A stretch of 64,000 nucleotides of DNA from Bacillota bacterium (GTDB lineage Bacteria > Bacillota > UBA4882 > JBLNCG01). Where the stretch lies: positions 6,851-70,850 of the forward strand of contig JBLNCG010000061.1 in the NCBI GenBank assembly GCA_050260475.1. The letters are read 5' to 3'. The notes under the pieces were generated by a model, which made no database searches, was not told the DNA's origin, and saw only the letters and a list, made by a program, of their open reading frames with translations. Shown here one piece after another: positions 1-64,000 of this stretch. Position 1 is the first letter of the stretch, and every line of letters begins with the position of its first letter. The translations under genes and the position numbers were made by a program.

Positions 1-625
1 GTCCCCGGGCTTTTTCTTCGGGCATTTTGCTTTTCAGGATGCGCTCCACCGCTTCTTTCACCTGATTCAAGGCTTTCTGAGAGATGTCCGCCAAAATCAG
101 CGTATCGTCATCCACCTCGTTGACATCTTTGCGGCCTACGGCATTTATAATGGAGGCGGCCGGATATTTCCCCACCTGAGGATCCACCGGGCCCAGCACG
201 GCATTGGAATCCATCACTATCTCATCAGCTGCAAGCGCGATAAGGGCGCCGCCGGACATGGCATAGTGAGGCACATATACCGTCACCCTGGCCGGATGCC
301 GTTCGATAGCGTGGGCGATTTGCTCCGCTGCCAGCACCAGTCCCCCCGGGGTATGAAGGATGATGTCGATTTTTTGGTTTTCCGGGGTAAGTCTGATGAC
401 GCGCAGGATCTGTTCGGAATCCTCGATGGTGATGAACCGGCTGAAGGGAATTCCCAGGAAACTGAACATCTCCTGCCGGTGAATCATGGAAATCACCCTC
501 GAACCATGCTTTTTTTCCATCCTGCGCATGAGGCGGATGCGCGCCTTTTCGATCATATACATCTTAAAAGCCGGATATAAGGTGGAAAGCAAAAGGAACA
601 GCCAAAAAAGATTTGTGAGGTTCAT
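1..625 (-). CDS. Membrane-anchored ClpP/crotonase-fold serine protease (SDH/NfeD-like), partial; the C-terminus lies beyond the window start
   Basis: Reverse-strand ORF starting at ATG 625 has no stop down to position 1, so it is absent from the ORF track. Translation MNLTNLFWLFLLLSTLYPAF...ILHTPGGLVLAAEQIAHAIERHPARVTVYVPHYAMSGGALIALAADEIVMD shows an N-terminal TM helix followed by a Clp-protease-like fold. Confidence 0.55.
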   Translation of the reverse strand, partial: MNLTNLFWLFLLLSTLYPAFKMYMIEKARIRLMRRMEKKHGSRVISMIHRQEMFSFLGIPFSRFITIEDSEQILRVIRLTPENQKIDIILHTPGGLVLAAEQIAHAIERHPARVTVYVPHYAMSGGALIALAADEIVMDSNAVLGPVDPQVGKYPAASIINAVGRKDVNEVDDDTLILADISQKALNQVKEAVERILKSKMPEEKARG

Positions 626-908
626 ATCCATATTCTTGCTAACACCCGGTAAATTATACCTGCCTTAAGAAGACAGCCGTTCATGTAAATGAAAATCAAA
701 GCCATCATGAATCGACAAATCGGCAGGTTAATTTTCAAGCTGGCCGTTCACCCCGCCATCTTTATAAGGGCAATGGAAAGAATGAAAAAAGGTGGATGAA
801 ATGTAGCCTAAAAAGGGCAACTTATCCCTTCTAAGTAATCAAAAAGATCGCGCTGTCCGCGATCTTTGACGATAAACGCGCCTTGCGTCAATTACTGATT
901 GCTGATCG

Positions 909-2261
909 CTATTTCAACCTGGCTCCTAAGATCTCCCGTTCCTTCTCAAAGCCCGGCTTTCCCAGCAGGGCGAACATGTTCTTTTTATAAGCCTCCACAC
1001 CTGGTTGATCGAAAGGATTGACCCCCAGCAGATAACCGCTGACGGCGCAAGCTTTTTCAAAGAAATAGAAAATCTGCCCCAGGTGATACGGAGTCAGGGC
1101 GGGGATGTTCAAAACCAGATTTGGTACTCCTCCGTCGTTGTGAGCCAACAGCGTCCCGTAGAAAGCGTTTTTATTGACAAAATCCATGGTCCGGCCCGCC
1201 AGGAAATTCAACCCGTCCAGGTCTGCCTTTTCCGTTTCGATGTTCATCTCCGCCCTCGGTTTATCCACATTCAGCACTGTTTCAAAGATGAAACGCCTTC
1301 CTTCCTGGATATACTGGCCCATAGAGTGCAGATCCGTGGAAAAGTCCACCGTCGCCGGGAATATGCCCTTGTGATCCTTCCCCTCGCTTTCTCCAAAAAG
1401 CTGTTTCCACCATTCCCCCAAATAATGCAGCGATGGTTCATAGTTTGCCAGCAGCTCTATGGATTTCCCCTTGCGGTACAAGGCGTTGCGGATAACCGCA
1501 TATTTATAGCAGTCATTGTTTTTCAGCTTTTTTTCCGCAAAGGCATCGCATGCATCCGCAGCTCCCGCCATTAAATCATCGATGTTAATTCCGGCCGCGG
1601 CGATGGGCAGGAGACCCACCGCGGTCAACACCGAATAACGCCCGCCCACATCATCCGGAATGACGAAGGTTTGATATCCCTCTTCGCGGGACAGTTTATG
1701 CAGAGCGCCCTTCTCCTTGTCGGTGGTGGCGTAAATGCGCCGGCGCGCCAGATCCCGGCCGTATCTCTTTTCAAGATAGGACCGGAGAATGCGAAAAGCG
1801 ATGGCTGGCTCGGTGGTGGTCCCTGATTTGGAAACCACGTTCACGGAGACATCCCGCCCGTCCAAAAGGTCAAGCAATTCCCTATGGTAAGTCGAACTGA
1901 TGTTATTTCCGGCGTATACCACCAGCGGCGCTTTTCGTTTTTCCCCGGGCAGGAAGTTCTGGAATGAATGGGAGAGCGTTTCAATCGCGGCCCGCGCTCC
2001 AAGGTAAGAGCCTCCGATCCCGATCACCACAAGGATGTCCGAGTCTTTTCCGATTTTCTCCGCGGCGGCCTTGATGCGGCTGAACTCTTCACGGTCAAAT
2101 TCATGCGGCAGATCGACCCAGCCGAGAAAATCCCTTCCCGGACCTTTCTTCTTATGCAGCAGCCTTTGCGCGGTTTGAACATAGGGATCAAAATAAGCGA
2201 TCTCGTCTTCTTTTAAAAACGGTAAAACCTTGCTGTAATCCAGGCTGAGCGTATTTTTCAT
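909..2261 (-). CDS. pgi: Glucose-6-phosphate isomerase
   Basis: 450-aa ORF with the motifs [22 protein letters not shown] and SKSGTTTEP typical of bacterial PGI. Confidence 0.93.
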
Positions 2262-2356
2262 GCGTACCCCCCATCGCAGGATTTTACCAATTTTTTCATC
2301 CCGACTTCCGTTATATTTTCTTCACCGAATTTAAAATTCCTGGTTGATCTGTATTT

Positions 2357-2446
2357 TTACCGAAATTCAAGGTCTTGCCGCTGAATATAGCGTGCGGCTA
2401 TATTTAAATTTAGCGGCAAGCATAAAAATATGGTTACAACGTTGCT
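2357..2446 (-). repeat. Degenerate partial copy (reverse orientation) of the ~120-bp palindromic intergenic repeat family
   Basis: AAGGTCTTGCCGCTGAATATAGCGTGCGGCTATATTTAAATTTAGCGGCAAGC...GGTTACAACGTTGC aligns with the reverse complement of the full copies at 44011 and 61540. The inner inverted repeat GGTCTTGCC/GGCAAGC is preserved. Confidence 0.5.
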
Positions 2447-2559
2447 CCAATGTAAATATTATGCAAATTAATCTTTCGGGAACTTCCTTGCAATTGTGCC
2501 GTTTAGTATAATATAAAGTACGGCAAATAACTTTTTCTCACACCCCCCTTTTCTTTGAT

Positions 2560-2591
2560 AAAGCCCCCCAGGGGCTTTGTTGTTTTATTAT
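2560..2591 (+). terminator. Rho-independent terminator-like hairpin AAAGCCCC-CCA-GGGGCTTT followed by GTTGTTTTATTAT
   Basis: An 8-bp GC-rich stem with a 3-nt loop is followed by a T-rich tract on the + strand. No + strand CDS lies upstream, so it may end a short non-coding transcript. Confidence 0.5.
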
Positions 2592-2752
2592 AGAACCGGT
2601 GATTAATACATCTGACCGATTTTGAAAATCGCCATATCGAGGCCGTACCAATTAAGGTACGCTCGGCCGTGCTGTCTTGAAAAAGGATGAGAAGAATTTT
2701 AAACTATTTTGCCATTATTGCCCAGGGCGTCAACATGCAAGCCTTTTATAAC

Positions 2753-2859
2753 GAGCAATTTGCGTCGTTATGATGATTTTACGTCTTACCGCTAAATATC
2801 CATAGCTTAGATGTAGCTATAGTGGCAAGACCTTGAATTACGGTAACAACGCAATTGCC
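2753..2859 (+). repeat. Full copy of the ~120-bp palindromic intergenic repeat (MITE/REP-like)
   Basis: GAGCAATTTGCGTCGTTATGAT...ACGTCTTACCGCTAAATATCCATAGC...AGTGGCAAGACCTTGAATTACGGTAACAACGCAATTGCC. The outer inverted repeat is GCAATTGCGTTGTTA/TAACAACGCAATTGC and the inner one is ACGTCTTGCC/GGCAAGAC. Confidence 0.8.
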
Positions 2860-2881
2860 TTATAAAGACTTTTTCAGACTG

Positions 2882-4734
2882 TCAAATTTCAATTGCCACA
2901 TGATATTCATCCAGCCAATAATGAATTTGGAGCAGGTACGCCAAAAACTGCGGCCCGGTCATCAACTGGCCGAACCACGGCTGGCTGACGCCGTTGCCGT
3001 TGTCTTCCGACAAAATCAAATCGCGCGCCGCCTTCCGGTCGACGACCTGCAGAAGCGGGGAGGCCGGATGATCAAGCACCGCTTGCAGTCTCGCCCGGAC
3101 GGCTTGGAGGTATCCCGGATGATGGGTTTTTGGGTATGGGCTTTTTTTACGCAGGAGCACCTCTTGCGGAAGAACATCCGAAAATGCCAGCCTGAGAATG
3201 CCTTTGCTCAGTCCACCGTATGTCTTCATCCGCCAGGGGATATTCCAGACATATTCCACCAGCCGGTGATCGCAAAACGGCACCCGGATTTCAAGCCCGG
3301 AAGCCATGCTCATCCGGTCTTTCCGCTCCAGCAGCGCAGCGAGAAACCATGTAATGTTGAGATAAAAAAGCTCCCTGCGCCGATCCTCCGCCGCATCCTC
3401 TCCGGAAAGCCGCGGCGTTTCCATAAGGCTGTCGGAATATCGCTGGGATACGTATTCTTCAGGATGAACCTTTTCCCGTATTCCGGGAGCGAGCAGTTTA
3501 ATCCTTTCCCTTAAACGTCTCGACCAAGGGAATGACACGGCGCCGGCCATCTCCGGATGATGAAACCAGGGATAGCCCCCAAAAATTTCATCCGCTGATT
3601 CGCCGGAAAGACCTACGGTAACTTTCTTTTTGATCTCCCTGCAAAACAGATATAAGGATGAATCGATGTCTGCCATACCCGGCAGATCGCGGGCGCGCAC
3701 CGCCTCAATAAGGGCATCCGCCGTCAGATCAACATCCAGCGTCACATCGTGATGAACCGTGCCGAAGCGTTCAGACACCCTTTTGATATACGGCAGATCA
3801 GATTCCGGCTGAAAAAGATCCGGCCGGAAATACCGGTCGTTATCATAAAAATCCACAGAGAACGTGCTTAAATCCCCTTTACCCTCCAGTTCGCAGAAGC
3901 GGGATGCAACCGCGGTAATAGCGCTGGAATCCAGCCCGCCGGAGAGCAGGGCGCCTAAAGGCACGTCTGAAACTAGCTGCCGTTTCACGGCGTCGCAGAA
4001 AAGCTCCCGGACATGCGCGGCGGTTTCTGTAAGCCCGTCCTTATGAATCCGGCTTTCCAGCCTCCAATAGCGGCTGAGCCTTAATCCGCGGCGGTTGTAT
4101 TTTGCGCAATATCCCGGTCGCAATTCCATAATCCCTTTGAAAACCCCGGATCCGGGTGTATGCGTCGGTCCAAGCATGAAAATCTCCAGCAGTCCTTCTT
4201 CACCCACCGCCGGACGCATACATGGATGAGCAAGGATAGCTTTCTGCTCCGAGCCGAAAAGAAAAAGCGATCCGCAAAAAGCGTAAAAAAGCGGTTTGAC
4301 CCCCATCCGGTCGCGGGCGATAAACAAAGCCTCTTCCTTTGTGTCCCAGACCGCAAAGGCAAAAATACCGTTTAATTTACCAGGGCACGCCTCCCTCCAT
4401 TCCATGTAAGCATGCAGCAAAACCTCGGTATCGGATCGGCTCCGGAAGATATGGCCTTTTTGTTCAAGCTCATCCCTTAATTCCGATGTGTTATATAACT
4501 CCCCGTTATAGGTCAATACAAAGACCGTCCCGCCCTGCCGGCAGGCCATCGGCTGCGCCCCCCCGCCGGATCCACCACGATCAGGCGCCGGTGCCCCAGC
4601 ACCGCGTGAGTGGAATGCCAAAATCCCTCCGCATCCGGTCCGCGCCCTTTCAAGGTATCAACCATGCGCTGCGGGACATCCTTTTGTACCGTCAAATCCC
4701 CGTTATAATCAACCAAGCCGGCTATCCCGCACAT
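2882..4734 (-). CDS. asnB: Asparagine synthetase (glutamine-hydrolysing), reading frame interrupted at a G7 homopolymer; possible pseudogene or sequencing error
   Basis: The N-terminus MCGIAGLVDYNGD...HRRLIVVDPAGG (class II amidotransferase Cys2) is in ORF 4513..4734. The body, with GAQPM...TYNGELYN, the SGGLDSS PP-loop and the synthetase C-domain, is in ORF 2882..4621 in another frame. The two frames meet at the run ccggcGGGGGGGcgcag at 4558..4564. Confidence 0.8.
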
Positions 4735-4859
4735 TTTTGCATCCTCCTTCCAGTGAGCGGAGCTGTATTGTATTTAGCGTGCATAAGCCATCATATGATT
4801 CGCCTTCTTGCGGATTGACGGATCCGGGCAGGTTTTCACATGGTGAAAACGGGAGAATT

Positions 4860-4960
4860 ATGACAATTTACGTCTCCACTAATAAATATCGATAGCCTAA
4901 TAGTAGCCATACACTATATTTGGCGGCAAAACTTAGTATTAAAGTAACAACGCAATTGCC
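4860..4960 (+). repeat. Copy of the palindromic intergenic repeat with a deletion in the left arm
   Basis: GACAATTTACGTCTCCACTAATAAATATCGATAGCCTAATAGTAGCCATACACTATATTTGGCGGCAAAACTTAGTATTAAAGTAACAACGCAATTGCC. It lies in the divergent promoter region between asnB and the amidase gene. Confidence 0.75.
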
Positions 4961-4998
4961 TTTTATAGGTTAAAACCCCATCATGTAAATGGTCCGCC

Positions 4999-5793
4999 AT
5001 GAATAAATATACCTTAAAAGCTAACGGGGTGAAATGGATATTGGCCATAATCGTGGTTCCAAGGAAAAAAATCGCGGGAATTCTGGCGATAATCCTGATT
5101 CTCACGGGGATAATGTTCTATGCCGCTCATTACGAACAAGCCCTCCGGACTGAAAGTATACTCCGAAACCTTACTATCGTAATAGATCCCGGACACGGCG
5201 GGGTCGACGGGGGGACCAGGGATGATCAGGGAAATATGGAAAAGGATATTAACCTGGCCATTGGATTAAAATTATGGGGACAACTGAGGCAGAGCGGTTT
5301 AAACGTTTTAATCACCCGGGAGACGGATACGGACCTCTCGCCCTTCATTTCCGGACGTACAGGCAGGCATCGCAAAGATCTTCTGGCGCGGATTCAGAAA
5401 GCCAGGGAAAATCGCAGCCTTTTTTTACTCAGCATTCACTGCGACTGGTCCGAGGCGCGATACAGGCGGGGAGTGGTGGCATTTTACAATTACCTTTCGC
5501 CTTTGAGTAAAATGCTGGCCTTGAGCATTCAGGAGGAATTGAACAGGGTTCAGGATAAACCGCAAAAAGCCGCCCCGGGAAATTACTTCATCATCCGCCA
5601 GCACGGGGTGACTGGAGTTCTTGTAGAAGTGGGCTTCCTTTCAAACGCGGAGGACGCCAAACAGTTGAGGGATCCGACCTACCAGGAGAAACTCGCCCTG
5701 GCAATAGCGGCGGGGATTTTAAAAAAATGCCGGATCCATATTCCGGAAAAACGGCCGACGGAATCCGAATGCCCGGCCGGGAACGGTTTTTAA
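4999..5793 (+). CDS. cwlD: N-acetylmuramoyl-L-alanine amidase (Amidase_3), CwlD-like germination/sporulation-type, with N-terminal membrane anchor
   Basis: The IVIDPGHGGVDGG zinc-amidase motif and the LLSIHCDW and GVLVEVGFLSN blocks are characteristic of Amidase_3. The N-terminal hydrophobic helix is ILAIILILTGIMFYAA. Confidence 0.75.
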   Translation: MNKYTLKANGVKWILAIIVVPRKKIAGILAIILILTGIMFYAAHYEQALRTESILRNLTIVIDPGHGGVDGGTRDDQGNMEKDINLAIGLKLWGQLRQSGLNVLITRETDTDLSPFISGRTGRHRKDLLARIQKARENRSLFLLSIHCDWSEARYRRGVVAFYNYLSPLSKMLALSIQEELNRVQDKPQKAAPGNYFIIRQHGVTGVLVEVGFLSNAEDAKQLRDPTYQEKLALAIAAGILKKCRIHIPEKRPTESECPAGNGF

Positions 5794-5805
5794 TTTACGG
5801 CCGGA

Positions 5806-6774
5806 TCATTCCCCGAGATTGTGGGCGCCGGTCTGCTTTCTATAGATAAATTCGTAACGGGAATTATGCTCCGGGGAGAAAGTGTCCTTTAAAGTTAAAA
5901 CCAGGAGTTTTGCATCTTTCCAGGGCAACCTGCAGGAAATGACCGGACCGGGAAGGTTGGCGTTGGGCGCGAGGGCCGGATAGTCCCAGGATTCAACAAA
6001 CAGCCTAAGTCCCCCACTCCAGATAAACCTCGATGCGCCCGGCAGGAACAGTCTCCGGAAAATCCGACACCAGCCAGATCTCTGCGGTGAATTCCTCGTT
6101 TTCCTACCAGACCAATTTATGAGTCCGCGCGCTGGCAAGGTAATCCTTCTGTACAACAGCCCCTCCCCAACAGCGCAGCAGATTCATGCCGGCCCCCTTA
6201 ACCAGTTCCAGGAGCCCGCGGCAGGTTTCCCCGGTTATTTTCCCCGGGAAAATCTCGGACTCACCCAGTTGGATCCTTTGGTAAAGATGCGCCTGCCGTT
6301 GATCTCCAGGGTCATAGGCGGGGCGCTGCGGGTTTTGGAAAATCCGGCCGGTTCTTTCCAGGCATCCTCATGCATCACCAGGCGGATCCGGCGAAAGCCG
6401 ACACATTGCCGGTTTGTCTGTACCGGCGTTGTTTTTTTTAAGTAACAATGGCGCTGTAAAGCTCCGGCTTTCCCTGGCCGTTAGGCCACCAGAGCCGGGG
6501 ACGGTCAAGGTCGACAGCGAACTGAACTTGGCCCGTACCCTCATGGACAATCCGCGAAGCGGCCTCAACACCTTCCGGATCCGCTAAAATCCAGTGAAGC
6601 AAACCATTCCGGAGCCTCCATCCACCTGTACATGGAGGCGTTATCGCCATAAAGATACGATTCCCATCCATGGGCCGCCGCCCAGTCCAGTTGCACTGCT
6701 CCCGGCACCGCGGCGGGAATGAACCGATCCGGCCGGGAGCCGGATCCTGGGCAGTAACCTACTTCCCAATTCAA
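5806..6774 (-). pseudogene. Remnant of a glycoside hydrolase family 2 (beta-galactosidase/beta-mannosidase-like) N-terminal region, fragmented over three frames
   Basis: ORFs 6565..6774, 6438..6671 and 5806..6156 translate in successive frames to IPAAVPGAVQLDW..., ...LWWPNGQGKPELY... and further pieces. These match the GH2 sugar-binding domain signature (W-x-P-N-G-x-G-x-P-x-LY). No intact ORF is present. Confidence 0.4.
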
Positions 6775-6861
6775 CTCCGCAAGCGGAAATGCTTCCCGTG
6801 CATGTATGATTTTATCTTTCCTTTTGTGACATCATGACAGATTGTCCTCAAATTCATCGTT

Positions 6862-6923
6862 GCCATTAGGCCATCGATATTTAGTGGCAAGACGTAAGGT
6901 TATCATAACAACGCAAATTGCTC
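6862..6923 (-). repeat. Partial copy (one half) of the palindromic intergenic repeat
   Basis: GCCATTAGGCCATCGATATTTAGTGGCAAGACGTAAGGTTATCATAACAACGCAAATTGCTC matches the reverse-complement half of the full copies. Confidence 0.7.
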
Positions 6924-7165
6924 TTTTAGTATTCTTAAAAGAAGCTCGTTTACCTCAATTTTTGATAATTTTACCAGCCAGCGGTGCTCTGAAGTGGTCA
7001 AAGGCGTCTCCGTTTTTAAAAAAGCCGAACAGGAAGCAAGAAAAGATTTCCCTTATGCCGGGCGATTTGGGCACAATTTGGGCGGCGCCGATTGACTTTC
7101 CTTTTCATTTATGAAAAAATATAATATGTTTGCGTAAAGCCATCATGCCAAAAAAGGGGATATGC

Positions 7166-8527
7166 ATGAAGGATCTGACATCCGGCAATGAAGCAAGGTT
7201 GATTATCTGTTTCGCGCTGCCGATGCTCATCGGCAGCCTTTTCCAGCAATTTTACAACACCGTGGACAGCGTCGTGGTGGGCCAGGCGTTGGGCAAATCG
7301 GCCCTGGCGGCGGTCGGAGCGAGCTTTTCCATTATTTTTCTTTTGGTATCCCTGATCATGGGGATCACCATGGGAGCCACTATTCTCATCGCACAGTATT
7401 TCGGCGCCAAAGACATGGATAAAGTGAAAAAAACCATCAGCACCACTTATCTTTTCACTTTTTACGCCGCTGTCGCGGTTACCGTCACCGGCCTTTTATG
7501 CGCCGGCCCCATCCTCAAACTGCTTAAAACCCCTGCCGAAATTTATCCCATGGCCAGGATATATCTTAATATCATCTTCGCCGGGATGATCATGATGTTC
7601 GGATACAACGGCGTAAGCGCCATTTTACGCGGCCTGGGGGATTCCAAGACCCCTCTCTACTTTCTGATCATCGCGACCGTGCTTAACATAATCCTTGACC
7701 TGGTTTTTGTACTTGCCTTCAAATGGGGGGTGGCGGGAGCCGCCTGGGCTACGGTAACCGCCCAGGGCGTTTCATTTATCCTCAGCCTCTGTTACCTGGA
7801 TCGGACTCATGAGATCTTCAAATTCCGCTGGAAAGACCTTTATTTCGACCGGAAAATCTTTAATCTCAGCCTCAAAATCGGCCTTCCCACCGGTATACAA
7901 CAAACCCTGGTGGCAGCCGGCTTCATGGCTTTGCTGCGCATCGTCAACGGTTTTGGCACGGACACGGTCGCCGCATATTCTGCAGGTTCCCGGCTGGATT
8001 CATTCGCCGCCCTTCCCATCATGAATATTTCCATGGCGGTATCCTCGTTCGTGGGCCAGAACCTGGGCGCGAAGAGGCCCGATCGGGTGCAAAGGGGATA
8101 TCTCGCGGCTTTTGCAATCTCCGGAGGCATCTCCTTATTCACGACCATCGCGGTGATTCTGTTCGCCCGCCCTCTTATCGCCGTCTTCAACCGGGATCCC
8201 AATGTAGTGCGCCTTGGGGCCGATTACCTGATTATCGTGGGAGCCTTCTACATCGTTTTTGCGGGAATGTTTGTAAACAGCGGAGTCCTGCGCGGAGCAG
8301 GGGACACGCTTATTCCCATGTTCATCACCATGCTTTCGCTCTGGCTGATACGCATTCCGGTTTCGGCCTTCCTGTCCGCAAAAATGGGACCGTCCGGCAT
8401 CTGGTGGGGAATCCCCATCGGATGGATCGCGGGGTTTATTATGAGTACGCTTTATTATCTCAAGGGGAACTGGAAGAAAAAAACGATATCGTCCCATATA
8501 GAGGAGGAAGGGGATTATGTGGTTTAG
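7166..8527 (+). CDS. MATE family multidrug/sodium efflux transporter
   Basis: 12-TM protein with typical MATE N-terminus MKDLTSGNEARLIICFALPMLIGSLFQQFYNTVDSVVVGQ. RBS AAGGGGA lies 5 nt upstream of ATG 7166. The track ORF begins at 7130. Confidence 0.88.
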   Translation: MKDLTSGNEARLIICFALPMLIGSLFQQFYNTVDSVVVGQALGKSALAAVGASFSIIFLLVSLIMGITMGATILIAQYFGAKDMDKVKKTISTTYLFTFYAAVAVTVTGLLCAGPILKLLKTPAEIYPMARIYLNIIFAGMIMMFGYNGVSAILRGLGDSKTPLYFLIIATVLNIILDLVFVLAFKWGVAGAAWATVTAQGVSFILSLCYLDRTHEIFKFRWKDLYFDRKIFNLSLKIGLPTGIQQTLVAAGFMALLRIVNGFGTDTVAAYSAGSRLDSFAALPIMNISMAVSSFVGQNLGAKRPDRVQRGYLAAFAISGGISLFTTIAVILFARPLIAVFNRDPNVVRLGADYLIIVGAFYIVFAGMFVNSGVLRGAGDTLIPMFITMLSLWLIRIPVSAFLSAKMGPSGIWWGIPIGWIAGFIMSTLYYLKGNWKKKTISSHIEEEGDYVV

Positions 8528-8624
8528 TGATGCGGCCCGGGAACATCCCCACCATCCGGTCACTTCCACAGGTCAGTGACAGGAAATATATTTAAATAAA
8601 TATTCTTCTGTAGGGGTTGATAAA

Positions 8625-9719
8625 ATGGTATTCGACCTGGATGTCCAGGCTTTCTGGCGGGAAAACGAAAAATGCTTCAAATCCTTTTCCACGGACAAAC
8701 CCCGGGTTCCCGTCTCCTTCTGGCTGGATGACCATTTTCTTTTCGAGGAAATGAAAGTTCCCTCCACCCTGCGTTATTATAATGACCGGGAATATCGTTT
8801 AAACCTTCATAAGCAATGCAACGGCAAGGTGGAAAAAGTGTTAGGGAAGAGGTTTTACGCGGAAGAGGAAGACTTGCTTCCCTCCCCCAACCGCTTTGAA
8901 GTGATTATGGGCGCCCGATGGGAACTCACCGAGGGAGGCACCCCATGGCTGGAATCATCGGTGAAAGATATCGCGGACGTTAAAACCTTAATCAAAAAAT
9001 CGGAACAACTGGACATGAGACGGGAGGCCTTTCCCGCGGGCTGGTCAGAAGAAAAAGCCCGGTATGAAAGAAGCTGCGGGAAGCCGGTAAAACTTCCGGG
9101 CAACAGCTCCCGCGGCCCGGCCACCATGGCCACCAGCATCCTGGGGGTTACCAATACCTGTTTATTCATCATGGACGAACCGGGGGTCATGGAGGAATTT
9201 TTTGCGCTGCTTGCGGTTAAACTCACGGAATACAACAATGCCCTCCGGGACGATACGGACTGCCGCTCCCTGGAGGGGTACTGGCTCACGGACGACAACT
9301 GCTACCTGTTTCCTCCCGCCCAATATGAAAGGTTCTGCGCCCCGGTGCTGGACAAACTCTTCCGGGAGTTCGCGCCGGAGCCGCATCATATCCGCTATCA
9401 GCATTCCGACAGCAACATGGGGCATTTGATGGGAATTTTAAACGATCTCGGCGTAAATGAAGTCAACTTCGGGCCGGAGATCCATCCGCTGGAAATCCGG
9501 AAGGCCATGCCCAACGCCCTGATTTACGGCCAGATACCGCCTATGACCCTTCGAAACGGCGCTCCCGGGGAGATAATAGAAGCAGTCAGACGGGATATCG
9601 AATCGGTGGGAAAAGACGGCGGGCTGGTGGAATGTCCGGCAGGCAGCGTATCCGCAGGCACTCCCCTGAAAAACCTGAAGATTTACATGTGGGCGGTGCA
9701 GAAATACGGAAGATATTAG
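8625..9719 (+). CDS. Uroporphyrinogen decarboxylase (URO-D) family protein, MtaA/CmuA-like methyltransferase-type
   Basis: 364-aa ORF of URO-D-like length and composition, ending in ...GGLVECPAGSV...LKNLKIYMWAVQKYGRY. Family-level call only. Confidence 0.5.
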   Translation: MVFDLDVQAFWRENEKCFKSFSTDKPRVPVSFWLDDHFLFEEMKVPSTLRYYNDREYRLNLHKQCNGKVEKVLGKRFYAEEEDLLPSPNRFEVIMGARWELTEGGTPWLESSVKDIADVKTLIKKSEQLDMRREAFPAGWSEEKARYERSCGKPVKLPGNSSRGPATMATSILGVTNTCLFIMDEPGVMEEFFALLAVKLTEYNNALRDDTDCRSLEGYWLTDDNCYLFPPAQYERFCAPVLDKLFREFAPEPHHIRYQHSDSNMGHLMGILNDLGVNEVNFGPEIHPLEIRKAMPNALIYGQIPPMTLRNGAPGEIIEAVRRDIESVGKDGGLVECPAGSVSAGTPLKNLKIYMWAVQKYGRY

Positions 9720-9774
9720 CCGGCACGGTTTACCTGGGGCAGCGGCTTTTTTCCCGCGATTGCCCGCAGACAAA

Positions 9775-9811
9775 GATTACGTAAAATTGTCATAATAACG
9801 CAAATTTGCTC
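9775..9811 (-). repeat. Terminal fragment of the palindromic intergenic repeat
   Basis: GATTACGTAAAATTGTCATAATAACGCAAATTTGCTC matches the GACGTAAGATTATCATAACAACGTAAATTGCTC end of full copies. It sits directly upstream of the GH3 gene RBS. Confidence 0.55.
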
Positions 9812-9835
9812 TACAACAAACGGAGGGATGATATA

Positions 9836-12364
9836 ATGAAAAAATCTCATCGTATGCTGAAAATTCTCGGCGCCGTCCTGGCTTTTTTCTGCATGATTAT
9901 TACATATGCCGCGGCGGAAAACGACGCCGCCCCGCCTTATAAAAATCCGAAGCTGCCTGTGGAGGACAGGATCAATGATTTGATCCCCAGGATGACCCTG
10001 GAGGAAAAAATCGACCTCCTGGGCGGCGCGGGCTTTGCCACCAAGCCCAACGCAAGGCTGGGCATTCCGGAAATGAGAATGACCGACGGCCCGGTGGGGG
10101 TGCGGACCAACAAAACCACGGCCTTCCCGGGGGGGATCACTCTGGCGGCCACCTGGGACATTGAGATGGCGCGGAATATCGGCTGGGCCATCGGCAGGGA
10201 AGTCAGGGGGGTAAACAAGCATGTGCTGCTTGGACCGTGCGTCAATATCGCCAGAATCCCGCAGGGAGGCAGGAACTTTGAAAGCTACGGCGAGGATCCG
10301 TACTTGGCGTCGCGGATGACCGTAGCGTATATCAAGGGCGTGCAAAGCCAAAATGTAGCTGCCACCGTAAAACATTACGCCTGTAATAACCAGGAATACC
10401 GCCGCGACAGAGTGGATGTGAAGGTCGGCGCGCGGGCTTTGAATGAGATTTACCTGCCGGCTTTTAAAGCCGCGGTGAGGGAAGCCGGTGTGCTTGCGGT
10501 GATGGGGGCCTACAACCAGGTCAACGGGGATTATTGCTGCCAGAATGATTATCTCCTTACGGAAAAGCTGAAAAAAGAATGGGGCTTCGAAGGCCTGGCC
10601 ATGTCCGACTGGGGCGCAGTACATTCCACGGTTCCCACCACCCTTGCCGGGCTTGACCTGGAGATGCCCACCGGGGGATATTTGAATAACAGCCTTCTGG
10701 AATCCGTAAAAAACGGCACTGTGCCGGTAAAGATCATCGACGGTATGGTGCGTAGGATCTTGAGGGTCATGTTCAGGCTGGGGCTCTTCGAGCAACCGGG
10801 CGCCGAACACGCCGGAAACCTGATCGCCTGCGCGGAACACCGTAAAATAGCGCTGGAAGCGGCCCGTGCAGGCATCGTGCTTTTGAAGAACGATCAGAAT
10901 ATCCTCCCGCTTTCTTCAAGCAATATTAAAACGCTTGCAGTTATCGGGCCCGACGCGGCAAACGCCAGGACCGGCGGAGGGGGCAGCGCCAAGGTGGATC
11001 CCATTTATGCCGTCAGTCCCTGGCAGGCCCTGGAGGAAAGGCTCGGCGCTAAATTAAATATCATATACGCCGCCGGAACATCGGGCGTGGACTTTAAAGA
11101 TAATACAGCCCTCCTCACGTCCTTGAATATGTCCAGGGATAAAGCCGGCGCGGAACCCGGCTTGAGGGGCGAATATTTTAAAAACAGGGCGTTTGAAGGG
11201 AAACCTTTCCTGTCAAGGACTGACGGAAAGATCAGTTTCCATGAGGATTTTGGATTCCCCCACCCGGAAAACGGTTTTTCCGCCCGGTGGACCGGTTTCC
11301 TGCATCCCAAAAAACGGGGGGAATATCAGTTCATCATCGACTGCAACCACGGCGTCCGCCTGCACATCAACGGACAGCCGGTGATCGACAGTTGGCCGAA
11401 CCGGGGGGTCCGGACCGAAAGGGGCGTCATCCAACTGGAAGACAAACCTTGCAGTTTCAAACTGGAATATTTCGGCATCGGGAAAAAATCCTCCATCAAA
11501 CTGGGATGGATCATTCCCGGCGTAAGCCCCCTGGAAAATGCCGCCAACATCGCTTCCGGGGCGGATATGGTTCTGCTTTTCCTGGGCACATCGGGATCCT
11601 GGGAAACCGCGGAATCGGAAGGCCATGACCGTGATTCCCTGTATCTTTCAAAAAGACAGACGGACCTGATCGACAGGATCACACAGGTCAACAAAAACGT
11701 TGTCGTGATCCAATGCTCAGGCAGTCCGGTGCTGATGGATGACTGGCTTGACAAAGTTCCGGCGGTGCTGCAGACCTGGTTCGGCGGTTCGGAGACCGGC
11801 AATGCCGTTGCCGACGTCCTGTTCGGCGATTACAATCCTTCAGGAAAACTCCCGGTGACATTCCCCAGGAATTGGGAGGATTGCTCCGCTTATGGCACAT
11901 ATAGAGGCGACGGCATCACTGCCGATTATTCCGACGGCATTTACGTCGGGTACAGGCATTTCGACAAGCGCGGCATCGAGCCGCTTTTTCCATTCGGTTA
12001 CGGATTGTCGTACACCGCCTTCGCATACGGAAACCTTAAAACGAGCGCAGCCTCCAAGAAAAGTGAAGTAATGGTGGCCTTTGAACTGGAAAATACCGGC
12101 AAGCGCAAAGGCGCCGAAGTGGCGCAGCTTTACGTCAAAAAAATCAAATCCGCCGTGGACCGCCCTGTGCAGGAATTGAAGAGGTTCCAAAAAGTCCTGC
12201 TTGCGCCGGGGGAGAAGAAAAGAGTGGAACTCGTGCTGGTTTGGGATGATTTCGCCTATTATAACGAAAAACAAAAGAAATGGGCGGTGGAGCCGGGGGA
12301 ATATGAAATTCTCGTCGGATCGTCGTCCAGAGACATCAGGCTGAAGGGGAAGTGCAGGTTGTAA
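9836..12364 (+). CDS. Secreted glycoside hydrolase family 3 beta-glucosidase (BglX-like) with inserted PA14 domain
   Basis: RBS GGAGGG then ATG 9836. Signal peptide MKKSHRMLKILGAVLAFFCMIITYAAA. GH3 N-domain (GFEGLAMSDWGAVH with catalytic Asp) and C-domain are present. The PA14 insert is GLRGEYFKNRAFEGKPF...WTGFLHPKKRGEYQFIIDCNHGVRLHINGQPVIDSW. Confidence 0.88.
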   Translation: MKKSHRMLKILGAVLAFFCMIITYAAAENDAAPPYKNPKLPVEDRINDLIPRMTLEEKIDLLGGAGFATKPNARLGIPEMRMTDGPVGVRTNKTTAFPGGITLAATWDIEMARNIGWAIGREVRGVNKHVLLGPCVNIARIPQGGRNFESYGEDPYLASRMTVAYIKGVQSQNVAATVKHYACNNQEYRRDRVDVKVGARALNEIYLPAFKAAVREAGVLAVMGAYNQVNGDYCCQNDYLLTEKLKKEWGFEGLAMSDWGAVHSTVPTTLAGLDLEMPTGGYLNNSLLESVKNGTVPVKIIDGMVRRILRVMFRLGLFEQPGAEHAGNLIACAEHRKIALEAARAGIVLLKNDQNILPLSSSNIKTLAVIGPDAANARTGGGGSAKVDPIYAVSPWQALEERLGAKLNIIYAAGTSGVDFKDNTALLTSLNMSRDKAGAEPGLRGEYFKNRAFEGKPFLSRTDGKISFHEDFGFPHPENGFSARWTGFLHPKKRGEYQFIIDCNHGVRLHINGQPVIDSWPNRGVRTERGVIQLEDKPCSFKLEYFGIGKKSSIKLGWIIPGVSPLENAANIASGADMVLLFLGTSGSWETAESEGHDRDSLYLSKRQTDLIDRITQVNKNVVVIQCSGSPVLMDDWLDKVPAVLQTWFGGSETGNAVADVLFGDYNPSGKLPVTFPRNWEDCSAYGTYRGDGITADYSDGIYVGYRHFDKRGIEPLFPFGYGLSYTAFAYGNLKTSAASKKSEVMVAFELENTGKRKGAEVAQLYVKKIKSAVDRPVQELKRFQKVLLAPGEKKRVELVLVWDDFAYYNEKQKKWAVEPGEYEILVGSSSRDIRLKGKCRL

Positions 12365-12556
12365 CCTAATCATTAGTATTTAACAACAGAAAAAAGGGAA
12401 AAACGCAATCAGTGAAACACCCGTATAACCGTGCCGGAAGGTGGATTACTCCTGCTACATTGTGAATATTAAAACTATATGGACGTAAAGCTTCCTCCTC
12501 ATATAGCAAAAATAAACCGAAAGGTTTTATTCAATAGTTGGAGAGTTGACAATGTA

Positions 12557-13327
12557 CTAAGCCCCAAATTTCAGTCTAAAACTGCGTTTAACATCCTGCT
12601 CCGCCAAACCCGGAGCTGTTTCTTTTGCCCTTGAGGCGATCTTTTCCATGGCGGTTAATTTCGGTATTTCCGAAGCGCGATTCAGTATCGAAGCGCCAAA
12701 CCATCTATCCACCAGTTCATATTCGCTGTTCATCCAACCGTAAGGTTCGCCGGACTTATTAATTCGTTGCGACGCTCCGCAGATGGTGATATACATCTGG
12801 TTCTGCAGTTCCAGCAGGCTCCGTTCAAAAGCCCGGCCGGCCTCCTTGGAGCGGATTCCCAGCAATCCTTTCAGGTTGTGCGTATTCTGCGGGCCGTTTT
12901 CATCCAGGCATTGATGAATCTCCATGCTCATCCTGGACACCAGTCCGTCCAGGTATCTGTCCCGCAAGTCTCCGGAGGGTCTGTAAACCGCGAGGAATTT
13001 GGGATACCAGTCCAAAGCGATGAAGATCGATCTGTTGCCGCAGAATTTGGTATATACCGCCTTTTTCTCCCGGGCAATTTCATCCTTCCAGCGCCAGGGA
13101 TCGTTCTCTTCCCCGGTAAACCACGTCCCCCCGGGGACTAAGTCCCACATGGAATGAAAACCATACGGATGTCTGAAAAGAAACAAAAAACCAGACTGAT
13201 CGATAAATTCCACGGCATCGCGTAAGGTTTTGATTTTTAGCATGAATACCGCCCCCCGCCGGAAGTCATAACCCGGCCATGTAATATTTTTTCCGTTTAT
13301 GATAAAAAAACAACCGGGCAACGGCAT
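12557..13327 (-). CDS. Hypothetical protein (family not recognised)
   Basis: 256-aa ORF with a coding-like composition and no convincing motif. The real start may be the internal MLKIKTL. Confidence 0.4.
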   Translation of the reverse strand: MPLPGCFFIINGKNITWPGYDFRRGAVFMLKIKTLRDAVEFIDQSGFLFLFRHPYGFHSMWDLVPGGTWFTGEENDPWRWKDEIAREKKAVYTKFCGNRSIFIALDWYPKFLAVYRPSGDLRDRYLDGLVSRMSMEIHQCLDENGPQNTHNLKGLLGIRSKEAGRAFERSLLELQNQMYITICGASQRINKSGEPYGWMNSEYELVDRWFGASILNRASEIPKLTAMEKIASRAKETAPGLAEQDVKRSFRLKFGA

Positions 13328-13351
13328 GTAAGATGGAGCAATTTGCGTTGT

Positions 13352-14326
13352 TTACTCCATCTTCTTCCCCCACAGCTTGTCGTGTAGTTCCCTGCGGTTC
13401 TCCTCCGAATGATAACGGCCTCCTTCCAGGATCGTCCCCGTTTTAAGAACCCGGAAACGCCTGATATCCAAACCACGCAGGTCATCCGGCTTTAAAATCC
13501 CGTCCCAGGATTTGCCGGGCTGGCCGTATAATCCTTCGCCGTAGATGGTCGTGCCTCCGGCCACATCCACGTTAACCGCGCCATATTTCTGCAAAGCGCG
13601 GGCAATCACCTTTGCGCCGGGTGAAAGGCCAAGTTTGTCCACGTCCAGGGACGGATCAAGCTGAATCAGGCATCCCTCAGGGAGTCCGCCTTCCGTGAAA
13701 CCGTCTGTCCAGGTCGCCGGCCAAACATACTTTTTGTAAGCGTTGCAGGCGGTGGCAAATACCAGTTTGTGTTCAATCACGCCCGCCAAAATCTCCTCCA
13801 GCATGAAAAGGCCGGCGATGATTGGGACGCCTGCGGCCCTGCCCGGGCCGTACTTGTGGATCGACTCCCCGTCTTTCACCGCAAACTCCGCGGGATCAAA
13901 GATCCCGTCTTCATCCAGGGAATAGGTCATGCCGGTCATGGATTCCCACTCCCCGTCCTCCCTTTTTTTCACGTAAAACATATCCCAGGCTTTGCGCTTC
14001 TTGTAATCGACTAAAGCCATATGCCTGTCATGTTTGGGATCGGGAATGGCGTGGTCCGGGATGGGCAGCGGATTTTCAAAGCAGGTCCCGTGCGAGGATT
14101 TGCCAGGTTCGAAAAATTTGCCGGTCATGGGATGGACATACCGCATCGGCGTACTGTCGCCGACCTCATACACAGGTATGGTGAACTCATGGATGTTCAG
14201 CCAGAAATTGGGAATGGGTTCCCCGGCCAGAAGATTTATGTAGTGATCGCTTTCGGGATCAATGGCCGGATTTTCAGGAATAGGCGTGTTCCAAAAGCTG
14301 CCGGAAGAAAAAAAGCGTTTGTTCAT
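13352..14326 (-). CDS. Hypothetical protein
   Basis: 324-aa ORF with no recognisable catalytic motif and no signal peptide. Confidence 0.45.
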   Translation of the reverse strand: MNKRFFSSGSFWNTPIPENPAIDPESDHYINLLAGEPIPNFWLNIHEFTIPVYEVGDSTPMRYVHPMTGKFFEPGKSSHGTCFENPLPIPDHAIPDPKHDRHMALVDYKKRKAWDMFYVKKREDGEWESMTGMTYSLDEDGIFDPAEFAVKDGESIHKYGPGRAAGVPIIAGLFMLEEILAGVIEHKLVFATACNAYKKYVWPATWTDGFTEGGLPEGCLIQLDPSLDVDKLGLSPGAKVIARALQKYGAVNVDVAGGTTIYGEGLYGQPGKSWDGILKPDDLRGLDIRRFRVLKTGTILEGGRYHSEENRRELHDKLWGKKME

Positions 14327-14376
14327 AGTGCAACTTCCTTTCCGCTTCTACCCGCATCAAAGGGTATGAAAATATA

Positions 14377-14604
14377 TCAATGTTTGCCGCAGTCACAGTC
14401 TTTGCCGTGGCCATGGCAGCCTCCTGCGTCCTTCCCGTCCACTATCTTGATTCTCTCGAGCTGGGCGCGGAGATTCCCCTTTACGGCGTCGATGTACTGC
14501 CTGCGCAAAACCGCCTGCTCCGCTTTTTCCTCTTCGGTAAGTTCTTCCTTTTGGTTCTTTTTATACAGAAAATTTATTCTCGCGACCAATTGATCAAAAT
14601 CCAT
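14377..14604 (-). CDS. UPF0291/DUF896 (YnzC-like) small protein with unusual C-terminal Cys/His-rich tail
   Basis: MDFDQLVARINFLYKKNQKEELTEEEKAEQAVLRRQYIDAVKGNLRAQLERIKIVDGKD matches the Firmicute DUF896 pattern (EEEKAEQ..LR..Y). The tail GGCHGHGKDCDCGKH is not typical of the family. Confidence 0.6.
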   Translation of the reverse strand: MDFDQLVARINFLYKKNQKEELTEEEKAEQAVLRRQYIDAVKGNLRAQLERIKIVDGKDAGGCHGHGKDCDCGKH

Positions 14605-14850
14605 GTTACACCGCCTGTTCCGTATTCTATTCACAATTCAGAAAATAAGAGATACCTTAAGGCCGGCCTTCGCAAGAGACCTCCTTGCCCTGGGGCAAGG
14701 GGGGGCTCTTGCAACGCCAGACCCTCAAAAGCTATTTTTATCCTTTCGCTTGTCCCGGCAAACATACTCGGGTGGGTGGCTATTCCATCTTTTCCATACC
14801 GGCGCACAAAACCCTTCCGTGCATGATTAATTTACCCCAATCCGCCCGAT

Positions 14851-14881
14851 AATAAAAAAACGGGGCGATAAAATAAGCCCC
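14851..14881 (-). terminator. Rho-independent terminator-like hairpin (GGGGC-N10-GCCCC followed by T8) on the reverse strand, not attached to an annotated gene
   Basis: The + strand reads aataaaaaaaCGGGGCgataaaataaGCCCC. On the reverse strand this is a GC stem followed by a T-run. It lies in a ~600-bp apparently non-coding gap. Confidence 0.4.
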
Positions 14882-15069
14882 AAAACGGATAAAACGAGGC
14901 TTCCGTCATTTCATCCAAGCAAAACCGGCGATTGATTTTGCTGCATGAAAATCAAGGGGCGAAAGATAAGTTATTTTAAAAGGCGTCCGGGGTGCGGCTG
15001 GCATCAATCCTAAGCAAACAAAGAAGGTGTCGCATGAAAACTTTTTCATGGTGCCATATTTCTTATAAG

Positions 15070-15138
15070 AGGCAATTGCGTTGTTACCTTAATTCAGGGT
15101 CTTGCCACAAATGTAGTATATGGCTGCCATTAGGCTGC
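15070..15138 (-). repeat. Half copy (reverse orientation) of the palindromic intergenic repeat
   Basis: AGGCAATTGCGTTGTTACCTTAATTCAGGGTCTTGCCACAAATGTAGTATATGGCTGCCATTAGGCTGC. Confidence 0.75.
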
Positions 15139-15250
15139 AGGGGGAACCGAGCTTAAGATCTCATTAATACCTGGAAGAGGATTTTTCGGATATTATGCCA
15201 ATATTTAAAGAAGGACCTTCCTACCCCGATGAAACCAGAGGAGTGATCCC

Positions 15251-16438
15251 TTGCCTGGACTTTTCGAAAAAATCGCCTTATTGACGCGCCTGGAGGACGG
15301 ACCGGCGGCGGTGGAAAAAATCCTGCTTTCCGTGTACTTCGAAGAGGGGATATCCACGAAGGCTTTGGCCCAGAACGCCTTCCTGCCGCTTCCGGTGGTC
15401 GCCGCCGTCAAAAAAGAACTGGAAAAAACGGGTTTACTTGCGCAGGAGCACGGCAGCCGCTTGACTGAAGCCGGCCGTAAATTTACCGCGGAAACACTGG
15501 GTTACGCAGGACTGAACCGGATTCTCTACAAAACCTTGATGCGTTTGAATCTTTCGGTTTTCGACCCCGGAACAGTCTCCGGGGCGGATACAGTCCGACT
15601 CATTTTAGCGGATCGGCCCCGCGTGGATGTGACGCTGGACCAGTCAAAAGGCACGCCTTCCACAAGCATTAAACGGGCGTTGCTTTGTCTTCATCATTAC
15701 AGCCTGATCGGCAAGGAAATACTGTGCCTGGGGGATGACGACCTGGTCAGTGTGGCACTGGGGATTTTGCTTAAGGAGCTTTTCCCGGATAATAAGATAA
15801 AAACGCGCATTCATGTAATCGACATTGATCCGCGTTTCCTGGCATATATTGAAAAAACGGCGGGGGCGGAAAAGCTTCCCATCACCTGCCATGAACACGA
15901 TTTGCGGGAGCCGATTCCGGGAAATCTGCAGAACCGCTTTGATTGCTTTTTTACCGATCCTCCGTACACCATCCCTGGCCTGGATCTTTTTTTGACGCGC
16001 GGCGTATCCGCACTGAAGAAACAGACCGGCCTGACGGTTTTCCTTTCATTCGCACACAAGGCGCCGGGCTTCACCCTGAAAATGCATCAAGCGATTCTGG
16101 ACGCGGGATTCGCCGTCCATGAGATAATCCCGCGCTTCAATGAATATGAAGGCGCGGAAATAATCGGAAATACCGGACAGATGATCGTTCTTAAAACCGC
16201 CGGGCATACCGCTTCCCTTCCGGAGGGAAAATATACAGGCCCGCTTTATACTGGAGAATTGCGGAAAACCTTGCGCACCTACCAATGCACAACATGCGGC
16301 GCGCGGTACAAGGTCGGCATGGACTGCGACTTCAACACCGTCGAAGAGCTGAAGGAAAAAACCTGCCCGGCGTGCCGAGGTGCAACCTTCGAACTAATCC
16401 TGCGGGATATCATAAAACAGGAAGGCGGACGTATGTAA
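15251..16438 (+). CDS. Rossmann-fold transferase with GDDD in place of the SAM glycine loop and a DPPY motif (resembles DUF43/BpsA-type aminopropyltransferases); N-terminal wHTH-like domain and C-terminal CxxC...CxxC zinc ribbon
   Basis: Motifs in order are ILCLGDDDLVSVALG (motif I position), IHVIDID (acidic motif II), CHEHDLRE, and DCFFTDPPYT (motif IV). The C-terminus is CTTCGARYKVGMDCDFNTVEELKEKTCPACRG. TTG start with RBS GGAG. Confidence 0.55.
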   Translation: MPGLFEKIALLTRLEDGPAAVEKILLSVYFEEGISTKALAQNAFLPLPVVAAVKKELEKTGLLAQEHGSRLTEAGRKFTAETLGYAGLNRILYKTLMRLNLSVFDPGTVSGADTVRLILADRPRVDVTLDQSKGTPSTSIKRALLCLHHYSLIGKEILCLGDDDLVSVALGILLKELFPDNKIKTRIHVIDIDPRFLAYIEKTAGAEKLPITCHEHDLREPIPGNLQNRFDCFFTDPPYTIPGLDLFLTRGVSALKKQTGLTVFLSFAHKAPGFTLKMHQAILDAGFAVHEIIPRFNEYEGAEIIGNTGQMIVLKTAGHTASLPEGKYTGPLYTGELRKTLRTYQCTTCGARYKVGMDCDFNTVEELKEKTCPACRGATFELILRDIIKQEGGRM

Positions 16439-16439
16439 A

Positions 16440-16898
16440 ATGAAGATCCGTACCGTCAAACAAGAAGATTTTCCGGTACTTGCCGCCTATGAAATGGAAA
16501 TCGCGGAAATCTCCTTCGGGGATGAAGCCGTGACCGACCCGGATTTCCACCTCCGGAAGCTGGAAAAGGCGCTCCCTAAAGAAAAAAACGGCATGATGGT
16601 CCTGGAGGCTGACGGTAAGCCCGCAGGCTGGCTATGGATGACCCCCCGCACCAATTCCGTAAGTGGAGAAACATACGTGAATTTTAAGAGCTTTTATATA
16701 GAAGAAGGTTTGCGCGGCACTGAATGGCCGGAGAAACTGCTCAAGTCCGGCCTGGAGTATTGCCGGGCTGCGGGTGCGGAAAGGATTATCGGCAAGGTGC
16801 ATGTGAAAAATCTCCCCATGAGGGCGCTTTATAAAAAGTGCGGCTTTGAGCCGACCCATATGACCATGGAATTGGCTCTGCGCGGTAATAGAAAATGA
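16440..16898 (+). CDS. GNAT family N-acetyltransferase
   Basis: 152 aa with GNAT-like motifs (GKPAGWLWM..., RGTEWPEKLLKSGLEYCRAAGAERIIGKV). Its start overlaps the upstream stop (ATGTAAAATG), indicating translational coupling. Confidence 0.65.
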   Translation: MKIRTVKQEDFPVLAAYEMEIAEISFGDEAVTDPDFHLRKLEKALPKEKNGMMVLEADGKPAGWLWMTPRTNSVSGETYVNFKSFYIEEGLRGTEWPEKLLKSGLEYCRAAGAERIIGKVHVKNLPMRALYKKCGFEPTHMTMELALRGNRK

Positions 16899-17923
16899 AA
16901 ATTAAATGCCTCATCTGGGACCTCGACGGGACGCTTTGGGAGGGCGTTCTGAATGAAGGGGAAATCCATATCCGCCCGGGTGTTATGGAAGTCGTCGCAG
17001 AACTCGACCGGAGGGGGATCCTGCAGACAATCGCCAGCCACAACGATCCGGAACAGGCCGCCGTCAAGCTCAGGGAACTGGAACTCGACAAGTATTTTCT
17101 ACACCCCCAGTTCAATTGGGGCCCGAAGGCGGAAAGCATCCGCCGACTCGTTCGACGGTTCGGTTTCGCCTTGGAATCCATGGCTTTTATAGATGATGAT
17201 CCCTTCCAGCGTTTTGAGGCCGAAAGGTATTTCCCGGGGATGCATGTCTATCCCGCGGAAGAATATGAAGAAATCCTCTCCCGCCCGGAATTCCAACCGG
17301 ATGTTATTACCCGGGAAAGCGGTTTGCGGAGGCGGATGATGCTCGCCGAAGCGGAACGCGCAAAAGCGGGTGCAAGCTTCGCAGGCCCGCGCGAGGATTT
17401 CCTGAAATCATGCGAAATGAAACTTACGGTACGCCCCGGCGCAGGCCCGGATCTGGACCGCATATACGAACTCGCCGCCCGTACCACTCAGTTAAACAAC
17501 ATGCCGGGACTGGTCGATAAATCCATGGTGCAGGCATACCTGGACGGCCCCAAGCGCGCCATTTACGTGGCGGAACTTACGGATCGGTTCGGGAAATACG
17601 GGATAATCGGAGCGGCTTGCCTCGATATCGCCGAAAACGAGGCGGAAACGACCCTGTTTTGCATTTCCTGCCGGATTAAAGGCCGCGGCGTCGCTTATGT
17701 TTTTCTGGGGGAAACCCTCGGTTTGCTCGCGAAAAGACATCCCCGCCTTGAACGTATTCATTGCCGGTGCCGTTCGGACAATAGAAACCGGCCCGCCCTT
17801 CTCCTTTTGCAGATGATGGGGTTTAAACCCGGCGAAAAAACAACGGCCCATACTTGCTATGTATTGCCCCTGCCTGCATCATATGCAAGGCCGGCGTGGC
17901 TTGATGTGCGGATACGGGCTTAA
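16895..17923 (+). CDS. HAD-superfamily phosphatase, subfamily IIIC / FkbH-like domain protein
   Basis: HAD motifs are I WDLDGTLWEG, II IASHN, III WGPKAESI and IV AFIDDDPF. The C-terminal ~150 aa contain Cys residues (FCISCRIKG, HCRCRS) as in the FkbH acyl-loading domain. ATGA overlap with the GNAT gene. Confidence 0.7.
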   Translation: MKIKCLIWDLDGTLWEGVLNEGEIHIRPGVMEVVAELDRRGILQTIASHNDPEQAAVKLRELELDKYFLHPQFNWGPKAESIRRLVRRFGFALESMAFIDDDPFQRFEAERYFPGMHVYPAEEYEEILSRPEFQPDVITRESGLRRRMMLAEAERAKAGASFAGPREDFLKSCEMKLTVRPGAGPDLDRIYELAARTTQLNNMPGLVDKSMVQAYLDGPKRAIYVAELTDRFGKYGIIGAACLDIAENEAETTLFCISCRIKGRGVAYVFLGETLGLLAKRHPRLERIHCRCRSDNRNRPALLLLQMMGFKPGEKTTAHTCYVLPLPASYARPAWLDVRIRA

Positions 17924-17969
17924 TCAAGGCAAACATATATTATATGCGAAGAGATGATAAGGTGTGCAA

Positions 17970-18224
17970 ATGGACAAAACCGACCTGAAGCAGATCATCA
18001 ATGAATATCTCCGCGGCCTTCTCGGCGGACCGGACATTGGCGATAACCATCCCCTGCTGGGACCCGGCGGAATTTTGGATTCAGTAACCGCCGCCGCGCT
18101 CATCCACCGGTTGGAGGAGCGTTTTGGCATAAATCTGACCGACGACGATCTCGCCCTGGAATCTCTCGGAAGCATTAATAGCCTCGCGGAGCTGCTTTTA
18201 CGCTATACGGATCGGGAGGAATAA
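17970..18224 (+). CDS. Acyl carrier protein (phosphopantetheine-binding)
   Basis: 84-aa acidic protein with GGILDSVTAAALIHRLEERFGINL, the canonical G-x-DS-hydrophobic 4'-PP attachment motif. Confidence 0.75.
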   Translation: MDKTDLKQIINEYLRGLLGGPDIGDNHPLLGPGGILDSVTAAALIHRLEERFGINLTDDDLALESLGSINSLAELLLRYTDREE

Positions 18225-18227
18225 AAG

Positions 18228-19040
18228 TTGTTCGCCGACTTGCACATCCATACCAACGCTTCCGACGGAACCTGGGGCGTCCCGGAACTCCTGGAAAGCA
18301 TTAAAAAAAGCCTTATCGGGCTTTTTTCCGTCACGGATCACGATACGGTGGAAAATACCGGCGCCGCTGCCGCAGAAGCGGCGAAGAACGGCGTCTTTTA
18401 TCTTCCCGGGGTTGAAATCGCCTGCGCGTACCGGGAGAAAGAATATCATCTGGTCGCATACGGCATTGACGCGTCAAACCGGCAGCTTTCAGACCTTATG
18501 TCCCATAACAGGAACGTGAGGGAAGACTATAACACCAAAATCGTAAAATTTACGGAATCCCTCGATTCCAGGATCAGTTTGCGGCAATACCGGGAATATC
18601 GTCATGATCCCGGACGGGGCGGCTGGAAAGTCCTCAATTTCCTCCTGGATAAAGGGATCATCGGTGGCCTTCCGGAATATTTCACATTAGTCCAAAATCT
18701 GAAAGAGACCAAACTTTTCAAGGAACCCCAAACAGCCATCCGGATCATTAAGGCCGCCGGGGGTGTTCCCTTCCTCGCCCATCCGAACGCCAATTACAAT
18801 GGCGGGACCATGCCCGAAGAGGAGTTAATGAAATGGGCCGGCTTCGGCATCGACGGCGTCGAATGCTATTCCTCCTACAATGCCCCCGGTGATGAGCGTA
18901 TTTACCTCGATTTTTGCAGGCGGAACCACCTGCTGATATCAGGCGGTTCGGACTGCCACGGCTCATTTCTCCCGAAAAAACTGGGCGAACCCCCGATTAC
19001 TCTGGAGATGTTGAATTTGGGAAATTTGTTTCAAAAATGA
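18228..19040 (+). CDS. PHP-domain metal-dependent phosphoesterase
   Basis: FADLHIHTNASDGTWGVPELL..., VTDHDTV, LAHPN and GGSDCHG are the PHP family His/Asp motifs. TTG start 4 nt after the ACP stop, with RBS GGGAGG. Confidence 0.75.
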   Translation: MFADLHIHTNASDGTWGVPELLESIKKSLIGLFSVTDHDTVENTGAAAAEAAKNGVFYLPGVEIACAYREKEYHLVAYGIDASNRQLSDLMSHNRNVREDYNTKIVKFTESLDSRISLRQYREYRHDPGRGGWKVLNFLLDKGIIGGLPEYFTLVQNLKETKLFKEPQTAIRIIKAAGGVPFLAHPNANYNGGTMPEEELMKWAGFGIDGVECYSSYNAPGDERIYLDFCRRNHLLISGGSDCHGSFLPKKLGEPPITLEMLNLGNLFQK

Positions 19041-19183
19041 TATGAAGGAATTTTAGGCATCACCGAGAAATATCATAAAGAATATAAAAAATTACCAAAT
19101 TATTCATATCGTTCTTTACGGCCTTTGCACTTCGGCGGGATAACCGTTTTCCGGCAAATGCAAATCCTGAATTTACCCCGCCA

Positions 19184-19226
19184 GTGTAGCGTTTCGCAAA
19201 TAGCTTGACGATGTCAAACGCTACAC
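19184..19226 (+). promoter_or_regulatory. Perfect 11-bp inverted repeat GTGTAGCGTTT-N21-AAACGCTACAC, a candidate operator upstream of the sugar kinase/isomerase genes
   Basis: Seen directly. It overlaps a TTGACG -35-like hexamer, and a TAGAAT -10-like element lies downstream at about 19279. Confidence 0.45.
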
Positions 19227-19306
19227 GATATGTAATGTCTCTTATATTCATCGTTAAGCTATTTACGAGACATTGCACTAGAATCAACAAAAAGGAGCCA
19301 AATCTT

Positions 19307-20797
19307 ATGCCTTGCCTGTTGGGATACGATATCGGCAGTTCCTCCATCAAAGCCACGCTCTTGGACGCGGAATCAGGCCTGGCGATCGCTTCCGCCGCCT
19401 CGCCCAAAACCGAGTTGGAGATAAAGGCGCTTAAGCCGGGCTGGGCGGAGCAGGATCCCGCGGTATGGTGGGAAAACTTGATAGCCGCCACTGCGGAGAT
19501 CAAGGCTGAATTCAGGACGGAGCTTCTCGCGGTGGAAGCCATCGGCATCTCCTACCAGATGCACGGCCTGGTGGCGGTGGATAAAACCCATCGCGTACTG
19601 CGGCCTTCCATCATCTGGTGCGACAGCCGCGCGGTATCATACGGGGAGAAAGCTTATACGGAGATCGGACCGGAAACCTGCCTGAAACATTTTTTAAACT
19701 CCCCGGGGAACTTCACCGCCTCCAAGCTGAAATGGGTAAAGGAAAACGAACCGGAAACCTATGCCCGGATTTATAAGATCATGCTGCCCGGCGATTATAT
19801 CGCCATGATGCTGACCGGGGAAATTAAAACCACCCCTTCCGGGCTTTCCGAGGGTATCCTCTGGGATTTCCCGGCTCAAAAACGGGCGGATTTGCTTTTG
19901 GATTATTACGGTATTTCACCGGATCTGCTGGCCGACATGGCGCCCACTTTCGCGGTGCAAGGGGAAGTCACCGCGGAGGCGGCCGGGGAATTGGGCTTGA
20001 AACCCGGCGCAAAGGTGGCATACCGTGCCGGCGACCAGCCGAACAACGCTTTTTCCTTGAATGTGCTGAACCCCGGCGAACTGGCGACAACCGCCGGCAC
20101 CAGCGGCGTGGTTTACGGCGTTGGCCGCGAAGTAAATTACGACCCTGAATCACGGGTTAATACTTTTGTACATGTCAACCACCGCAAGGAACAGCCGCGT
20201 TATGGGATTCTGATGTGTTTAAACGGCACGGGAATTCTGAACCGTTGGCTTAAGAACCTTTTGTCACAGGACGGTTCCCTGTGTTATGAGGAAATGAACC
20301 TGCAGGCCTCCGGTATTCCCATCGGCTCCGGCGGCATTGTCATTCTTCCGTACGGAAACGGCGCGGAACGCACTCTTAAAAACAAAAATATCGGCGGTCA
20401 TATCCACGGTCTGGATTTCAACATTCACGGGCGGCCCCATCTGATGCGCGCTGCTCAGGAAGGGATAGTTTTTGCCCTGAATTACGGCGTAGAGGTTATG
20501 CGGGACATGGGATTAAAAATCTGCGCCGTACGCGCCGGCCACGCCAATATGTTCTTAAGCCCCCTGTTCGGCGAAATTTTCGCCAATACCACCGGCGCCG
20601 GCATCGAGTTATACAATACCGACGGCTCCCAGGGGGCGGCCCGGGGCGCCGGGGTGGGCGCGGGGATCTACCCGGATTTCCACTCCGCCTTCGCCGGCCT
20701 GAAAACCGTAAAGACCATCGAACCGGATCCGAAACTGATCCCTGCCTACCAGGAAGCCTATGCAAGATGGCTGGCGGTCCTGGATGGAAGCCTGTAG
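19307..20797 (+). CDS. xylB: FGGY-family carbohydrate kinase, xylulokinase-like
   Basis: RBS AAAGGAG then ATG 19307. N-terminal LGYDIGSSSIKATLLD is the FGGY phosphate-1 motif. Length 496 aa. A xylose-isomerase-family gene is adjacent. Confidence 0.75.
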   Translation: MPCLLGYDIGSSSIKATLLDAESGLAIASAASPKTELEIKALKPGWAEQDPAVWWENLIAATAEIKAEFRTELLAVEAIGISYQMHGLVAVDKTHRVLRPSIIWCDSRAVSYGEKAYTEIGPETCLKHFLNSPGNFTASKLKWVKENEPETYARIYKIMLPGDYIAMMLTGEIKTTPSGLSEGILWDFPAQKRADLLLDYYGISPDLLADMAPTFAVQGEVTAEAAGELGLKPGAKVAYRAGDQPNNAFSLNVLNPGELATTAGTSGVVYGVGREVNYDPESRVNTFVHVNHRKEQPRYGILMCLNGTGILNRWLKNLLSQDGSLCYEEMNLQASGIPIGSGGIVILPYGNGAERTLKNKNIGGHIHGLDFNIHGRPHLMRAAQEGIVFALNYGVEVMRDMGLKICAVRAGHANMFLSPLFGEIFANTTGAGIELYNTDGSQGAARGAGVGAGIYPDFHSAFAGLKTVKTIEPDPKLIPAYQEAYARWLAVLDGSL

Positions 20798-20838
20798 GGG
20801 AGTTCTTACGCCTGTCCACATAGATAGGAGGAATCGCC

Positions 20839-21975
20839 ATGCCTGATCAAAAATCTCTCCACACCATTTGCCGCTGGACCTTCAACGCCGGCAAGGGCGG
20901 CTTCGTCCCGGCCGATATGCGTCCGGAATGGAGCGGTGCCAAACTGGACACGGTGGGCGTCGTCAGGCTGATCAAGGACAAGATCGCCCCCCGCCTGCCG
21001 TCCAACATTCAACTGGGTTACGAAGTGCACTACGACAGCGAAATCAACGAGCAAAACGCCGCGGAAGCCGCCGACGCCCTGCTGGACGCCAAAATGTACC
21101 TGGGCCTTATCACTCCAGGCGCACACAGCCGCTATGCGTACGGCGGAGTTGCTTCGCTGGACCCGAAAGAGCGCAAAGGATCGGAAGAACTGGCGCTTAG
21201 AACCGTAGACCTCGCCTATGGACCGTTAAAAAAGGCCTGGCACCCCGATCCCGCTTTCGCCCCCACTTATGTGCTCTGGAACGGTTCATACGGCTATGAC
21301 CTGGCATCCGTCGGCGTCAGGAAGATGTATCAAAACCTGAAAGAAAGCGTGGCCGCGCTCTGCAAATACGAGGAGAAAAAAGGCGGCGGACTTTACATCG
21401 GGATTGAACCCAAGCCGAATGAAGGGCATCCCGCCATGCTCCTGCCTACCGTGGCCTCGGCCCTTTTGTTCTTCAGAAAGCTGGAAGAGGAATTCGGCGT
21501 TTCCCGCAAGAAAAAAGGCGTTAACAAGGAATTCGGCCATTCGGAAATGATCGGGCTGGATCATGTTTACGACACCGTGGAGGAACTGGACAACAACGGC
21601 ATGGTCCACATGCATTTGAACAGCCAGGGTTACAACGACGGCGTCATCCTGGGCGGCCCGGGGAAATACGACATCGACCACGGCGCCCGCATCAACGGCA
21701 TGAATATCGCCATCGCGGGCCTGGTTCGGGAAGCAGGTTTCAACCGCTGGAAAGGCCACGATATGCAGGTCCGGGCGTACGATAATGAAGAACAGGGAAT
21801 TGACAGGATTGTCCGGAGCATCCTTTCCTGGGAAGCCTGCGCTACGGCCGCCGGAGAGCTAAATACCGAACAGTTGATGGAGCATCTGGAAAACCGTGAG
21901 ACCGCCAAAGCCGAGGATTTGATGAGGAATGCTTTAGTGGACGCCCAGAAGCGTTTCAATGAGATTTATAATTGA
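20839..21975 (+). CDS. xylA: Xylose isomerase family sugar isomerase (short class-I-like)
   Basis: IGIEPKPNEGHPAMLLPTV matches the XylA signature (L/I)EPKPNEP. GVNKEFGHSEMIGL and VHMHLNSQG match the metal-binding His/Glu blocks of class I xylose isomerases. Substrate not certain. Confidence 0.65.
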   Translation: MPDQKSLHTICRWTFNAGKGGFVPADMRPEWSGAKLDTVGVVRLIKDKIAPRLPSNIQLGYEVHYDSEINEQNAAEAADALLDAKMYLGLITPGAHSRYAYGGVASLDPKERKGSEELALRTVDLAYGPLKKAWHPDPAFAPTYVLWNGSYGYDLASVGVRKMYQNLKESVAALCKYEEKKGGGLYIGIEPKPNEGHPAMLLPTVASALLFFRKLEEEFGVSRKKKGVNKEFGHSEMIGLDHVYDTVEELDNNGMVHMHLNSQGYNDGVILGGPGKYDIDHGARINGMNIAIAGLVREAGFNRWKGHDMQVRAYDNEEQGIDRIVRSILSWEACATAAGELNTEQLMEHLENRETAKAEDLMRNALVDAQKRFNEIYN

Positions 21976-22303
21976 AATTATAACATATTTCCTAGGCAAG
22001 ATAAAAACCTCTAAAACCAGCCGCAAATTCAGACCACCTTTGGTCTCCCGCCCTGTTGTCAGAATCTACCGGATTGACATAAAATAAAATCCCTGTTATA
22101 ATGACCTCTGCGGTTGGATACGGCTCTTTTTGACAGCGAACTGGCAAATCAGATCCGTTTCGAAACGCGGAATTCCGTATCATCTCCGGTTGCATCTGGA
22201 AAATGCGGCCAGCTTTTTGGGAAATGTTTCTCCTTTAAAACCTTCTTCATGGATGAAGCAAGGCCCGGAGGAGGAATAAAAATTTTGAAAGGGGGCGACA
22301 GAT

Positions 22304-22915
22304 ATGTGGAAGAGAGTTATCATCGGGGTTTCCGTATGCCTCATGATGTGGATGGGAGCAAGCCACACTGATGCGGCGGTCTTGCACCAAATCCGCAAGG
22401 GCGAATCCCTATATAAGATAGCCGTAAAAAGCGGGACCACCGTTAAAGAACTTAAACAGGCCAATGGTTTGCAAAGCAATACCATTATTGCCGGTAAGAA
22501 ACTGACGATTCCCACGGAGTCCAAAAGCGCGCATTCCGGGGCTGCAAATGTCACCCGGGACAGCCGTACCATGGAACTGCTGGCCAGATTGATCCACGCC
22601 GAAGCGGGCGCTGAGTCATATAAGGGAAAGGTAGCCGTTGGCGCGGTAATCATTAATCGCTGCAACGACGGAAGATTCCCTCGCACCATCGCCGGCAATA
22701 TATTCAAGCCGCACGAATTTGAATCGGTTTCTAACGGTTATATCTGGACACAGCCAACCGCAGATTGCTACAAGGCTGCCAAAGCCGCCTTGAACGGATG
22801 GGATCCGACCAACGGGGCGAAGTTCTTCTTCAATCCCGCCAAAGTGAGCGGCGGATCCTGGATGTGGACCCGCACCATCATCCAGCGCATCGGAAACCAT
22901 GTTTTTGCGGTGTAA
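22304..22915 (+). CDS. Spore cortex-lytic/cell wall hydrolase (SleB/CwlJ-type Hydrolase_2) with N-terminal LysM domain and signal peptide
   Basis: LysM segment is HQIRKGESLYKIAVKSGTTVKELKQANGL. Hydrolase_2 segment is LLARLIHAEAGAESYKGKVAVGAVIINRCNDGRFP...FFNPA. Confidence 0.75.
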   Translation: MWKRVIIGVSVCLMMWMGASHTDAAVLHQIRKGESLYKIAVKSGTTVKELKQANGLQSNTIIAGKKLTIPTESKSAHSGAANVTRDSRTMELLARLIHAEAGAESYKGKVAVGAVIINRCNDGRFPRTIAGNIFKPHEFESVSNGYIWTQPTADCYKAAKAALNGWDPTNGAKFFFNPAKVSGGSWMWTRTIIQRIGNHVFAV

Positions 22916-22945
22916 GCACAAATAACGGAATTTAAACACAAAAGG

Positions 22946-22991
22946 CACAAAGGCGCAGCGGCATTTCCCGTGGTGTCTTTGTGTCTTTTTT
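22946..22991 (+). terminator. Terminator-like hairpin (CACAAAG...CTTTGTG) followed by TCTTTTTT
   Basis: Inverted repeat followed by a T-run between two convergent genes. Confidence 0.4.
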
Positions 22992-23009
22992 AACGTTCCA
23001 TTATAAACT

Positions 23010-24002
23010 TTACCTCCATGCGGAAGGCCATAAAATCATCTCCTTATAACCCGCCTCAAATCCCAATTCCTCCAATACCCCCACCGCCGGAGCGGACAGC
23101 ACGGGCAGGCCGATGACGTGCCCGGCGCGGCCTATCCTTTGCAGCCCGCGGGAAATTTCCTTGGGCGATTCGATCTGCACCACCAGGTCGACAGAGCCGA
23201 TATCGATCCCCAATTCCAGGGACGCCGTAGCCACAATACATGGAATCCTGCCCGTTTTTAACATTACCTCCGCTTCCAGACGCACTTCCTTGGAAACGCT
23301 GCCATGATGAGTACGGGCGATCTCCCTGCCTGCCAGCTCATTGATTTCCGCCGTGATCGCTCCCCCGTTTATATGCTGCAGGCGCTCCAGCGAAAGAGAA
23401 AGATGAGCCCCTCTCTTGGTCGGGAGCATTGTATGTATCTCATCCACGATCACGAAACGCACTGTTTTTAAAATCCGCCGCGCCTGGGAGGAAAGGAGCA
23501 GAAAAAGCGATTCAGGCGTTGTGATCAAGATATGCGGGGGTATATGCGACATCCGCCGGCGTTCGGCGGAGGGCGTATCCCCGGTGCGCACCGCTGTGCG
23601 CAACTTGGGGAATCGATCTAATCCCGTCTCGGCGGCCTGTTTTTCCATGCCCTGCAAGGGGGTTTCCAGGTTAAGGCGGATATCGTTGTTTAAGGCTTTG
23701 AGCGGGGATATATAAAGCACGCTCACCCCTTCATCGATATTCATCCCGTTTTCCGCCGCCTTATAAAGCCAATCCAGACAGTGCAAAAAAGCCGCCAGAG
23801 TTTTCCCGGACCCCGTGGGAGCAAGGATAAGCGCATTTCTGCCGGCGGCAATCACCGGCCACCCTTTTTCCTGGGGCGGCGTCGGAGCGCCGTAGGTTTT
23901 TGCAAACCAGGCCGCTGCAACAGGATGGAAAGATGACAGGGCCGGATGGGACAATTTCAACACCTCGAAATTTTGTTTTATTTTTGGTATAATCGGTCGC
24001 AT
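23010..24002 (-). pseudogene. Truncated, internally deleted remnant of an Lhr-like superfamily-2 DEAD/DEAH helicase
   Basis: Motif [14 protein letters not shown], motif [12 protein letters not shown] and LSLSLERLQ are followed after only ~17 aa by the domain-2 blocks [38 protein letters not shown] and QRIGRAGH. Motif III and about half of RecA domain 2 are missing, and the ORF stops right after motif VI whereas Lhr proteins continue for >1000 aa. Confidence 0.5.
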
Positions 24003-25140
24003 GAAAACTTATCCTAACATCGGTGAAAAAAATTTGAACGTAGCCATCATGGGAGCCGGCCTTTCCGGTTTGACTTGCGCCCTTGTTCTGGAAAAAAACG
24101 GCATCCGTCCGACGATTTTTGAAAAGCGCAATTGCGTGGGGGATCGTTTTGTAAATGGTGAAATATTTTTATCGGTGCTGAGCAGGCCTGTGGAAGATTG
24201 TATGAGCTTCCTGGCGGACGAATACGGGATCTACTTGAAACCAATCAGTAATATCAGGCGGTTCATCCTTCACTCCCAGCATGAATGCGCCCATATTCAC
24301 GGCCGTCTGGGATTCTGCGACATCAGGGGACGGCATGCCAATTCCTTTGAAAACCAGTTGGCGCAGCAAGTGAAAAGCGAGATTATCTATAACTCCACTT
24401 GTACATATGAAACCGTGCTGCAGGAGTTTTCCCACGTCGTCCTGGCTACGGGCGACGCCGCTTACGCGTCAAAAGTGCAGGATTTCCGGATCTACCTCAC
24501 CACGACCATTCAGGGGGCTACCGTCACCGGCGATTTTGATCGGTATACCATCATGGCCTGGCTGGATAACAGTCTTGCGCCAAAAGGATACGCCTATCTA
24601 ATCCCTTTCTCGGAAAAAGAAGCCAACCTGGCGCTTTTTTACCCCGATTCCCCTGCCATCGAAGCGCGGGATAAAGAAAGGTTCTGGAGTTTATTTCATA
24701 AACGGGCCTGCCGGGATCTGGGTCAGGAGCTTCCGGTGACCGACCGCTTTGAAATAAGCCGATATATCAACGGCATTTGCCGGTACCCCCGCATCGGGAA
24801 CACCTATTTTACCGGCAACTGCTTCGGCGCCGTCGCTCCGTTTCTGGGATTCGGACAGTTCGTCTCAATCCTGACGGGCATTTATGCGGCCTGTGATATT
24901 GCAGGCAAGGGTAAATATGAGGAACTGACCAAACCGCTGCGGCAAAATTATTACAATTCCCTGGTGCTGCGCAGTTTTTGGGAGCAATTGAACAACCGGC
25001 AATTCGATCTGCTGGTAAAATTCTACCGCACTTCCTTGGGCAACGGATTGTTCAACGCCGGGCGTCTCGATGTGGTAAAAATCATCAGTTGGCTGCTCAG
25101 ACCCTGGGTAAGAAGACCTGCTTACAGGATAGAACGTTAG
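24001..25140 (+). CDS. FAD/NAD(P)-binding oxidoreductase (geranylgeranyl reductase-like family)
   Basis: N-terminal dinucleotide fold [21 protein letters not shown] (GxGxxG). 379 aa. Confidence 0.55.
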
Positions 25141-25155
25141 GGTCCTTCTTTGCAG

Positions 25156-25692
25156 TTAGAACCACCAGTAAAAGCCGAATCCCAGAACCAGTCCCGCCAG
25201 TATCACAATAGCGGGATGAATTTTTACTATCATAACCGCCGTAAGGGCTGCAATGGATACGGCATAGGCGCGCCAGTCCGGGTAGGTCTTCTTTGTCATC
25301 AATTCAAAGGCTGTCTGCAGCAGCAATACCACCACGATGGGCTTGGCCACCTTCAGCATACCCTGCAGCCGGGGATTATTCTTGAAGCGCAGCAGGACTC
25401 CGGCGATCAGAACAATGGCGATGGCAGTAGGAGCCACGGTAGCCAGCACGGCCACCACCGCCCCGGAAATCCCCGCCACATTATAACCCACATATGCGGC
25501 CATTTTCGGCGCAATGGGACCTGGCAGAGCGTTTCCGATGGCCAGGGCGTCGGCGAACTGCTCGTTGGTAAACCATCGGAAATTCTGCACCACTTCCTCC
25601 TGCATAAGGGGAATGCTTGCCGGCCCTCCACCGTAGCTTAAGATACTGGGCCGGAAAAAAGCCAAGAATAAATTCCACAATGTCATCAGCAT
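25156..25692 (-). CDS. chrA: Chromate transporter ChrA (single-domain, short form)
   Basis: SILSYGGGPASIPLMQEEVV and ALAIGNALPGPIAPKMAAYVGY are hallmark ChrA blocks. 178 aa corresponds to one half-transporter. Confidence 0.8.
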   Translation of the reverse strand: MLMTLWNLFLAFFRPSILSYGGGPASIPLMQEEVVQNFRWFTNEQFADALAIGNALPGPIAPKMAAYVGYNVAGISGAVVAVLATVAPTAIAIVLIAGVLLRFKNNPRLQGMLKVAKPIVVVLLLQTAFELMTKKTYPDWRAYAVSIAALTAVMIVKIHPAIVILAGLVLGFGFYWWF

Positions 25693-25869
25693 TTTTTGTC
25701 ACCATCCCATCGGGGCAATTAGTAAGTTTATATAACTCTATTTTAGCATACCTTTGTTTAATTTCCACATAAAGGAAGGAACTTCGCGAAAACCATAGAA
25801 ATAATTATTACCAGGGGCTTGATGATCCCCCCCCTGAATGTCCAACTTCGATCACGAGGAGGTAATTCC

Positions 25870-26442
25870 ATGGATAAATATTTCTTTGTAAAATCCATTC
25901 TGAGGCATTTATCAAACGGACTCACCTTTAAGAAAATCTGCGCCTTTTTCCTCAAAATCGCGGCGGTAGTGGTCATCCTGGCGGGATTGGTAGGATGGAT
26001 CTACGCCTGGAAAGCCATCTTCACCTCGGATGTCACCGGTATAATCCCCGGCGGAATCGGAGTCCAGATTCTTGCGGTGGTATTTCTCTATATGGTTGTG
26101 CACAACCTGATGATCAGGGCCGCGGATGTTGAAAAAAACGCCGACTCCGGGTATACCGTGATGTCCATAACCTCGATAATTCTCAAACTTGTCGGGGAAA
26201 TTTACGCCTGGTTTCTTGCTTTTGCCGGAATCGCCGGGGGGCTCTTCGCATGGATCTCAGGAAAACCGCTCTCCCTTCTGTTCAATGAAACCGCGCCGTT
26301 TATCCCGGTACTGGGGGAAGCCACTTTTTTGGGCGGAGTCACCGCCATCCTGGCCGGCGCCGCTTGGGCATTTGTTTCTTTGGTAGCCTTTTATTTTCTG
26401 TCGGAATTGGTTTCAGCAGTAATACATATAGCGAAACGGTAA
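25870..26442 (+). CDS. Hypothetical polytopic membrane protein
   Basis: RBS GGAGG then ATG 25870. Four to five hydrophobic helices. Confidence 0.5.
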   Translation: MDKYFFVKSILRHLSNGLTFKKICAFFLKIAAVVVILAGLVGWIYAWKAIFTSDVTGIIPGGIGVQILAVVFLYMVVHNLMIRAADVEKNADSGYTVMSITSIILKLVGEIYAWFLAFAGIAGGLFAWISGKPLSLLFNETAPFIPVLGEATFLGGVTAILAGAAWAFVSLVAFYFLSELVSAVIHIAKR

Positions 26443-26509
26443 TTACAGGGACAGGTTTTATCCGCTTTTAAAACCTTTAACCTGTCTCTACAATTACCGG
26501 TCACATGCA

Positions 26510-28180
26510 TCATACCCTGAACATTCCGTAAGACCGCCCCTCCATGGCAATGGAAACCGTACCGGGTCCGAAGGCCAGTTCCGTACCCCATCCAGCAAGC
26601 ATCTCAGGTTCCCGTCCCATGCCGGACAGTTTCAATCTCGCCTCTGACGGGCTCCGGGACGGATTAAGCGCCACCAGGACACGCGCTCTTCCGTTGGAAC
26701 GCATATATATGAAGGGGTATTTTTTCCGTTTGGCATAAAGCGGGATAAAATCAGCGTATGCCGCCAAACCCTTTTCAAAGCGCCTGAGTCTGATAAGATG
26801 TCGGACCCGGTTCAGCAATGAACACGGGTTTTTTTCCTGCTCCTCCACGCTGGGAGCGCCGGGAGCGCTATCTACCGGAAGATACAACTTATCCGGCGGC
26901 GCCGAAGAAAAGCCGGCGTTCTTTCCCGCGGTCCACTGCATGGGCGTCCTGGCCCCGGACCGCGGGCGGTATGCGCCTTCCTTATTCGGCAGTCCGTCAA
27001 GGTGCCGCATGCCGATTTCATCGCCGTAATAAAAAAACGGCACGCCGGGCATGGTGAACAGAAAGGCGTAAATGATCTCCAGTTCCTCATGGGAACGGGC
27101 GATATTGATGCGGGACAGATCGTGATTGCCCACCGGGATGGAGATATACCCTTTGCTCCGAGTGGCGTCAAGCTGATCCAGATAACATTCCAAAAACCTG
27201 CTGATATCCCCCCGGCCTTCGGCGTCAAAATAACTTTGACCTTCGCTCAGGCCGTTCAACGCCCGCCGGGATTCCTTCCTGAAAAGATCCTGATAACTCT
27301 CCACCCAGTGCAAAAAGTCGGCATGGAACCCCGCCCGCAGGGCCGCCTTGGGCCAGGACCACTCCGAGACCAGAAACGCATCCGGGTAATCCGCTTCAAG
27401 CATGGCCCGCACTTCCCGCCAGAACTTCGCGGCTTCCCTGCCCCCCGGATCCCTGCGGATGATGGACCCGGCCATATCCACCCGGAAGCCGGATGCGCCC
27501 ATATCCAGCCAAAAGCGCAGGATGCCTTTTATTTCCTTTCGCAGCGCGAGAATGTCCGGATGATCCGTAGGCAGCTGCCATGCTTTGTCCGGATCAGGCT
27601 TCCCGAATCCGAAATTCAAGGCGGGCTGCGACCAAAAGAAATTGGTCAAAAAATTGCCGTTCCGCTCGCACCATCCATGGATGAATTTCCCTGCGAATTC
27701 GCCGCCTCCCATGTCCCAGGTATTGTCGGTCCAGATATACCAGTTGGTGTATTTGTTCCTTTCCGGTTTGCAGGATTCGCGAAACCAGGGATGATCGATG
27801 GAGGTATGCCCGGGCACGAAGTCCAGGATCACTCTTAAATCCCTTTTTTTCGCCTCCGCGAAAAGCTTTTTCATATCCTCATTGGTTCCGTATCTGGGGG
27901 CGACCCTGTAATAATCCGCCACATCATATCCGGCATCGCGGAATGGAGAGACATAACATGGATTCAGCCAGACGGCGCTCACGCCCAGGCTTTTCACGTA
28001 ATCGAGTTTCACGGTGATGCCCGGGATATCGCCGATCCCGTCCCCGTCGAAATCATAAAAAGTTTGAGGGTATATCTCATAAAACACCGCATCGTGCACC
28101 CAGGCCGGGCATTTAGGTTTCATCTGCAGCAGCCTCCCGACATTTACAAAAATCTTCTCGTATTTTTCTATCTCCGCCAT
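26510..28180 (-). CDS. Glycoside hydrolase family 13 alpha-glucosidase/oligo-1,6-glucosidase-like
   Basis: GDGIGDIPGITVKLDYVKSLGVSAVWLNPCYVSP, DFVPGHTS and GFRVDMAGSI are GH13 conserved regions I, II and flanking blocks. Confidence 0.88.
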   Translation of the reverse strand: MAEIEKYEKIFVNVGRLLQMKPKCPAWVHDAVFYEIYPQTFYDFDGDGIGDIPGITVKLDYVKSLGVSAVWLNPCYVSPFRDAGYDVADYYRVAPRYGTNEDMKKLFAEAKKRDLRVILDFVPGHTSIDHPWFRESCKPERNKYTNWYIWTDNTWDMGGGEFAGKFIHGWCERNGNFLTNFFWSQPALNFGFGKPDPDKAWQLPTDHPDILALRKEIKGILRFWLDMGASGFRVDMAGSIIRRDPGGREAAKFWREVRAMLEADYPDAFLVSEWSWPKAALRAGFHADFLHWVESYQDLFRKESRRALNGLSEGQSYFDAEGRGDISRFLECYLDQLDATRSKGYISIPVGNHDLSRINIARSHEELEIIYAFLFTMPGVPFFYYGDEIGMRHLDGLPNKEGAYRPRSGARTPMQWTAGKNAGFSSAPPDKLYLPVDSAPGAPSVEEQEKNPCSLLNRVRHLIRLRRFEKGLAAYADFIPLYAKRKKYPFIYMRSNGRARVLVALNPSRSPSEARLKLSGMGREPEMLAGWGTELAFGPGTVSIAMEGRSYGMFRV

Positions 28181-28334
28181 TCTTTTCCTGCTTATAACAG
28201 AATCATTTGATCGGAAATGAATTGTAACTGCCCAGTAGTTACGATAATAATCCGTATATATCCGGCATGACCGGGAATAAAAAAGCCGAGGAACGCTTCC
28301 CCGGCTAAAAAATATCGTCGGCCTTCAGGCGGAT

Positions 28335-29273
28335 TTAGAACATGACTTTCATCGCGAATTTCAAATTGGAATAATCGCCGAGATTATCCATGAAATATTC
28401 GCCCCAGACAATGATGTCTTCGTTCAGCATATAATTGCCGCCGACGGTCATATAATCCAAACCGGCGGGTAATCCCCCCCAATATAAATCAAGCTCTTCC
28501 GCCATGCACATGCCTGCATAAAGATTCATTTGCCGGGAAACCGCGTATGCCCCCTCAATATACATGCCGGTTACCGCGTCCTGCTTAACGCCCGCATCCG
28601 TGGGAGTATAGGATATATATTCGAAATAAGCGCTGAATGCGTCCATTCTGAAAGCCGCGTCAACCACCATATGAAAATTGGAATCCTCGGCCCCCCCATT
28701 CCGCGTATCCTGGGCGATCCCCAGGCCGACGATGAAATTCTGATTAAGCGCAAATTCCCCCCGCAGCGTAAAATCAAGATATTCGTCCCCGTTTTCGAAC
28801 TCCATGTTGGCTGCATTGGTGACGGAGCCGATGGCCGTCAACAGGCCCAGGTTGACACGGTATTTTGCTCCGGCGGCGTTAAAACCGAACATTTCGCACA
28901 TCTGATCCCCTAAACTGCCCCCAAGAGTCATGCTCCTGCCCGCGTGCCAGGTAAGCGGAAAATAGCCCAGATCCAGCTCATCCTGAGCGAAGATGTTTTT
29001 CTGATAGTAATAGGCTTGCCATAGCAGATTGTTCTGGTGGGACATAAACCGGATTTCGCTTTTAAAACCGTTGTTCTGGCCGAAGTCCGCATCCGTTATG
29101 AGGGCAAGCCTGTTTACGGTGAAGGAACGGATGCTGTTGCCCGGCCCATCCTCACCCAGGATCAATGTTCCCAGAAAATACCCTCCCATCTTTACGTTGA
29201 TCGCGGCCGGGGAGACGGCCGCCAACCCGAACAGCATGGATAAAGCCAATGCCAAAACCAGAATCTTTTTCAA
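28335..29273 (-). CDS. Putative outer-membrane beta-barrel (porin-like) protein
   Basis: Signal peptide MKKILVLALALSMLFGLAAVSPAA. The mature part shows alternating hydrophobic/polar beta-strand periodicity with aromatic girdles (YFEYISYTP, GMYIEGAYAVS, YMTVGGNYMLN, IIVWGEYFMDN) and ends in a C-terminal Phe (LKFAMKVMF). Confidence 0.5.
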   Translation of the reverse strand: MKKILVLALALSMLFGLAAVSPAAINVKMGGYFLGTLILGEDGPGNSIRSFTVNRLALITDADFGQNNGFKSEIRFMSHQNNLLWQAYYYQKNIFAQDELDLGYFPLTWHAGRSMTLGGSLGDQMCEMFGFNAAGAKYRVNLGLLTAIGSVTNAANMEFENGDEYLDFTLRGEFALNQNFIVGLGIAQDTRNGGAEDSNFHMVVDAAFRMDAFSAYFEYISYTPTDAGVKQDAVTGMYIEGAYAVSRQMNLYAGMCMAEELDLYWGGLPAGLDYMTVGGNYMLNEDIIVWGEYFMDNLGDYSNLKFAMKVMF

Positions 29274-29513
29274 TTATGTATGTACCTCCTTTTAGATTTT
29301 CAATAACTTATTAATACGCCGCACCGCCAGGGAATCCTGCGATAAAAAACGGTTTGAGGCACTTTTACTGCTGGTAAGTGAACGCTTTTGCATATATCGG
29401 CAGATGCCCGGCATTTTTTTAGCGGCAATGGCTCAATCCCGCAAAAAAACACCAGCCATAAGCATCGGCAAGTTATCTGCCTCCCCCGTCAACAAATCCG
29501 CCCTGCAAGCCGA

Positions 29514-30026
29514 TTACGAAACCATGCGATACTTTTCGACCATCCTTTGAAATTCCTTGAAGCCCTTCGCATCGCTAAATGCCCGACAGGGTATAATGAA
29601 CGCCCTCGCCTTCACTCCGAAAATACAAGTGTAATCCCGGGTATTAACAACACGGTATATTTCGCTCCATGACAGATCCCCCCTGGCGCTCCTGATCCCT
29701 TCCGCAGTGATGTCCATCCCGACAATACCCAGTTTGTTACGATTCTTGTCCAGCGACGCCGACACCCCCCTGCGCACCAGAACTTTGATTTGCCGGGGAT
29801 AGATGAATAGCCACGCGATCACTCCCAAAAGACCGAGAAAAACTCCGGTTACACTCGCCCTGCCGTCAACGAACGGCTTCAACACAACCCCCATATAAAA
29901 GACCAAAGGCAGTCCCCATTTTAAAAGAGCCCTGGTAATCCGGGTTTCCTTTGTATGCATGTAATGATGATAATTGATGTTCACCAGATCATCCACATCC
30001 ATCCTATATTCCAAATGCATCTTCAA
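29514..30026 (-). CDS. YcxB-like small membrane protein
   Basis: 170 aa with two central TM helices followed by a soluble C-domain (YcxB-like architecture). Confidence 0.4.
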   Translation of the reverse strand: MKMHLEYRMDVDDLVNINYHHYMHTKETRITRALLKWGLPLVFYMGVVLKPFVDGRASVTGVFLGLLGVIAWLFIYPRQIKVLVRRGVSASLDKNRNKLGIVGMDITAEGIRSARGDLSWSEIYRVVNTRDYTCIFGVKARAFIIPCRAFSDAKGFKEFQRMVEKYRMVS

Positions 30027-30277
30027 TACCCCTTTAGCAATTTTTACGGTGTATTTTTAATATTATATACCCCGGAAGAAATTCCTGCCTTGAACCGCGA
30101 ACCTGCCAAAGGGACCGGTTTTCCGGCACATATAAAAAAAGCGGAAAGATCCGCGTTTTAATACCACGTTGAACCGCCTGAACTTCTATGTTTGCCGGGA
30201 GAATTTGCGGGATGCGAGCTGAAACAGACTTGCCATCAAAGCGATGGCGAAGGCGGTCCAATATCCTGGAAAAGTGA

Positions 30278-30319
30278 AGCCATTTACATATTTTGAATTA
30301 AGGTAACAAGGCAATTGCC
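30278..30319 (+). repeat. Terminal fragment of the palindromic intergenic repeat
   Basis: AAGCCATTTACATATTTTGAATTAAGGTAACAAGGCAATTGCC. Confidence 0.55.
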
Positions 30320-30378
30320 TTGTATAAAAGAGCGGTAATTTTTTAGATTAGCAATGTCTGCTCCTCTAGGATTAGTCT

Positions 30379-31674
30379 TTACATTGCCGATGGCATCTCC
30401 GTAACGCTTTTCATCTTACGGTTGTAATGAAACCTCGTCAGAATGCAAATACAAACCAGGAGTATCGCGATGGACGCAATATAAATGAGGGGTTGGCAAA
30501 TGTCATACAGATAGCCGGAAACAAAGCCGAAGACGGCGCTTGTGATCATGGTGATGGTGTTATTCAGGGCGAAGACGCCGGCCCGTTCCCTGCCGGAGGT
30601 GACATCCGCCAGAAAGGTGTCGATAAAAGGCTTGGTGACTGCATAACCCGTTGCGAAAACAGCCACGCTCACCACAGCGAGAAGAAAGTGGCCCCGGGGT
30701 ATGAACACCATCATGGTCAGCGACAGAATCTGCAGCAGGATGCCCCAGACCATAATAGGGATATGGTTGCGCTTGGAAAGGACCGGCATGACCAGGGAGA
30801 ATACTAAAAGCATCATAAGTGAAAGGACTCCTCCTAAAAAGGAGATGGCGGATTTGTCCAGTTTCAGGACTTCGGTCAGGTAGGGGGCGAAATAAAGGCT
30901 GTTGAAGGTGCCCACGGGAAGGTAGGCGTTAAATAAAACCAGCAGCCAGGAAGCCATTTTCACATCCGGTTTGCCCTTATAGGCATCAAGAGCGGGCCTG
31001 TAAAGATTACGGCGCCACAACGCCTTTCCCTTTTCCCTGTGCTCCTTAAGTATCTCAAGTCCTATTTTGGTCTCCCTGAAATAATGGTGGCGCGCTATAA
31101 TCATCACGGACATGCTTACCGCGGCGAAAACCAGCAGAATCTTTTCCGCCCGGATGATACCAAGGTGCAGTACAAGCAATCCCGCAAGAGGTGTCAGGAC
31201 CCCGGTGGAAATATTGATGATGTTCAGCCAGTTGAAGGCGCCTACCTGCTGCCGCCGGTCCGCGTCCTCCACTATCATCAGGTTCCAGGAAACCGATACA
31301 ATTCGTACGGTGCTGTTGATGAGGGTAGCCAAGACAAAGATCCAATAGCTTCCACCGATGAGGTAAAACAATACGGCGCCGGGCCAGGAGATCATGTCAA
31401 AAATCAGGGTGGTCATTCTTCTCCCCCAGGCGTCGGTGACGATGCCGCTGAAAAAAGAAAAAAGAGCCCCAAATATGAATCCCAGTGATATGAGGTATCC
31501 GATCTCCCTTTTGGTGACTCCCTGGCTCATCATGTAAAGGCTTAGATAAAACTTATATAGAAAATACGGCAAGCCCCATAAAGGCTGGAATAAAACGGCG
31601 ATCCGCGCATTGCCCTTAAGGGCATGAAACGATCTGAACAGATTCTCGGAGCGGTCAGGCATATGTGATTCCAT
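30379..31674 (-). CDS. MFS transporter
   Basis: 431 aa with 12 predicted TM helices. The loop motif GIVTDAWGRRMT resembles MFS motif A. Confidence 0.8.
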   Translation of the reverse strand: MESHMPDRSENLFRSFHALKGNARIAVLFQPLWGLPYFLYKFYLSLYMMSQGVTKREIGYLISLGFIFGALFSFFSGIVTDAWGRRMTTLIFDMISWPGAVLFYLIGGSYWIFVLATLINSTVRIVSVSWNLMIVEDADRRQQVGAFNWLNIINISTGVLTPLAGLLVLHLGIIRAEKILLVFAAVSMSVMIIARHHYFRETKIGLEILKEHREKGKALWRRNLYRPALDAYKGKPDVKMASWLLVLFNAYLPVGTFNSLYFAPYLTEVLKLDKSAISFLGGVLSLMMLLVFSLVMPVLSKRNHIPIMVWGILLQILSLTMMVFIPRGHFLLAVVSVAVFATGYAVTKPFIDTFLADVTSGRERAGVFALNNTITMITSAVFGFVSGYLYDICQPLIYIASIAILLVCICILTRFHYNRKMKSVTEMPSAM

Positions 31675-31744
31675 CTTTCATTCGTAATCATCGTAACCTT
31701 CTTGATGGGGATTTCAATACCTTCCCGCAAATTGTTACCGATTT

Positions 31745-31773
31745 ATAAAAAATCCCGGTTGCCCAGCAACCCG
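31745..31773 (-). terminator. Rho-independent terminator downstream of prfB
   Basis: On the reverse strand CGGTTGC-TGG-GCAACCG is followed by GGATTTTTTAT. Confidence 0.55.
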
Positions 31774-31819
31774 CCGTGGTACCGTCCAATGCCATACCTT
31801 GCCACGTTCCGACACGTTC

Positions 31820-32927
31820 CTACGCAACGCCGGCTTTCCTCCATTTCAGGTATCCTTCGATGAATGCGTCCAATTCTCCGTCCATCACAGCCTCCACGTT
31901 TCCCGTTTCCACCTCCGTACGGTGGTCCTTCACCATGGTATACGGGCAGAATACATAGGAACGAATCTGGCTCCCCCAGGCGATGTCCTGGTGTTCGCCG
32001 CGCAATTCCGAAAGCTTGGTCTCCTGTTCCTGCCGTTTCCGCTCCGCGAGTTTGGCCGCAAGGAGCTTCATAGCAGTGGCGCGGTTCTGGATCTGGGATC
32101 GCTCATTCTGACAGGTAACCACGATTCCGGTAGGAAGGTGGGTGATCCTGATGGCGGATTCGGTTTTGTTCACGTGCTGCCCACCGGCCCCTCCGGAGCG
32201 GAAGGTGTCCACTTTGATCTCCGTAGAATCGATCTGCACATCCTCGTCGTCTTCCAGTTCGGGTAAAATGTCCACGGATGAAAACGAGGTGTGGCGCCGC
32301 GAATTGGCGTCGAAAGGGGAGATGCGCACCAGCCTGTGCACGCCTTTTTCCCCTTTCAAATAACCGTAAGCATTGGTTCCGGAGATTAGAACGGTGGAGC
32401 TTTTAATGCCTGCTTCCTCCCCGGGCAGGAAGTCGATCAACTCGGTTTGAAACCCGGACCGCTCCGCCCACCGCAAATACATGCGCTGCAACATTTCGGC
32501 CCAATCCTGGGATTCAGTGCCGCCCGCGCCGGCGTGGATGATCAGGTAGGCGTTGCGGCTGTCGTATTCCCCCGAAAGCAGAGTGGTAAGCTCCATCTGC
32601 TCAAGGTCTTTCCCCAAAGCGGATAAATCGGCGGCAAATTCGCTCTCCAGCTCAGCATCCCCGGCTACCAGTTCCAGGATCTCCAACAGATCCTGCTGGC
32701 GCTTTTCCAGCATGGATATTTTTTCCACCTGATTTTTTAGGCCGTTCAATTCTTTCAATAGTTTTTGAGCCTTTTGCGGATCGTTCCAGAGATCCTGCTT
32801 TTGGCTCTCCCGTTCCAGTTCGTTTATCTTCCGTATTTTTCCGGGCAGGTCAAAGATAATTCCTCATTTCATCCATCCGCTGCCCCAGTCCTTTAATCTC
32901 CCTCTTTGCCTCAGCCGTATCCAACAT
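31820..32927 (-). CDS. prfB: Peptide chain release factor 2, with programmed +1 ribosomal frameshift at CTT TGA C (shift site 32850..32855)
   Basis: RBS GGGAG then ATG 32927. The first 25 codons are MLDTAEAKREIKGLGQRMDEMRNYL, followed by in-frame TGA preceded by the SD-like GAGG, which is the classic RF2 autoregulatory site. The +1 frame continues DLPGKIRKINELERESQ... into the body carrying SPF (VRISPFDANSRRHTS) and GGQ (RSGGAGGQHVNKTES). Confidence 0.92.
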
Positions 32928-32992
32928 TGTCGTCACTCCCGTTTTTTCAATTATCACACCAGCAATCAGTAAACAGTAATAATCACTTAAGT

Positions 32993-35617
32993 TCATGCCG
33001 TCATGCCGCAGCATTTCTTATATTTCTTTCCGCTGCCGCAGGGGCAGGGGGCATTGCGGCCTACTTTTTTACCGACCTGGCGCTGTATGACCTTGGGCCC
33101 TCCGTCTTCTCCCCGGTTGATGGAGATGTTCCGGGCGCGCTGCGCCGCAAGCATTGAATCTTCTGTCTCAATTCTGACATGGAAAAGCATGCGGACCACT
33201 TCATCCTCGATATTTTCCTGCATCTCCTGAAACATCCTGGAGGCCTCGAATTTATAGGCCAGCAAAGGATCCTGCTGCCCATACGCCCGCAGTCCGATGC
33301 CCTCCCGCAGGTCGTCCATCTCCCGCAGATGAACCATCCAGTAATCATTGATCGCTTTCAACATGACCAGGCGTTCCAGATTCCGAAGTTCCCCGGGAGG
33401 GATCTCCTTCTCCCGCTCCTGGTAACATGCCCTTGCCATATGCCTTAGGCGCTCAATCAACTTCTGGCTGTTGTTCTCTTCAAGCTCCCCGGGTTTCAGC
33501 GAACCATGCTTAAGAAAAAAGGTTTCCAGTTCCGCAAGAAGCCCGGCCAAATCGCATTCCTCGGGCATGGACCGTTCCGGAACATAGCGAAGAACGTACC
33601 TTTTGACCAAATGATCGATCATGCCAAGCACCGTGTCGTGTACGTCCTCCCCCAGCAGGAGCAGCTTTCTTTGCTTATACACCGCGATGCGCTGCTGGTT
33701 CATCACATCGTCGTATTCCAGGACATGCTTGCGGATGTCGAAATTATGCATTTCCACTCTGCGCTGGGCGTGCTCGATGCGGCGGCTGATGAATTTGCTT
33801 TCAATAGTGACATCCTCTTCCCATATTTTCCCCATCATCCGGGAAATGTTCTCCCCGCCGAAAAGCCGCATCAAATCGTCTTCCAGCGACACGTAAAAAC
33901 GGGATGATCCGGGATCCCCCTGGCGCCCGGATCGCCCGCGGAGCTGATTGTCGATGCGCCGGCTTTCATGCCTCTCGGTACCCAGGATATGCAGCCCGCC
34001 CAGTTCGATTACCTTCCTTTGCTCCTCTTTGTGGTCCTGCCGGATTTTGCTCTTCAACTCATCGATCTGTCCGGGCGTAAGATCCTTTTTGCTTTGCAGG
34101 ACGCTTTTTAAGACGGCATCCGGATTGCCCCCGAGAATAATATCGGTTCCGCGCCCGGCCATGTTGGTAGCGATGGTCACCGCCCCCAGGCGCCCGGCCT
34201 GGGCCACGATTTCCGCTTCCCTTTCATGGTGCTTCGCGTTCAATACTTGATGGGGGATGCCCCGTTTTTTCAGCATCTCGCTCAACCGTTCGGATTTTTC
34301 GATGGAGATGGTACCTACCAGCACCGGCTGCTTTCTGCCATACAATTGGACGATCTCTTCCACGACCGCCTTGAATTTGGCCTCCTCCGACTTGTAGATC
34401 ATATCCGGATGGTCCACGCGGATCATGGGCAGGTAAGTGGGTATTACCACCACCGGAAGGTTGTAAATCTTTCTGAATTCCGCCTCTTCCGTTTCCGCGG
34501 TGCCCGTCATGCCCGCAAGCTTGCCGTACATGCGGAAATAGTTCTGAAACGTGATGGATGCCAGCGTCTGGCTTTCATGCTCGATGCGCACGTTCTCTTT
34601 GGCCTCGATGGCCTGATGGAGCCCGTCGCTGTACCGGCGCCCATACATGAGCCGTCCCGTAAATTCGTCCACAATAATAACTTCGCCGTCTTTAACAACA
34701 TAATCCCGATCCCGCTTCATCAGCTCTTTGGCACGCAAGGCCTGGTTTAAATGGTGTACCAGATCCACCCGGCTGTCCTCATAGATATTCTTAATCCCCA
34801 GAAGCTGCTCCACGTGATTTAAGCCTTCTTCAGTGACCACCACGGTATGGGCCTTTTCGTCCACCGTATAATCCACATCCTTGCGGATCCTCGGCACCAG
34901 GCGGGCGAATTTATAATACAGCTCGGTGGATTCCTCAGCCTGACCCGAAATAATTAGCGGCGTTCTGGCCTCATCGATGAGAATGCTGTCCACTTCGTCC
35001 ACAATGGCGAAATTCAGCTTCCTTTGCACCATCTCCTCGGCCTGAAACACCATATTGTCCCGGAGATAGTCGAATCCGAACTCGTTGTTGGTCCCATAGG
35101 TGATATCCGCGTTATATGCCGTTTTCCTCTCCTGATAATCCAGGTTGTGCAGGATGGCGCCCACGGAAAGCCCGAGAAATTTATGGATGGCGCCCATCCA
35201 TTCGCTGTCGCGCTTGGCCAGATAATCGTTGACGGTGACAATATGAACTCCCTCGCCGGTAAGGGCGTTTAAATACGATGGAAAAACCGCGGCCAAAGTT
35301 TTTCCCTCGCCGGTTTTCATTTCCGCGATTTTCCCTTCATGAAGTACTACGCCCACGATCAACTGTGTGTCAAAAGCCCTTTGCCCTATAGTCCGCCAAG
35401 CCGCTTCCCGGACCACCGCAAAGACCCTCGTCAGCAAATCGTCAAGCGATTCCCCGCGGCTGAGCCTCTCCTTGAATTCCGCGGTCTTCGCCGCAAGTTC
35501 CGCATCGGAAAGGTTTTTCATCTCAGGCTCCAGGGCGTTAATCGCCTCCACTACCGGCGCAATCCGCTTCAGTTCCTTTTCATTGGTATCCCATAAGTTT
35601 TTCAACCAATTCCACAT
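32993..35617 (-). CDS. secA: Preprotein translocase ATPase SecA
   Basis: 874 aa with DEAD-like motor motifs and the C-terminal zinc-binding tail [14 protein letters not shown]. secA-prfB synteny is conserved in Firmicutes. Confidence 0.97.
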
Positions 35618-35787
35618 CTATAGTACCTCCCGGCAATAGAACCGGCAATTAAATACGTCCGAATTTCAAGCCTTTCGAAACCGATTGATAACTTAAATCA
35701 CCGGTTATAAAAATCATTTCAACAAATTGTACCACGCAATATTATAACACTTAGTGGTTGTTTACGCAAATTCCCGATTTTGATCAA

Positions 35788-35843
35788 CACTATATTTTAG
35801 TGGCAAGACCTTGAATTGAATTAATGTAACAACGCAATTGCCC
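35788..35843 (+). repeat. Half copy of the palindromic intergenic repeat
   Basis: CACTATATTTTAGTGGCAAGACCTTGAATTGAATTAATGTAACAACGCAATTGCCC. It borders the low-GC island. Confidence 0.7.
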
Positions 35844-35917
35844 TTAATTTAATTTTAATTGATTATTAAACCCATATATGGTAAAATTTTAAATAACATA
35901 AAAAAAGGAGGGTATTT

Positions 35918-36775
35918 ATGCGTAAAACATTTCTGATATGCGTATTTTTATTGTTATTATCCAACATGATTATATCTGCTCAAGGTGCATTTATTCTGTC
36001 ATCGGCGATCCCCGGAACCTATGCTCTGACTCCTGTGGATTCCCAAAAAACCAGATGTGATATAGAAAGCGAAATGCTCCCTTTGGATCAAATAAACGTG
36101 GATATCCCCCAAAAAAATACCATCAATAAAGCTTTTTATGTCCCGATAATTCCTGGTTCTTATAATGATGTTCTCGCTGACTATAATGAATACTTCTCCG
36201 CTAAAATCAACTTGGGTGAAAAAGATTATGCCATATATACAGGGAAAAAAACGAACAAAGTAAACGAAAAGGAAATACTTACCTTTTTTTACGGCATTGA
36301 TATAAATAATAATGGAATGCTTGAAGGTAACGAATATAAAATGGATTATTTTTTATCCTACGATCCTGATAAACATGTGTATTACGTATGGCTTAATAAA
36401 AACCGGTTTAAATTTGATATTCCTTATAACATCAACGGCATGGAAGAAACAAAAACACTCAGCGTTTACATGACTTATCTTATACAAAGGGGCTGGAGTA
36501 AGCTATGGCTTGAGGTAGATACATACTTTAGCGGCAGAGTTCTTTTATCCAACAATATTGAAATAAATATCGCAATTATGGACGGTAATAACAACGGCGT
36601 TTTCAACGATAAAGAGGATCTTATCCTGGTTGATTCAAATAAAAACTCCCGATTTGAAGAACAGGAAGCCATGCAGCTTCGCAAGGAATTCAAAATCGGC
36701 AAGGGAAAATACCGCTTCGCCCTGGACGGGCCTTATCCGACGAAAATAACCGTGGAACCGGCGCCGGAAAAATAA
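35918..36775 (+). CDS. Secreted protein with two canonical EF-hand calcium-binding loops, encoded in a low-GC (~35%) island
   Basis: RBS AAGGAGGG. Signal peptide MRKTFLICVFLLLLSNMIISAQG. The loops DINNNGMLEGNE and DGNNNGVFNDKE fit the 12-residue EF-hand consensus (D-x-N-x-N-G-x-hydrophobic-x-x-x-E). Local composition differs sharply from the window. Confidence 0.6.
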   Translation: MRKTFLICVFLLLLSNMIISAQGAFILSSAIPGTYALTPVDSQKTRCDIESEMLPLDQINVDIPQKNTINKAFYVPIIPGSYNDVLADYNEYFSAKINLGEKDYAIYTGKKTNKVNEKEILTFFYGIDINNNGMLEGNEYKMDYFLSYDPDKHVYYVWLNKNRFKFDIPYNINGMEETKTLSVYMTYLIQRGWSKLWLEVDTYFSGRVLLSNNIEINIAIMDGNNNGVFNDKEDLILVDSNKNSRFEEQEAMQLRKEFKIGKGKYRFALDGPYPTKITVEPAPEK

Positions 36776-36806
36776 TTACCTGAATGAAACTTATGTAACG
36801 GAAAAC

Positions 36807-36843
36807 AGGGGCCGTCCTTTATGAGTCGACCCCCTTTTTCTTT
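36807..36843 (+). terminator. Terminator hairpin (AGGGG...CCCCT) followed by TTTTCTTT, between two convergent genes
   Basis: Imperfect stem followed by a T-run immediately after the stop of 35918..36775. Confidence 0.4.
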
Positions 36844-36848
36844 GCTGA

Positions 36849-37187
36849 TTAAAGCGCTGTCTTTCCTTCCTCTCCCGTACGGATTCGGACAACATCGTCC
36901 ACATTGGTCACAAATATTTTCCCATCTCCGATTTCACCCGTTCTGGCGTTTTCGATTATCGTTTTCTTAATAATGTCCACTTCCGCATCCTGAACGACGA
37001 CTTCCAATTTTATCTTGGATATCAAGTCCACCTTGTATTTTTCACCCCGCCACTGCTGGACAAGGCCTTTTTGTTTGCCGTGGCCTTCAATTTCGGATAT
37101 CATCAAGCCTGAATAGCCCACTTGATTAAGCGCCCGCCTGATGTCTTCCAGTTTTTCCGGCCTGATAATCGCCGTGACATTTTTCAT
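36849..37187 (-). CDS. glnK: Nitrogen regulatory protein P-II
   Basis: 112 aa of the GlnB/GlnK family (T-loop region GHGKQKG). It lies immediately downstream of amt. Confidence 0.93.
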   Translation of the reverse strand: MKNVTAIIRPEKLEDIRRALNQVGYSGLMISEIEGHGKQKGLVQQWRGEKYKVDLISKIKLEVVVQDAEVDIIKKTIIENARTGEIGDGKIFVTNVDDVVRIRTGEEGKTAL

Positions 37188-37188
37188 T

Positions 37189-38559
37189 TTATTTAGCCTC
37201 CTTCAGCACTGTATGACCGCCGGATATGGTGGCGTTAAAACCATTTGAACCCATAACCGCATGAATAGGTTTCCGGGCGGGAAATTCCGGATAGGCGGTA
37301 TTGCCGTGTTCACCGATATCAAGACCTTCGATTTCCTCCTGCAGACTGACACGGATTCCAAAAGTCAGCTTAATAATAATCCAGGCGGCTATTGATATGG
37401 CAAATACGAATACCGCCACGCCAAGTACCCCGGATAACTGCGTAAAGAGCAGTTTGAAGCCGCCCCCGAAAAGAAGGCCGTTTCCTGTTGCAGTTCCGGT
37501 AATGGAATTCTGTGCAAAGAGGCCTAACGCCAGCGTGCCGAATACCCCGTTTACCAGATGAACCGATAAAGCGCCGACGGGATCGTCTATTTTTAAACGA
37601 TCAAACATTATGACCGAAAATACTACCAAAATTCCGGCAATTGCCCCGATAATCACGGAACTTCCTACATTTACAAAGGCGCAAGACGCAGTGATGGCAA
37701 CCAAACCCGCCAGGCATCCGTTCAGGGTCATGCCCAGATCGGGCTTGCCTAAAAGCACCCAGGCTAATGCGGTAGAGCTTAAAACAGCCGCAATCGCCGC
37801 GGTATTCGTGGTCATAAGGATATGGGATATCGCTTTCGGATCGGCAGCCATAGTAGAGCCGGGGTTGAATCCGAACCATCCGAGCCAGAGTACGAAAGCG
37901 CCGATGGTAGCGATGCTCATATTATGGCCGGGGATAGGATTGATTTTGCCGTCCTTCGTATACTTGCCGAAACGCGGACCGAGCATCAATATTCCGGCCA
38001 ATGCCGCCCACCCTCCCACGGAATGGACCGCCGTGGAGCCTGCGAAATCGAACATCCCCATATTTGCCAGCCATCCGCCGCCCCAGATCCAGTGGCCGAC
38101 GACGGGGTAAATCACCACTGCCATTACGAAAGTGAACATTATAAAAGAGAGGTATTTAATCCTTTCCGCGACAGCCCCGGAAACTATAGTTGCCGCCGTT
38201 CCGCAAAAAACCAAATGAAAGAAAAATTTGGCCAAAAGCGGCACTCCCGTCCAGGATAGCGCGGAATAAACGCCCCTGTATGCCGCGCCGACTGCAGGCG
38301 AATTATCCGCTCCACTGATGAACCACAACCCTTTTAGTCCGACAAACGGATTGCCGTCTCCGAACATGAGCCCCCACCCCAACAGAAGAAATCCAAGGGA
38401 AGATATGGCAAAGACAATGAAATTCTTGGACAATATATTGACGCAATTCTTGGCGCGGGCAAAACCTGATTCCACCATGGCAAACCCCAGGTTCATGAAG
38501 AATACCAGCATCGCTGCCAATAGGACCCATAATGTGTCTAAAACCACTTTAACATCCAT
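37189..38559 (-). CDS. amt: Ammonium transporter
   Basis: 456-aa Amt/MEP family protein with multiple TM helices and conserved Amt Phe/His gate residues. It forms an operon with glnK. Confidence 0.93.
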   Translation of the reverse strand: MDVKVVLDTLWVLLAAMLVFFMNLGFAMVESGFARAKNCVNILSKNFIVFAISSLGFLLLGWGLMFGDGNPFVGLKGLWFISGADNSPAVGAAYRGVYSALSWTGVPLLAKFFFHLVFCGTAATIVSGAVAERIKYLSFIMFTFVMAVVIYPVVGHWIWGGGWLANMGMFDFAGSTAVHSVGGWAALAGILMLGPRFGKYTKDGKINPIPGHNMSIATIGAFVLWLGWFGFNPGSTMAADPKAISHILMTTNTAAIAAVLSSTALAWVLLGKPDLGMTLNGCLAGLVAITASCAFVNVGSSVIIGAIAGILVVFSVIMFDRLKIDDPVGALSVHLVNGVFGTLALGLFAQNSITGTATGNGLLFGGGFKLLFTQLSGVLGVAVFVFAISIAAWIIIKLTFGIRVSLQEEIEGLDIGEHGNTAYPEFPARKPIHAVMGSNGFNATISGGHTVLKEAK

Positions 38560-38817
38560 TGCTTTCCCTCCCGCTTTTATTATTTCATTCGTGAATATGG
38601 ACGCGTTTTAAATTGCCCGCATCACCTCCTTTATTTAATAACAGCCGGTATAGCGTCTAAAAGTACTTTCCGCCCGGCCCGGATATGTATATAAAAAAGC
38701 GCCTACGCAGACCATGCTATAGACGCCTTTGCCGGGATACACCTTCGTATCGGATAAATTTATAGAATTGTCAGACTAAGGCTTTCCTGTTTCCCCGCGG
38801 GATGTGAATGGCGTTGG

Positions 38818-38865
38818 CTTTTAAAAATTAAGAAGGCGACCTGTCTTTTCGGGACAGACGCCTTC
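38818..38865 (-). terminator. Leader terminator/attenuator in the 5' region of amt-glnK (reverse-strand hairpin GAAGGCGTCTGTCCCGAAAAGACAGGTCGCCTTC followed by TTAATTTTTAAAAG)
   Basis: A near-perfect 15-bp stem sits ~270 nt upstream of the amt start codon and is followed by a U-rich tract. This fits ANTAR-controlled antitermination by the adjacent GAF-ANTAR protein. Confidence 0.55.
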
Positions 38866-39054
38866 GCCTTCAAATACGCCTTTGTATTTATGAATTCATA
38901 ATACCAAATAAGGGTTTGGAAGTCAAGGCGGCTGCCTCGTAAAAATCCAACTTTTCATATGGTAAAAAACGCTCTAAGACAATGCTTTTCATGGACAAAT
39001 AGTTCTTTAACAGAGCACGTCTTTATGCTAATATTGTTATGTGGAGGGAAACGC

Positions 39055-40284
39055 ATGAATTTAGAAATGAAGGAACTTCAACTTCTGCATCTTTTAAATA
39101 AGACAGTGGGTTCCTCACTGGAGATAAACAAAATCCTGCAGCAAATCGTGGAAATAGTCCGCGATATCACCGGGGGGGACAGTTGCTTCATCTACCTGCT
39201 TGACCAAAAACGGAAACGTCTGGTACTGAAAGCTTCATGGAAAAAACACAGCAGGATCCTGGATCAGATATCGGTCAAATTGGGGGAAGGAATCACCGGC
39301 TGGGTCGCGCAGGCAAAAACGCCTGTATCCATTGCCTATAAAGCCTATAACGATTCCCGATTCAAGTATTTTCCCCGGCTGCCCGAGGACAAATTTGAGG
39401 CGTTCCTTTCTGTGCCGGTTATTTCCAATGATAAATTAATCGGAGTCATCAACGTTCAGCACGCCAAGCCGCATGAATACACCGAAACCGAGATCGCCCT
39501 TGCCGCCACCGCCGCCCAGTATGCCGGGGTTTCCATCATCAATGCGCGGCTTTACGAAGAGGCCCGTAAAAAGAACTCCCAACTGGAAGCGCTATTCCAG
39601 ATCAGTCAGTCACTGGTCTCCAACAAATATTTTGAGGAAATCCTCACATTTATAGCCACGACCACGGCTGAAATCGTCAAGGTCAGCGTATGCTCCATCA
39701 TGCTGATAAACGGCGATAAAAAATCCTTTCGCTTCAAAGCCATCTCCTGCCCGGATCAGGTTTATCACCGCGATATCAGCATACCCATTCAAAGCACTGT
39801 TTGCGGCCAGACCTACCGGACCAGCAGACCCGTTTACGTGGCTGATGTTCGCCGGGAATCCAAATTTGCGTTGCCGGATTTCGCGAAAAAATACAACCTT
39901 TGCTCCATGCTCTCCGTTCCGATGATGTGCAAGAATGAAATGATGGGCGTAGTGAACGTTTACACAGTCAAACCCCACGAGTTCAGCGAAGAGGAGATCA
40001 GCCTGCTGCAGGCGGTGGCCAATCATGCGGCGGCGGCTATTCACCACACCAGGCTTGCTCAGGAGATCGATAAAACCAAGAACGACCTGATGACCCATAA
40101 AAAACTGCAGCGCGCGAAAAGTATCCTGATCAACAATTATAAGATTTCGGAAGAGGAAGCGCACCGGCTGATCCTGAAAAAAAGCATGGATCTCGGCAGG
40201 CCCCTGCTGGAAATCGCAGAGGCCATCATCACAGGCGCAATAGTCCGGCCAGGCATGAACGACCTTACCGGAGACGCGGAGTGA
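39055..40284 (+). CDS. GAF-GAF-ANTAR RNA-binding antitermination regulator
   Basis: RBS GGAGGG then ATG 39055. Two GAF domains. The C-terminal ANTAR helix bundle is HKKLQRAKSILINNYKISEEEAHRLILKKSMDLGRPLLEIAEAII. It is divergent from amt-glnK. Confidence 0.8.
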   Translation: MNLEMKELQLLHLLNKTVGSSLEINKILQQIVEIVRDITGGDSCFIYLLDQKRKRLVLKASWKKHSRILDQISVKLGEGITGWVAQAKTPVSIAYKAYNDSRFKYFPRLPEDKFEAFLSVPVISNDKLIGVINVQHAKPHEYTETEIALAATAAQYAGVSIINARLYEEARKKNSQLEALFQISQSLVSNKYFEEILTFIATTTAEIVKVSVCSIMLINGDKKSFRFKAISCPDQVYHRDISIPIQSTVCGQTYRTSRPVYVADVRRESKFALPDFAKKYNLCSMLSVPMMCKNEMMGVVNVYTVKPHEFSEEEISLLQAVANHAAAAIHHTRLAQEIDKTKNDLMTHKKLQRAKSILINNYKISEEEAHRLILKKSMDLGRPLLEIAEAIITGAIVRPGMNDLTGDAE

Positions 40285-40338
40285 AAAGGGGATATAACAT
40301 TCTTACATTCGCCACAAACTTGAATAGGAGGACCTGAA

Positions 40339-41244
40339 ATGGCTGTTGAAATTAAAAGAATCGCTTATGGGGGCTGGCCCAACTGCTATTCTGTCTCGGA
40401 CGGCACAGTGGAATTGGTGGCCACCTCCGACGTAGGGCCGCGTATTATCAGGCTGGGATTTGCAAATGAGCCGAACCTTTTCGCGGAGTTACCGGAGACT
40501 CTGGGAAAAACAGGCGGCGAATCCTGGAACATTTACGGCGGTCATCGATTATGGCACAGTCCGGAGACGCGCGGTCGCACATATTACCCTGATAATTTCC
40601 CCATAGAGGTTCAAGCGTCGGCCGGCGGCATCCGCCTGAAACAGCCCGTGGAACCGAATACGGGCATTGAAAAGGAGATCATCATCACCGTTGATCCAAA
40701 AAATCACAACTGCCAAATAGAACACCATCTTACGAACCGCAATAATTGGCCGGTGACCTTCGCTCCCTGGGCCATCAGCGTGATGCGGCCGGACGGTGTC
40801 GGCATCGTGCCGCAAACGCGCAAGCCGGATGAGGAAGGCATGTTGCCAAACCGAGTCCTTTCCCTGTGGCCTTATACGGACATGAACGACACCCGCGTTA
40901 CATGGGGCAACCGCTATATTCTTTTAGCCCAGGACCGGCAAAAAAAGGACCCCTTCAAATTCGGATTGTCCGTTCCCGAAGGCTGGGCGGCATATGCCTG
41001 GGACGGATATCTTTTTATGAAAAAATTCGCTTACGATCCCGTCGCTATATATCCCGATGGGAATGTAAACTATGAGTCCTATACCAGCGACACCATTTTA
41101 GAGGTGGAAACCCTGGGTCCCTTGCAGACCCTTAATCCCGGATCTACAGCCGGGCATGTGGAAACCTGGCATTTATTTAAAAACATTGGCAAGATAGAAA
41201 CCGAAGCGGATGTAGAAAAGATAATTATCCCTTTGATTAAATAA
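40339..41244 (+). CDS. Hypothetical protein (all-beta, possibly mutarotase-like fold)
   Basis: 301-aa ORF, RBS GGAGG. No confident motif. Confidence 0.45.
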   Translation: MAVEIKRIAYGGWPNCYSVSDGTVELVATSDVGPRIIRLGFANEPNLFAELPETLGKTGGESWNIYGGHRLWHSPETRGRTYYPDNFPIEVQASAGGIRLKQPVEPNTGIEKEIIITVDPKNHNCQIEHHLTNRNNWPVTFAPWAISVMRPDGVGIVPQTRKPDEEGMLPNRVLSLWPYTDMNDTRVTWGNRYILLAQDRQKKDPFKFGLSVPEGWAAYAWDGYLFMKKFAYDPVAIYPDGNVNYESYTSDTILEVETLGPLQTLNPGSTAGHVETWHLFKNIGKIETEADVEKIIIPLIK

Positions 41245-41361
41245 AGCCCGTTATACGGTTAAATATTGATATAGCTAAACGCCCTTTCCATTCACGAGAA
41301 AGGGCGTTTAGCTATATCAGCCTCTGCTCATTGTGCTTTTTTAAGCGCCGGTATGCCGTTA

Positions 41362-41520
41362 TTATTTTATTACCTGAAACCGGATTCCGGAACGTAAGAC
41401 CCGCTCATATTCTATGGCCATCTGCAGCAAATCTTCCTTTAACGCCCGCTTGATGATAGGATTTAATTTCATATTACCGCTGCCTTCCATGGTTCTTATA
41501 ACGTTGCCGTTGTTGCTCAT
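41362..41520 (-). CDS. Small hypothetical protein (52 aa)
   Basis: A strong RBS AAGGAG lies 8 nt upstream of ATG 41520. Sequence MSNNGNVIRTMEGSGNMKLNPIIKRALKEDLLQMAIEYERVLRSGIRFQVIK. Confidence 0.4.
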   Translation of the reverse strand: MSNNGNVIRTMEGSGNMKLNPIIKRALKEDLLQMAIEYERVLRSGIRFQVIK

Positions 41521-41665
41521 GATAATTGCTCCTTGATAGATTATTAATGGATTGTCATTCCTAATATACCAAGGGGTTGTAAAATACATATTACCGGCAT
41601 GTTAAAAAATTTAAAATGATTATGGTAATTTTGTTAAAATCCACTAAGAACCGCCATTTTATTAG

Positions 41666-42955
41666 CTATTTGCTTTTTTCCCTTGGGCCGCGCAGGATTG
41701 TAATTAAAATTAAGGCAAGCAGCACGGCGGCGGCGGTTGCCGCTATGTTACAAACCGCTTGCCATGGTTGGGACGGCCTTTTTTTCGGATCCCGCAATAC
41801 ATTGCTCACATCCGCAGGGCCCAGGCCGCATAAATCCTGTTTTTCCTTCTCCAGATATGCTTTGTAAAGTTCCATGTCGTAGCGGGGTTTTTCCGCGTCC
41901 CGGTTGCCGAAATAAAGGTAATAAGGGCCCTTGCCCGCTGATTCAAAAACCATTTTATCCACATAATAATCGACCCGGATATTCCTGATGGGGAGAGGCC
42001 GGTCGTCCCCGTTCGCAATCCTTATCTTCACCGTCCTCCAGGAGATGGGATTGTATGCCAGATCGATGCTGGCATCCTCAATATGCCTCCCCTGGAACGG
42101 GATATGATACAACTCTTCACTTCTGCTGTCGAAGGAGTTGTGTTCGGCTTCCGCGTATATGGTGAACAGGCGCTGGAAATCGCCGCTGATTTCAAAATAT
42201 ATCTGCTTCAGACAGAGTCGGTTCCTGTTATCCAGAATGACAACAGTTTGTTTAACTCCGTTTTTGATCTCATACGGCAGCTTCGTACTGTACACATACC
42301 TGAACAAATCTTCCGCAACGGAGTCGTAAATCAAATTTAAATGCTTTACAATAAGGCCGTGGGTATTTGCGGGGATTTTTATACGGTAGAAATTATACCT
42401 GCAAAACGCCGGAAGATCAATCTCCTGCAGCGCCAGGTAATCCAGACGGTAAATTTCCCGGCTTCCAAGGGGCTCCCAGACAAAGCCGTCATGACTGCCA
42501 TAAAGGTCCACCCTTTTATGGAAGTTACCCCCGGACACCTCAAGGGCAACTTTGTTGCCTATAATATCCGCGCCTTCTTTCTTCGCAATCACCCGAAAAT
42601 CAAAATACTGGTCCCTGTTTTTACGAAAAGTGTTGATCCATATCGCGTTGTACCTTATCTCCCGCTGTGTCTCCCCGGTGTAACCGTTTTGAAGATAATA
42701 AGGGACGAAATCGCCATGCGCATCCACGATCCGGAGATCCGCGAGATCGGGAAGGGCTCTCTTATAAACCTCCTCGTCAAGAAAAAAGGCTTTGTATTTT
42801 TCCTTGCCCCTCAGGATGATCTCTTTGCGGCAGCCCCAGGAAGGCATCATATCCCTGGCGGCGGCTCCGGCCGCCGCCGCAATGATGCATAAAAACAACA
42901 GAATCCCACATCCATTGATACGCATTGCCACCTTCCTAGAACGATTTTCAATCAT
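41666..42955 (-). CDS. Secreted protein of unknown function with C-terminal membrane anchor
   Basis: N-terminal signal sequence ILLFLCIIAAAAGAAA, a large beta-rich ectodomain, and a C-terminal TM helix AVCNIAATAAAVLLALILITIL. Confidence 0.5.
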   Translation of the reverse strand: MIENRSRKVAMRINGCGILLFLCIIAAAAGAAARDMMPSWGCRKEIILRGKEKYKAFFLDEEVYKRALPDLADLRIVDAHGDFVPYYLQNGYTGETQREIRYNAIWINTFRKNRDQYFDFRVIAKKEGADIIGNKVALEVSGGNFHKRVDLYGSHDGFVWEPLGSREIYRLDYLALQEIDLPAFCRYNFYRIKIPANTHGLIVKHLNLIYDSVAEDLFRYVYSTKLPYEIKNGVKQTVVILDNRNRLCLKQIYFEISGDFQRLFTIYAEAEHNSFDSRSEELYHIPFQGRHIEDASIDLAYNPISWRTVKIRIANGDDRPLPIRNIRVDYYVDKMVFESAGKGPYYLYFGNRDAEKPRYDMELYKAYLEKEKQDLCGLGPADVSNVLRDPKKRPSQPWQAVCNIAATAAAVLLALILITILRGPREKSK

Positions 42956-43059
42956 GGCGGGTTTATTCCGGAAGCTTGCTTCTCACTCCCTTTTTTGGAA
43001 AGAATGGAAACTTATGAATAATTCTTCCTATATGCCTGAAATCCTTTCGGGGCGGCCGC

Positions 43060-44010
43060 ATGTCATCAACATCCAAACCGGAGCATATTATCAGTTATCA
43101 GCGATCAGTAGAGGGAGGATCCGGTGTGGATCGGAATATTCCTGAGCCAATACCTAGGATAACCAGGGCGGCCCTTAGAGAGATGAGATTCTGGAACCCG
43201 TTATGCGCCGAGCATATAGGTTTGATCAAAGACGGGTTTGAGCCGGACGCAAAAGACCGGACCGAAAAAGCGCAGGGACTTATCTCCATGTTTCAAGGCC
43301 TTGCGGCGATTCTCCAATCCGAAAAACCTGTGGCGCCGCCGGACGCTTCGGATCTGATACATAATTCCGCCGGAACAGTTGAAGCCGCTCTGGATTTTTT
43401 CCTTTCCGTACAGGAAGGGATGTCCGGCGGATGGTTCAAAACCGCCCTGCCGGATAATGCCATAGCGCATATCATCAAGGAAACCCTGTATTATCAAGAT
43501 AAATTGCATGCAGCCGACCGGGACTCCCGCTTACCTGAATCCGCTTCCGCCGGTTCCGGCACGGCCCCGCAAGTATGGACCCGTTCGAAACTTATCGCGG
43601 CGCCGCCGGAAACCTTGAGCGGGCAGGCCCTAGCCGAAATACTCTTTTGGGTGGAGATATCCGCGGAGCATGGAGATTTTTTGGCCGAAAAGTCCGGCCC
43701 GGTACTCCAGGAACGGTTTACCCGTGAAATTCTGAGTTTTGTTAATGATTTCGACGGGCTCCATGCCAGGCTGGAGCAAGGGCGGGGGCATCCGGGGGCG
43801 CTTGCGGATCTCCTGCGCTGCACCGCTGTTTTAAATCAACATTGGTTAAATTTCCTGGAGGCATTGAACGAAAGCGCCATTGGGGAGCGAATCCCCGCCG
43901 GTCGCGGGGTTCTCCGGCCGGGCCCCGCAATCCATATCCGGCATGAACAGGCATATTTTCAGGCGATTGTGGTAAAATTCATCGACAGGTTGGATAGGCG
44001 AAACATTTAA
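43060..44010 (+). CDS. Hypothetical protein with duplicated FW...AEH helical repeats (DUF2935-like)
   Basis: Two internal repeats, RFWNPLCAEHIGLIK and LFWVEISAEHGDFLAEK, resemble the duplicated motif of DUF2935 proteins of Clostridia and Bacilli. Confidence 0.4.
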   Translation: MSSTSKPEHIISYQRSVEGGSGVDRNIPEPIPRITRAALREMRFWNPLCAEHIGLIKDGFEPDAKDRTEKAQGLISMFQGLAAILQSEKPVAPPDASDLIHNSAGTVEAALDFFLSVQEGMSGGWFKTALPDNAIAHIIKETLYYQDKLHAADRDSRLPESASAGSGTAPQVWTRSKLIAAPPETLSGQALAEILFWVEISAEHGDFLAEKSGPVLQERFTREILSFVNDFDGLHARLEQGRGHPGALADLLRCTAVLNQHWLNFLEALNESAIGERIPAGRGVLRPGPAIHIRHEQAYFQAIVVKFIDRLDRRNI

Positions 44011-44129
44011 AGAGCAATTTACGTTGTTATGATAATCTTACGTCTTGCCACTAAATATCGATAGCCTGATGGTAGCCATACATTGTATTCAATGGCAAGA
44101 CCTAGCATTAGGGTAACAACGCAATTGCC
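44011..44129 (+). repeat. Full copy of the ~120-bp palindromic intergenic repeat (reference copy)
   Basis: AGAGCAATTTACGTTGTTATGATAATCTTACGTCTTGCCACTAAATATCGATAGCCTGATGGTAGCCATACATTGTATTCAATGGCAAGACCTAGCATTAGGGTAACAACGCAATTGCC. The nested inverted repeats would fold into a long hairpin. Confidence 0.85.
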
Positions 44130-44139
44130 TTTTAATAAA

Positions 44140-44183
44140 AGCAAATTGCGGGTAAAAATATAGTTGCCAACGCAAATTACTCT
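44140..44183 (+). repeat. Mini-copy consisting only of the two repeat termini
   Basis: AGCAAATTGCGGGTAA...GTTGCCAACGCAAATTACTC resembles the left and right terminal motifs joined without the core. It lies 10 bp after the full copy. Confidence 0.35.
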
Positions 44184-44343
44184 AATTTAAAGTCATATTA
44201 AAAAAATTACGGAATTTGACGATAAAAAAATAGAAACCCTTTGTTTTCCAAAAACCAACAGACCGCGTTTTATCGTTTTTTTTATGTTTCGTTCCCCTTG
44301 ATCATCCCGACTTAATACAAATATATAAGCGAGGTATTGGAAA

Positions 44344-45147
44344 GTGCTGCTAAAATGCCCGTTTGAAAGCCCCGAAATCAACCTTACGCTGGAACTGTTT
44401 TTATCCAAACTCGAAAGTATTCTTAAAAACCAACTGACTGCCGTCTACCTGCACGGCTCGGCGGTATTCGAAGATCTTGCCCCCGGATACGGCGATTTTG
44501 ATTTTCTGGCGGTCGTCGGGGAGGACCTTTCCCATGAAGTGCAGGAAAAATTGCTGGATTTTCGGAAGGTTTTGCGCAGCAGCAACCTGGGCATATACGC
44601 CCGCATGTTGGAAGGGGAGTTTTTATCCCGGCGAATGTTGAAAAAAGGGGTCAAAGGCCGGGGCGTTTACTGGGGAACCCGGGAGGAGCGGCGCTCCGAG
44701 GAAAGCAGTCTGGATGGCTTCAGCATGCTGGTATTGATCACAAGAGGGATGCTTGTTTACGGAACGGATATCAGGAACGAAATCAGTTATGTGCCGCTCG
44801 CGGAATTGATCAACTCCGTCCGGCATCATATCAAGAACATCCGTGAGAACAGCAGATCAACGGACGGCGGAGTTCATTCCGTGGAATGGCTGCTGATGGC
44901 GTCGCGCATGCTCCTCTGGGTCAAGGAAGGAAAACTGAGCTCTAAAAGCGAAGCGGCCTCCTGGGCTTATGAAAACTGCACCGGGGGCTGGAAAAAGCTC
45001 CTGCCCCAGGCCGTGAAAATTCGTAAAAATCCCAGCCTGGCGTCGGATTCCGAAGCGAAAGAATGGCTTAAAAGCCTCGGCCCGCCGGCGCAGGAAGCCT
45101 GCGATGAGCTGGAAAAGGAATTGATCCTCAGGGGATATACCAAATGA
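44344..45147 (+). CDS. Nucleotidyltransferase-domain protein, aminoglycoside adenylyltransferase (AadA/ANT)-like
   Basis: VYLHGSAVFEDLAPGYGDFDFLAVV matches the polymerase-beta-type NTase motif hG[GS]...D.D, as in ANT adenylyltransferases. GTG start with RBS GAGG. Confidence 0.65.
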   Translation: MLLKCPFESPEINLTLELFLSKLESILKNQLTAVYLHGSAVFEDLAPGYGDFDFLAVVGEDLSHEVQEKLLDFRKVLRSSNLGIYARMLEGEFLSRRMLKKGVKGRGVYWGTREERRSEESSLDGFSMLVLITRGMLVYGTDIRNEISYVPLAELINSVRHHIKNIRENSRSTDGGVHSVEWLLMASRMLLWVKEGKLSSKSEAASWAYENCTGGWKKLLPQAVKIRKNPSLASDSEAKEWLKSLGPPAQEACDELEKELILRGYTK

Positions 45148-45193
45148 CCATCCAACAACTCCCCCGTCTGTTTTGCGGGCTTTTTGTGGGCGC

Positions 45194-46252
45194 TTATAAT
45201 CCCTGACCCGCCGCCTTCGAAGGCGGCAATTTCGCCTTATCCATACCTTCGCGCCATGGGAATTCCCGTGCGGCATCTACAAACGCCGCAAGATTTTCCA
45301 GCGGAACCCCCGCCGGAAGGTCGCATCCGGATGATAAAATAAAATTAGCTTTTCCGTTCATATTCTTAAGGATAATTCCGGTTTCTTCCCGCACCATTTC
45401 CGGAGTGCCCTGCAAGAATATCCCGGACGGATCCACATTGCCGAAGAGGACCAGATCGGGCGGGATCTGCGCCCATACCTCCTGCAGATTCATGCAGGAC
45501 CCCACGCTCAAGCCTTCCGTCCCGATCTTTGAATATGACTCCATAAGATGCCCTATACGGCCGCAATTGTGGAGCACCGGGCTTGCCCCCGCGGATTTTA
45601 TTTTTTCCATGAGCTGTCTCACATAAGCATTGGAAAATTCCCCGGCTTGAGACGGTGAAAACAAACTGGCCGTGGGTTCAAGGATCCAGACGCAATCGGG
45701 ACCGGATGCAAGGATCCCGGAGAGATATTCCTGCAGGAATGCATGGCAGAATTCAAGCAAGCCATGCACAAACTCCGGTTCCAACGCCACGTTCACGGCC
45801 AGTTCGGTGGTTCCCATCAATCTGCCTGCCATGGACAGGGGCCCCAGGATATATCCGCATTTCACCGCCTCCGTAGGCAGATTTTTCACAATCATCCGCA
45901 CAGTGTCGATGAATACATGGAGGCGGCCTTCTCCGCCTGCGGAAGGGAGTTTAAGCTTGGATAAATCCCCGGCGCAGCAAACCGCGTGGCCTTCCACCGC
46001 AGGCGCTTCGTCGCTCATTTTTACTTTTGCGCCGGCGGCCTCGCACTCCACGGTGAGATCCATCATGGGGAAGACAAAATCCGGCCGGAACCTGTCATAC
46101 AAAGAACTGACGGTATCAAACTGTCTGGCTGCCGATGTAAGGTTCTCCTGCAGATTGCCGCCGGTCAGCCGCATGCCGGGAAATCCCGCCAACGGAGCAA
46201 TTATGGGCCGTTTCGCAGAGTTGATCCTATTGTATAATTTCATGTCTTTCAT
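45194..46252 (-). CDS. URO-D family methyltransferase (MtaA/CmuA-like; methylcobamide-dependent methyltransferase)
   Basis: 352-aa URO-D fold protein (RPIIAPLAGFPGMRLTGGNL...). It lies in a cluster with a corrinoid protein. Confidence 0.6.
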   Translation of the reverse strand: MKDMKLYNRINSAKRPIIAPLAGFPGMRLTGGNLQENLTSAARQFDTVSSLYDRFRPDFVFPMMDLTVECEAAGAKVKMSDEAPAVEGHAVCCAGDLSKLKLPSAGGEGRLHVFIDTVRMIVKNLPTEAVKCGYILGPLSMAGRLMGTTELAVNVALEPEFVHGLLEFCHAFLQEYLSGILASGPDCVWILEPTASLFSPSQAGEFSNAYVRQLMEKIKSAGASPVLHNCGRIGHLMESYSKIGTEGLSVGSCMNLQEVWAQIPPDLVLFGNVDPSGIFLQGTPEMVREETGIILKNMNGKANFILSSGCDLPAGVPLENLAAFVDAAREFPWREGMDKAKLPPSKAAGQGL

Positions 46253-46504
46253 CTTCCTTTCCTACTTTAAAATATAACCTTGCGGTTAAAGAGTATATGT
46301 TTTTTTTAAGATGCGTGGTATTTTCTTGGCTTTCACCGGGAAATGCACAAATTATTGCCAAGTATAAAAAAAAATTACAATAAAAATCATCAGAGGCAGG
46401 TATATGATGAAAGTGGATTGAAAATAGTCACCGTCCCGTTTTTTCAAAAAAGGACCTCCGGCGTTCACCTCGAAAATATATAATGTCATTTCCGGGAGGT
46501 GGCC

Positions 46505-47773
46505 ATGGAGGAGTTGGAAAAAGCCGTTAAAACCATCCGGGCATATGCCGATTCCACCCGGGTGCGCGCATTTCTGGTGGACCAGAAAGGTAAAAACATC
46601 CTGCCGGGCGGGGCTTCCGATGATTCCTGCCCATTCTGCCGGATCATACAGGAGAAATTCAAAAAAGCCGAGGAATGCTGCCGTGCGCACCTGTACGGGA
46701 GCTATCAGGCGGAATATTTCGGGGAGGCGTACATATTCTTCTGCCCCTTCGGACTGGTGCACTGGGCGGCGCCGGTCATGGCGGAGCATAGGATGGCCTG
46801 CGCGCTGGTTGCCGGTCCGGTGCTCATGACCAGCCCAGAGGATGCGCTCATCACGGATATTCTTGTAAAACAGGGGATCAGCGCCGATGAAATCGCTTTG
46901 CTTTACCATGCTTTAAACGGCATCCCGATTCTGAAACCCCAGACAGTCAACAGCATGGCGTTGATACTTTTCGCCGCAGCCTCGCATCTCTCGAAATTCG
47001 GCGCCGAAAATATACTGGCCGTAAACAGCGCCTTTTTCGAGCAGCAGGCGTCTATTTCGCAGTGCCTTCACGGCATGAAGAACGGCATTCCGGCGCAAAT
47101 CGCCTACCCGCTGGAAAAGGAAAAGGAACTGGCCGTTAAAATCCGCCTGGGAGACAAGGCGGGCGCAAAAGAGCTATTGAACGAAATCCTCGGCACGATT
47201 TTTTTCGCCCAGGGGAACAGCCTGGAAACCATCCGTACCCGTGTAACCGAACTGGTGGTCACGCTATCCCGCGCCGCTTTGGAAGGCGGGGCCGACAACC
47301 AGAATATTTTGAACCTCAATTCAAGATATCTGGCCGAACTTAACAATATATATACGCTGGATGAAATGGCCATCTGGCTTTCGGGAGTCATGGCGCGCTT
47401 CACGGAAAGCGTTTTTAACCTTTCCAACGTCAAGAACATCGACATCATATACAAAGCTACGACTTACCTGCGTGAAAACTACATGCACGAGATCACCCTG
47501 GAAAAGGTGGCAAAAGTGGTGGCCTTAAGCCCGACCTATTTCAGCAAGCTCTTCAAGGATGAAATGAAGCAAAGCTTCGTTCATTACCTGAATGGACTGC
47601 GCATCGAGAAAAGCAAGAAATTCCTGCTGGATGACGCCATTCCCCTGGTCCATGTGGCAGGCCTGTCCGGCTTTCAGGATCAGAGTTATTTCACGAAAGT
47701 ATTCAAAAAAATGACGGGAGTGTCACCGGGAGAATTCAGAAAATCCCGCGGCCTGGCCAAATACATCGGCTGA
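46505..47773 (+). CDS. AraC-family transcriptional regulator with Cys-rich N-terminal sensor domain (possibly PocR-like)
   Basis: C-terminal AraC HTH is VAKVVALSPTYFSKLFKDEMKQSFVHYLNGLRIEKSKKFL. The N-terminal ~170 aa carry CPFCR...CC...C. RBS GGGAGG then ATG 46505. Confidence 0.75.
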   Translation: MEELEKAVKTIRAYADSTRVRAFLVDQKGKNILPGGASDDSCPFCRIIQEKFKKAEECCRAHLYGSYQAEYFGEAYIFFCPFGLVHWAAPVMAEHRMACALVAGPVLMTSPEDALITDILVKQGISADEIALLYHALNGIPILKPQTVNSMALILFAAASHLSKFGAENILAVNSAFFEQQASISQCLHGMKNGIPAQIAYPLEKEKELAVKIRLGDKAGAKELLNEILGTIFFAQGNSLETIRTRVTELVVTLSRAALEGGADNQNILNLNSRYLAELNNIYTLDEMAIWLSGVMARFTESVFNLSNVKNIDIIYKATTYLRENYMHEITLEKVAKVVALSPTYFSKLFKDEMKQSFVHYLNGLRIEKSKKFLLDDAIPLVHVAGLSGFQDQSYFTKVFKKMTGVSPGEFRKSRGLAKYIG

Positions 47774-47825
47774 AAACCGCAAGTTACGCGGAAAAATGGT
47801 TAAATCAAAAACGGGAGGAAAGAAC

Positions 47826-48458
47826 ATGGATTTAAAACAAATTTCCGAACTGCTGCAGCAGGGCAAGGCGAAGGATGTAAAAGAGCTTGTAGCGAAAGCC
47901 ATTGAGGAGGGCGCCGACCCCGGGGATATCCTGTCTCAGGGATTATTGGACGGCATGGCGGTGATTGGCGCCAAATTCAAGATCAACGAGGTTTACGTGC
48001 CCGATGTACTGATCGCTTCCAGGGCCATGAACGCCGGCATGGAGATCCTCAAACCTCATCTGGTGAAAAGCGGCGTAAAACCCATCGGTAAGGCCATCAT
48101 CGGCACGGTGGAGGGGGATCTGCACGATATCGGAAAAAACCTGGTGAAGATTATGTTTGAAAGCGTGGGCCTCGAGGTCATCGATCTGGGCATCGACGTC
48201 TCCGCGGAAAAATACGTCGCGGCTGTAAAGGAGCATAATCCGCACATTCTCGCCATGTCCGCCCTGCTCACCACGACCATGGTCAACATGGAAAAAATCA
48301 TCAAGGCCACCCAGAAGGAGGGCCTGCGCGGCAGCCTCATCATTATGGTGGGAGGCGCTCCGGTTACGGATAATTTCGCCAAATCCATCGGCGCGGACCT
48401 CTATGCCCCGGACGCCGCCACTGCAGCGGAACTTGCCAGGGATAAGATAGTGCATTAA
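47826..48458 (+). CDS. Corrinoid (cobalamin-binding) protein of a methyltransferase system (MtaC/MtbC-like)
   Basis: The B12-binding Rossmann domain carries GDLHDIGKN (DxHxxG) and the MSALLTTTM block. The N-terminal helical cap is ILSQGLLDGMAVIG. RBS GGGAGG. Confidence 0.85.
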   Translation: MDLKQISELLQQGKAKDVKELVAKAIEEGADPGDILSQGLLDGMAVIGAKFKINEVYVPDVLIASRAMNAGMEILKPHLVKSGVKPIGKAIIGTVEGDLHDIGKNLVKIMFESVGLEVIDLGIDVSAEKYVAAVKEHNPHILAMSALLTTTMVNMEKIIKATQKEGLRGSLIIMVGGAPVTDNFAKSIGADLYAPDAATAAELARDKIVH

Positions 48459-48512
48459 TATTATATGGATATTTAAAATTATGGCCCGCCATATATGAAA
48501 GGGGAAAAGCGG

Positions 48513-49574
48513 ATGGACATCGGACAAAACATCCAAACGATAGTGAATATTTATCAAAAAAACTTCGGCCTGTTGGTCGGGGCCACCTTTGTGGCATGTC
48601 TGCTTTCTTTCATAACCTTCGGCATCTTGGCCGGACCCCTAATCGGCGGACTTATCGTTTTATGCTTGAAGCTGCATAAAGGGGAAAAAGGCGAATTTAC
48701 CGAAATATTCGCCCATATGAGCTCCTTTCTGCCGGCGTTGTCTTTGACAATCGGACTTTGGGCGGGCATGATTGCGGCGAAGATAATCGGTTTCGTACCG
48801 GTTGTCGGCAGGCCGTTATTCGCGGTATGTTCTTCAGTTCTGGGCATTATATATGTGTTCTCCATCATATATGTGGTGGATAAAGGAGAAAAACCGCAGG
48901 ATGCCGTAAAAAAAGGATCGGCTCTCTTCCTTGCGGATCCGCTTAGGGTTTGGTTATATATTCTTATCGTAGCAATCCTGGGAGGCATCGGCATAATTCT
49001 TTTGTTACCGGTCATCTGCACCATGCCTATCGCTGTGGTGGGAACGGCCTTGGCTTATCAGGATCTGTCCGCTATGGGCGGCGCAAGCAAAGTGCCTGAA
49101 CAATACCGGCAAATTGCAGGATATATAGTGGCGGCATTAATCGTCACCGGTTTGATCTGTATGTTCACCATAAACAGCCGCTCCGTTTTTAGCGGACGAC
49201 TTGGGGCGCCTTCCGGGAAAAAAAAGTATGACATCGGCGCCGGAAGAAAAAATCCCGGCAACAAGCTGCCCGGGAGTTTCCCCAGGGACATCCCCATTTA
49301 CAAAGGCGCCGAAGTGGAAAGTTTTACGGGAGTAATTAAGAATAAAGAGGCGGGCGCCGCCGTTTCTACAGTAATCCTTGTAACCAGGGATAAAGCCGAA
49401 GCGGTGGAGAAGTTTTATACCCAAAAACTGCAGGCTAATGCGTGGGAAGTATCCGCCACCCGGTTCGGGGCGGTTATCCTCCTGGGCAAGAAGTTAAACA
49501 GGGAATGCACGGTCACCATAGCGCCTCAAAAAGGAAAAATTCGCATCACTCTTGTGGAAAGCAGGAAGCAATAA
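48513..49574 (+). CDS. Hypothetical membrane protein with C-terminal soluble domain
   Basis: Five to six TM helices in the N-terminal 230 aa. RBS AAAGGGGA. Confidence 0.5.
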   Translation: MDIGQNIQTIVNIYQKNFGLLVGATFVACLLSFITFGILAGPLIGGLIVLCLKLHKGEKGEFTEIFAHMSSFLPALSLTIGLWAGMIAAKIIGFVPVVGRPLFAVCSSVLGIIYVFSIIYVVDKGEKPQDAVKKGSALFLADPLRVWLYILIVAILGGIGIILLLPVICTMPIAVVGTALAYQDLSAMGGASKVPEQYRQIAGYIVAALIVTGLICMFTINSRSVFSGRLGAPSGKKKYDIGAGRKNPGNKLPGSFPRDIPIYKGAEVESFTGVIKNKEAGAAVSTVILVTRDKAEAVEKFYTQKLQANAWEVSATRFGAVILLGKKLNRECTVTIAPQKGKIRITLVESRKQ

Positions 49575-49578
49575 TTTT

Positions 49579-50550
49579 TTAGCATACATATTCCGCAAAG
49601 TCCGCCAGAAATTCCTCGAAGAACAACTGGAAATATTCCGGGGCGAAAGCGGAAATGTGCGGCATGATCAGGATATTGTCCAGAGAGCGCAGGGGGGTGT
49701 CCATGGGAAGCGGTTCATTCTTAAATACATCCAGGCAGGCCCAGCGGATTTTTCCGGCGCGGAGCGCCTCATACAAGGCGCTTTCATCGATGCAATTGCC
49801 GCGTCCGACATTATACAGGCAGGCTGTGGGTTTCATCAGGGACAATTCCCCGCTGCCGATCAAATCAGTGGTTTCAGGCGCATTGGGTAACACGGCCACC
49901 AGATGGTCCGCCTCGGGCAAGTATTTTCGCCAATCCGCCAGGGGGATGACCCTGTCCACATTTTCCTCCGGACCCGCCGGAGCCCGTTTGACTCCGATAT
50001 TGCGCATGCCGAAAGCTTTCGTCAGCCTTGCCACATGGCGGCCGATATTGCCCAGACCAAGGATGAGGCAGGTCTTCCCCCGCAGCGTGTGGAGTCGGCA
50101 AAAAAGGAGCTTATCGCACCACGGTTCATCCTTTTGAAGCCGGTATGCGGTCCCCAGGCCGCGCGCCGCAAAAAGCATCATGCCGACGACGGTTTCCGCC
50201 ATAATACGGCCGTGAAACCTGCCGAAAGTGACTTTCAATCCCCGCTCCCGCAAGAATTTTTCCGGAATGCCCTCTTTTCCGGCGGCAAAGGTGCCCACCC
50301 ACTTTAAATGCGGAGCCGAGGCCAGCCACCCGGGTTTAAAGACGGCCACCACGGCTACTTCCGCTTCGGGAAGAAGTTCCAGAAATTCTTTCTCCGTGGA
50401 GCAGTCAATGAAGTCATAGCCGTACCGCTTTAAAGCCTCCGGCACCTCCGGAGGTATCGAAGCGTAATAACTGACCGTATATGGTTTGACGTAAAATAAT
50501 ACTTTTCCCGGCATAACAAGATCCCTTCTCCATAAGCCATAAATCTTCAT
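49579..50550 (-). CDS. D-isomer-specific 2-hydroxyacid dehydrogenase family, NAD-binding
   Basis: NAD-binding GLGNIGRHVARLTKAFGM (GxGxxG 17-18 aa) and the catalytic His/Glu/Arg region. It lies 3 nt downstream of the GT-C gene. Confidence 0.8.
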   Translation of the reverse strand: MKIYGLWRRDLVMPGKVLFYVKPYTVSYYASIPPEVPEALKRYGYDFIDCSTEKEFLELLPEAEVAVVAVFKPGWLASAPHLKWVGTFAAGKEGIPEKFLRERGLKVTFGRFHGRIMAETVVGMMLFAARGLGTAYRLQKDEPWCDKLLFCRLHTLRGKTCLILGLGNIGRHVARLTKAFGMRNIGVKRAPAGPEENVDRVIPLADWRKYLPEADHLVAVLPNAPETTDLIGSGELSLMKPTACLYNVGRGNCIDESALYEALRAGKIRWACLDVFKNEPLPMDTPLRSLDNILIMPHISAFAPEYFQLFFEEFLADFAEYVC

Positions 50551-50553
50551 AAA

Positions 50554-52200
50554 TTACTTCGATAACTGATTCTGATTACTGATCAACGGCTTATGACTCC
50601 ACCGATATCTCTCCCTGATTTTAATATAAGGATCCGCCTTCAGATCATACCCGACAGCAAAATACAGCTGCTTCACAACCTCGCCGCAATGGCGGACTCC
50701 CACGGAAGGCAGCGTTTTATAACTTGCGCACGTTTCCCTGAGAATCCGGTCCGCTTCCGGGAAACCGTCTATAGGCCTAAGGCTGATGAACAGCACGCTC
50801 TTGCCCTTCTGTTCGCGCCAGCGGTCCCAGATGTCGTAATTTCTCCCATAAACAGAACCCGGCCCCAACAGACTGATATGCATCTTTTCCGGGGTGTAGA
50901 ACGAAAGCATGCTGGAAAAAGAATAACTGCTTGTTGCGGCGAGATCCGCGCCGGTTTCTTCTTTAAGCCTGCTCACCGCCTGTCCCATTTCTTCCCAGCC
51001 GTAAATAGGCCCGAGAGCTTTTTCGATTTTCTCTTTTTTGGCGAAAGAAAAAATTTTAGCCCATGAGGAAACCGGCAACGCCGCCAGCAGTAAGGACAAG
51101 GCCATTAAAAGAACAGTTTCCCCCGCAGCGAAGCCGTAAATCCAGCAAAGGATTTTTTTTCGTTTTTCATATTCCGCTTCCCCTCTAACCGTCCCGTTGA
51201 TAAGCAAGGCCAGACCCGCCATGCACGTTCCATATCCGGCGGCGGGCCAATGGGCTCCAATCTCCTTGGTGAAAGACTGCAGAAAAAACAACACGGGCAA
51301 AATCCAACCAGTACAGAGAATGAAGAGGGCGGTGCGCTTTTTAACCGCAGGTCCCGCATGGGATTTTTGCGCCGCTATACGAAATAAAACCGCCAAGGAC
51401 CAGAGCATGGCACCGTATAAGACGGGGGTGACAATAAGCATCATCTGCAAACCCGAATATTTAAATGGGCCGAAGATGTCCAATCTCATCAGATGTCTGT
51501 TTAATAAATTAAATGCGAACGTCGCCCAGCCGTTCTTGCTGTTCCAATACAGAAAAGGCGTAAAGAGGGCCAAGGCGACGGCGAGAGCCAGGTAGGGCTC
51601 CTTGCGCCGCAGCCAGGCGCGTTCCGTCTCGGAAAGGATCAGAAAAAGAAAAATCCCGCCCAAAAGTGGAATAAAGAGAAACTTGGATAGCAGTCCCAGG
51701 CCCGCGGTAACTCCGGCCAAATACCAATACCCGCCGCGGTTTCTTTTTACGGCAAGCCAGACAAGATAAACGGTGATCTGCCAGAAAAGGATGGCCGGGG
51801 CATCAGTAGAGATTAAAATCGATCCCACCGCAAGGCCTGTGGCCGTCAGACTGAAAAATCCCGCCAAAAAGCCCGCCTTTTCCCCTCCCATTTCCCTGCC
51901 CAGCAGGTAAGTGAACCAGGTGGTGAGGGCCGTGCACAATATCGGCGCCATTCTTGACATAAGCAAACTTCCGCCGCCGATCCGGGTGAACAGAGCAACC
52001 AGCCAGGCGATCATGGGCGGATGGTCGTAATAGCCGAGAGCCAAATGCCGGGACCAGGTCCAATGATAGGCCTCATCGCCTGTTAGCGGAATCCGCGCGG
52101 CGAAAAAAAATTTAAAAGCCGTAAAAAGCAGAAGGGACAGAAAAAAACAATTTCGCCCCGTCAAATACCTCCGTATTTTCATGCAGGTTCTCCTTATCAT
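50554..52200 (-). CDS. GT-C fold glycosyltransferase of the PMT_2/ArnT-like family (GT39/GT83-type, polyprenyl-phosphate-sugar dependent)
   Basis: First-loop motifs GDEAYHW and YYDHPPMIAW match the DE and HPP signatures of dolichyl/undecaprenyl-phosphate-sugar transferases. About 11 TM helices plus a C-terminal soluble domain. Confidence 0.7.
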   Translation of the reverse strand: MIRRTCMKIRRYLTGRNCFFLSLLLFTAFKFFFAARIPLTGDEAYHWTWSRHLALGYYDHPPMIAWLVALFTRIGGGSLLMSRMAPILCTALTTWFTYLLGREMGGEKAGFLAGFFSLTATGLAVGSILISTDAPAILFWQITVYLVWLAVKRNRGGYWYLAGVTAGLGLLSKFLFIPLLGGIFLFLILSETERAWLRRKEPYLALAVALALFTPFLYWNSKNGWATFAFNLLNRHLMRLDIFGPFKYSGLQMMLIVTPVLYGAMLWSLAVLFRIAAQKSHAGPAVKKRTALFILCTGWILPVLFFLQSFTKEIGAHWPAAGYGTCMAGLALLINGTVRGEAEYEKRKKILCWIYGFAAGETVLLMALSLLLAALPVSSWAKIFSFAKKEKIEKALGPIYGWEEMGQAVSRLKEETGADLAATSSYSFSSMLSFYTPEKMHISLLGPGSVYGRNYDIWDRWREQKGKSVLFISLRPIDGFPEADRILRETCASYKTLPSVGVRHCGEVVKQLYFAVGYDLKADPYIKIRERYRWSHKPLISNQNQLSK

Positions 52201-53291
52201 TTATAGCTTTCGAACAGCTCCCCCCAGGATGTATGCCTCCTCCATTGATCCACAATCCTCTTCCCCTTCACGGGATACCAGAACATATCGTGATAAAAAT
52301 AGGAAGCGAAGATGAAAATATTCACCAGCGGCGTATGAAAAAACAGCCTTTGCAAGTACTTAAGCGGTCCGAACCAGAGCAGGTCCCCTACGGAGCTGGC
52401 AAAATTGTCCCCCACCGTAAAACCGTAATCGACGCCGGAGATATCCTCCCCGGCCACCTCGATTTCGGCTGGATCCCCGATCCCCAGTCCTCTTTCATGG
52501 GCAATCCGGATAAAAGGCAGGGACATCGGATCAAACCCCATCATTTTAGCGGCTATAGCATCGATGGCCGCCGAGTCCGCGGAGGCCAGCATATAATCCT
52601 TGCAAACCGGAAGCATTGTCCGGGGTCCGGGGCCGTTTCCGGCGGTGGTTCCGTCCATTACCGTAAAAATCCCGGGGTGGATTTCCTTCTGAATCGCCAG
52701 CAGGTCCACCAGGGTTTCATGAATACAGGAGTGGCAATAATGGCGCTTGGTATTTAAGAGGCCTCCGAAGGCGTTTTTCATGGAACCGGTGGTCTGGGTG
52801 TAAATATGGCATTTGGTGGTAGGCAGATGCAGGATGCTCTTCCCGCAAAAGAAATCCGGCACCTTGATGCCGTGCGGAAAGATTTTGTCTAAAACCAGCA
52901 TCTCAGCCTTGGGCTTGTATGTCACCCAATGCATGTCCCTGGATTTGAAGTTGTATTTTGTCTCCACGCCGTAGCGCTTTAAAACATCCACGTACTTGTT
53001 GAGACGCTCTCCCTTGTATGGGTTTGTCACCACCGTACGATTTTCCACGCAAACGGCCCGGTAGTTGTTCGACTGCAGGGCTTTGACCGCCGCCTCAAGC
53101 TGCCAGGGAGTAGTGTTCGCCCCGGGATAAGGAAAATGCCAGGAAATATTGTTCTTCAGAATAACCGGGGCATCCTTCGGCAGGATGTCGCAAAAACCCG
53201 CCATCTCCATGCACTTTATCGTATCCTCGACGACTGTCCGGGGTTTGGTCTTAACCACCGCCACGATTGCTTTCTTGCCCATCGCATACAT
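52197..53291 (-). CDS. DUF362 domain protein
   Basis: KNAFGGLLNTKRHYCH and VMDGTTAGNGPGP resemble the KNxfG and DG...G.GP blocks of DUF362. It overlaps the GT-C gene (ATGA), so the two are co-transcribed. Confidence 0.5.
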   Translation of the reverse strand: MYAMGKKAIVAVVKTKPRTVVEDTIKCMEMAGFCDILPKDAPVILKNNISWHFPYPGANTTPWQLEAAVKALQSNNYRAVCVENRTVVTNPYKGERLNKYVDVLKRYGVETKYNFKSRDMHWVTYKPKAEMLVLDKIFPHGIKVPDFFCGKSILHLPTTKCHIYTQTTGSMKNAFGGLLNTKRHYCHSCIHETLVDLLAIQKEIHPGIFTVMDGTTAGNGPGPRTMLPVCKDYMLASADSAAIDAIAAKMMGFDPMSLPFIRIAHERGLGIGDPAEIEVAGEDISGVDYGFTVGDNFASSVGDLLWFGPLKYLQRLFFHTPLVNIFIFASYFYHDMFWYPVKGKRIVDQWRRHTSWGELFESYK

Positions 53292-53335
53292 CCTCTCCCA
53301 TGTGATTTGTGGAAATATGGTTTATAATTCGCGCT

Positions 53336-54019
53336 TCACGCTTCATTCTTCACCCTTCTGAGCCCCAGCCTGTTTGCATACTTTACGCATTTGGTGATCA
53401 GATGCACCCAGACGGGCGCCCGCCGTCCGTAAAAATCTCCGGCGGCGGGCAGGCCGGTCAAAAATTCCGCCGCAGAAGAAAAATGGGCAAGTATCGAACC
53501 GCACCTTCCCAATTCCCACCGGGTATGACAGTCCGTTCCCGCGATAAGGGGTTTGCCGAAACAACGTCCCAAAGCGGTTGCGGCTGCATCATCCCCGGCG
53601 AAAACCGTACGGCCGTTGAACCCCTCAATAATATCCACCTCACGGATAATCCGCCTCAAAACGCCTGCATCCAACACATGGCGGCGCAGGCGGTCGCAAG
53701 GATGAGGCGCAACCACCAGGCCGCCCTGTTCCTTGATCCGGGATAGGGTTTCGTAAATCCCCAGCCCTCCGGGGATCCGTACGGATAAAAAGAGGCCCGT
53801 TATCTCCCCTTCCCGGGCAAGGATCTCTTCCCCGATAATCAAGCGGAAAGGCAAATCCCGGTCAGCCAGGCGCAGGGCTCCTTCAATGGTATCGTGATCC
53901 GTCACCGCGATGCAGCCGATCCCCCTTATACCGGCAATCCGGGCCACATCCTCCAGGGAAACCAGGCTGTCCGGGGAATAAACGGTATGCACGTGCAGGT
54001 CCGCGCGGATGAGGTGCAT
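53336..54019 (-). CDS. PHP-domain phosphoesterase
   Basis: ADLHVHTVYSPDS, VTDHDT and VAPHP are PHP metal-binding motifs. 227 aa. Confidence 0.8.
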   Translation of the reverse strand: MHLIRADLHVHTVYSPDSLVSLEDVARIAGIRGIGCIAVTDHDTIEGALRLADRDLPFRLIIGEEILAREGEITGLFLSVRIPGGLGIYETLSRIKEQGGLVVAPHPCDRLRRHVLDAGVLRRIIREVDIIEGFNGRTVFAGDDAAATALGRCFGKPLIAGTDCHTRWELGRCGSILAHFSSAAEFLTGLPAAGDFYGRRAPVWVHLITKCVKYANRLGLRRVKNEA

Positions 54020-54052
54020 GAAATGGCCTTCCTTTGATATAAAACATCGGAT

Positions 54053-55024
54053 TTAACTGATATAAATCAAAACCATGCTGGTGACAATCCACAAAAAAAT
54101 ATTCACAATAAAAGGCGTATCGGTCAAGAGCACCTCTTCGGGTTCTTCGCCGAGCCCCTCGCGGTGTGTAAGGAGCAGATAGCGGAAGACTCCGTATAAT
54201 ACGAAGGGTATCGTAAGCATCAGCCTCTCCCCGTGCTTGGAACCGAAAGTATAGAGGAAATATCCGGTGAGTGTGGAAGCGGTGATAATCGTGATTGCCT
54301 GATCCAGAAAAACCGCGGAATATGATTCCAGCACCTTTCGCCCTCCGTTGCCGTTCGCATTGGCCGCGAAGAGCTCCTGCCGCCTTTTGATGAGGGCCAG
54401 GAAAAGGGCCAGCAACAAAGTGCAGACCAAAAGCCACGATGAATGCGGCACGCGAATCAACACCGTTCCGGCCAGCGTCCTGAGGACAAATCCTGCCGCG
54501 ATGGTCATGACGTCTATAATCGCCAGTTTTTTTAAATACATGCTGTATAGTATGATCAAAACCGCATATCCGGAAACAACCCACAAAAACTCCGGCCCCA
54601 ACTGCAAGGCAATATACGCGCCCGCTGAAAAGGCCAAGACCATTACCGCCAATGCCGCCGGTATGGATATGGCTCCCCGCGCCAGAGGACGCAAGCTCTT
54701 GCGCGGATGCGCCCGATCGTGTTCCAGATCCATCAAATCATTGATGATATACAACCCTGAAGAAACCAGGCAAAATACGGCAAATCCCAGCGCCACCCGT
54801 ATCAAATCCGGGATCACGAAAAAACGGCGCGCAAAAACTATCCCCGCGAAAATAAAGAAGTTCTTGGTCCATTGTTTACAACGCAAGGTTTGAAGGATAA
54901 CCGAAATTCCACTTCCTGCGTTCCCCCGCAGTCCGGGCTTTTTAACGGCAGCCGCCCGTGCGATTCCAAACACCTTCTTTTTTATGAAGTCCACGAATCG
55001 TAGAGTTAATGAGTGGAGAGTCAA
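54053..55024 (-). CDS. UbiA-family prenyltransferase of the decaprenyl-phosphate phosphoribosyltransferase (DPPR synthase, Rv3806c-like) type
   Basis: LRCKQWTKNFFIFAGIVFA matches the HQWVKN N-terminal motif of DPPR synthases. The first Asp-rich motif NDLMDLEHDRAHPRK is NDxxDxxxD. 8-9 TM helices. Confidence 0.75.
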   Translation of the reverse strand: MTLHSLTLRFVDFIKKKVFGIARAAAVKKPGLRGNAGSGISVILQTLRCKQWTKNFFIFAGIVFARRFFVIPDLIRVALGFAVFCLVSSGLYIINDLMDLEHDRAHPRKSLRPLARGAISIPAALAVMVLAFSAGAYIALQLGPEFLWVVSGYAVLIILYSMYLKKLAIIDVMTIAAGFVLRTLAGTVLIRVPHSSWLLVCTLLLALFLALIKRRQELFAANANGNGGRKVLESYSAVFLDQAITIITASTLTGYFLYTFGSKHGERLMLTIPFVLYGVFRYLLLTHREGLGEEPEEVLLTDTPFIVNIFLWIVTSMVLIYIS

Positions 55025-55294
55025 TAATCCGGAGTATAAAGTCTATATTTCCTGTCTTCGTCTTATTGTACACCAGTTTACCATCGGTTTCAACCGTTTT
55101 CGGTCTGGCAAATATAACAATTGTGTCTTATATTCATCGTGGGTAAAATCATACTCTGGCGCTGTAACGGACGGCGGCTACATAAATCCTGATTGAATAT
55201 AGCCGGCCCCTGGAGATGGAGATTAAGTATGGAAAGTCCTTTTTTCGAAAGAATAATTATTGTCTATATTGGATAACAAGCGGTTCTTATAATA

Positions 55295-55413
55295 GGCAAT
55301 TGCGTTGTTGCCTTTATTCAAGACCTTGCCGCCAAATATAGTGTATGGCTACCATTAGGCTATCGATATTTAGTGGCAAGACGTAAAATCATCATAACAA
55401 CGCAAATTGCTCT
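55295..55413 (-). repeat. Full copy (reverse orientation) of the palindromic intergenic repeat
   Basis: GGCAATTGCGTTGTTGCCTTTATTCAAGACCTTGCCGCCAAATATAGTGTATGGCTACCATTAGGCTATCGATATTTAGTGGCAAGACGTAAAATCATCATAACAACGCAAATTGCTCT. Confidence 0.85.
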
Positions 55414-55667
55414 ATAACAATATATTTGGGCCCAATTTTATCACTTACTTGCCGAATTGCGGTTTAATATCTGATACCTGCTTAAGAGAATTTTTTGACA
55501 TCTTGTTTGTGATATGTCCGACTTATGGTAAAATAAAGGAAAGATTTGGCTTAACGGTTATGCGGAATATATGAAAAGAATAAAATATAGATTGATACCA
55601 TTCATTTGGTTACAGGTAAAAAATTTACATAATTTAGCATCGATAAAACTTCCGGGAGGCGATTTAC

Positions 55668-56432
55668 ATGACATTTCATTGGCGCTATGAATTTATGCGG
55701 CCCGCGGATCTGGCGGAGGCGATAAAAAACAGGCCCGTAGCATGGCTGATGCTAAGCCCCCTCGAATGGCACGGGGAGGCAATGGCCTTTGGCTGCGATC
55801 CCTTTGTCGGACAGGCCATCCTGGAGCGGGCATGGAAGGAAGCGGGCGGCGTCCTGATTCCCCCGCTTTATCTGGGGACCGGGACCAATTATCAGGTATT
55901 CGAGGGCAACAAAGGAATTGTCGATTATTGGGAGATGGAAACTCTCACCAAGGAGCATAATCCCGGATCCCTGTATGTCCGTCCGCTTACCCTGGAATTG
56001 GTGCTGCGGGATTTTCTTTATTTTCTCCGACGCGAGGGATTCCGGCTGTGCGTGGTCGTCAGCGGACACGGCGCCATTGAACAGGTGAAAGTGATCAGGG
56101 AGATATGCGGCGCCTTCAACAATCAGCATACTCCGACGATGAAAGTTCTCACCGGATGGGATGCCGGCGGACAGACGCCGCCGGAACTGCGGTTCGAAGG
56201 ATCAGGGGGGCATGCCGACTTCAGCGAAGCCAGCTGGCTCGGAGGCGTAAATCCGGAGATGGTAGATATCGGCAAATTCGGCCTTGCCGCGCGGGATCGT
56301 AAAATAGGCCTCGAACAGGCAAATGCGGCGAAAATCGATTTCGAGAAAGGCCGCAAATTCATCGAATTCAGGGCGATGCGGATTGCCGGGGCGGTGAAGG
56401 AAATAATAAAGAACTGGGGCCCCGGCCAATAA
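55668..56432 (+). CDS. Creatininase-family amidohydrolase (creatinine amidohydrolase/MftE-like)
   Basis: LMLSPLEWHGEAMAFGCD and LYLGTGTNY match the creatininase-family metal-binding blocks. RBS GGGAGG. Confidence 0.7.
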   Translation: MTFHWRYEFMRPADLAEAIKNRPVAWLMLSPLEWHGEAMAFGCDPFVGQAILERAWKEAGGVLIPPLYLGTGTNYQVFEGNKGIVDYWEMETLTKEHNPGSLYVRPLTLELVLRDFLYFLRREGFRLCVVVSGHGAIEQVKVIREICGAFNNQHTPTMKVLTGWDAGGQTPPELRFEGSGGHADFSEASWLGGVNPEMVDIGKFGLAARDRKIGLEQANAAKIDFEKGRKFIEFRAMRIAGAVKEIIKNWGPGQ

Positions 56433-56521
56433 CGGCATCCTGCAACTGCTTGTTTCAAAAGAAAGTGAAAGGACCATGTTGAACTTCAACTGATTACCGG
56501 TTACTGAATACCGTCACTGAT

Positions 56522-57526
56522 TCAGCATATCCTCGGCGGCATCTTTCCGGACGGAGGATCCAAATCCTTCATCCCTCCGTCCGCCGTTTGCAGCAGGGCG
56601 CGCCCCGTGCCTTCCCTTACCATTCCGATAACTTCCGCCTGCGCGGATTCTTTTACCCCGCGCAGGACATCCCTCGCCCGCTTCGCATCCTTTCCTTCCA
56701 CCACAGCTATAAACCTTCCCCCGCAAGCCATATGATAGGGATCAAATCCTTGGATAGCGCAAGCTTTTGTCACTCCGGGGTCCACCTGTACGGATTTTTC
56801 GTCGATCATATAATCAACCTTTTGTCCGGCCGCCAGTTCTTTTACGATGCCGGCCAGACCCCCCCCGGTAATGTCCCGCATCACGCGCGGGATTATCCCT
56901 GCGGAAATCAAAGCATAAACGGGCATCCATAATGGGGCCGAATCGCTAAGCAGTCCGGCCCGGAAGGGATCTCCAAGACGCGCCGCCAATACCGCCGCGC
57001 CATGATCCCCGATGGAGCCGTTTATTACCAAGCAATCGCCGGGACGCACCTCGTCCGGACTCAATCCGTATTCAGCGGCCGCAAAGCCGATTCCGGAGGC
57101 GCCGATGTAGATGCCGTCCGCTTCCCCGCGCCCCATCACCTTGGTATCCCCGGTCACTATGGAAATGCCCGCCTCCCGCGCCGCCTCCCGCATGGAGATG
57201 CATATTCTCTGAAAATCCGAAAGTTTAAACCCCTCCTCTATGATAAAGCCGCATGAAAGATAGGCCGGTTCGGCCCCCATCATGGCCAGGTCGTTCACCG
57301 TACCGTTTACCGCGATTTTCCCGATATCCCCGCCGGGAAAGAAGAGAGGTTTGATTACATAGGAGTCGGCGGTGAACACCGGCAGACGTCCTCCGCGGGC
57401 GGCCAGCACTGCTCCGTCCGCGGGCTGAACGTCATGGAATATAGGAAGGATGATTTCCTTTAAAAGCCTATTGAACAGCTCCCCGCCGCTTCCGTGGCCG
57501 GGGAGGACGAGATCGTGATCCAGCAC
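56522..57526 (-). CDS. hypE: Hydrogenase maturation carbamoyl dehydratase HypE (AIR-synthase-related)
   Basis: N-terminal GHGSGG (as in the E. coli HypE AHGSGG), a PurM-like fold, and the diagnostic C-terminal PRIC tetrapeptide (...GKMPPRIC stop). Confidence 0.8.
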   Translation of the reverse strand: MLDHDLVLPGHGSGGELFNRLLKEIILPIFHDVQPADGAVLAARGGRLPVFTADSYVIKPLFFPGGDIGKIAVNGTVNDLAMMGAEPAYLSCGFIIEEGFKLSDFQRICISMREAAREAGISIVTGDTKVMGRGEADGIYIGASGIGFAAAEYGLSPDEVRPGDCLVINGSIGDHGAAVLAARLGDPFRAGLLSDSAPLWMPVYALISAGIIPRVMRDITGGGLAGIVKELAAGQKVDYMIDEKSVQVDPGVTKACAIQGFDPYHMACGGRFIAVVEGKDAKRARDVLRGVKESAQAEVIGMVREGTGRALLQTADGGMKDLDPPSGKMPPRIC

Positions 57527-57703
57527 CGAAACCGCCCCCTCACTGTCAAAGACATTATAATTGGATTATTTTTTTTATATTTCGCCTTTCGCTTTCCCAT
57601 ACCTTTTACGGTTTGGAACTTATCCATTTTTCACCTGTTAATTTTCTAAAACATCTGAGCCTTAAGCATATTATATCGCGAACATATGTTTGGATCAAGT
57701 TTA

Positions 57704-57720
57704 AAACAACGCAAATTGCC
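57704..57720 (+). repeat. Terminal fragment of the palindromic repeat
   Basis: ACAACGCAAATTGCC. Short, so the assignment is tentative. Confidence 0.3.
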
Positions 57721-58297
57721 CGATGATGTATTCTTCTCCCGTCACAGGGCATGTTAAAACTATCAGGCATGAAATCCACCTTTAAAATGCTCCGCTGGAG
57801 CATCGAGGAGCTTTTGTCATGCCCGGCCCTGGCCGTGCAGGCCGCACTGGCGAATATGAAAAGGCGTTCGCACGTGAAAATACGGCGCAGAATCCCGGGA
57901 GGCCGATCCCGTCGGGCTGGTGACCGGAGCGGAAAATTTTCCGGTGATATGCATCACGGCGTCATGGACCCCATTGCAAGCTGCAGCCACTCGGTAAATT
58001 TCGCGCATAAGGTTAACCGGTTCCATCCCGGCAGCGCCGAAATTTACCTGGATGAGCGAAAACACCATTCGGACTTGGCCCTAGGCCTTTTCCTCCGGAA
58101 TGGAAACGCGCCGCTCGTTTTACTCCGGTGACTCGAAGAAATTCTCCGCCACTAGATCTGCGCCTCACTCTCTTGCCTGATGAGGCCGGGTGCAAGCCGG
58201 ACCGCGCACAAAAATGTATCAAACAGGCCGGGAGGTGAGCGGCAGGATAAAGCCATCTCTTATAGAATTATGTATTACCATGATTGGAGGTTTTCAC

Positions 58298-59137
58298 TTG
58301 AAAAAACTCTGGTTGTTCACGGTATTCGTTCTGCTGATTCTTATGATCAGGCTGTCCCTATATTTTGTAAAAAACATGAACAGCCCCGCCGCCCAGGCCG
58401 GCATGGCGATGATCGCGGTCAACAATTCGCGGCTGCCCGACGCCGCGAAAATCATCGCCTATTTCAAAACAAAATGGCCTATGGATCAACAGCCCTCCCG
58501 GGTAACCGTACGAAGCAGCCAAATAACCTTTTCCTTGGGGGACAAGCTTTGCGGGATTTACTATCTTCCGGCTCCCATCCATCGACATCAACTGGCGGAA
58601 CCCTGCCGGTACGCCTGGCGTTGGCCCGCAGCCATGAAAGACATGGAGCGTCACCGGGCGCATATCACCGTGGGAGTAATGGGGGGAGAAAACGGCGATC
58701 CGGTGGCCGCGAGTATCGTTCTGACCGAACTGGTTTCGGCTGTACTGGCGAACACCGACGCCGTAGGTGTTTACTGGGGAGCAGGCCCGGCGGTAAGCTC
58801 CGCTCGATTTTTCCGGGAGAAGACCAGGGGGATGGACGGCGCCCATCTTCCCCTGGAACTTTGGATTGGTTTTCGTGCGGGGCGGACAAAAAACGGGCTG
58901 TCTTATGTGTGTACCAAAGGAATGGTATCTTACGGCAAAAAAGAGATCGAGATGCGCAGTCCCGTGGAAAAACCGAAAGCGCTTCAGCAGGCGGCGCTGG
59001 AAGCCGCCCATTGTTTTTTTACCGGCGCCCCGGGAAGCGAGGCGGATGCGATGAAAATGCTGCCCGTTCCTCATTCCCGGATATATATCGGCCCATCCCT
59101 TTACAACAAGGCGCAAAAGGTCATAGTAATCGAATAA
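58298..59137 (+). CDS. Hypothetical membrane-anchored protein
   Basis: RBS GGAGG 7 nt before TTG 58298. N-terminal TM LWLFTVFVLLILMIRLSLYF and a soluble ~250-aa domain. ATG 58280 is an alternative start. Confidence 0.5.
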   Translation: MKKLWLFTVFVLLILMIRLSLYFVKNMNSPAAQAGMAMIAVNNSRLPDAAKIIAYFKTKWPMDQQPSRVTVRSSQITFSLGDKLCGIYYLPAPIHRHQLAEPCRYAWRWPAAMKDMERHRAHITVGVMGGENGDPVAASIVLTELVSAVLANTDAVGVYWGAGPAVSSARFFREKTRGMDGAHLPLELWIGFRAGRTKNGLSYVCTKGMVSYGKKEIEMRSPVEKPKALQQAALEAAHCFFTGAPGSEADAMKMLPVPHSRIYIGPSLYNKAQKVIVIE

Positions 59138-59182
59138 AATGAGTGATGCATCTTTATTACGGCATGACAGGAGTGAGAGGAA

Positions 59183-60694
59183 ATGAAAGTGGAACTGATG
59201 GACACCACCCTGCGGGACGGCGAGCAGACTTCCGGCGTGGCTTTTACAGATATGGAAAAACTCAGTATCGCCAAAATGCTCCTCGACGAAGTGGGCGTGG
59301 ACCGCATAGAAATTGCATCCGCCCGGGTTTCACCCGGAGAATTCGAAGCGTCCCGCAAAATCCTTTCCTGGGCCGCATCTAAAGGCTGCCTTGACAGCGT
59401 GGAAATCCTCGGTTTTGTGGACGGCGGAAAGTCCGTGGACTGGATCCGGGATGCAGGCGGAAAGCTCATGAACCTTCTCTGCAAGGGCTCCTTAAAGCAC
59501 GCCCGCATCCAGTTGAAAAAGACTCCGGAAGAGCATATCTCGGATATCAAGGGTGCGGTGCTCTTCGCCGCAAAATCCGGCATCGAAACCAATGTATATC
59601 TGGAAGACTGGTCCAATGGAATGAAGGAATCCCCGGAATATGTATATCTTTTGCTGTCGTCCCTGCGGGATCTGAAGATCAAGAGGTTCATGCTTCCGGA
59701 CACGCTGGGAATCCTTACCCCGGACGATACATACCGGTATTGCCGGGAGGTGATCAGCCGTTTTCCGGATCTCAAGTTTGACTTTCACGGGCATAACGAT
59801 TACGACCTGTCCGTTGCCAATTCCCTGGCAGCCGTTAAAGCGGGCTGCTCGGGCGTCCATGCCACCGTCAACGGCTTGGGCGAACGGGCCGGCAACACAC
59901 CCCTGGCCAGTCTCGCCGCGGTGCTGAAGGACCACCTCTCGTGCGAACTGTCCATCCGCGAGAATATGCTTGTCAAAATCAGCAAACTGGTGGAAACTTT
60001 TGCCGGGCTGCGCATCTCCGCCAATAAGCCCATCGTGGGGGATCATGTGTTTACTCAAACCTGCGGCGTGCACGCGGACGGCGACAGCAAGGGAAACCTT
60101 TATTACAATAATCTCATGCCCGAAAGGTTCGGCCGGGTCCGCAAATACGCCCTGGGAAAGTCCTCCGGCAAGGCAAGCATCAAAAAAAATCTGGAAGACC
60201 TCGGAATCGAGCTGGATCCCGGATCCATGGCGAAAGTCACTGAAATGGTGGTGGAACTTGGCGACAAGAAGAAGAACATCACCGCAGAGGATCTGCCCTA
60301 TATCATTTCGGATGTACTGGGGAGCGGGACCTTGAAGGAAAAGATCAAAATAAGAAATTATTACATCTGCAACGCATACGGCCTTAAGCCTGTAGCCACC
60401 CTTTGCGTAGAGATCGACGGAAAAACATACGAAGAGACTGCCACCGGAGACGGGCAATACGATGCTTTCATGAAGGCGCTGTCGAAGATTTACGCATCGA
60501 TCGGCAAATGCCTTCCCACTCTCACGGATTATGTGGTCACCATTCCTCCGGGCGGAAGCACGGAAGCCCTTGTGGAAACGGTTATCACCTGGGAGCATAA
60601 CAAGGAATTTAAAACCAGGGGTCTGGATTCGGACCAAACCGCCGCCGCCATAAAAGCCACGCTGAAAATGCTCAATCTTATGGAGCAGTTTTAA
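59183..60694 (+). CDS. cimA: 2-isopropylmalate synthase/(R)-citramalate synthase family (LeuA/CimA)
   Basis: MKVELMDTTLRDGEQTSGVAFT (DRE-TIM barrel N-terminus), HxH metal site (FHGHNDYDLSVANSLAAVKAG), and a C-terminal LeuA-type regulatory domain. 503 aa fits citramalate synthase length. Confidence 0.85.
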   Translation: MKVELMDTTLRDGEQTSGVAFTDMEKLSIAKMLLDEVGVDRIEIASARVSPGEFEASRKILSWAASKGCLDSVEILGFVDGGKSVDWIRDAGGKLMNLLCKGSLKHARIQLKKTPEEHISDIKGAVLFAAKSGIETNVYLEDWSNGMKESPEYVYLLLSSLRDLKIKRFMLPDTLGILTPDDTYRYCREVISRFPDLKFDFHGHNDYDLSVANSLAAVKAGCSGVHATVNGLGERAGNTPLASLAAVLKDHLSCELSIRENMLVKISKLVETFAGLRISANKPIVGDHVFTQTCGVHADGDSKGNLYYNNLMPERFGRVRKYALGKSSGKASIKKNLEDLGIELDPGSMAKVTEMVVELGDKKKNITAEDLPYIISDVLGSGTLKEKIKIRNYYICNAYGLKPVATLCVEIDGKTYEETATGDGQYDAFMKALSKIYASIGKCLPTLTDYVVTIPPGGSTEALVETVITWEHNKEFKTRGLDSDQTAAAIKATLKMLNLMEQF

Positions 60695-60696
60695 CC

Positions 60697-61434
60697 ATGG
60701 CGATAATGAAGAAACCATCCGTCAAGGAAACCGACCTTTACCGGCCAATCCATGATTACCTCGTCCGGCAAGGGTACGCCGTGTACGGTGAGGTAAAAAA
60801 CTGCGATATCACCGCTCTTCGTGGCGAAGAACTGGTGGTAATCGAGTTGAAACGAAATTTTACCCTGCCACTGATTTTACAGGCCGTAAAGCGCCAGGAA
60901 TCGGCGGATTCCGTCTATGTGGCCGTGCCCCGGCCAAAAGGGTGCAAGGCCCTTTCCGCTCTCAGAGGCATGTTCCGCCTACTGCGCCGTTTGGAACTGG
61001 GATTGATCACCGTGGCTTTAGGAAAAGAAAACGCAACAGTGGAAATCCTGCTCCATCCGGCGCCTTTTGACCGTGCCGGAAGCAGGCGCTCTTCCCGACG
61101 TAAACGACTTCATATTATCCGCGAGATTGAAGGCCGCTCCGGAGACTATAATGCCGGCGGCAGCTCCCGCCGGGAAATTATGACCGCCTACCGTGAAAAC
61201 TGCATTCGCATCGCATGCTGCCTTGACAAATTCGGACCCCTTGCCCCGAAGGATTTGCGGGGAAGATTCGGCGCCGGCCCCAAAACCCAGTCCATTCTGG
61301 GAAAAAATTTTTATGGATGGTTTGACCGGGTAGAAAAGGGTTTGTATGCTTTGACCGAAAAAGGCCGGAAAGACCTGGCCAAATACCCCGCCATGGTAGA
61401 GCGCTTCACCCCCGTTCTCTCTTCTGCGGAATAG
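60697..61434 (+). CDS. Uncharacterised protein with N-terminal PD-(D/E)xK nuclease-like core and C-terminal winged-helix-like domain
   Basis: YGEVKNCDITALRGEELVVIELK fits the D...E-x-K restriction-endonuclease-like pattern. Its start ATG is 3 nt after the cimA stop. Confidence 0.45.
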   Translation: MAIMKKPSVKETDLYRPIHDYLVRQGYAVYGEVKNCDITALRGEELVVIELKRNFTLPLILQAVKRQESADSVYVAVPRPKGCKALSALRGMFRLLRRLELGLITVALGKENATVEILLHPAPFDRAGSRRSSRRKRLHIIREIEGRSGDYNAGGSSRREIMTAYRENCIRIACCLDKFGPLAPKDLRGRFGAGPKTQSILGKNFYGWFDRVEKGLYALTEKGRKDLAKYPAMVERFTPVLSSAE

Positions 61435-61539
61435 AGGGGAACACAATAAGGCTTCGAAGGCTCTGGGTTACCCTCTCTTCCGAAAAAGAGAGGGCAGGGG
61501 TGAGTTTCTCACAACGCTTTAACTGTCGGCGATAAACTT

Positions 61540-61657
61540 GAGCAATTTGTGTTGTAACGATATTTTTACGTCTTGCCACTGAATATCGATAGCCTAATGA
61601 TAACCATACACTATATTTAATGGCAAGACCTTGAATGAAGGTAACAACGCAATTGGC
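61540..61657 (+). repeat. Full copy of the palindromic intergenic repeat
   Basis: GAGCAATTTGTGTTGTAACGATATTTTTACGTCTTGCCACTGAATATCGATAGCCTAATGATAACCATACACTATATTTAATGGCAAGACCTTGAATGAAGGTAACAACGCAATTGGC. Confidence 0.85.
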
Positions 61658-61905
61658 TTAACTTAAAACAGGGAGGTCAGGCATTGCGCAATATTCTAAA
61701 AAAGTCGGGATGCGCCATGATATCTTTATCTCCTGGTTTCCCCTTTTACTGCGGAACCCGGAATTCGGAAAACACCGTATTACGGCATCTGGATCCATGG
61801 AACCGATCTCAAGACCAAGGAAAACGCCGATAAGACACCGGTATGATGTGTTTATAAGAAACTGCATAAAGAATCCGGGATAGTAAATGCTAATAATACT
61901 TATAC

Positions 61906-62391
61906 ATGCGGCAACGAGGTATGCCCTTGATAAAAGATAAGTTAGTCCTCGGTATGATCCTGGGGGCCGTTGCAAACCTTGTGAAATGCCTGCTTTCCAT
62001 ATTCCTATTCTTCTCCGGCGCTTTGGACTGCCTCTTCTGTCATATGGCCGCGGGCATGTTTTTCCGCGATATTTCCTTGTCATCGTTCCCTTTTGCCGCC
62101 CTGCTGGTGGGGTTTTGCGCAGACTTCATCCTTGGCGCTTTTCTGGGCGTTTTTTTTATTTATCTGTTACATTTTACAGGCCCCAGGTTTTTTTTATCCA
62201 AGGGGTTCGGGTATGGCGGGGCTGTATGGTTTTTATTTACCGGCGGCCTGATGTCTTTAGGGATTACCTCCATAATGGAAAGCCATCCATGGCACAGTTT
62301 GATCCTGCTCTTGCTGCACATCCTTTACGGAATGCTGCTGGGCATTCTGGCACAAAAATACGGCGCGCAAGCTTTCCTGGAAAATCCGTAG
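61906..62391 (+). CDS. Hypothetical small membrane protein (4 TM)
   Basis: 161-aa hydrophobic ORF lying between the repeat and gerA. Confidence 0.45.
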   Translation: MRQRGMPLIKDKLVLGMILGAVANLVKCLLSIFLFFSGALDCLFCHMAAGMFFRDISLSSFPFAALLVGFCADFILGAFLGVFFIYLLHFTGPRFFLSKGFGYGGAVWFLFTGGLMSLGITSIMESHPWHSLILLLLHILYGMLLGILAQKYGAQAFLENP

Positions 62392-62401
62392 CAGTTCGGC
62401 C

Positions 62402-62527
62402 GAAAAATTTATCGGGCCTGTCAAAACCGGCTGGCCTTTCTTAAGAGGCGCAGGGTCGGCGGAGCAGGTAAAAGTGCTGCAAATAGACATGGAAAGAAAA
62501 CGCATCGCCCTGACCCTGAAAAAATGA
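62402..62527 (+). pseudogene. Remnant of the C-terminal S1 RNA-binding domain of a Tex/YhgF-like protein
   Basis: EKFIGPVKTGWPFLRGAGSAEQVKVLQIDMERKRIALTLKK-stop resembles the C-terminal S1 motif (KF..P..VK.GD.V.VKVL.ID..RKRI.LS.K). No intact upstream domain is present. Confidence 0.35.
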
Positions 62528-62637
62528 AGGCACCCGGGCTTTTCTGTTAAAAACCGGCTTTTTACGAGTGCATAAAAAAATCTGTTACGGTAATACTCTT
62601 ACCACGCAGGTTTTTTATTTTTTAAAAGGATTTTTTA

Positions 62638-64000
62638 ATGGCGAATCAAGCTGAAAAAACATTGATTGCCTCAAACCTTGCGGAAACGCTGCAAAATATC
62701 AAAGATCGCCTGGGCAATCCCGCAGATTTGCGCATTATTCATCCCATGCCCGGCTCTTCCGGGCTAACCGCCGCCGTTTACTTTAACGGCCTGGTAAATG
62801 AGGGCATATTGTTTGGACAAATGCATGATCTGGCGAAAATGCCTCCGGACAGTGCGCATTTTTCACCAGCTACATCCCCGTCCCTGGAAGCGGTCCTGGC
62901 GGATATGTCCAAGGGATATGCCCTTTTCCTCATTTGGGAGCAAGGACAGTGCTTAATGCTGGCCATGGAGATTCCGGGCTGGCAATTGAGACCAATCGCT
63001 GAGCCTAAAGGCGAAACCCTGATCCGGGGGCCGCGGGAGGGCTTTACTGAGACCATCTCCGTCAATACCGCCATGATCCGACGGTGGATCAGCGATCCCG
63101 GCCTCAGGATTGAAGAGATTAAAGTGGGAACCCGTACTAAAACTTCCGTAGAACTGATTTACCTCTCCGGCGTGGCGAACCCCGCCCTGGTCCGCAACGT
63201 CAGGGAACGCATCGGCGCCATCAAGGTAGACGGCATTCTGGACTCGGGATATATCGAGCAGCTCATCACGGATAACAATATGACTTTATTCCCTCTGATT
63301 CAAAGCACGGAGCGCCCGGACAAAGCGGTGGCGGGGATACTCGAGGGGCGGGTCGCCGTGCTTGTGGACAAAAGCCCCTTCGCCCTAATCGTCCCCGTCA
63401 CCATCAACGAATTTTATCAGAGTCCCGAAGATTATTATTTCGGCTTTTATCTCGGCAGTTTCTTGCGCTTGCTGAGGCTTCTGGGCAACAACATCGCGGT
63501 GGCTTTTCCCGGCCTTTATATAGCCCTGGCGTCGTTCAATCCCGAATTGCTGCCCACCAATTTCGCCTACACCATATCCGAAAGCCGCAGGGGCATTCCA
63601 TATCCCATTTTTGTCGAGGTCCTCATCCTGGAAATCATCGTGGAAATTTTCCGCGAGGCGGGCCTAAGATTGCCCAGAACCATTAATATCACACTGGGCG
63701 TGGTGACCGGTGTCGCTGTAGCGTTCGCGGCCGTCCACGACCATCTGGTCTCCGGCACCTCCCTGGTGGTCGTGTCCATTACCGCCATTGCAGCCTTCAG
63801 CACCCCCGATTTTTCAATCAGCATCCCCTGGAGGATCCTAAAATTCATCATGATTATCAGCGCTTCCGCTTTCGGCATCGTAGGCCTTACCATCAGCGGC
63901 GTTTTCATCCTTGGCCATGCAGCCACTCTGGAGTCTTTCGGCACCTCCTTTCTGGCCCCCTGGGGGCCGATGCAACCCGCGGAATTAAGAGACACCGTAT
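62638..64000 (+). CDS. gerA: Spore germination protein, GerA (GerAA/GerKA) family, partial; continues beyond the window end
   Basis: ATG 62638 with the ORF open to the window end. Conserved GerA blocks are MIRRWISDPGLRIEEIKVGTRTKTSVELIYLSGVANPALV, IKVDGILDSGYIEQLITDN and STERPDKAVAGILEGRVAVLVDKSPFALIVPVT...QSPEDYY, followed by TM helices. Confidence 0.85.
   Translation, partial: MANQAEKTLIASNLAETLQNIKDRLGNPADLRIIHPMPGSSGLTAAVYFNGLVNEGILFGQMHDLAKMPPDSAHFSPATSPSLEAVLADMSKGYALFLIWEQGQCLMLAMEIPGWQLRPIAEPKGETLIRGPREGFTETISVNTAMIRRWISDPGLRIEEIKVGTRTKTSVELIYLSGVANPALVRNVRERIGAIKVDGILDSGYIEQLITDNNMTLFPLIQSTERPDKAVAGILEGRVAVLVDKSPFALIVPVTINEFYQSPEDYYFGFYLGSFLRLLRLLGNNIAVAFPGLYIALASFNPELLPTNFAYTISESRRGIPYPIFVEVLILEIIVEIFREAGLRLPRTINITLGVVTGVAVAFAAVHDHLVSGTSLVVVSITAIAAFSTPDFSISIPWRILKFIMIISASAFGIVGLTISGVFILGHAATLESFGTSFLAPWGPMQPAELRDTV

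What the first reader, a model, noticed from the sequence alone, without database searches (positions are those of the whole stretch)
49579..55024. Operon resembling a decaprenyl-phospho-ribose/arabinose pathway in a Firmicute: DPPR-synthase-type UbiA + PHP phosphatase + DUF362 + PMT_2/ArnT-like GT-C + 2-hydroxyacid dehydrogenase
Five co-directional reverse-strand genes are separated by gaps of 34, 45, -4 and 3 nt. The UbiA protein carries the (H/K)QW(V/T)KN N-terminal motif and NDxxDxxxD, which I associate specifically with the 5-phospho-alpha-D-ribose-1-diphosphate:decaprenyl-phosphate phosphoribosyltransferase family (Mycobacterium Rv3806c). In Actinobacteria that enzyme is followed by a phospholipid phosphatase, a DprE1/DprE2 2'-epimerase pair and GT-C arabinosyltransferases. 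Here the analogous roles could be filled by the PHP phosphoesterase (dephosphorylation of polyprenyl-P-ribose-5-P), the NAD-dependent 2-hydroxyacid dehydrogenase and possibly DUF362 (oxidation/reduction at C2'), and the GT-C transferase (DE...HPP motifs), which uses polyprenyl-phosphate-sugar donors on the outer face of the membrane. A lipid-linked pentofuranose glycosylation system outside the Corynebacterineae would be unusual. The target could be a cell-envelope polymer, S-layer/spore glycoprotein, or lipoglycan.
Basis: partly seen in the sequence, partly recalled or inferred. Interest (0 to 1): 0.8.

Follow-up and report, generated by a model that had tools for sequence, protein, structure and literature searches.

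The report
Lipid-linked pentose glycosylation operon with DUF362
This five-gene operon in an uncultured Bacillota bacterium most likely makes a lipid-carried five-carbon sugar and attaches it to the cell surface, a pathway type that is already known, but it includes a very conserved enzyme of unknown function (DUF362) that may be a new kind of sugar epimerase.

Summary
Five co-directional minus-strand genes (49579-55024) encode a UbiA-family enzyme, a PHP phosphoesterase, a DUF362 protein, an ArnT-like GT-C glycosyltransferase and a 2-hydroxyacid dehydrogenase.

The UbiA protein is a polyprenyl-phosphate 5-phosphoribosyltransferase. It scores above the NCBIfam cut-off, its best solved relative is Rv3806c, and it keeps 10 of 11 PRPP-binding residues.

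UbiA-PHP-GT-C is the conserved core in close relatives. DUF362 is an optional insert between the phosphatase and the GT-C. The dehydrogenase recurs in only one other locus.

Kelly et al. (PNAS 2024) described such systems as widespread, and this UbiA clade occurs in many phyla.

The new element is DUF362:
- It lies beside this UbiA clade in 22 of 80 and 25 of 80 sampled loci, across more than ten phyla.
- It is more conserved than UbiA, at about 65% identity.
- Some homologues carry inteins in its most conserved loop.

I infer, without proof, that it epimerises lipid-linked ribofuranose in place of DprE1/DprE2. Verdict: a new variant of a known kind.

The parts
55065..55093 (-). Best sigma-70-like promoter match (TTGAAA-17-TACAAT) upstream of the first gene
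   Evidence: This is a consensus match only. It lies in the 640-nt AT-rich intergenic region shown.
54053..55024 (-). UbiA-family polyprenyl-phosphate 5-phosphoribosyltransferase (PPPRS/DPPR synthase type). The public model starts at GTG 54973 and gives 306 aa.
   Evidence: NF008977 scores 252.5 bits against a cut-off of 234. The best PDB relative is 8j8j, Rv3806c, at E 5.9e-34. Ten of the 11 PRPP-binding residues are kept and are invariant in 21 homologues.
53336..54019 (-). Stand-alone PHP-family phosphoesterase, the candidate polyprenyl-P-ribose-5-P 5'-phosphatase
   Evidence: PHP and PHP_C hits. The motifs HVH, TDHD, GEE, APHP and GTDCH can be read in the sequence. It lies directly after UbiA in L081, L168, L169, L170 and L171, and in the same locus in L084.
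52197..53291 (-). DUF362-subfamily protein with a LarA-like fold. It is the candidate auxiliary enzyme that modifies lipid-linked ribofuranose, most likely by epimerisation. The public model starts at 53282 and gives 361 aa.
50554..52200 (-). GT-C glycosyltransferase, ArnT/PMT_2-like, with a C-terminal extracytoplasmic domain
   Evidence: PMT_2 at E 5.2e-35. AF2 model with pLDDT 91.6. Foldseek's best match is ArnT 5ezm at E 4.5e-10, TM 0.57. D42, E43 and H60 are invariant. Its closest homologues sit on the same contigs as the closest UbiA homologues.
49579..50550 (-). NAD-dependent D-isomer 2-hydroxyacid dehydrogenase family protein, last gene of the operon, role uncertain
   Evidence: 2-Hacid_dh_C at E 3.9e-48. 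It is below every NCBIfam equivalog cut-off. Apart from L082, which is the same organism, it co-occurs with GT-C, DUF362 and UbiA only in L158, at 46% identity.

Best explanation
The operon encodes a pathway that builds a polyprenyl-phosphate-linked pentofuranose donor and transfers the sugar to an acceptor outside the membrane.

Step 1 (well supported): the UbiA enzyme transfers 5-phosphoribose from PRPP to a polyprenyl phosphate.

Step 2 (inferred from conserved adjacency and an intact PHP metal site): the PHP phosphoesterase removes the 5'-phosphate, giving polyprenyl-P-ribofuranose.

Step 3 (inferred, and the new element): the DUF362 protein is a LarA-like enzyme that is optional in otherwise identical operons. 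I propose that it changes the identity of the sugar on the cytoplasmic face. The most likely chemistry is epimerisation through a transient keto intermediate, at C2' to give arabinofuranose or at C3' to give xylofuranose. In that role it would stand in for DprE1/DprE2 or the SDR epimerase of known systems. The 2-hydroxyacid dehydrogenase may add a reduction or a second modification, or it may be unrelated.

Step 4: the donor is flipped across the membrane. No dedicated flippase is encoded in this operon. Relatives carry LPG_synthase_TM-like, EamA-like or small 4-TM proteins.

Step 5 (supported at fold level): the ArnT-like GT-C transfers the pentofuranose to an unknown cell-envelope acceptor.
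For: UbiA:
- NF008977 scores 252.5 bits against a cut-off of 234.
- Rv3806c (8j8j) is the best solved relative at E 5.9e-34, against 1.3e-4 for the next UbiA.
- Rv3806c residues R22, K28, Y70, N73, D77, K87, R90, Y138, K143 and Y157 (from PMC10994848) align with R48, K54, Y92, N95, D99, K109, R112, Y160, K165 and F179. All ten are invariant in alignment A1.

Synteny:
- UbiA-PHP-GT-C in L168, L169 and L171.
- UbiA-PHP-DUF362-(4-TM)-GT-C in L170.
- UbiA-PHP-DUF362 in L081.
- AftA-family GT-C, UbiA, flippase-like, PHP, DUF362 and ABC1 together in Calderihabitans maritimus.
- UbiA, flippase-like and DUF362 inside a locus with LCP, Bac_transf and GtrA genes.
- DUF362 lies in the same locus as UbiA in 22 of 80 UbiA-anchored and 25 of 80 DUF362-anchored loci. 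In most of these it is within 150 nt on the same strand.
- Other orders are HADH-GT-C-DUF362-UbiA (L158), DUF362-GT-C-UbiA (L143) and UbiA-GT-C-DUF362 (L145).

DUF362:
- It is in the same Pfam clan as LarA (PMC11770544).
- The loop KCH162...K172 is invariant and is the intein insertion site in homologues.

GT-C: the best structural match is ArnT.

Framework: PMC11127046.
Against: - No enzyme activity or glycan structure is available.
- The correspondence of H162, K172 and H187 to LarA H174, K184 and H200 is a manual, topological inference only.
- No larB, larC or larE gene was found in the window or near DUF362 in related loci.
- Of 26 well-flanked DUF362 loci, 15 have no UbiA within 2.5 kb.
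- Very high conservation and inteins fit a housekeeping role better than a serotype-diversifying accessory.
- One PRPP-site residue differs: Q135, the ribose O3 contact, is I157 here.
- No flippase gene is in the operon.
- All known LarA-type enzymes act on 2-hydroxy acids, not on glycosyl phosphates.
Confidence: 0.65

Rival explanations
1. The system delivers ribofuranose only. UbiA, PHP and the GT-C make and use polyprenyl-P-ribofuranose. DUF362 does not change the sugar and has another role linked to polyprenyl-phosphate metabolism, such as carrier handling, a second phosphoesterase activity or a housekeeping function. The dehydrogenase is a passenger.
For: - UbiA-PHP-GT-C operons exist without DUF362.
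- DUF362 often lies away from UbiA, for example next to enolase.
- About 65% identity across phyla, together with inteins, is typical of core housekeeping proteins.
- No lar cofactor genes are nearby.
Against: - The fold resembles only racemases and epimerases of the LarA superfamily.
- DUF362 sits between the phosphatase and the GT-C. An accessory gene is likewise present in only one of two otherwise similar gene clusters for the epimerase ORF13 of Citrobacter youngae O2 versus O1.
- An AftA-family GT-C in the Calderihabitans locus suggests an arabinofuranose donor, yet no DprE1/E2 is encoded in the stretch examined.
- A PHP phosphatase coexists with DUF362, so DUF362 is not simply the phosphatase.
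Confidence: 0.2
2. A two-enzyme epimerisation. DUF362 oxidises C2' of polyprenyl-P-ribose to the keto sugar, and the NAD-dependent 2-hydroxyacid dehydrogenase reduces it to arabinose. This would be a functional analogue of DprE1 plus DprE2.
For: - Both genes are in the operon, and the dehydrogenase starts 3 nt after the GT-C stop.
- The same four families (HADH, GT-C, DUF362, UbiA) recur in the divergent locus L158.
- The dehydrogenase has the GxGxxG motif and Arg/Glu/His catalytic residues, read from the sequence.
Against: - The dehydrogenase is absent from nearly all other UbiA-DUF362 loci. Only 3 weak hits were found in 80 loci and 1 in another 80. It is also absent from L170, L081, L083 and L084.
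- LarA-type enzymes return the hydride themselves and need no partner reductase (PMC11770544).
Confidence: 0.1
3. The UbiA protein is an ordinary prenyltransferase for quinone, heme O, chlorophyll or archaeal-type lipid synthesis, and the gene cluster is not a glycosylation pathway.
For: General UbiA Pfam hit. JGI automatic names call its homologues 4-hydroxybenzoate polyprenyltransferase.
Against: - All such NCBIfam models score far below their cut-offs: 61 against 269, 34.5 against 210 and 32 against 275.
- The phosphoribose-binding residues, which PMC10994848 says are not conserved in other UbiA enzymes, are kept here.
- GT-C and flippase-like genes are its neighbours.
Confidence: 0.03

Closest known systems
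Three-component extracytoplasmic pentofuranose glycosylation systems (Citrobacter youngae O1/O2 ORF15, ORF14, ORF12 and epimerase ORF13; Kelly et al., PNAS 2024, PMC11127046)
   Same: - A UbiA-type polyprenyl phosphoribose synthase that uses PRPP.
- Removal of the 5'-phosphate.
- A GT-C that uses the lipid-linked pentofuranose outside the membrane.
- An optional auxiliary enzyme that sets the identity of the sugar.
- Operon-level linkage of these genes.
   Different: - The phosphatase is a separate PHP protein, not a fused HAD domain.
- The operon has no MATE flippase.
- The GT-C is ArnT/PMT_2-like and was not shown to be GT136.
- The candidate epimerase is a LarA-like DUF362 protein, possibly with a 2-hydroxyacid dehydrogenase, instead of an SDR or DprE1/E2.
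- The host is an uncultured Bacillota bacterium, and the acceptor is unknown.
Mycobacterial decaprenyl-phosphoarabinose pathway (Rv3806c, Rv3807c, DprE1/DprE2, Emb/Aft GT-Cs)
   Same: - The first enzyme is homologous to Rv3806c and keeps 10 of its 11 PRPP-site residues.
- The logic is the same: synthase, phosphatase, epimerisation, GT-C.
- An AftA-family GT-C is linked to the same module in Calderihabitans maritimus.
   Different: - No DprE1, DprE2 or PAP2 phosphatase homologue is present in the operon or among window ORFs of at least 230 aa.
- The window GT-C is not of the Emb or Aft type.
- The lipid carrier is probably undecaprenyl rather than decaprenyl (inference).
Pseudomonas aeruginosa group IV (PA7/Pa5196) pilin D-arabinofuranosylation (PPPRS, DprE1/E2 homologues, TfpW)
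   Same: A polyprenyl-P-pentofuranose donor made by an Rv3806c homologue outside Actinobacteria and used by a GT-C.
   Different: It uses DprE1/E2 homologues, and its GT-C (TfpW) modifies pilin. It has no DUF362 or PHP component.
LarA superfamily (DUF2088) nickel-pincer-nucleotide racemases and epimerases
   Different: - Sequence similarity is not detectable by HMMER or hhalign.
- No lar cofactor genes are nearby.
- Known LarA enzymes act on soluble 2-hydroxy acids.
- DUF362 has an aromatic-rich C-terminal extension, and its genomic partners are membrane enzymes of lipid-linked sugar synthesis.
ArnT (undecaprenyl-phosphate-L-Ara4N:lipid A transferase)
   Same: It is the best structural match of the GT-C. 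Both are GT-C fold enzymes that use a polyprenyl monophosphate-linked pentose donor, and the acidic motif in the first extracytoplasmic loop is conserved.
   Different: Sequence identity is 14%. The match to the ArnT equivalog NF009784 is 28 bits against a cut-off of 567. The donor is made by a different route, from PRPP and not from UDP-Ara4N. The acceptor cannot be lipid A in a Bacillota (inference).

Membership tests
Polyprenyl-phosphate 5-phosphoribosyltransferase (DPPR synthase/PPPRS, Rv3806c family) | Score above the curated cut-off of an equivalog model | tested here: met
   NF008977 scores 252.5 bits against a cut-off of 234. A second DPPRS model scores 202.2 against 207. All other UbiA models are far below their cut-offs.
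Polyprenyl-phosphate 5-phosphoribosyltransferase (DPPR synthase/PPPRS, Rv3806c family) | PRPP-binding residues of Rv3806c: the pyrophosphate K/R cluster, the 5-phosphate binders, and the Mg ligands N73 and D77 | tested here: met
   Ten of 11 are conserved: R48, K54, Y92, N95, D99, K109, R112, Y160, K165 and F179. Q135 is replaced by I157. The residue list comes from PMC10994848, the alignment and the invariance.
Polyprenyl-phosphate 5-phosphoribosyltransferase (DPPR synthase/PPPRS, Rv3806c family) | Catalysis of phosphoribosyl transfer from PRPP to a polyprenyl phosphate | not testable with these tools
   This needs a membrane assay with PRPP and farnesyl-P or undecaprenyl-P.
Three-component pentofuranose glycosylation system (Kelly et al. 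2024) | A PPPRS gene linked to a GT-C gene | tested here: met
   UbiA and a PMT_2/ArnT-like GT-C are in one operon. The linkage is conserved in L168-L171, L143, L145, L158 and L084.
Three-component pentofuranose glycosylation system (Kelly et al. 2024) | [quoted passage not shown] | tested here: not met
   UbiA has no HAD domain, and the next gene is a PHP phosphoesterase. The function is probably supplied by a different fold.
Three-component pentofuranose glycosylation system (Kelly et al. 2024) | Dedicated flippase (MATE or SMR type) in the locus | tested here: not met
   Only UbiA and the GT-C are membrane proteins in the operon. The one MATE gene in the window is 42 kb away. Relatives carry LPG_synthase_TM, EamA or a 4-TM protein.
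Three-component pentofuranose glycosylation system (Kelly et al. 2024) | GT-C belongs to CAZy family GT136 | not tested
   No GT136 reference sequence was available. Pfam assigns PMT_2, and the best structural match is ArnT.
Mycobacterial DPA pathway | DprE1 (FAD oxidase) and DprE2 (SDR reductase) epimerase pair | tested here: not met
   No such domains occur in the five operon proteins or in the window ORFs of at least 230 aa that were scanned. The rest of the genome was not available.
LarA superfamily (for the DUF362 protein) | LarA two-domain alpha/beta fold | tested here: met
LarA superfamily (for the DUF362 protein) | Sequence membership in DUF2088/LarA | tested here: not met
   Pfam hits only PF04015. 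A profile search of PDB sequences finds no LarA. hhalign probability is below 1%. DUF362 and DUF2088 share Pfam clan CL0471 according to PMC11770544.
LarA superfamily (for the DUF362 protein) | Cofactor-binding Lys (K184), Ni-binding His (H200) and catalytic His residues (H108, H174) | tested here: inconclusive
   H162-x9-K172 and H184/H187/H191 are invariant in the close subfamily. Their spacing and their position after the equivalent strand match LarA, whose numbering was verified. No residue-level structural alignment could be obtained. More divergent DUF362 relatives lose these residues.
LarA superfamily (for the DUF362 protein) | Co-occurrence with the cofactor genes larB, larC and larE | tested here: inconclusive
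   None was found in the 64-kb window or beside DUF362 in the related loci inspected. A genome-wide test was not possible.
GT-C glycosyltransferases, ArnT/PMT-like | Multi-TM GT-C fold with an acidic motif in the first extracytoplasmic loop | tested here: met
   PMT_2 at E 5.2e-35. ArnT is the best match at E 4.5e-10. D42 and E43 are invariant in 39 homologues.

The most novel reading that the evidence does not exclude
The UbiA-linked DUF362 subfamily is a new class of lipid-linked pentofuranose epimerase. It would use LarA-type hydride-shuttle chemistry, possibly with a nickel-pincer or related cofactor held by K172 and His residues. It would convert polyprenyl-P-ribofuranose to the arabino- or xylo-furanose donor in a single enzyme and so replace DprE1/DprE2. 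Because the UbiA-DUF362 pair occurs in Bacillota, Chlorobiota, Bacteroidota, Acidobacteriota, Methylomirabilota, Myxococcota and other phyla, lipid-linked arabinofuranose or xylofuranose glycosylation would be far more widespread than is currently recognised.
Probability: 0.35. Interest if true: 0.85.

Novelty: new variant of a known kind. Interest (0 to 1): 0.6.

Why it matters
The pathway type is known, so finding it in a Firmicute is not surprising in itself. Its value lies in the components that differ from known systems:
- A PHP-fold phosphatase.
- A DUF362 protein whose family has no assigned function. The family has about 6,500 representative clusters, 395 of them close to this protein.

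The evidence here gives DUF362 a concrete and testable role. That evidence is its tight linkage to the phosphoribosyl-lipid synthase, flippase-like proteins and GT-Cs in many phyla, its optional position between the phosphatase and the transferase, its LarA-like fold, and inteins at its most conserved loop.

If DUF362 is an epimerase, three things follow. It would be a DprE1/DprE2-independent route to lipid-linked arabinofuranose. It would extend LarA-type chemistry from hydroxy acids to lipid-linked sugars. It would also mark unknown pentofuranose-containing envelope glycans in many uncultured lineages.

Tried and rejected
1. Profile-profile alignment (hhalign) of DUF362 against a small LarA alignment. 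The LarA alignment was built from a LarA homologue found in L028 and from PDB alignment printouts. The result was not significant (probability below 1%), so no residue-level homology claim is made.
2. A profile search of PDB sequences with the DUF362 alignment returned only chance hits.
4. A search for lar cofactor genes near DUF362, near the L028 LarA homologue and across the window found none. The L028 LarA gene appears to be incidental.
5. An Fe-S role for DUF362, as suggested by the Pfam description, is rejected for this subfamily. It has only one near-invariant Cys, which is replaced by Thr in many homologues.
6. DUF362 as the 5'-phosphatase is unlikely, because PHP and DUF362 coexist in the same operons and UbiA-PHP-GT-C operons exist without DUF362.
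7. blastp found no GT-C homologues in the first 80 loci. GT-Cs are too divergent for that test. Pfam and contig look-ups later showed several different GT-C families beside the module.
8. Literature searches for DUF362, PF04015, PPPRS and Firmicutes found no functional assignment for DUF362.
9. Rfam and tRNA scans of the window found nothing.

Full report
**Observation**

The five minus-strand ORFs are at the stated coordinates. Spacings are 33, 44, -4 and 3 nt with the longest ORFs. With the shorter starts used in public gene calls of the same DNA they are 33, 53, 14 and 39 nt (L082). Pfam assigns UbiA, PHP/PHP_C, DUF362, PMT_2 and 2-Hacid_dh_C.

The quoted motifs are present:
- KQWTKN and NDLMDLEHD in UbiA.
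- GDE and DHPP in the GT-C.

The best promoter-like site lies just upstream of the first gene, and no convincing internal terminator was found. The source is an uncultured Bacillota MAG, and the UbiA, DUF362 and GT-C proteins are in public databases at 100% identity. NCBI names them:
- decaprenyl-phosphate phosphoribosyltransferase;
- DUF362 domain-containing protein;
- glycosyltransferase family 39 protein.

**The UbiA enzyme**

It passes the curated cut-off of an NCBIfam equivalog for decaprenyl-phosphate phosphoribosyltransferase (252.5 against 234 bits). It scores far below the cut-offs of heme O synthase, 4-hydroxybenzoate prenyltransferases, GGGP-type transferases and chlorophyll synthase. 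Its best solved relative is M. tuberculosis Rv3806c at E 5.9e-34. The next UbiA structure scores only 1.3e-4.

The Rv3806c structure paper lists the PRPP-binding residues and notes that the phosphoribose site is not conserved in other UbiA enzymes (PMC10994848). Through the HMMER alignment, ten of the eleven residues are kept:

| Rv3806c | R22 | K28 | Y70 | N73 | D77 | K87 | R90 | Y138 | K143 | Y157 | Q135 |
|---|---|---|---|---|---|---|---|---|---|---|---|
| Window UbiA | R48 | K54 | Y92 | N95 | D99 | K109 | R112 | Y160 | K165 | F179 | I157 |

The ten kept residues are invariant in 21 homologues. Only Q135, which contacts ribose O3, differs.

**How common is this?**

They come from Bacillota, Chloroflexota, Chlorobiota, Bacteroidota, Acidobacteriota, Planctomycetota, Myxococcota and others.

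Kelly et al. (PNAS 2024, PMC11127046) showed experimentally that a UbiA-type polyprenyl phosphoribose synthase, a flippase and a GT-C add pentofuranoses outside the cytoplasm. Auxiliary epimerases (an SDR, or DprE1/E2) decide whether the sugar is Ribf, Xylf or Araf. They state that such systems are widespread, including in gram-positive bacteria. Neither their text nor their supplement mentions PHP or DUF362.

**Co-conservation**

The closest GT-C homologues (45-51% identity) lie on the same contigs as the closest UbiA homologues. The gene orders found are:

| Locus | Gene order or content |
|---|---|
| Window and L082 (same organism) | UbiA-PHP-DUF362-GT-C-HADH |
| L168, L169, L171 | gyrB, then UbiA-PHP-GT-C, without DUF362 |
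| L170 | UbiA-PHP-DUF362-(167-aa 4-TM protein)-GT-C |
| L081 | rodA-UbiA-PHP-DUF362 |
| L084, Calderihabitans maritimus | AftA-family GT-C (AftA_N E 1.4e-23, AftA_C 7.7e-15)-UbiA-LPG_synthase_TM-PHP, with DUF362-ABC1 divergent |
| L083 | UbiA-LPG_synthase_TM-DUF362 among LCP, Bac_transf, GT2 and GtrA genes of a wall-polymer locus |
| L158, L143, L145 (more distant) | HADH-GT-C-DUF362-UbiA; DUF362-GT-C-UbiA; UbiA-GT-C-DUF362 |

The conserved core in this clade is therefore UbiA-PHP-GT-C. DUF362 is an optional insert between the phosphatase and the transferase. The dehydrogenase recurs convincingly in only one other locus, L158.

**DUF362 and UbiA across phyla**

- Among 80 UbiA-anchored loci, 22 contain a DUF362 homologue of 45-67% identity. 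That is higher than the 42-51% of UbiA itself. In most cases it is within 30 nt downstream on the same strand.
- Among 80 DUF362-anchored metagenome loci, 25 contain this UbiA clade. Of the 26 loci with at least 2.5 kb on both sides, 11 have it within 2.5 kb.
- For two single-copy genes the chance expectation is a fraction of a percent (my estimate).
- Other recurrent neighbours of DUF362 are EamA-type transporters (11 loci), LPG_synthase_TM flippase-like proteins (7) and ABC1 kinases (4).
- No DprE1/E2-type gene was noticed in the neighbourhoods inspected, but this was not searched for systematically.
- Many DUF362 genes lie away from UbiA, for example next to enolase. That keeps a broader housekeeping role possible.

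**What DUF362 is**

More than 8,000 clusters at 90% identity match at 64-80% identity, all unnamed. In the 50% representative library, 6,544 proteins match at E up to 1e-3 and 395 at up to 1e-30.

The close subfamily has invariant H52, H155, H162, H184, H187, H191, H205 and H334, and invariant K46, K160, K172 and K202. It has only one near-invariant Cys, so it is not an Fe-S protein.

Fold evidence:
- The AF2 model has pLDDT 84 and pTM 0.87.
- Foldseek is weak: LarA-like 9q3k at E 4e-3, TM 0.38.
- HMMER and hhalign do not detect LarA.
- Pfam places DUF362 and the LarA domain DUF2088 in one clan (PMC11770544).

By manual comparison, the loop after strand 152-156 reads KCH162-IYTQTTGSM-K172-NAFGG...H184..H187..H191. 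It has the same His-x9-Lys spacing and position as LarA H174...K184...H200. The LarA numbering was checked. This is an inference, not a structural alignment.

Independent support that this loop matters comes from inteins. Several homologues carry inteins, either mini-inteins or LAGLIDADG-containing ones, inserted exactly between K160 and C161/T161. Inteins typically occupy functionally critical sites (established knowledge).

The C-terminal segment, about residues 300-340, is aromatic-rich and moderately hydrophobic. That is compatible with interfacial membrane binding (inference).

**Other components**

- The PHP protein has the canonical metal-binding motifs, read. Its weak NCBIfam hits are to PHP enzymes that act on ribose phosphates.
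- The GT-C model has pLDDT 91.6. It matches ArnT best (E 4.5e-10, TM 0.57), followed by Pmt4, ALG9, OST, Emb, AftD and AftA.
- The dehydrogenase is a generic member of the D-2-hydroxyacid dehydrogenase family.
- No flippase gene is in the operon.

**Mechanism and confidence**

| Step | Proposed reaction | My probability |
|---|---|---|
| 1 | PRPP plus polyprenyl-P gives polyprenyl-P-Ribf-5-P (UbiA) | about 0.85 |
| 2 | Dephosphorylation by PHP | about 0.65 |
| 3 | DUF362 alters the lipid-linked sugar | about 0.6 |
| 3a | That alteration is an epimerisation | about 0.4 |
| 3b | It uses a nickel-pincer-type cofactor | about 0.15 |
| 4 | Flipping by an unidentified protein | not scored |
| 5 | Transfer by the ArnT-like GT-C to an unknown envelope acceptor | about 0.75 |

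The role of the dehydrogenase is open.

**Comparison and novelty**

The system works like the three-component pentofuranose systems and like the mycobacterial DPA pathway. It differs in the phosphatase fold, the missing flippase gene, the GT-C family and the candidate epimerase. It is a new variant of a known kind. The DUF362 link that emerged from the follow-up is what deserves an experiment.

Noticed in passing
Homologues of window 52197-53291 (P0242, P0243, P0245, P0249, P0251, P0299, P0315; also L070:10868-13525): Several DUF362 homologues carry inteins, either mini-inteins or ones with a LAGLIDADG endonuclease. All are inserted at the same site, between K160 and C161/T161 of the invariant HLPTxK|CH loop.
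   Followed up: yes
L031, L033, L035, L040, L048, L060, L068, L069, L072, L080 (Chloroflexota loci): In Chloroflexota the same UbiA clade is followed by a GHMP kinase and, in most of these loci, an amino-acid-kinase-family gene, which looks mevalonate- or isopentenyl-phosphate-kinase-like. It is preceded by an FtsJ/TlyA methyltransferase on the opposite strand. DUF362 is absent from these loci.
   Followed up: partly
L028:12953-14206: A genuine LarA-family gene (Mar2-like, E 5e-37) lies 2.8 kb downstream of DUF362 in one Bacillota locus. The neighbours examined include no lar cofactor genes, so the position is probably coincidental.
   Followed up: yes
L094:4044-6260, L084:3538-4725, L014:10893-12053: ABC1/UbiB-type atypical kinases recur beside DUF362. 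An ORF of about 738 aa in L094 may be an ABC1-LPG_synthase_TM fusion, but this was inferred only from blastp clustering of crude ORF calls and not checked with Pfam.
   Followed up: partly
L034:10822-12135, L083:9118-10401, L017:4465-5931, L165:4052-5896: Multi-TM proteins (7-14 predicted TM segments) with no Pfam match sit next to UbiA or DUF362 in related loci. They may be unclassified GT-C enzymes or transporters.
   Followed up: partly
window 31820-32900, minus strand: prfB (release factor 2) has the classical programmed +1 frameshift site CTT TGA C at about 32855. The N-terminal 25 or so codons are in a different frame from the main ORF.
   Followed up: partly
window 45194-48458 and 8625-9719: A corrinoid methyltransferase-type cluster lies next to the operon: a URO-D/MtaA-like gene, a PocR-AraC regulator and a B12-binding protein. 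A second URO-D-like gene lies 40 kb away.
   Followed up: no
window 16895-20797: A second PHP-domain protein (18228-19040) lies between a HAD hydrolase gene and an FGGY sugar kinase gene. It is unrelated to the operon by position.
   Followed up: no
window 7130-8527: The only MATE-family transporter in the window has a weak Polysacc_synt_3 hit. It is 42 kb from the operon, so it is not evidence for a linked flippase.
   Followed up: no
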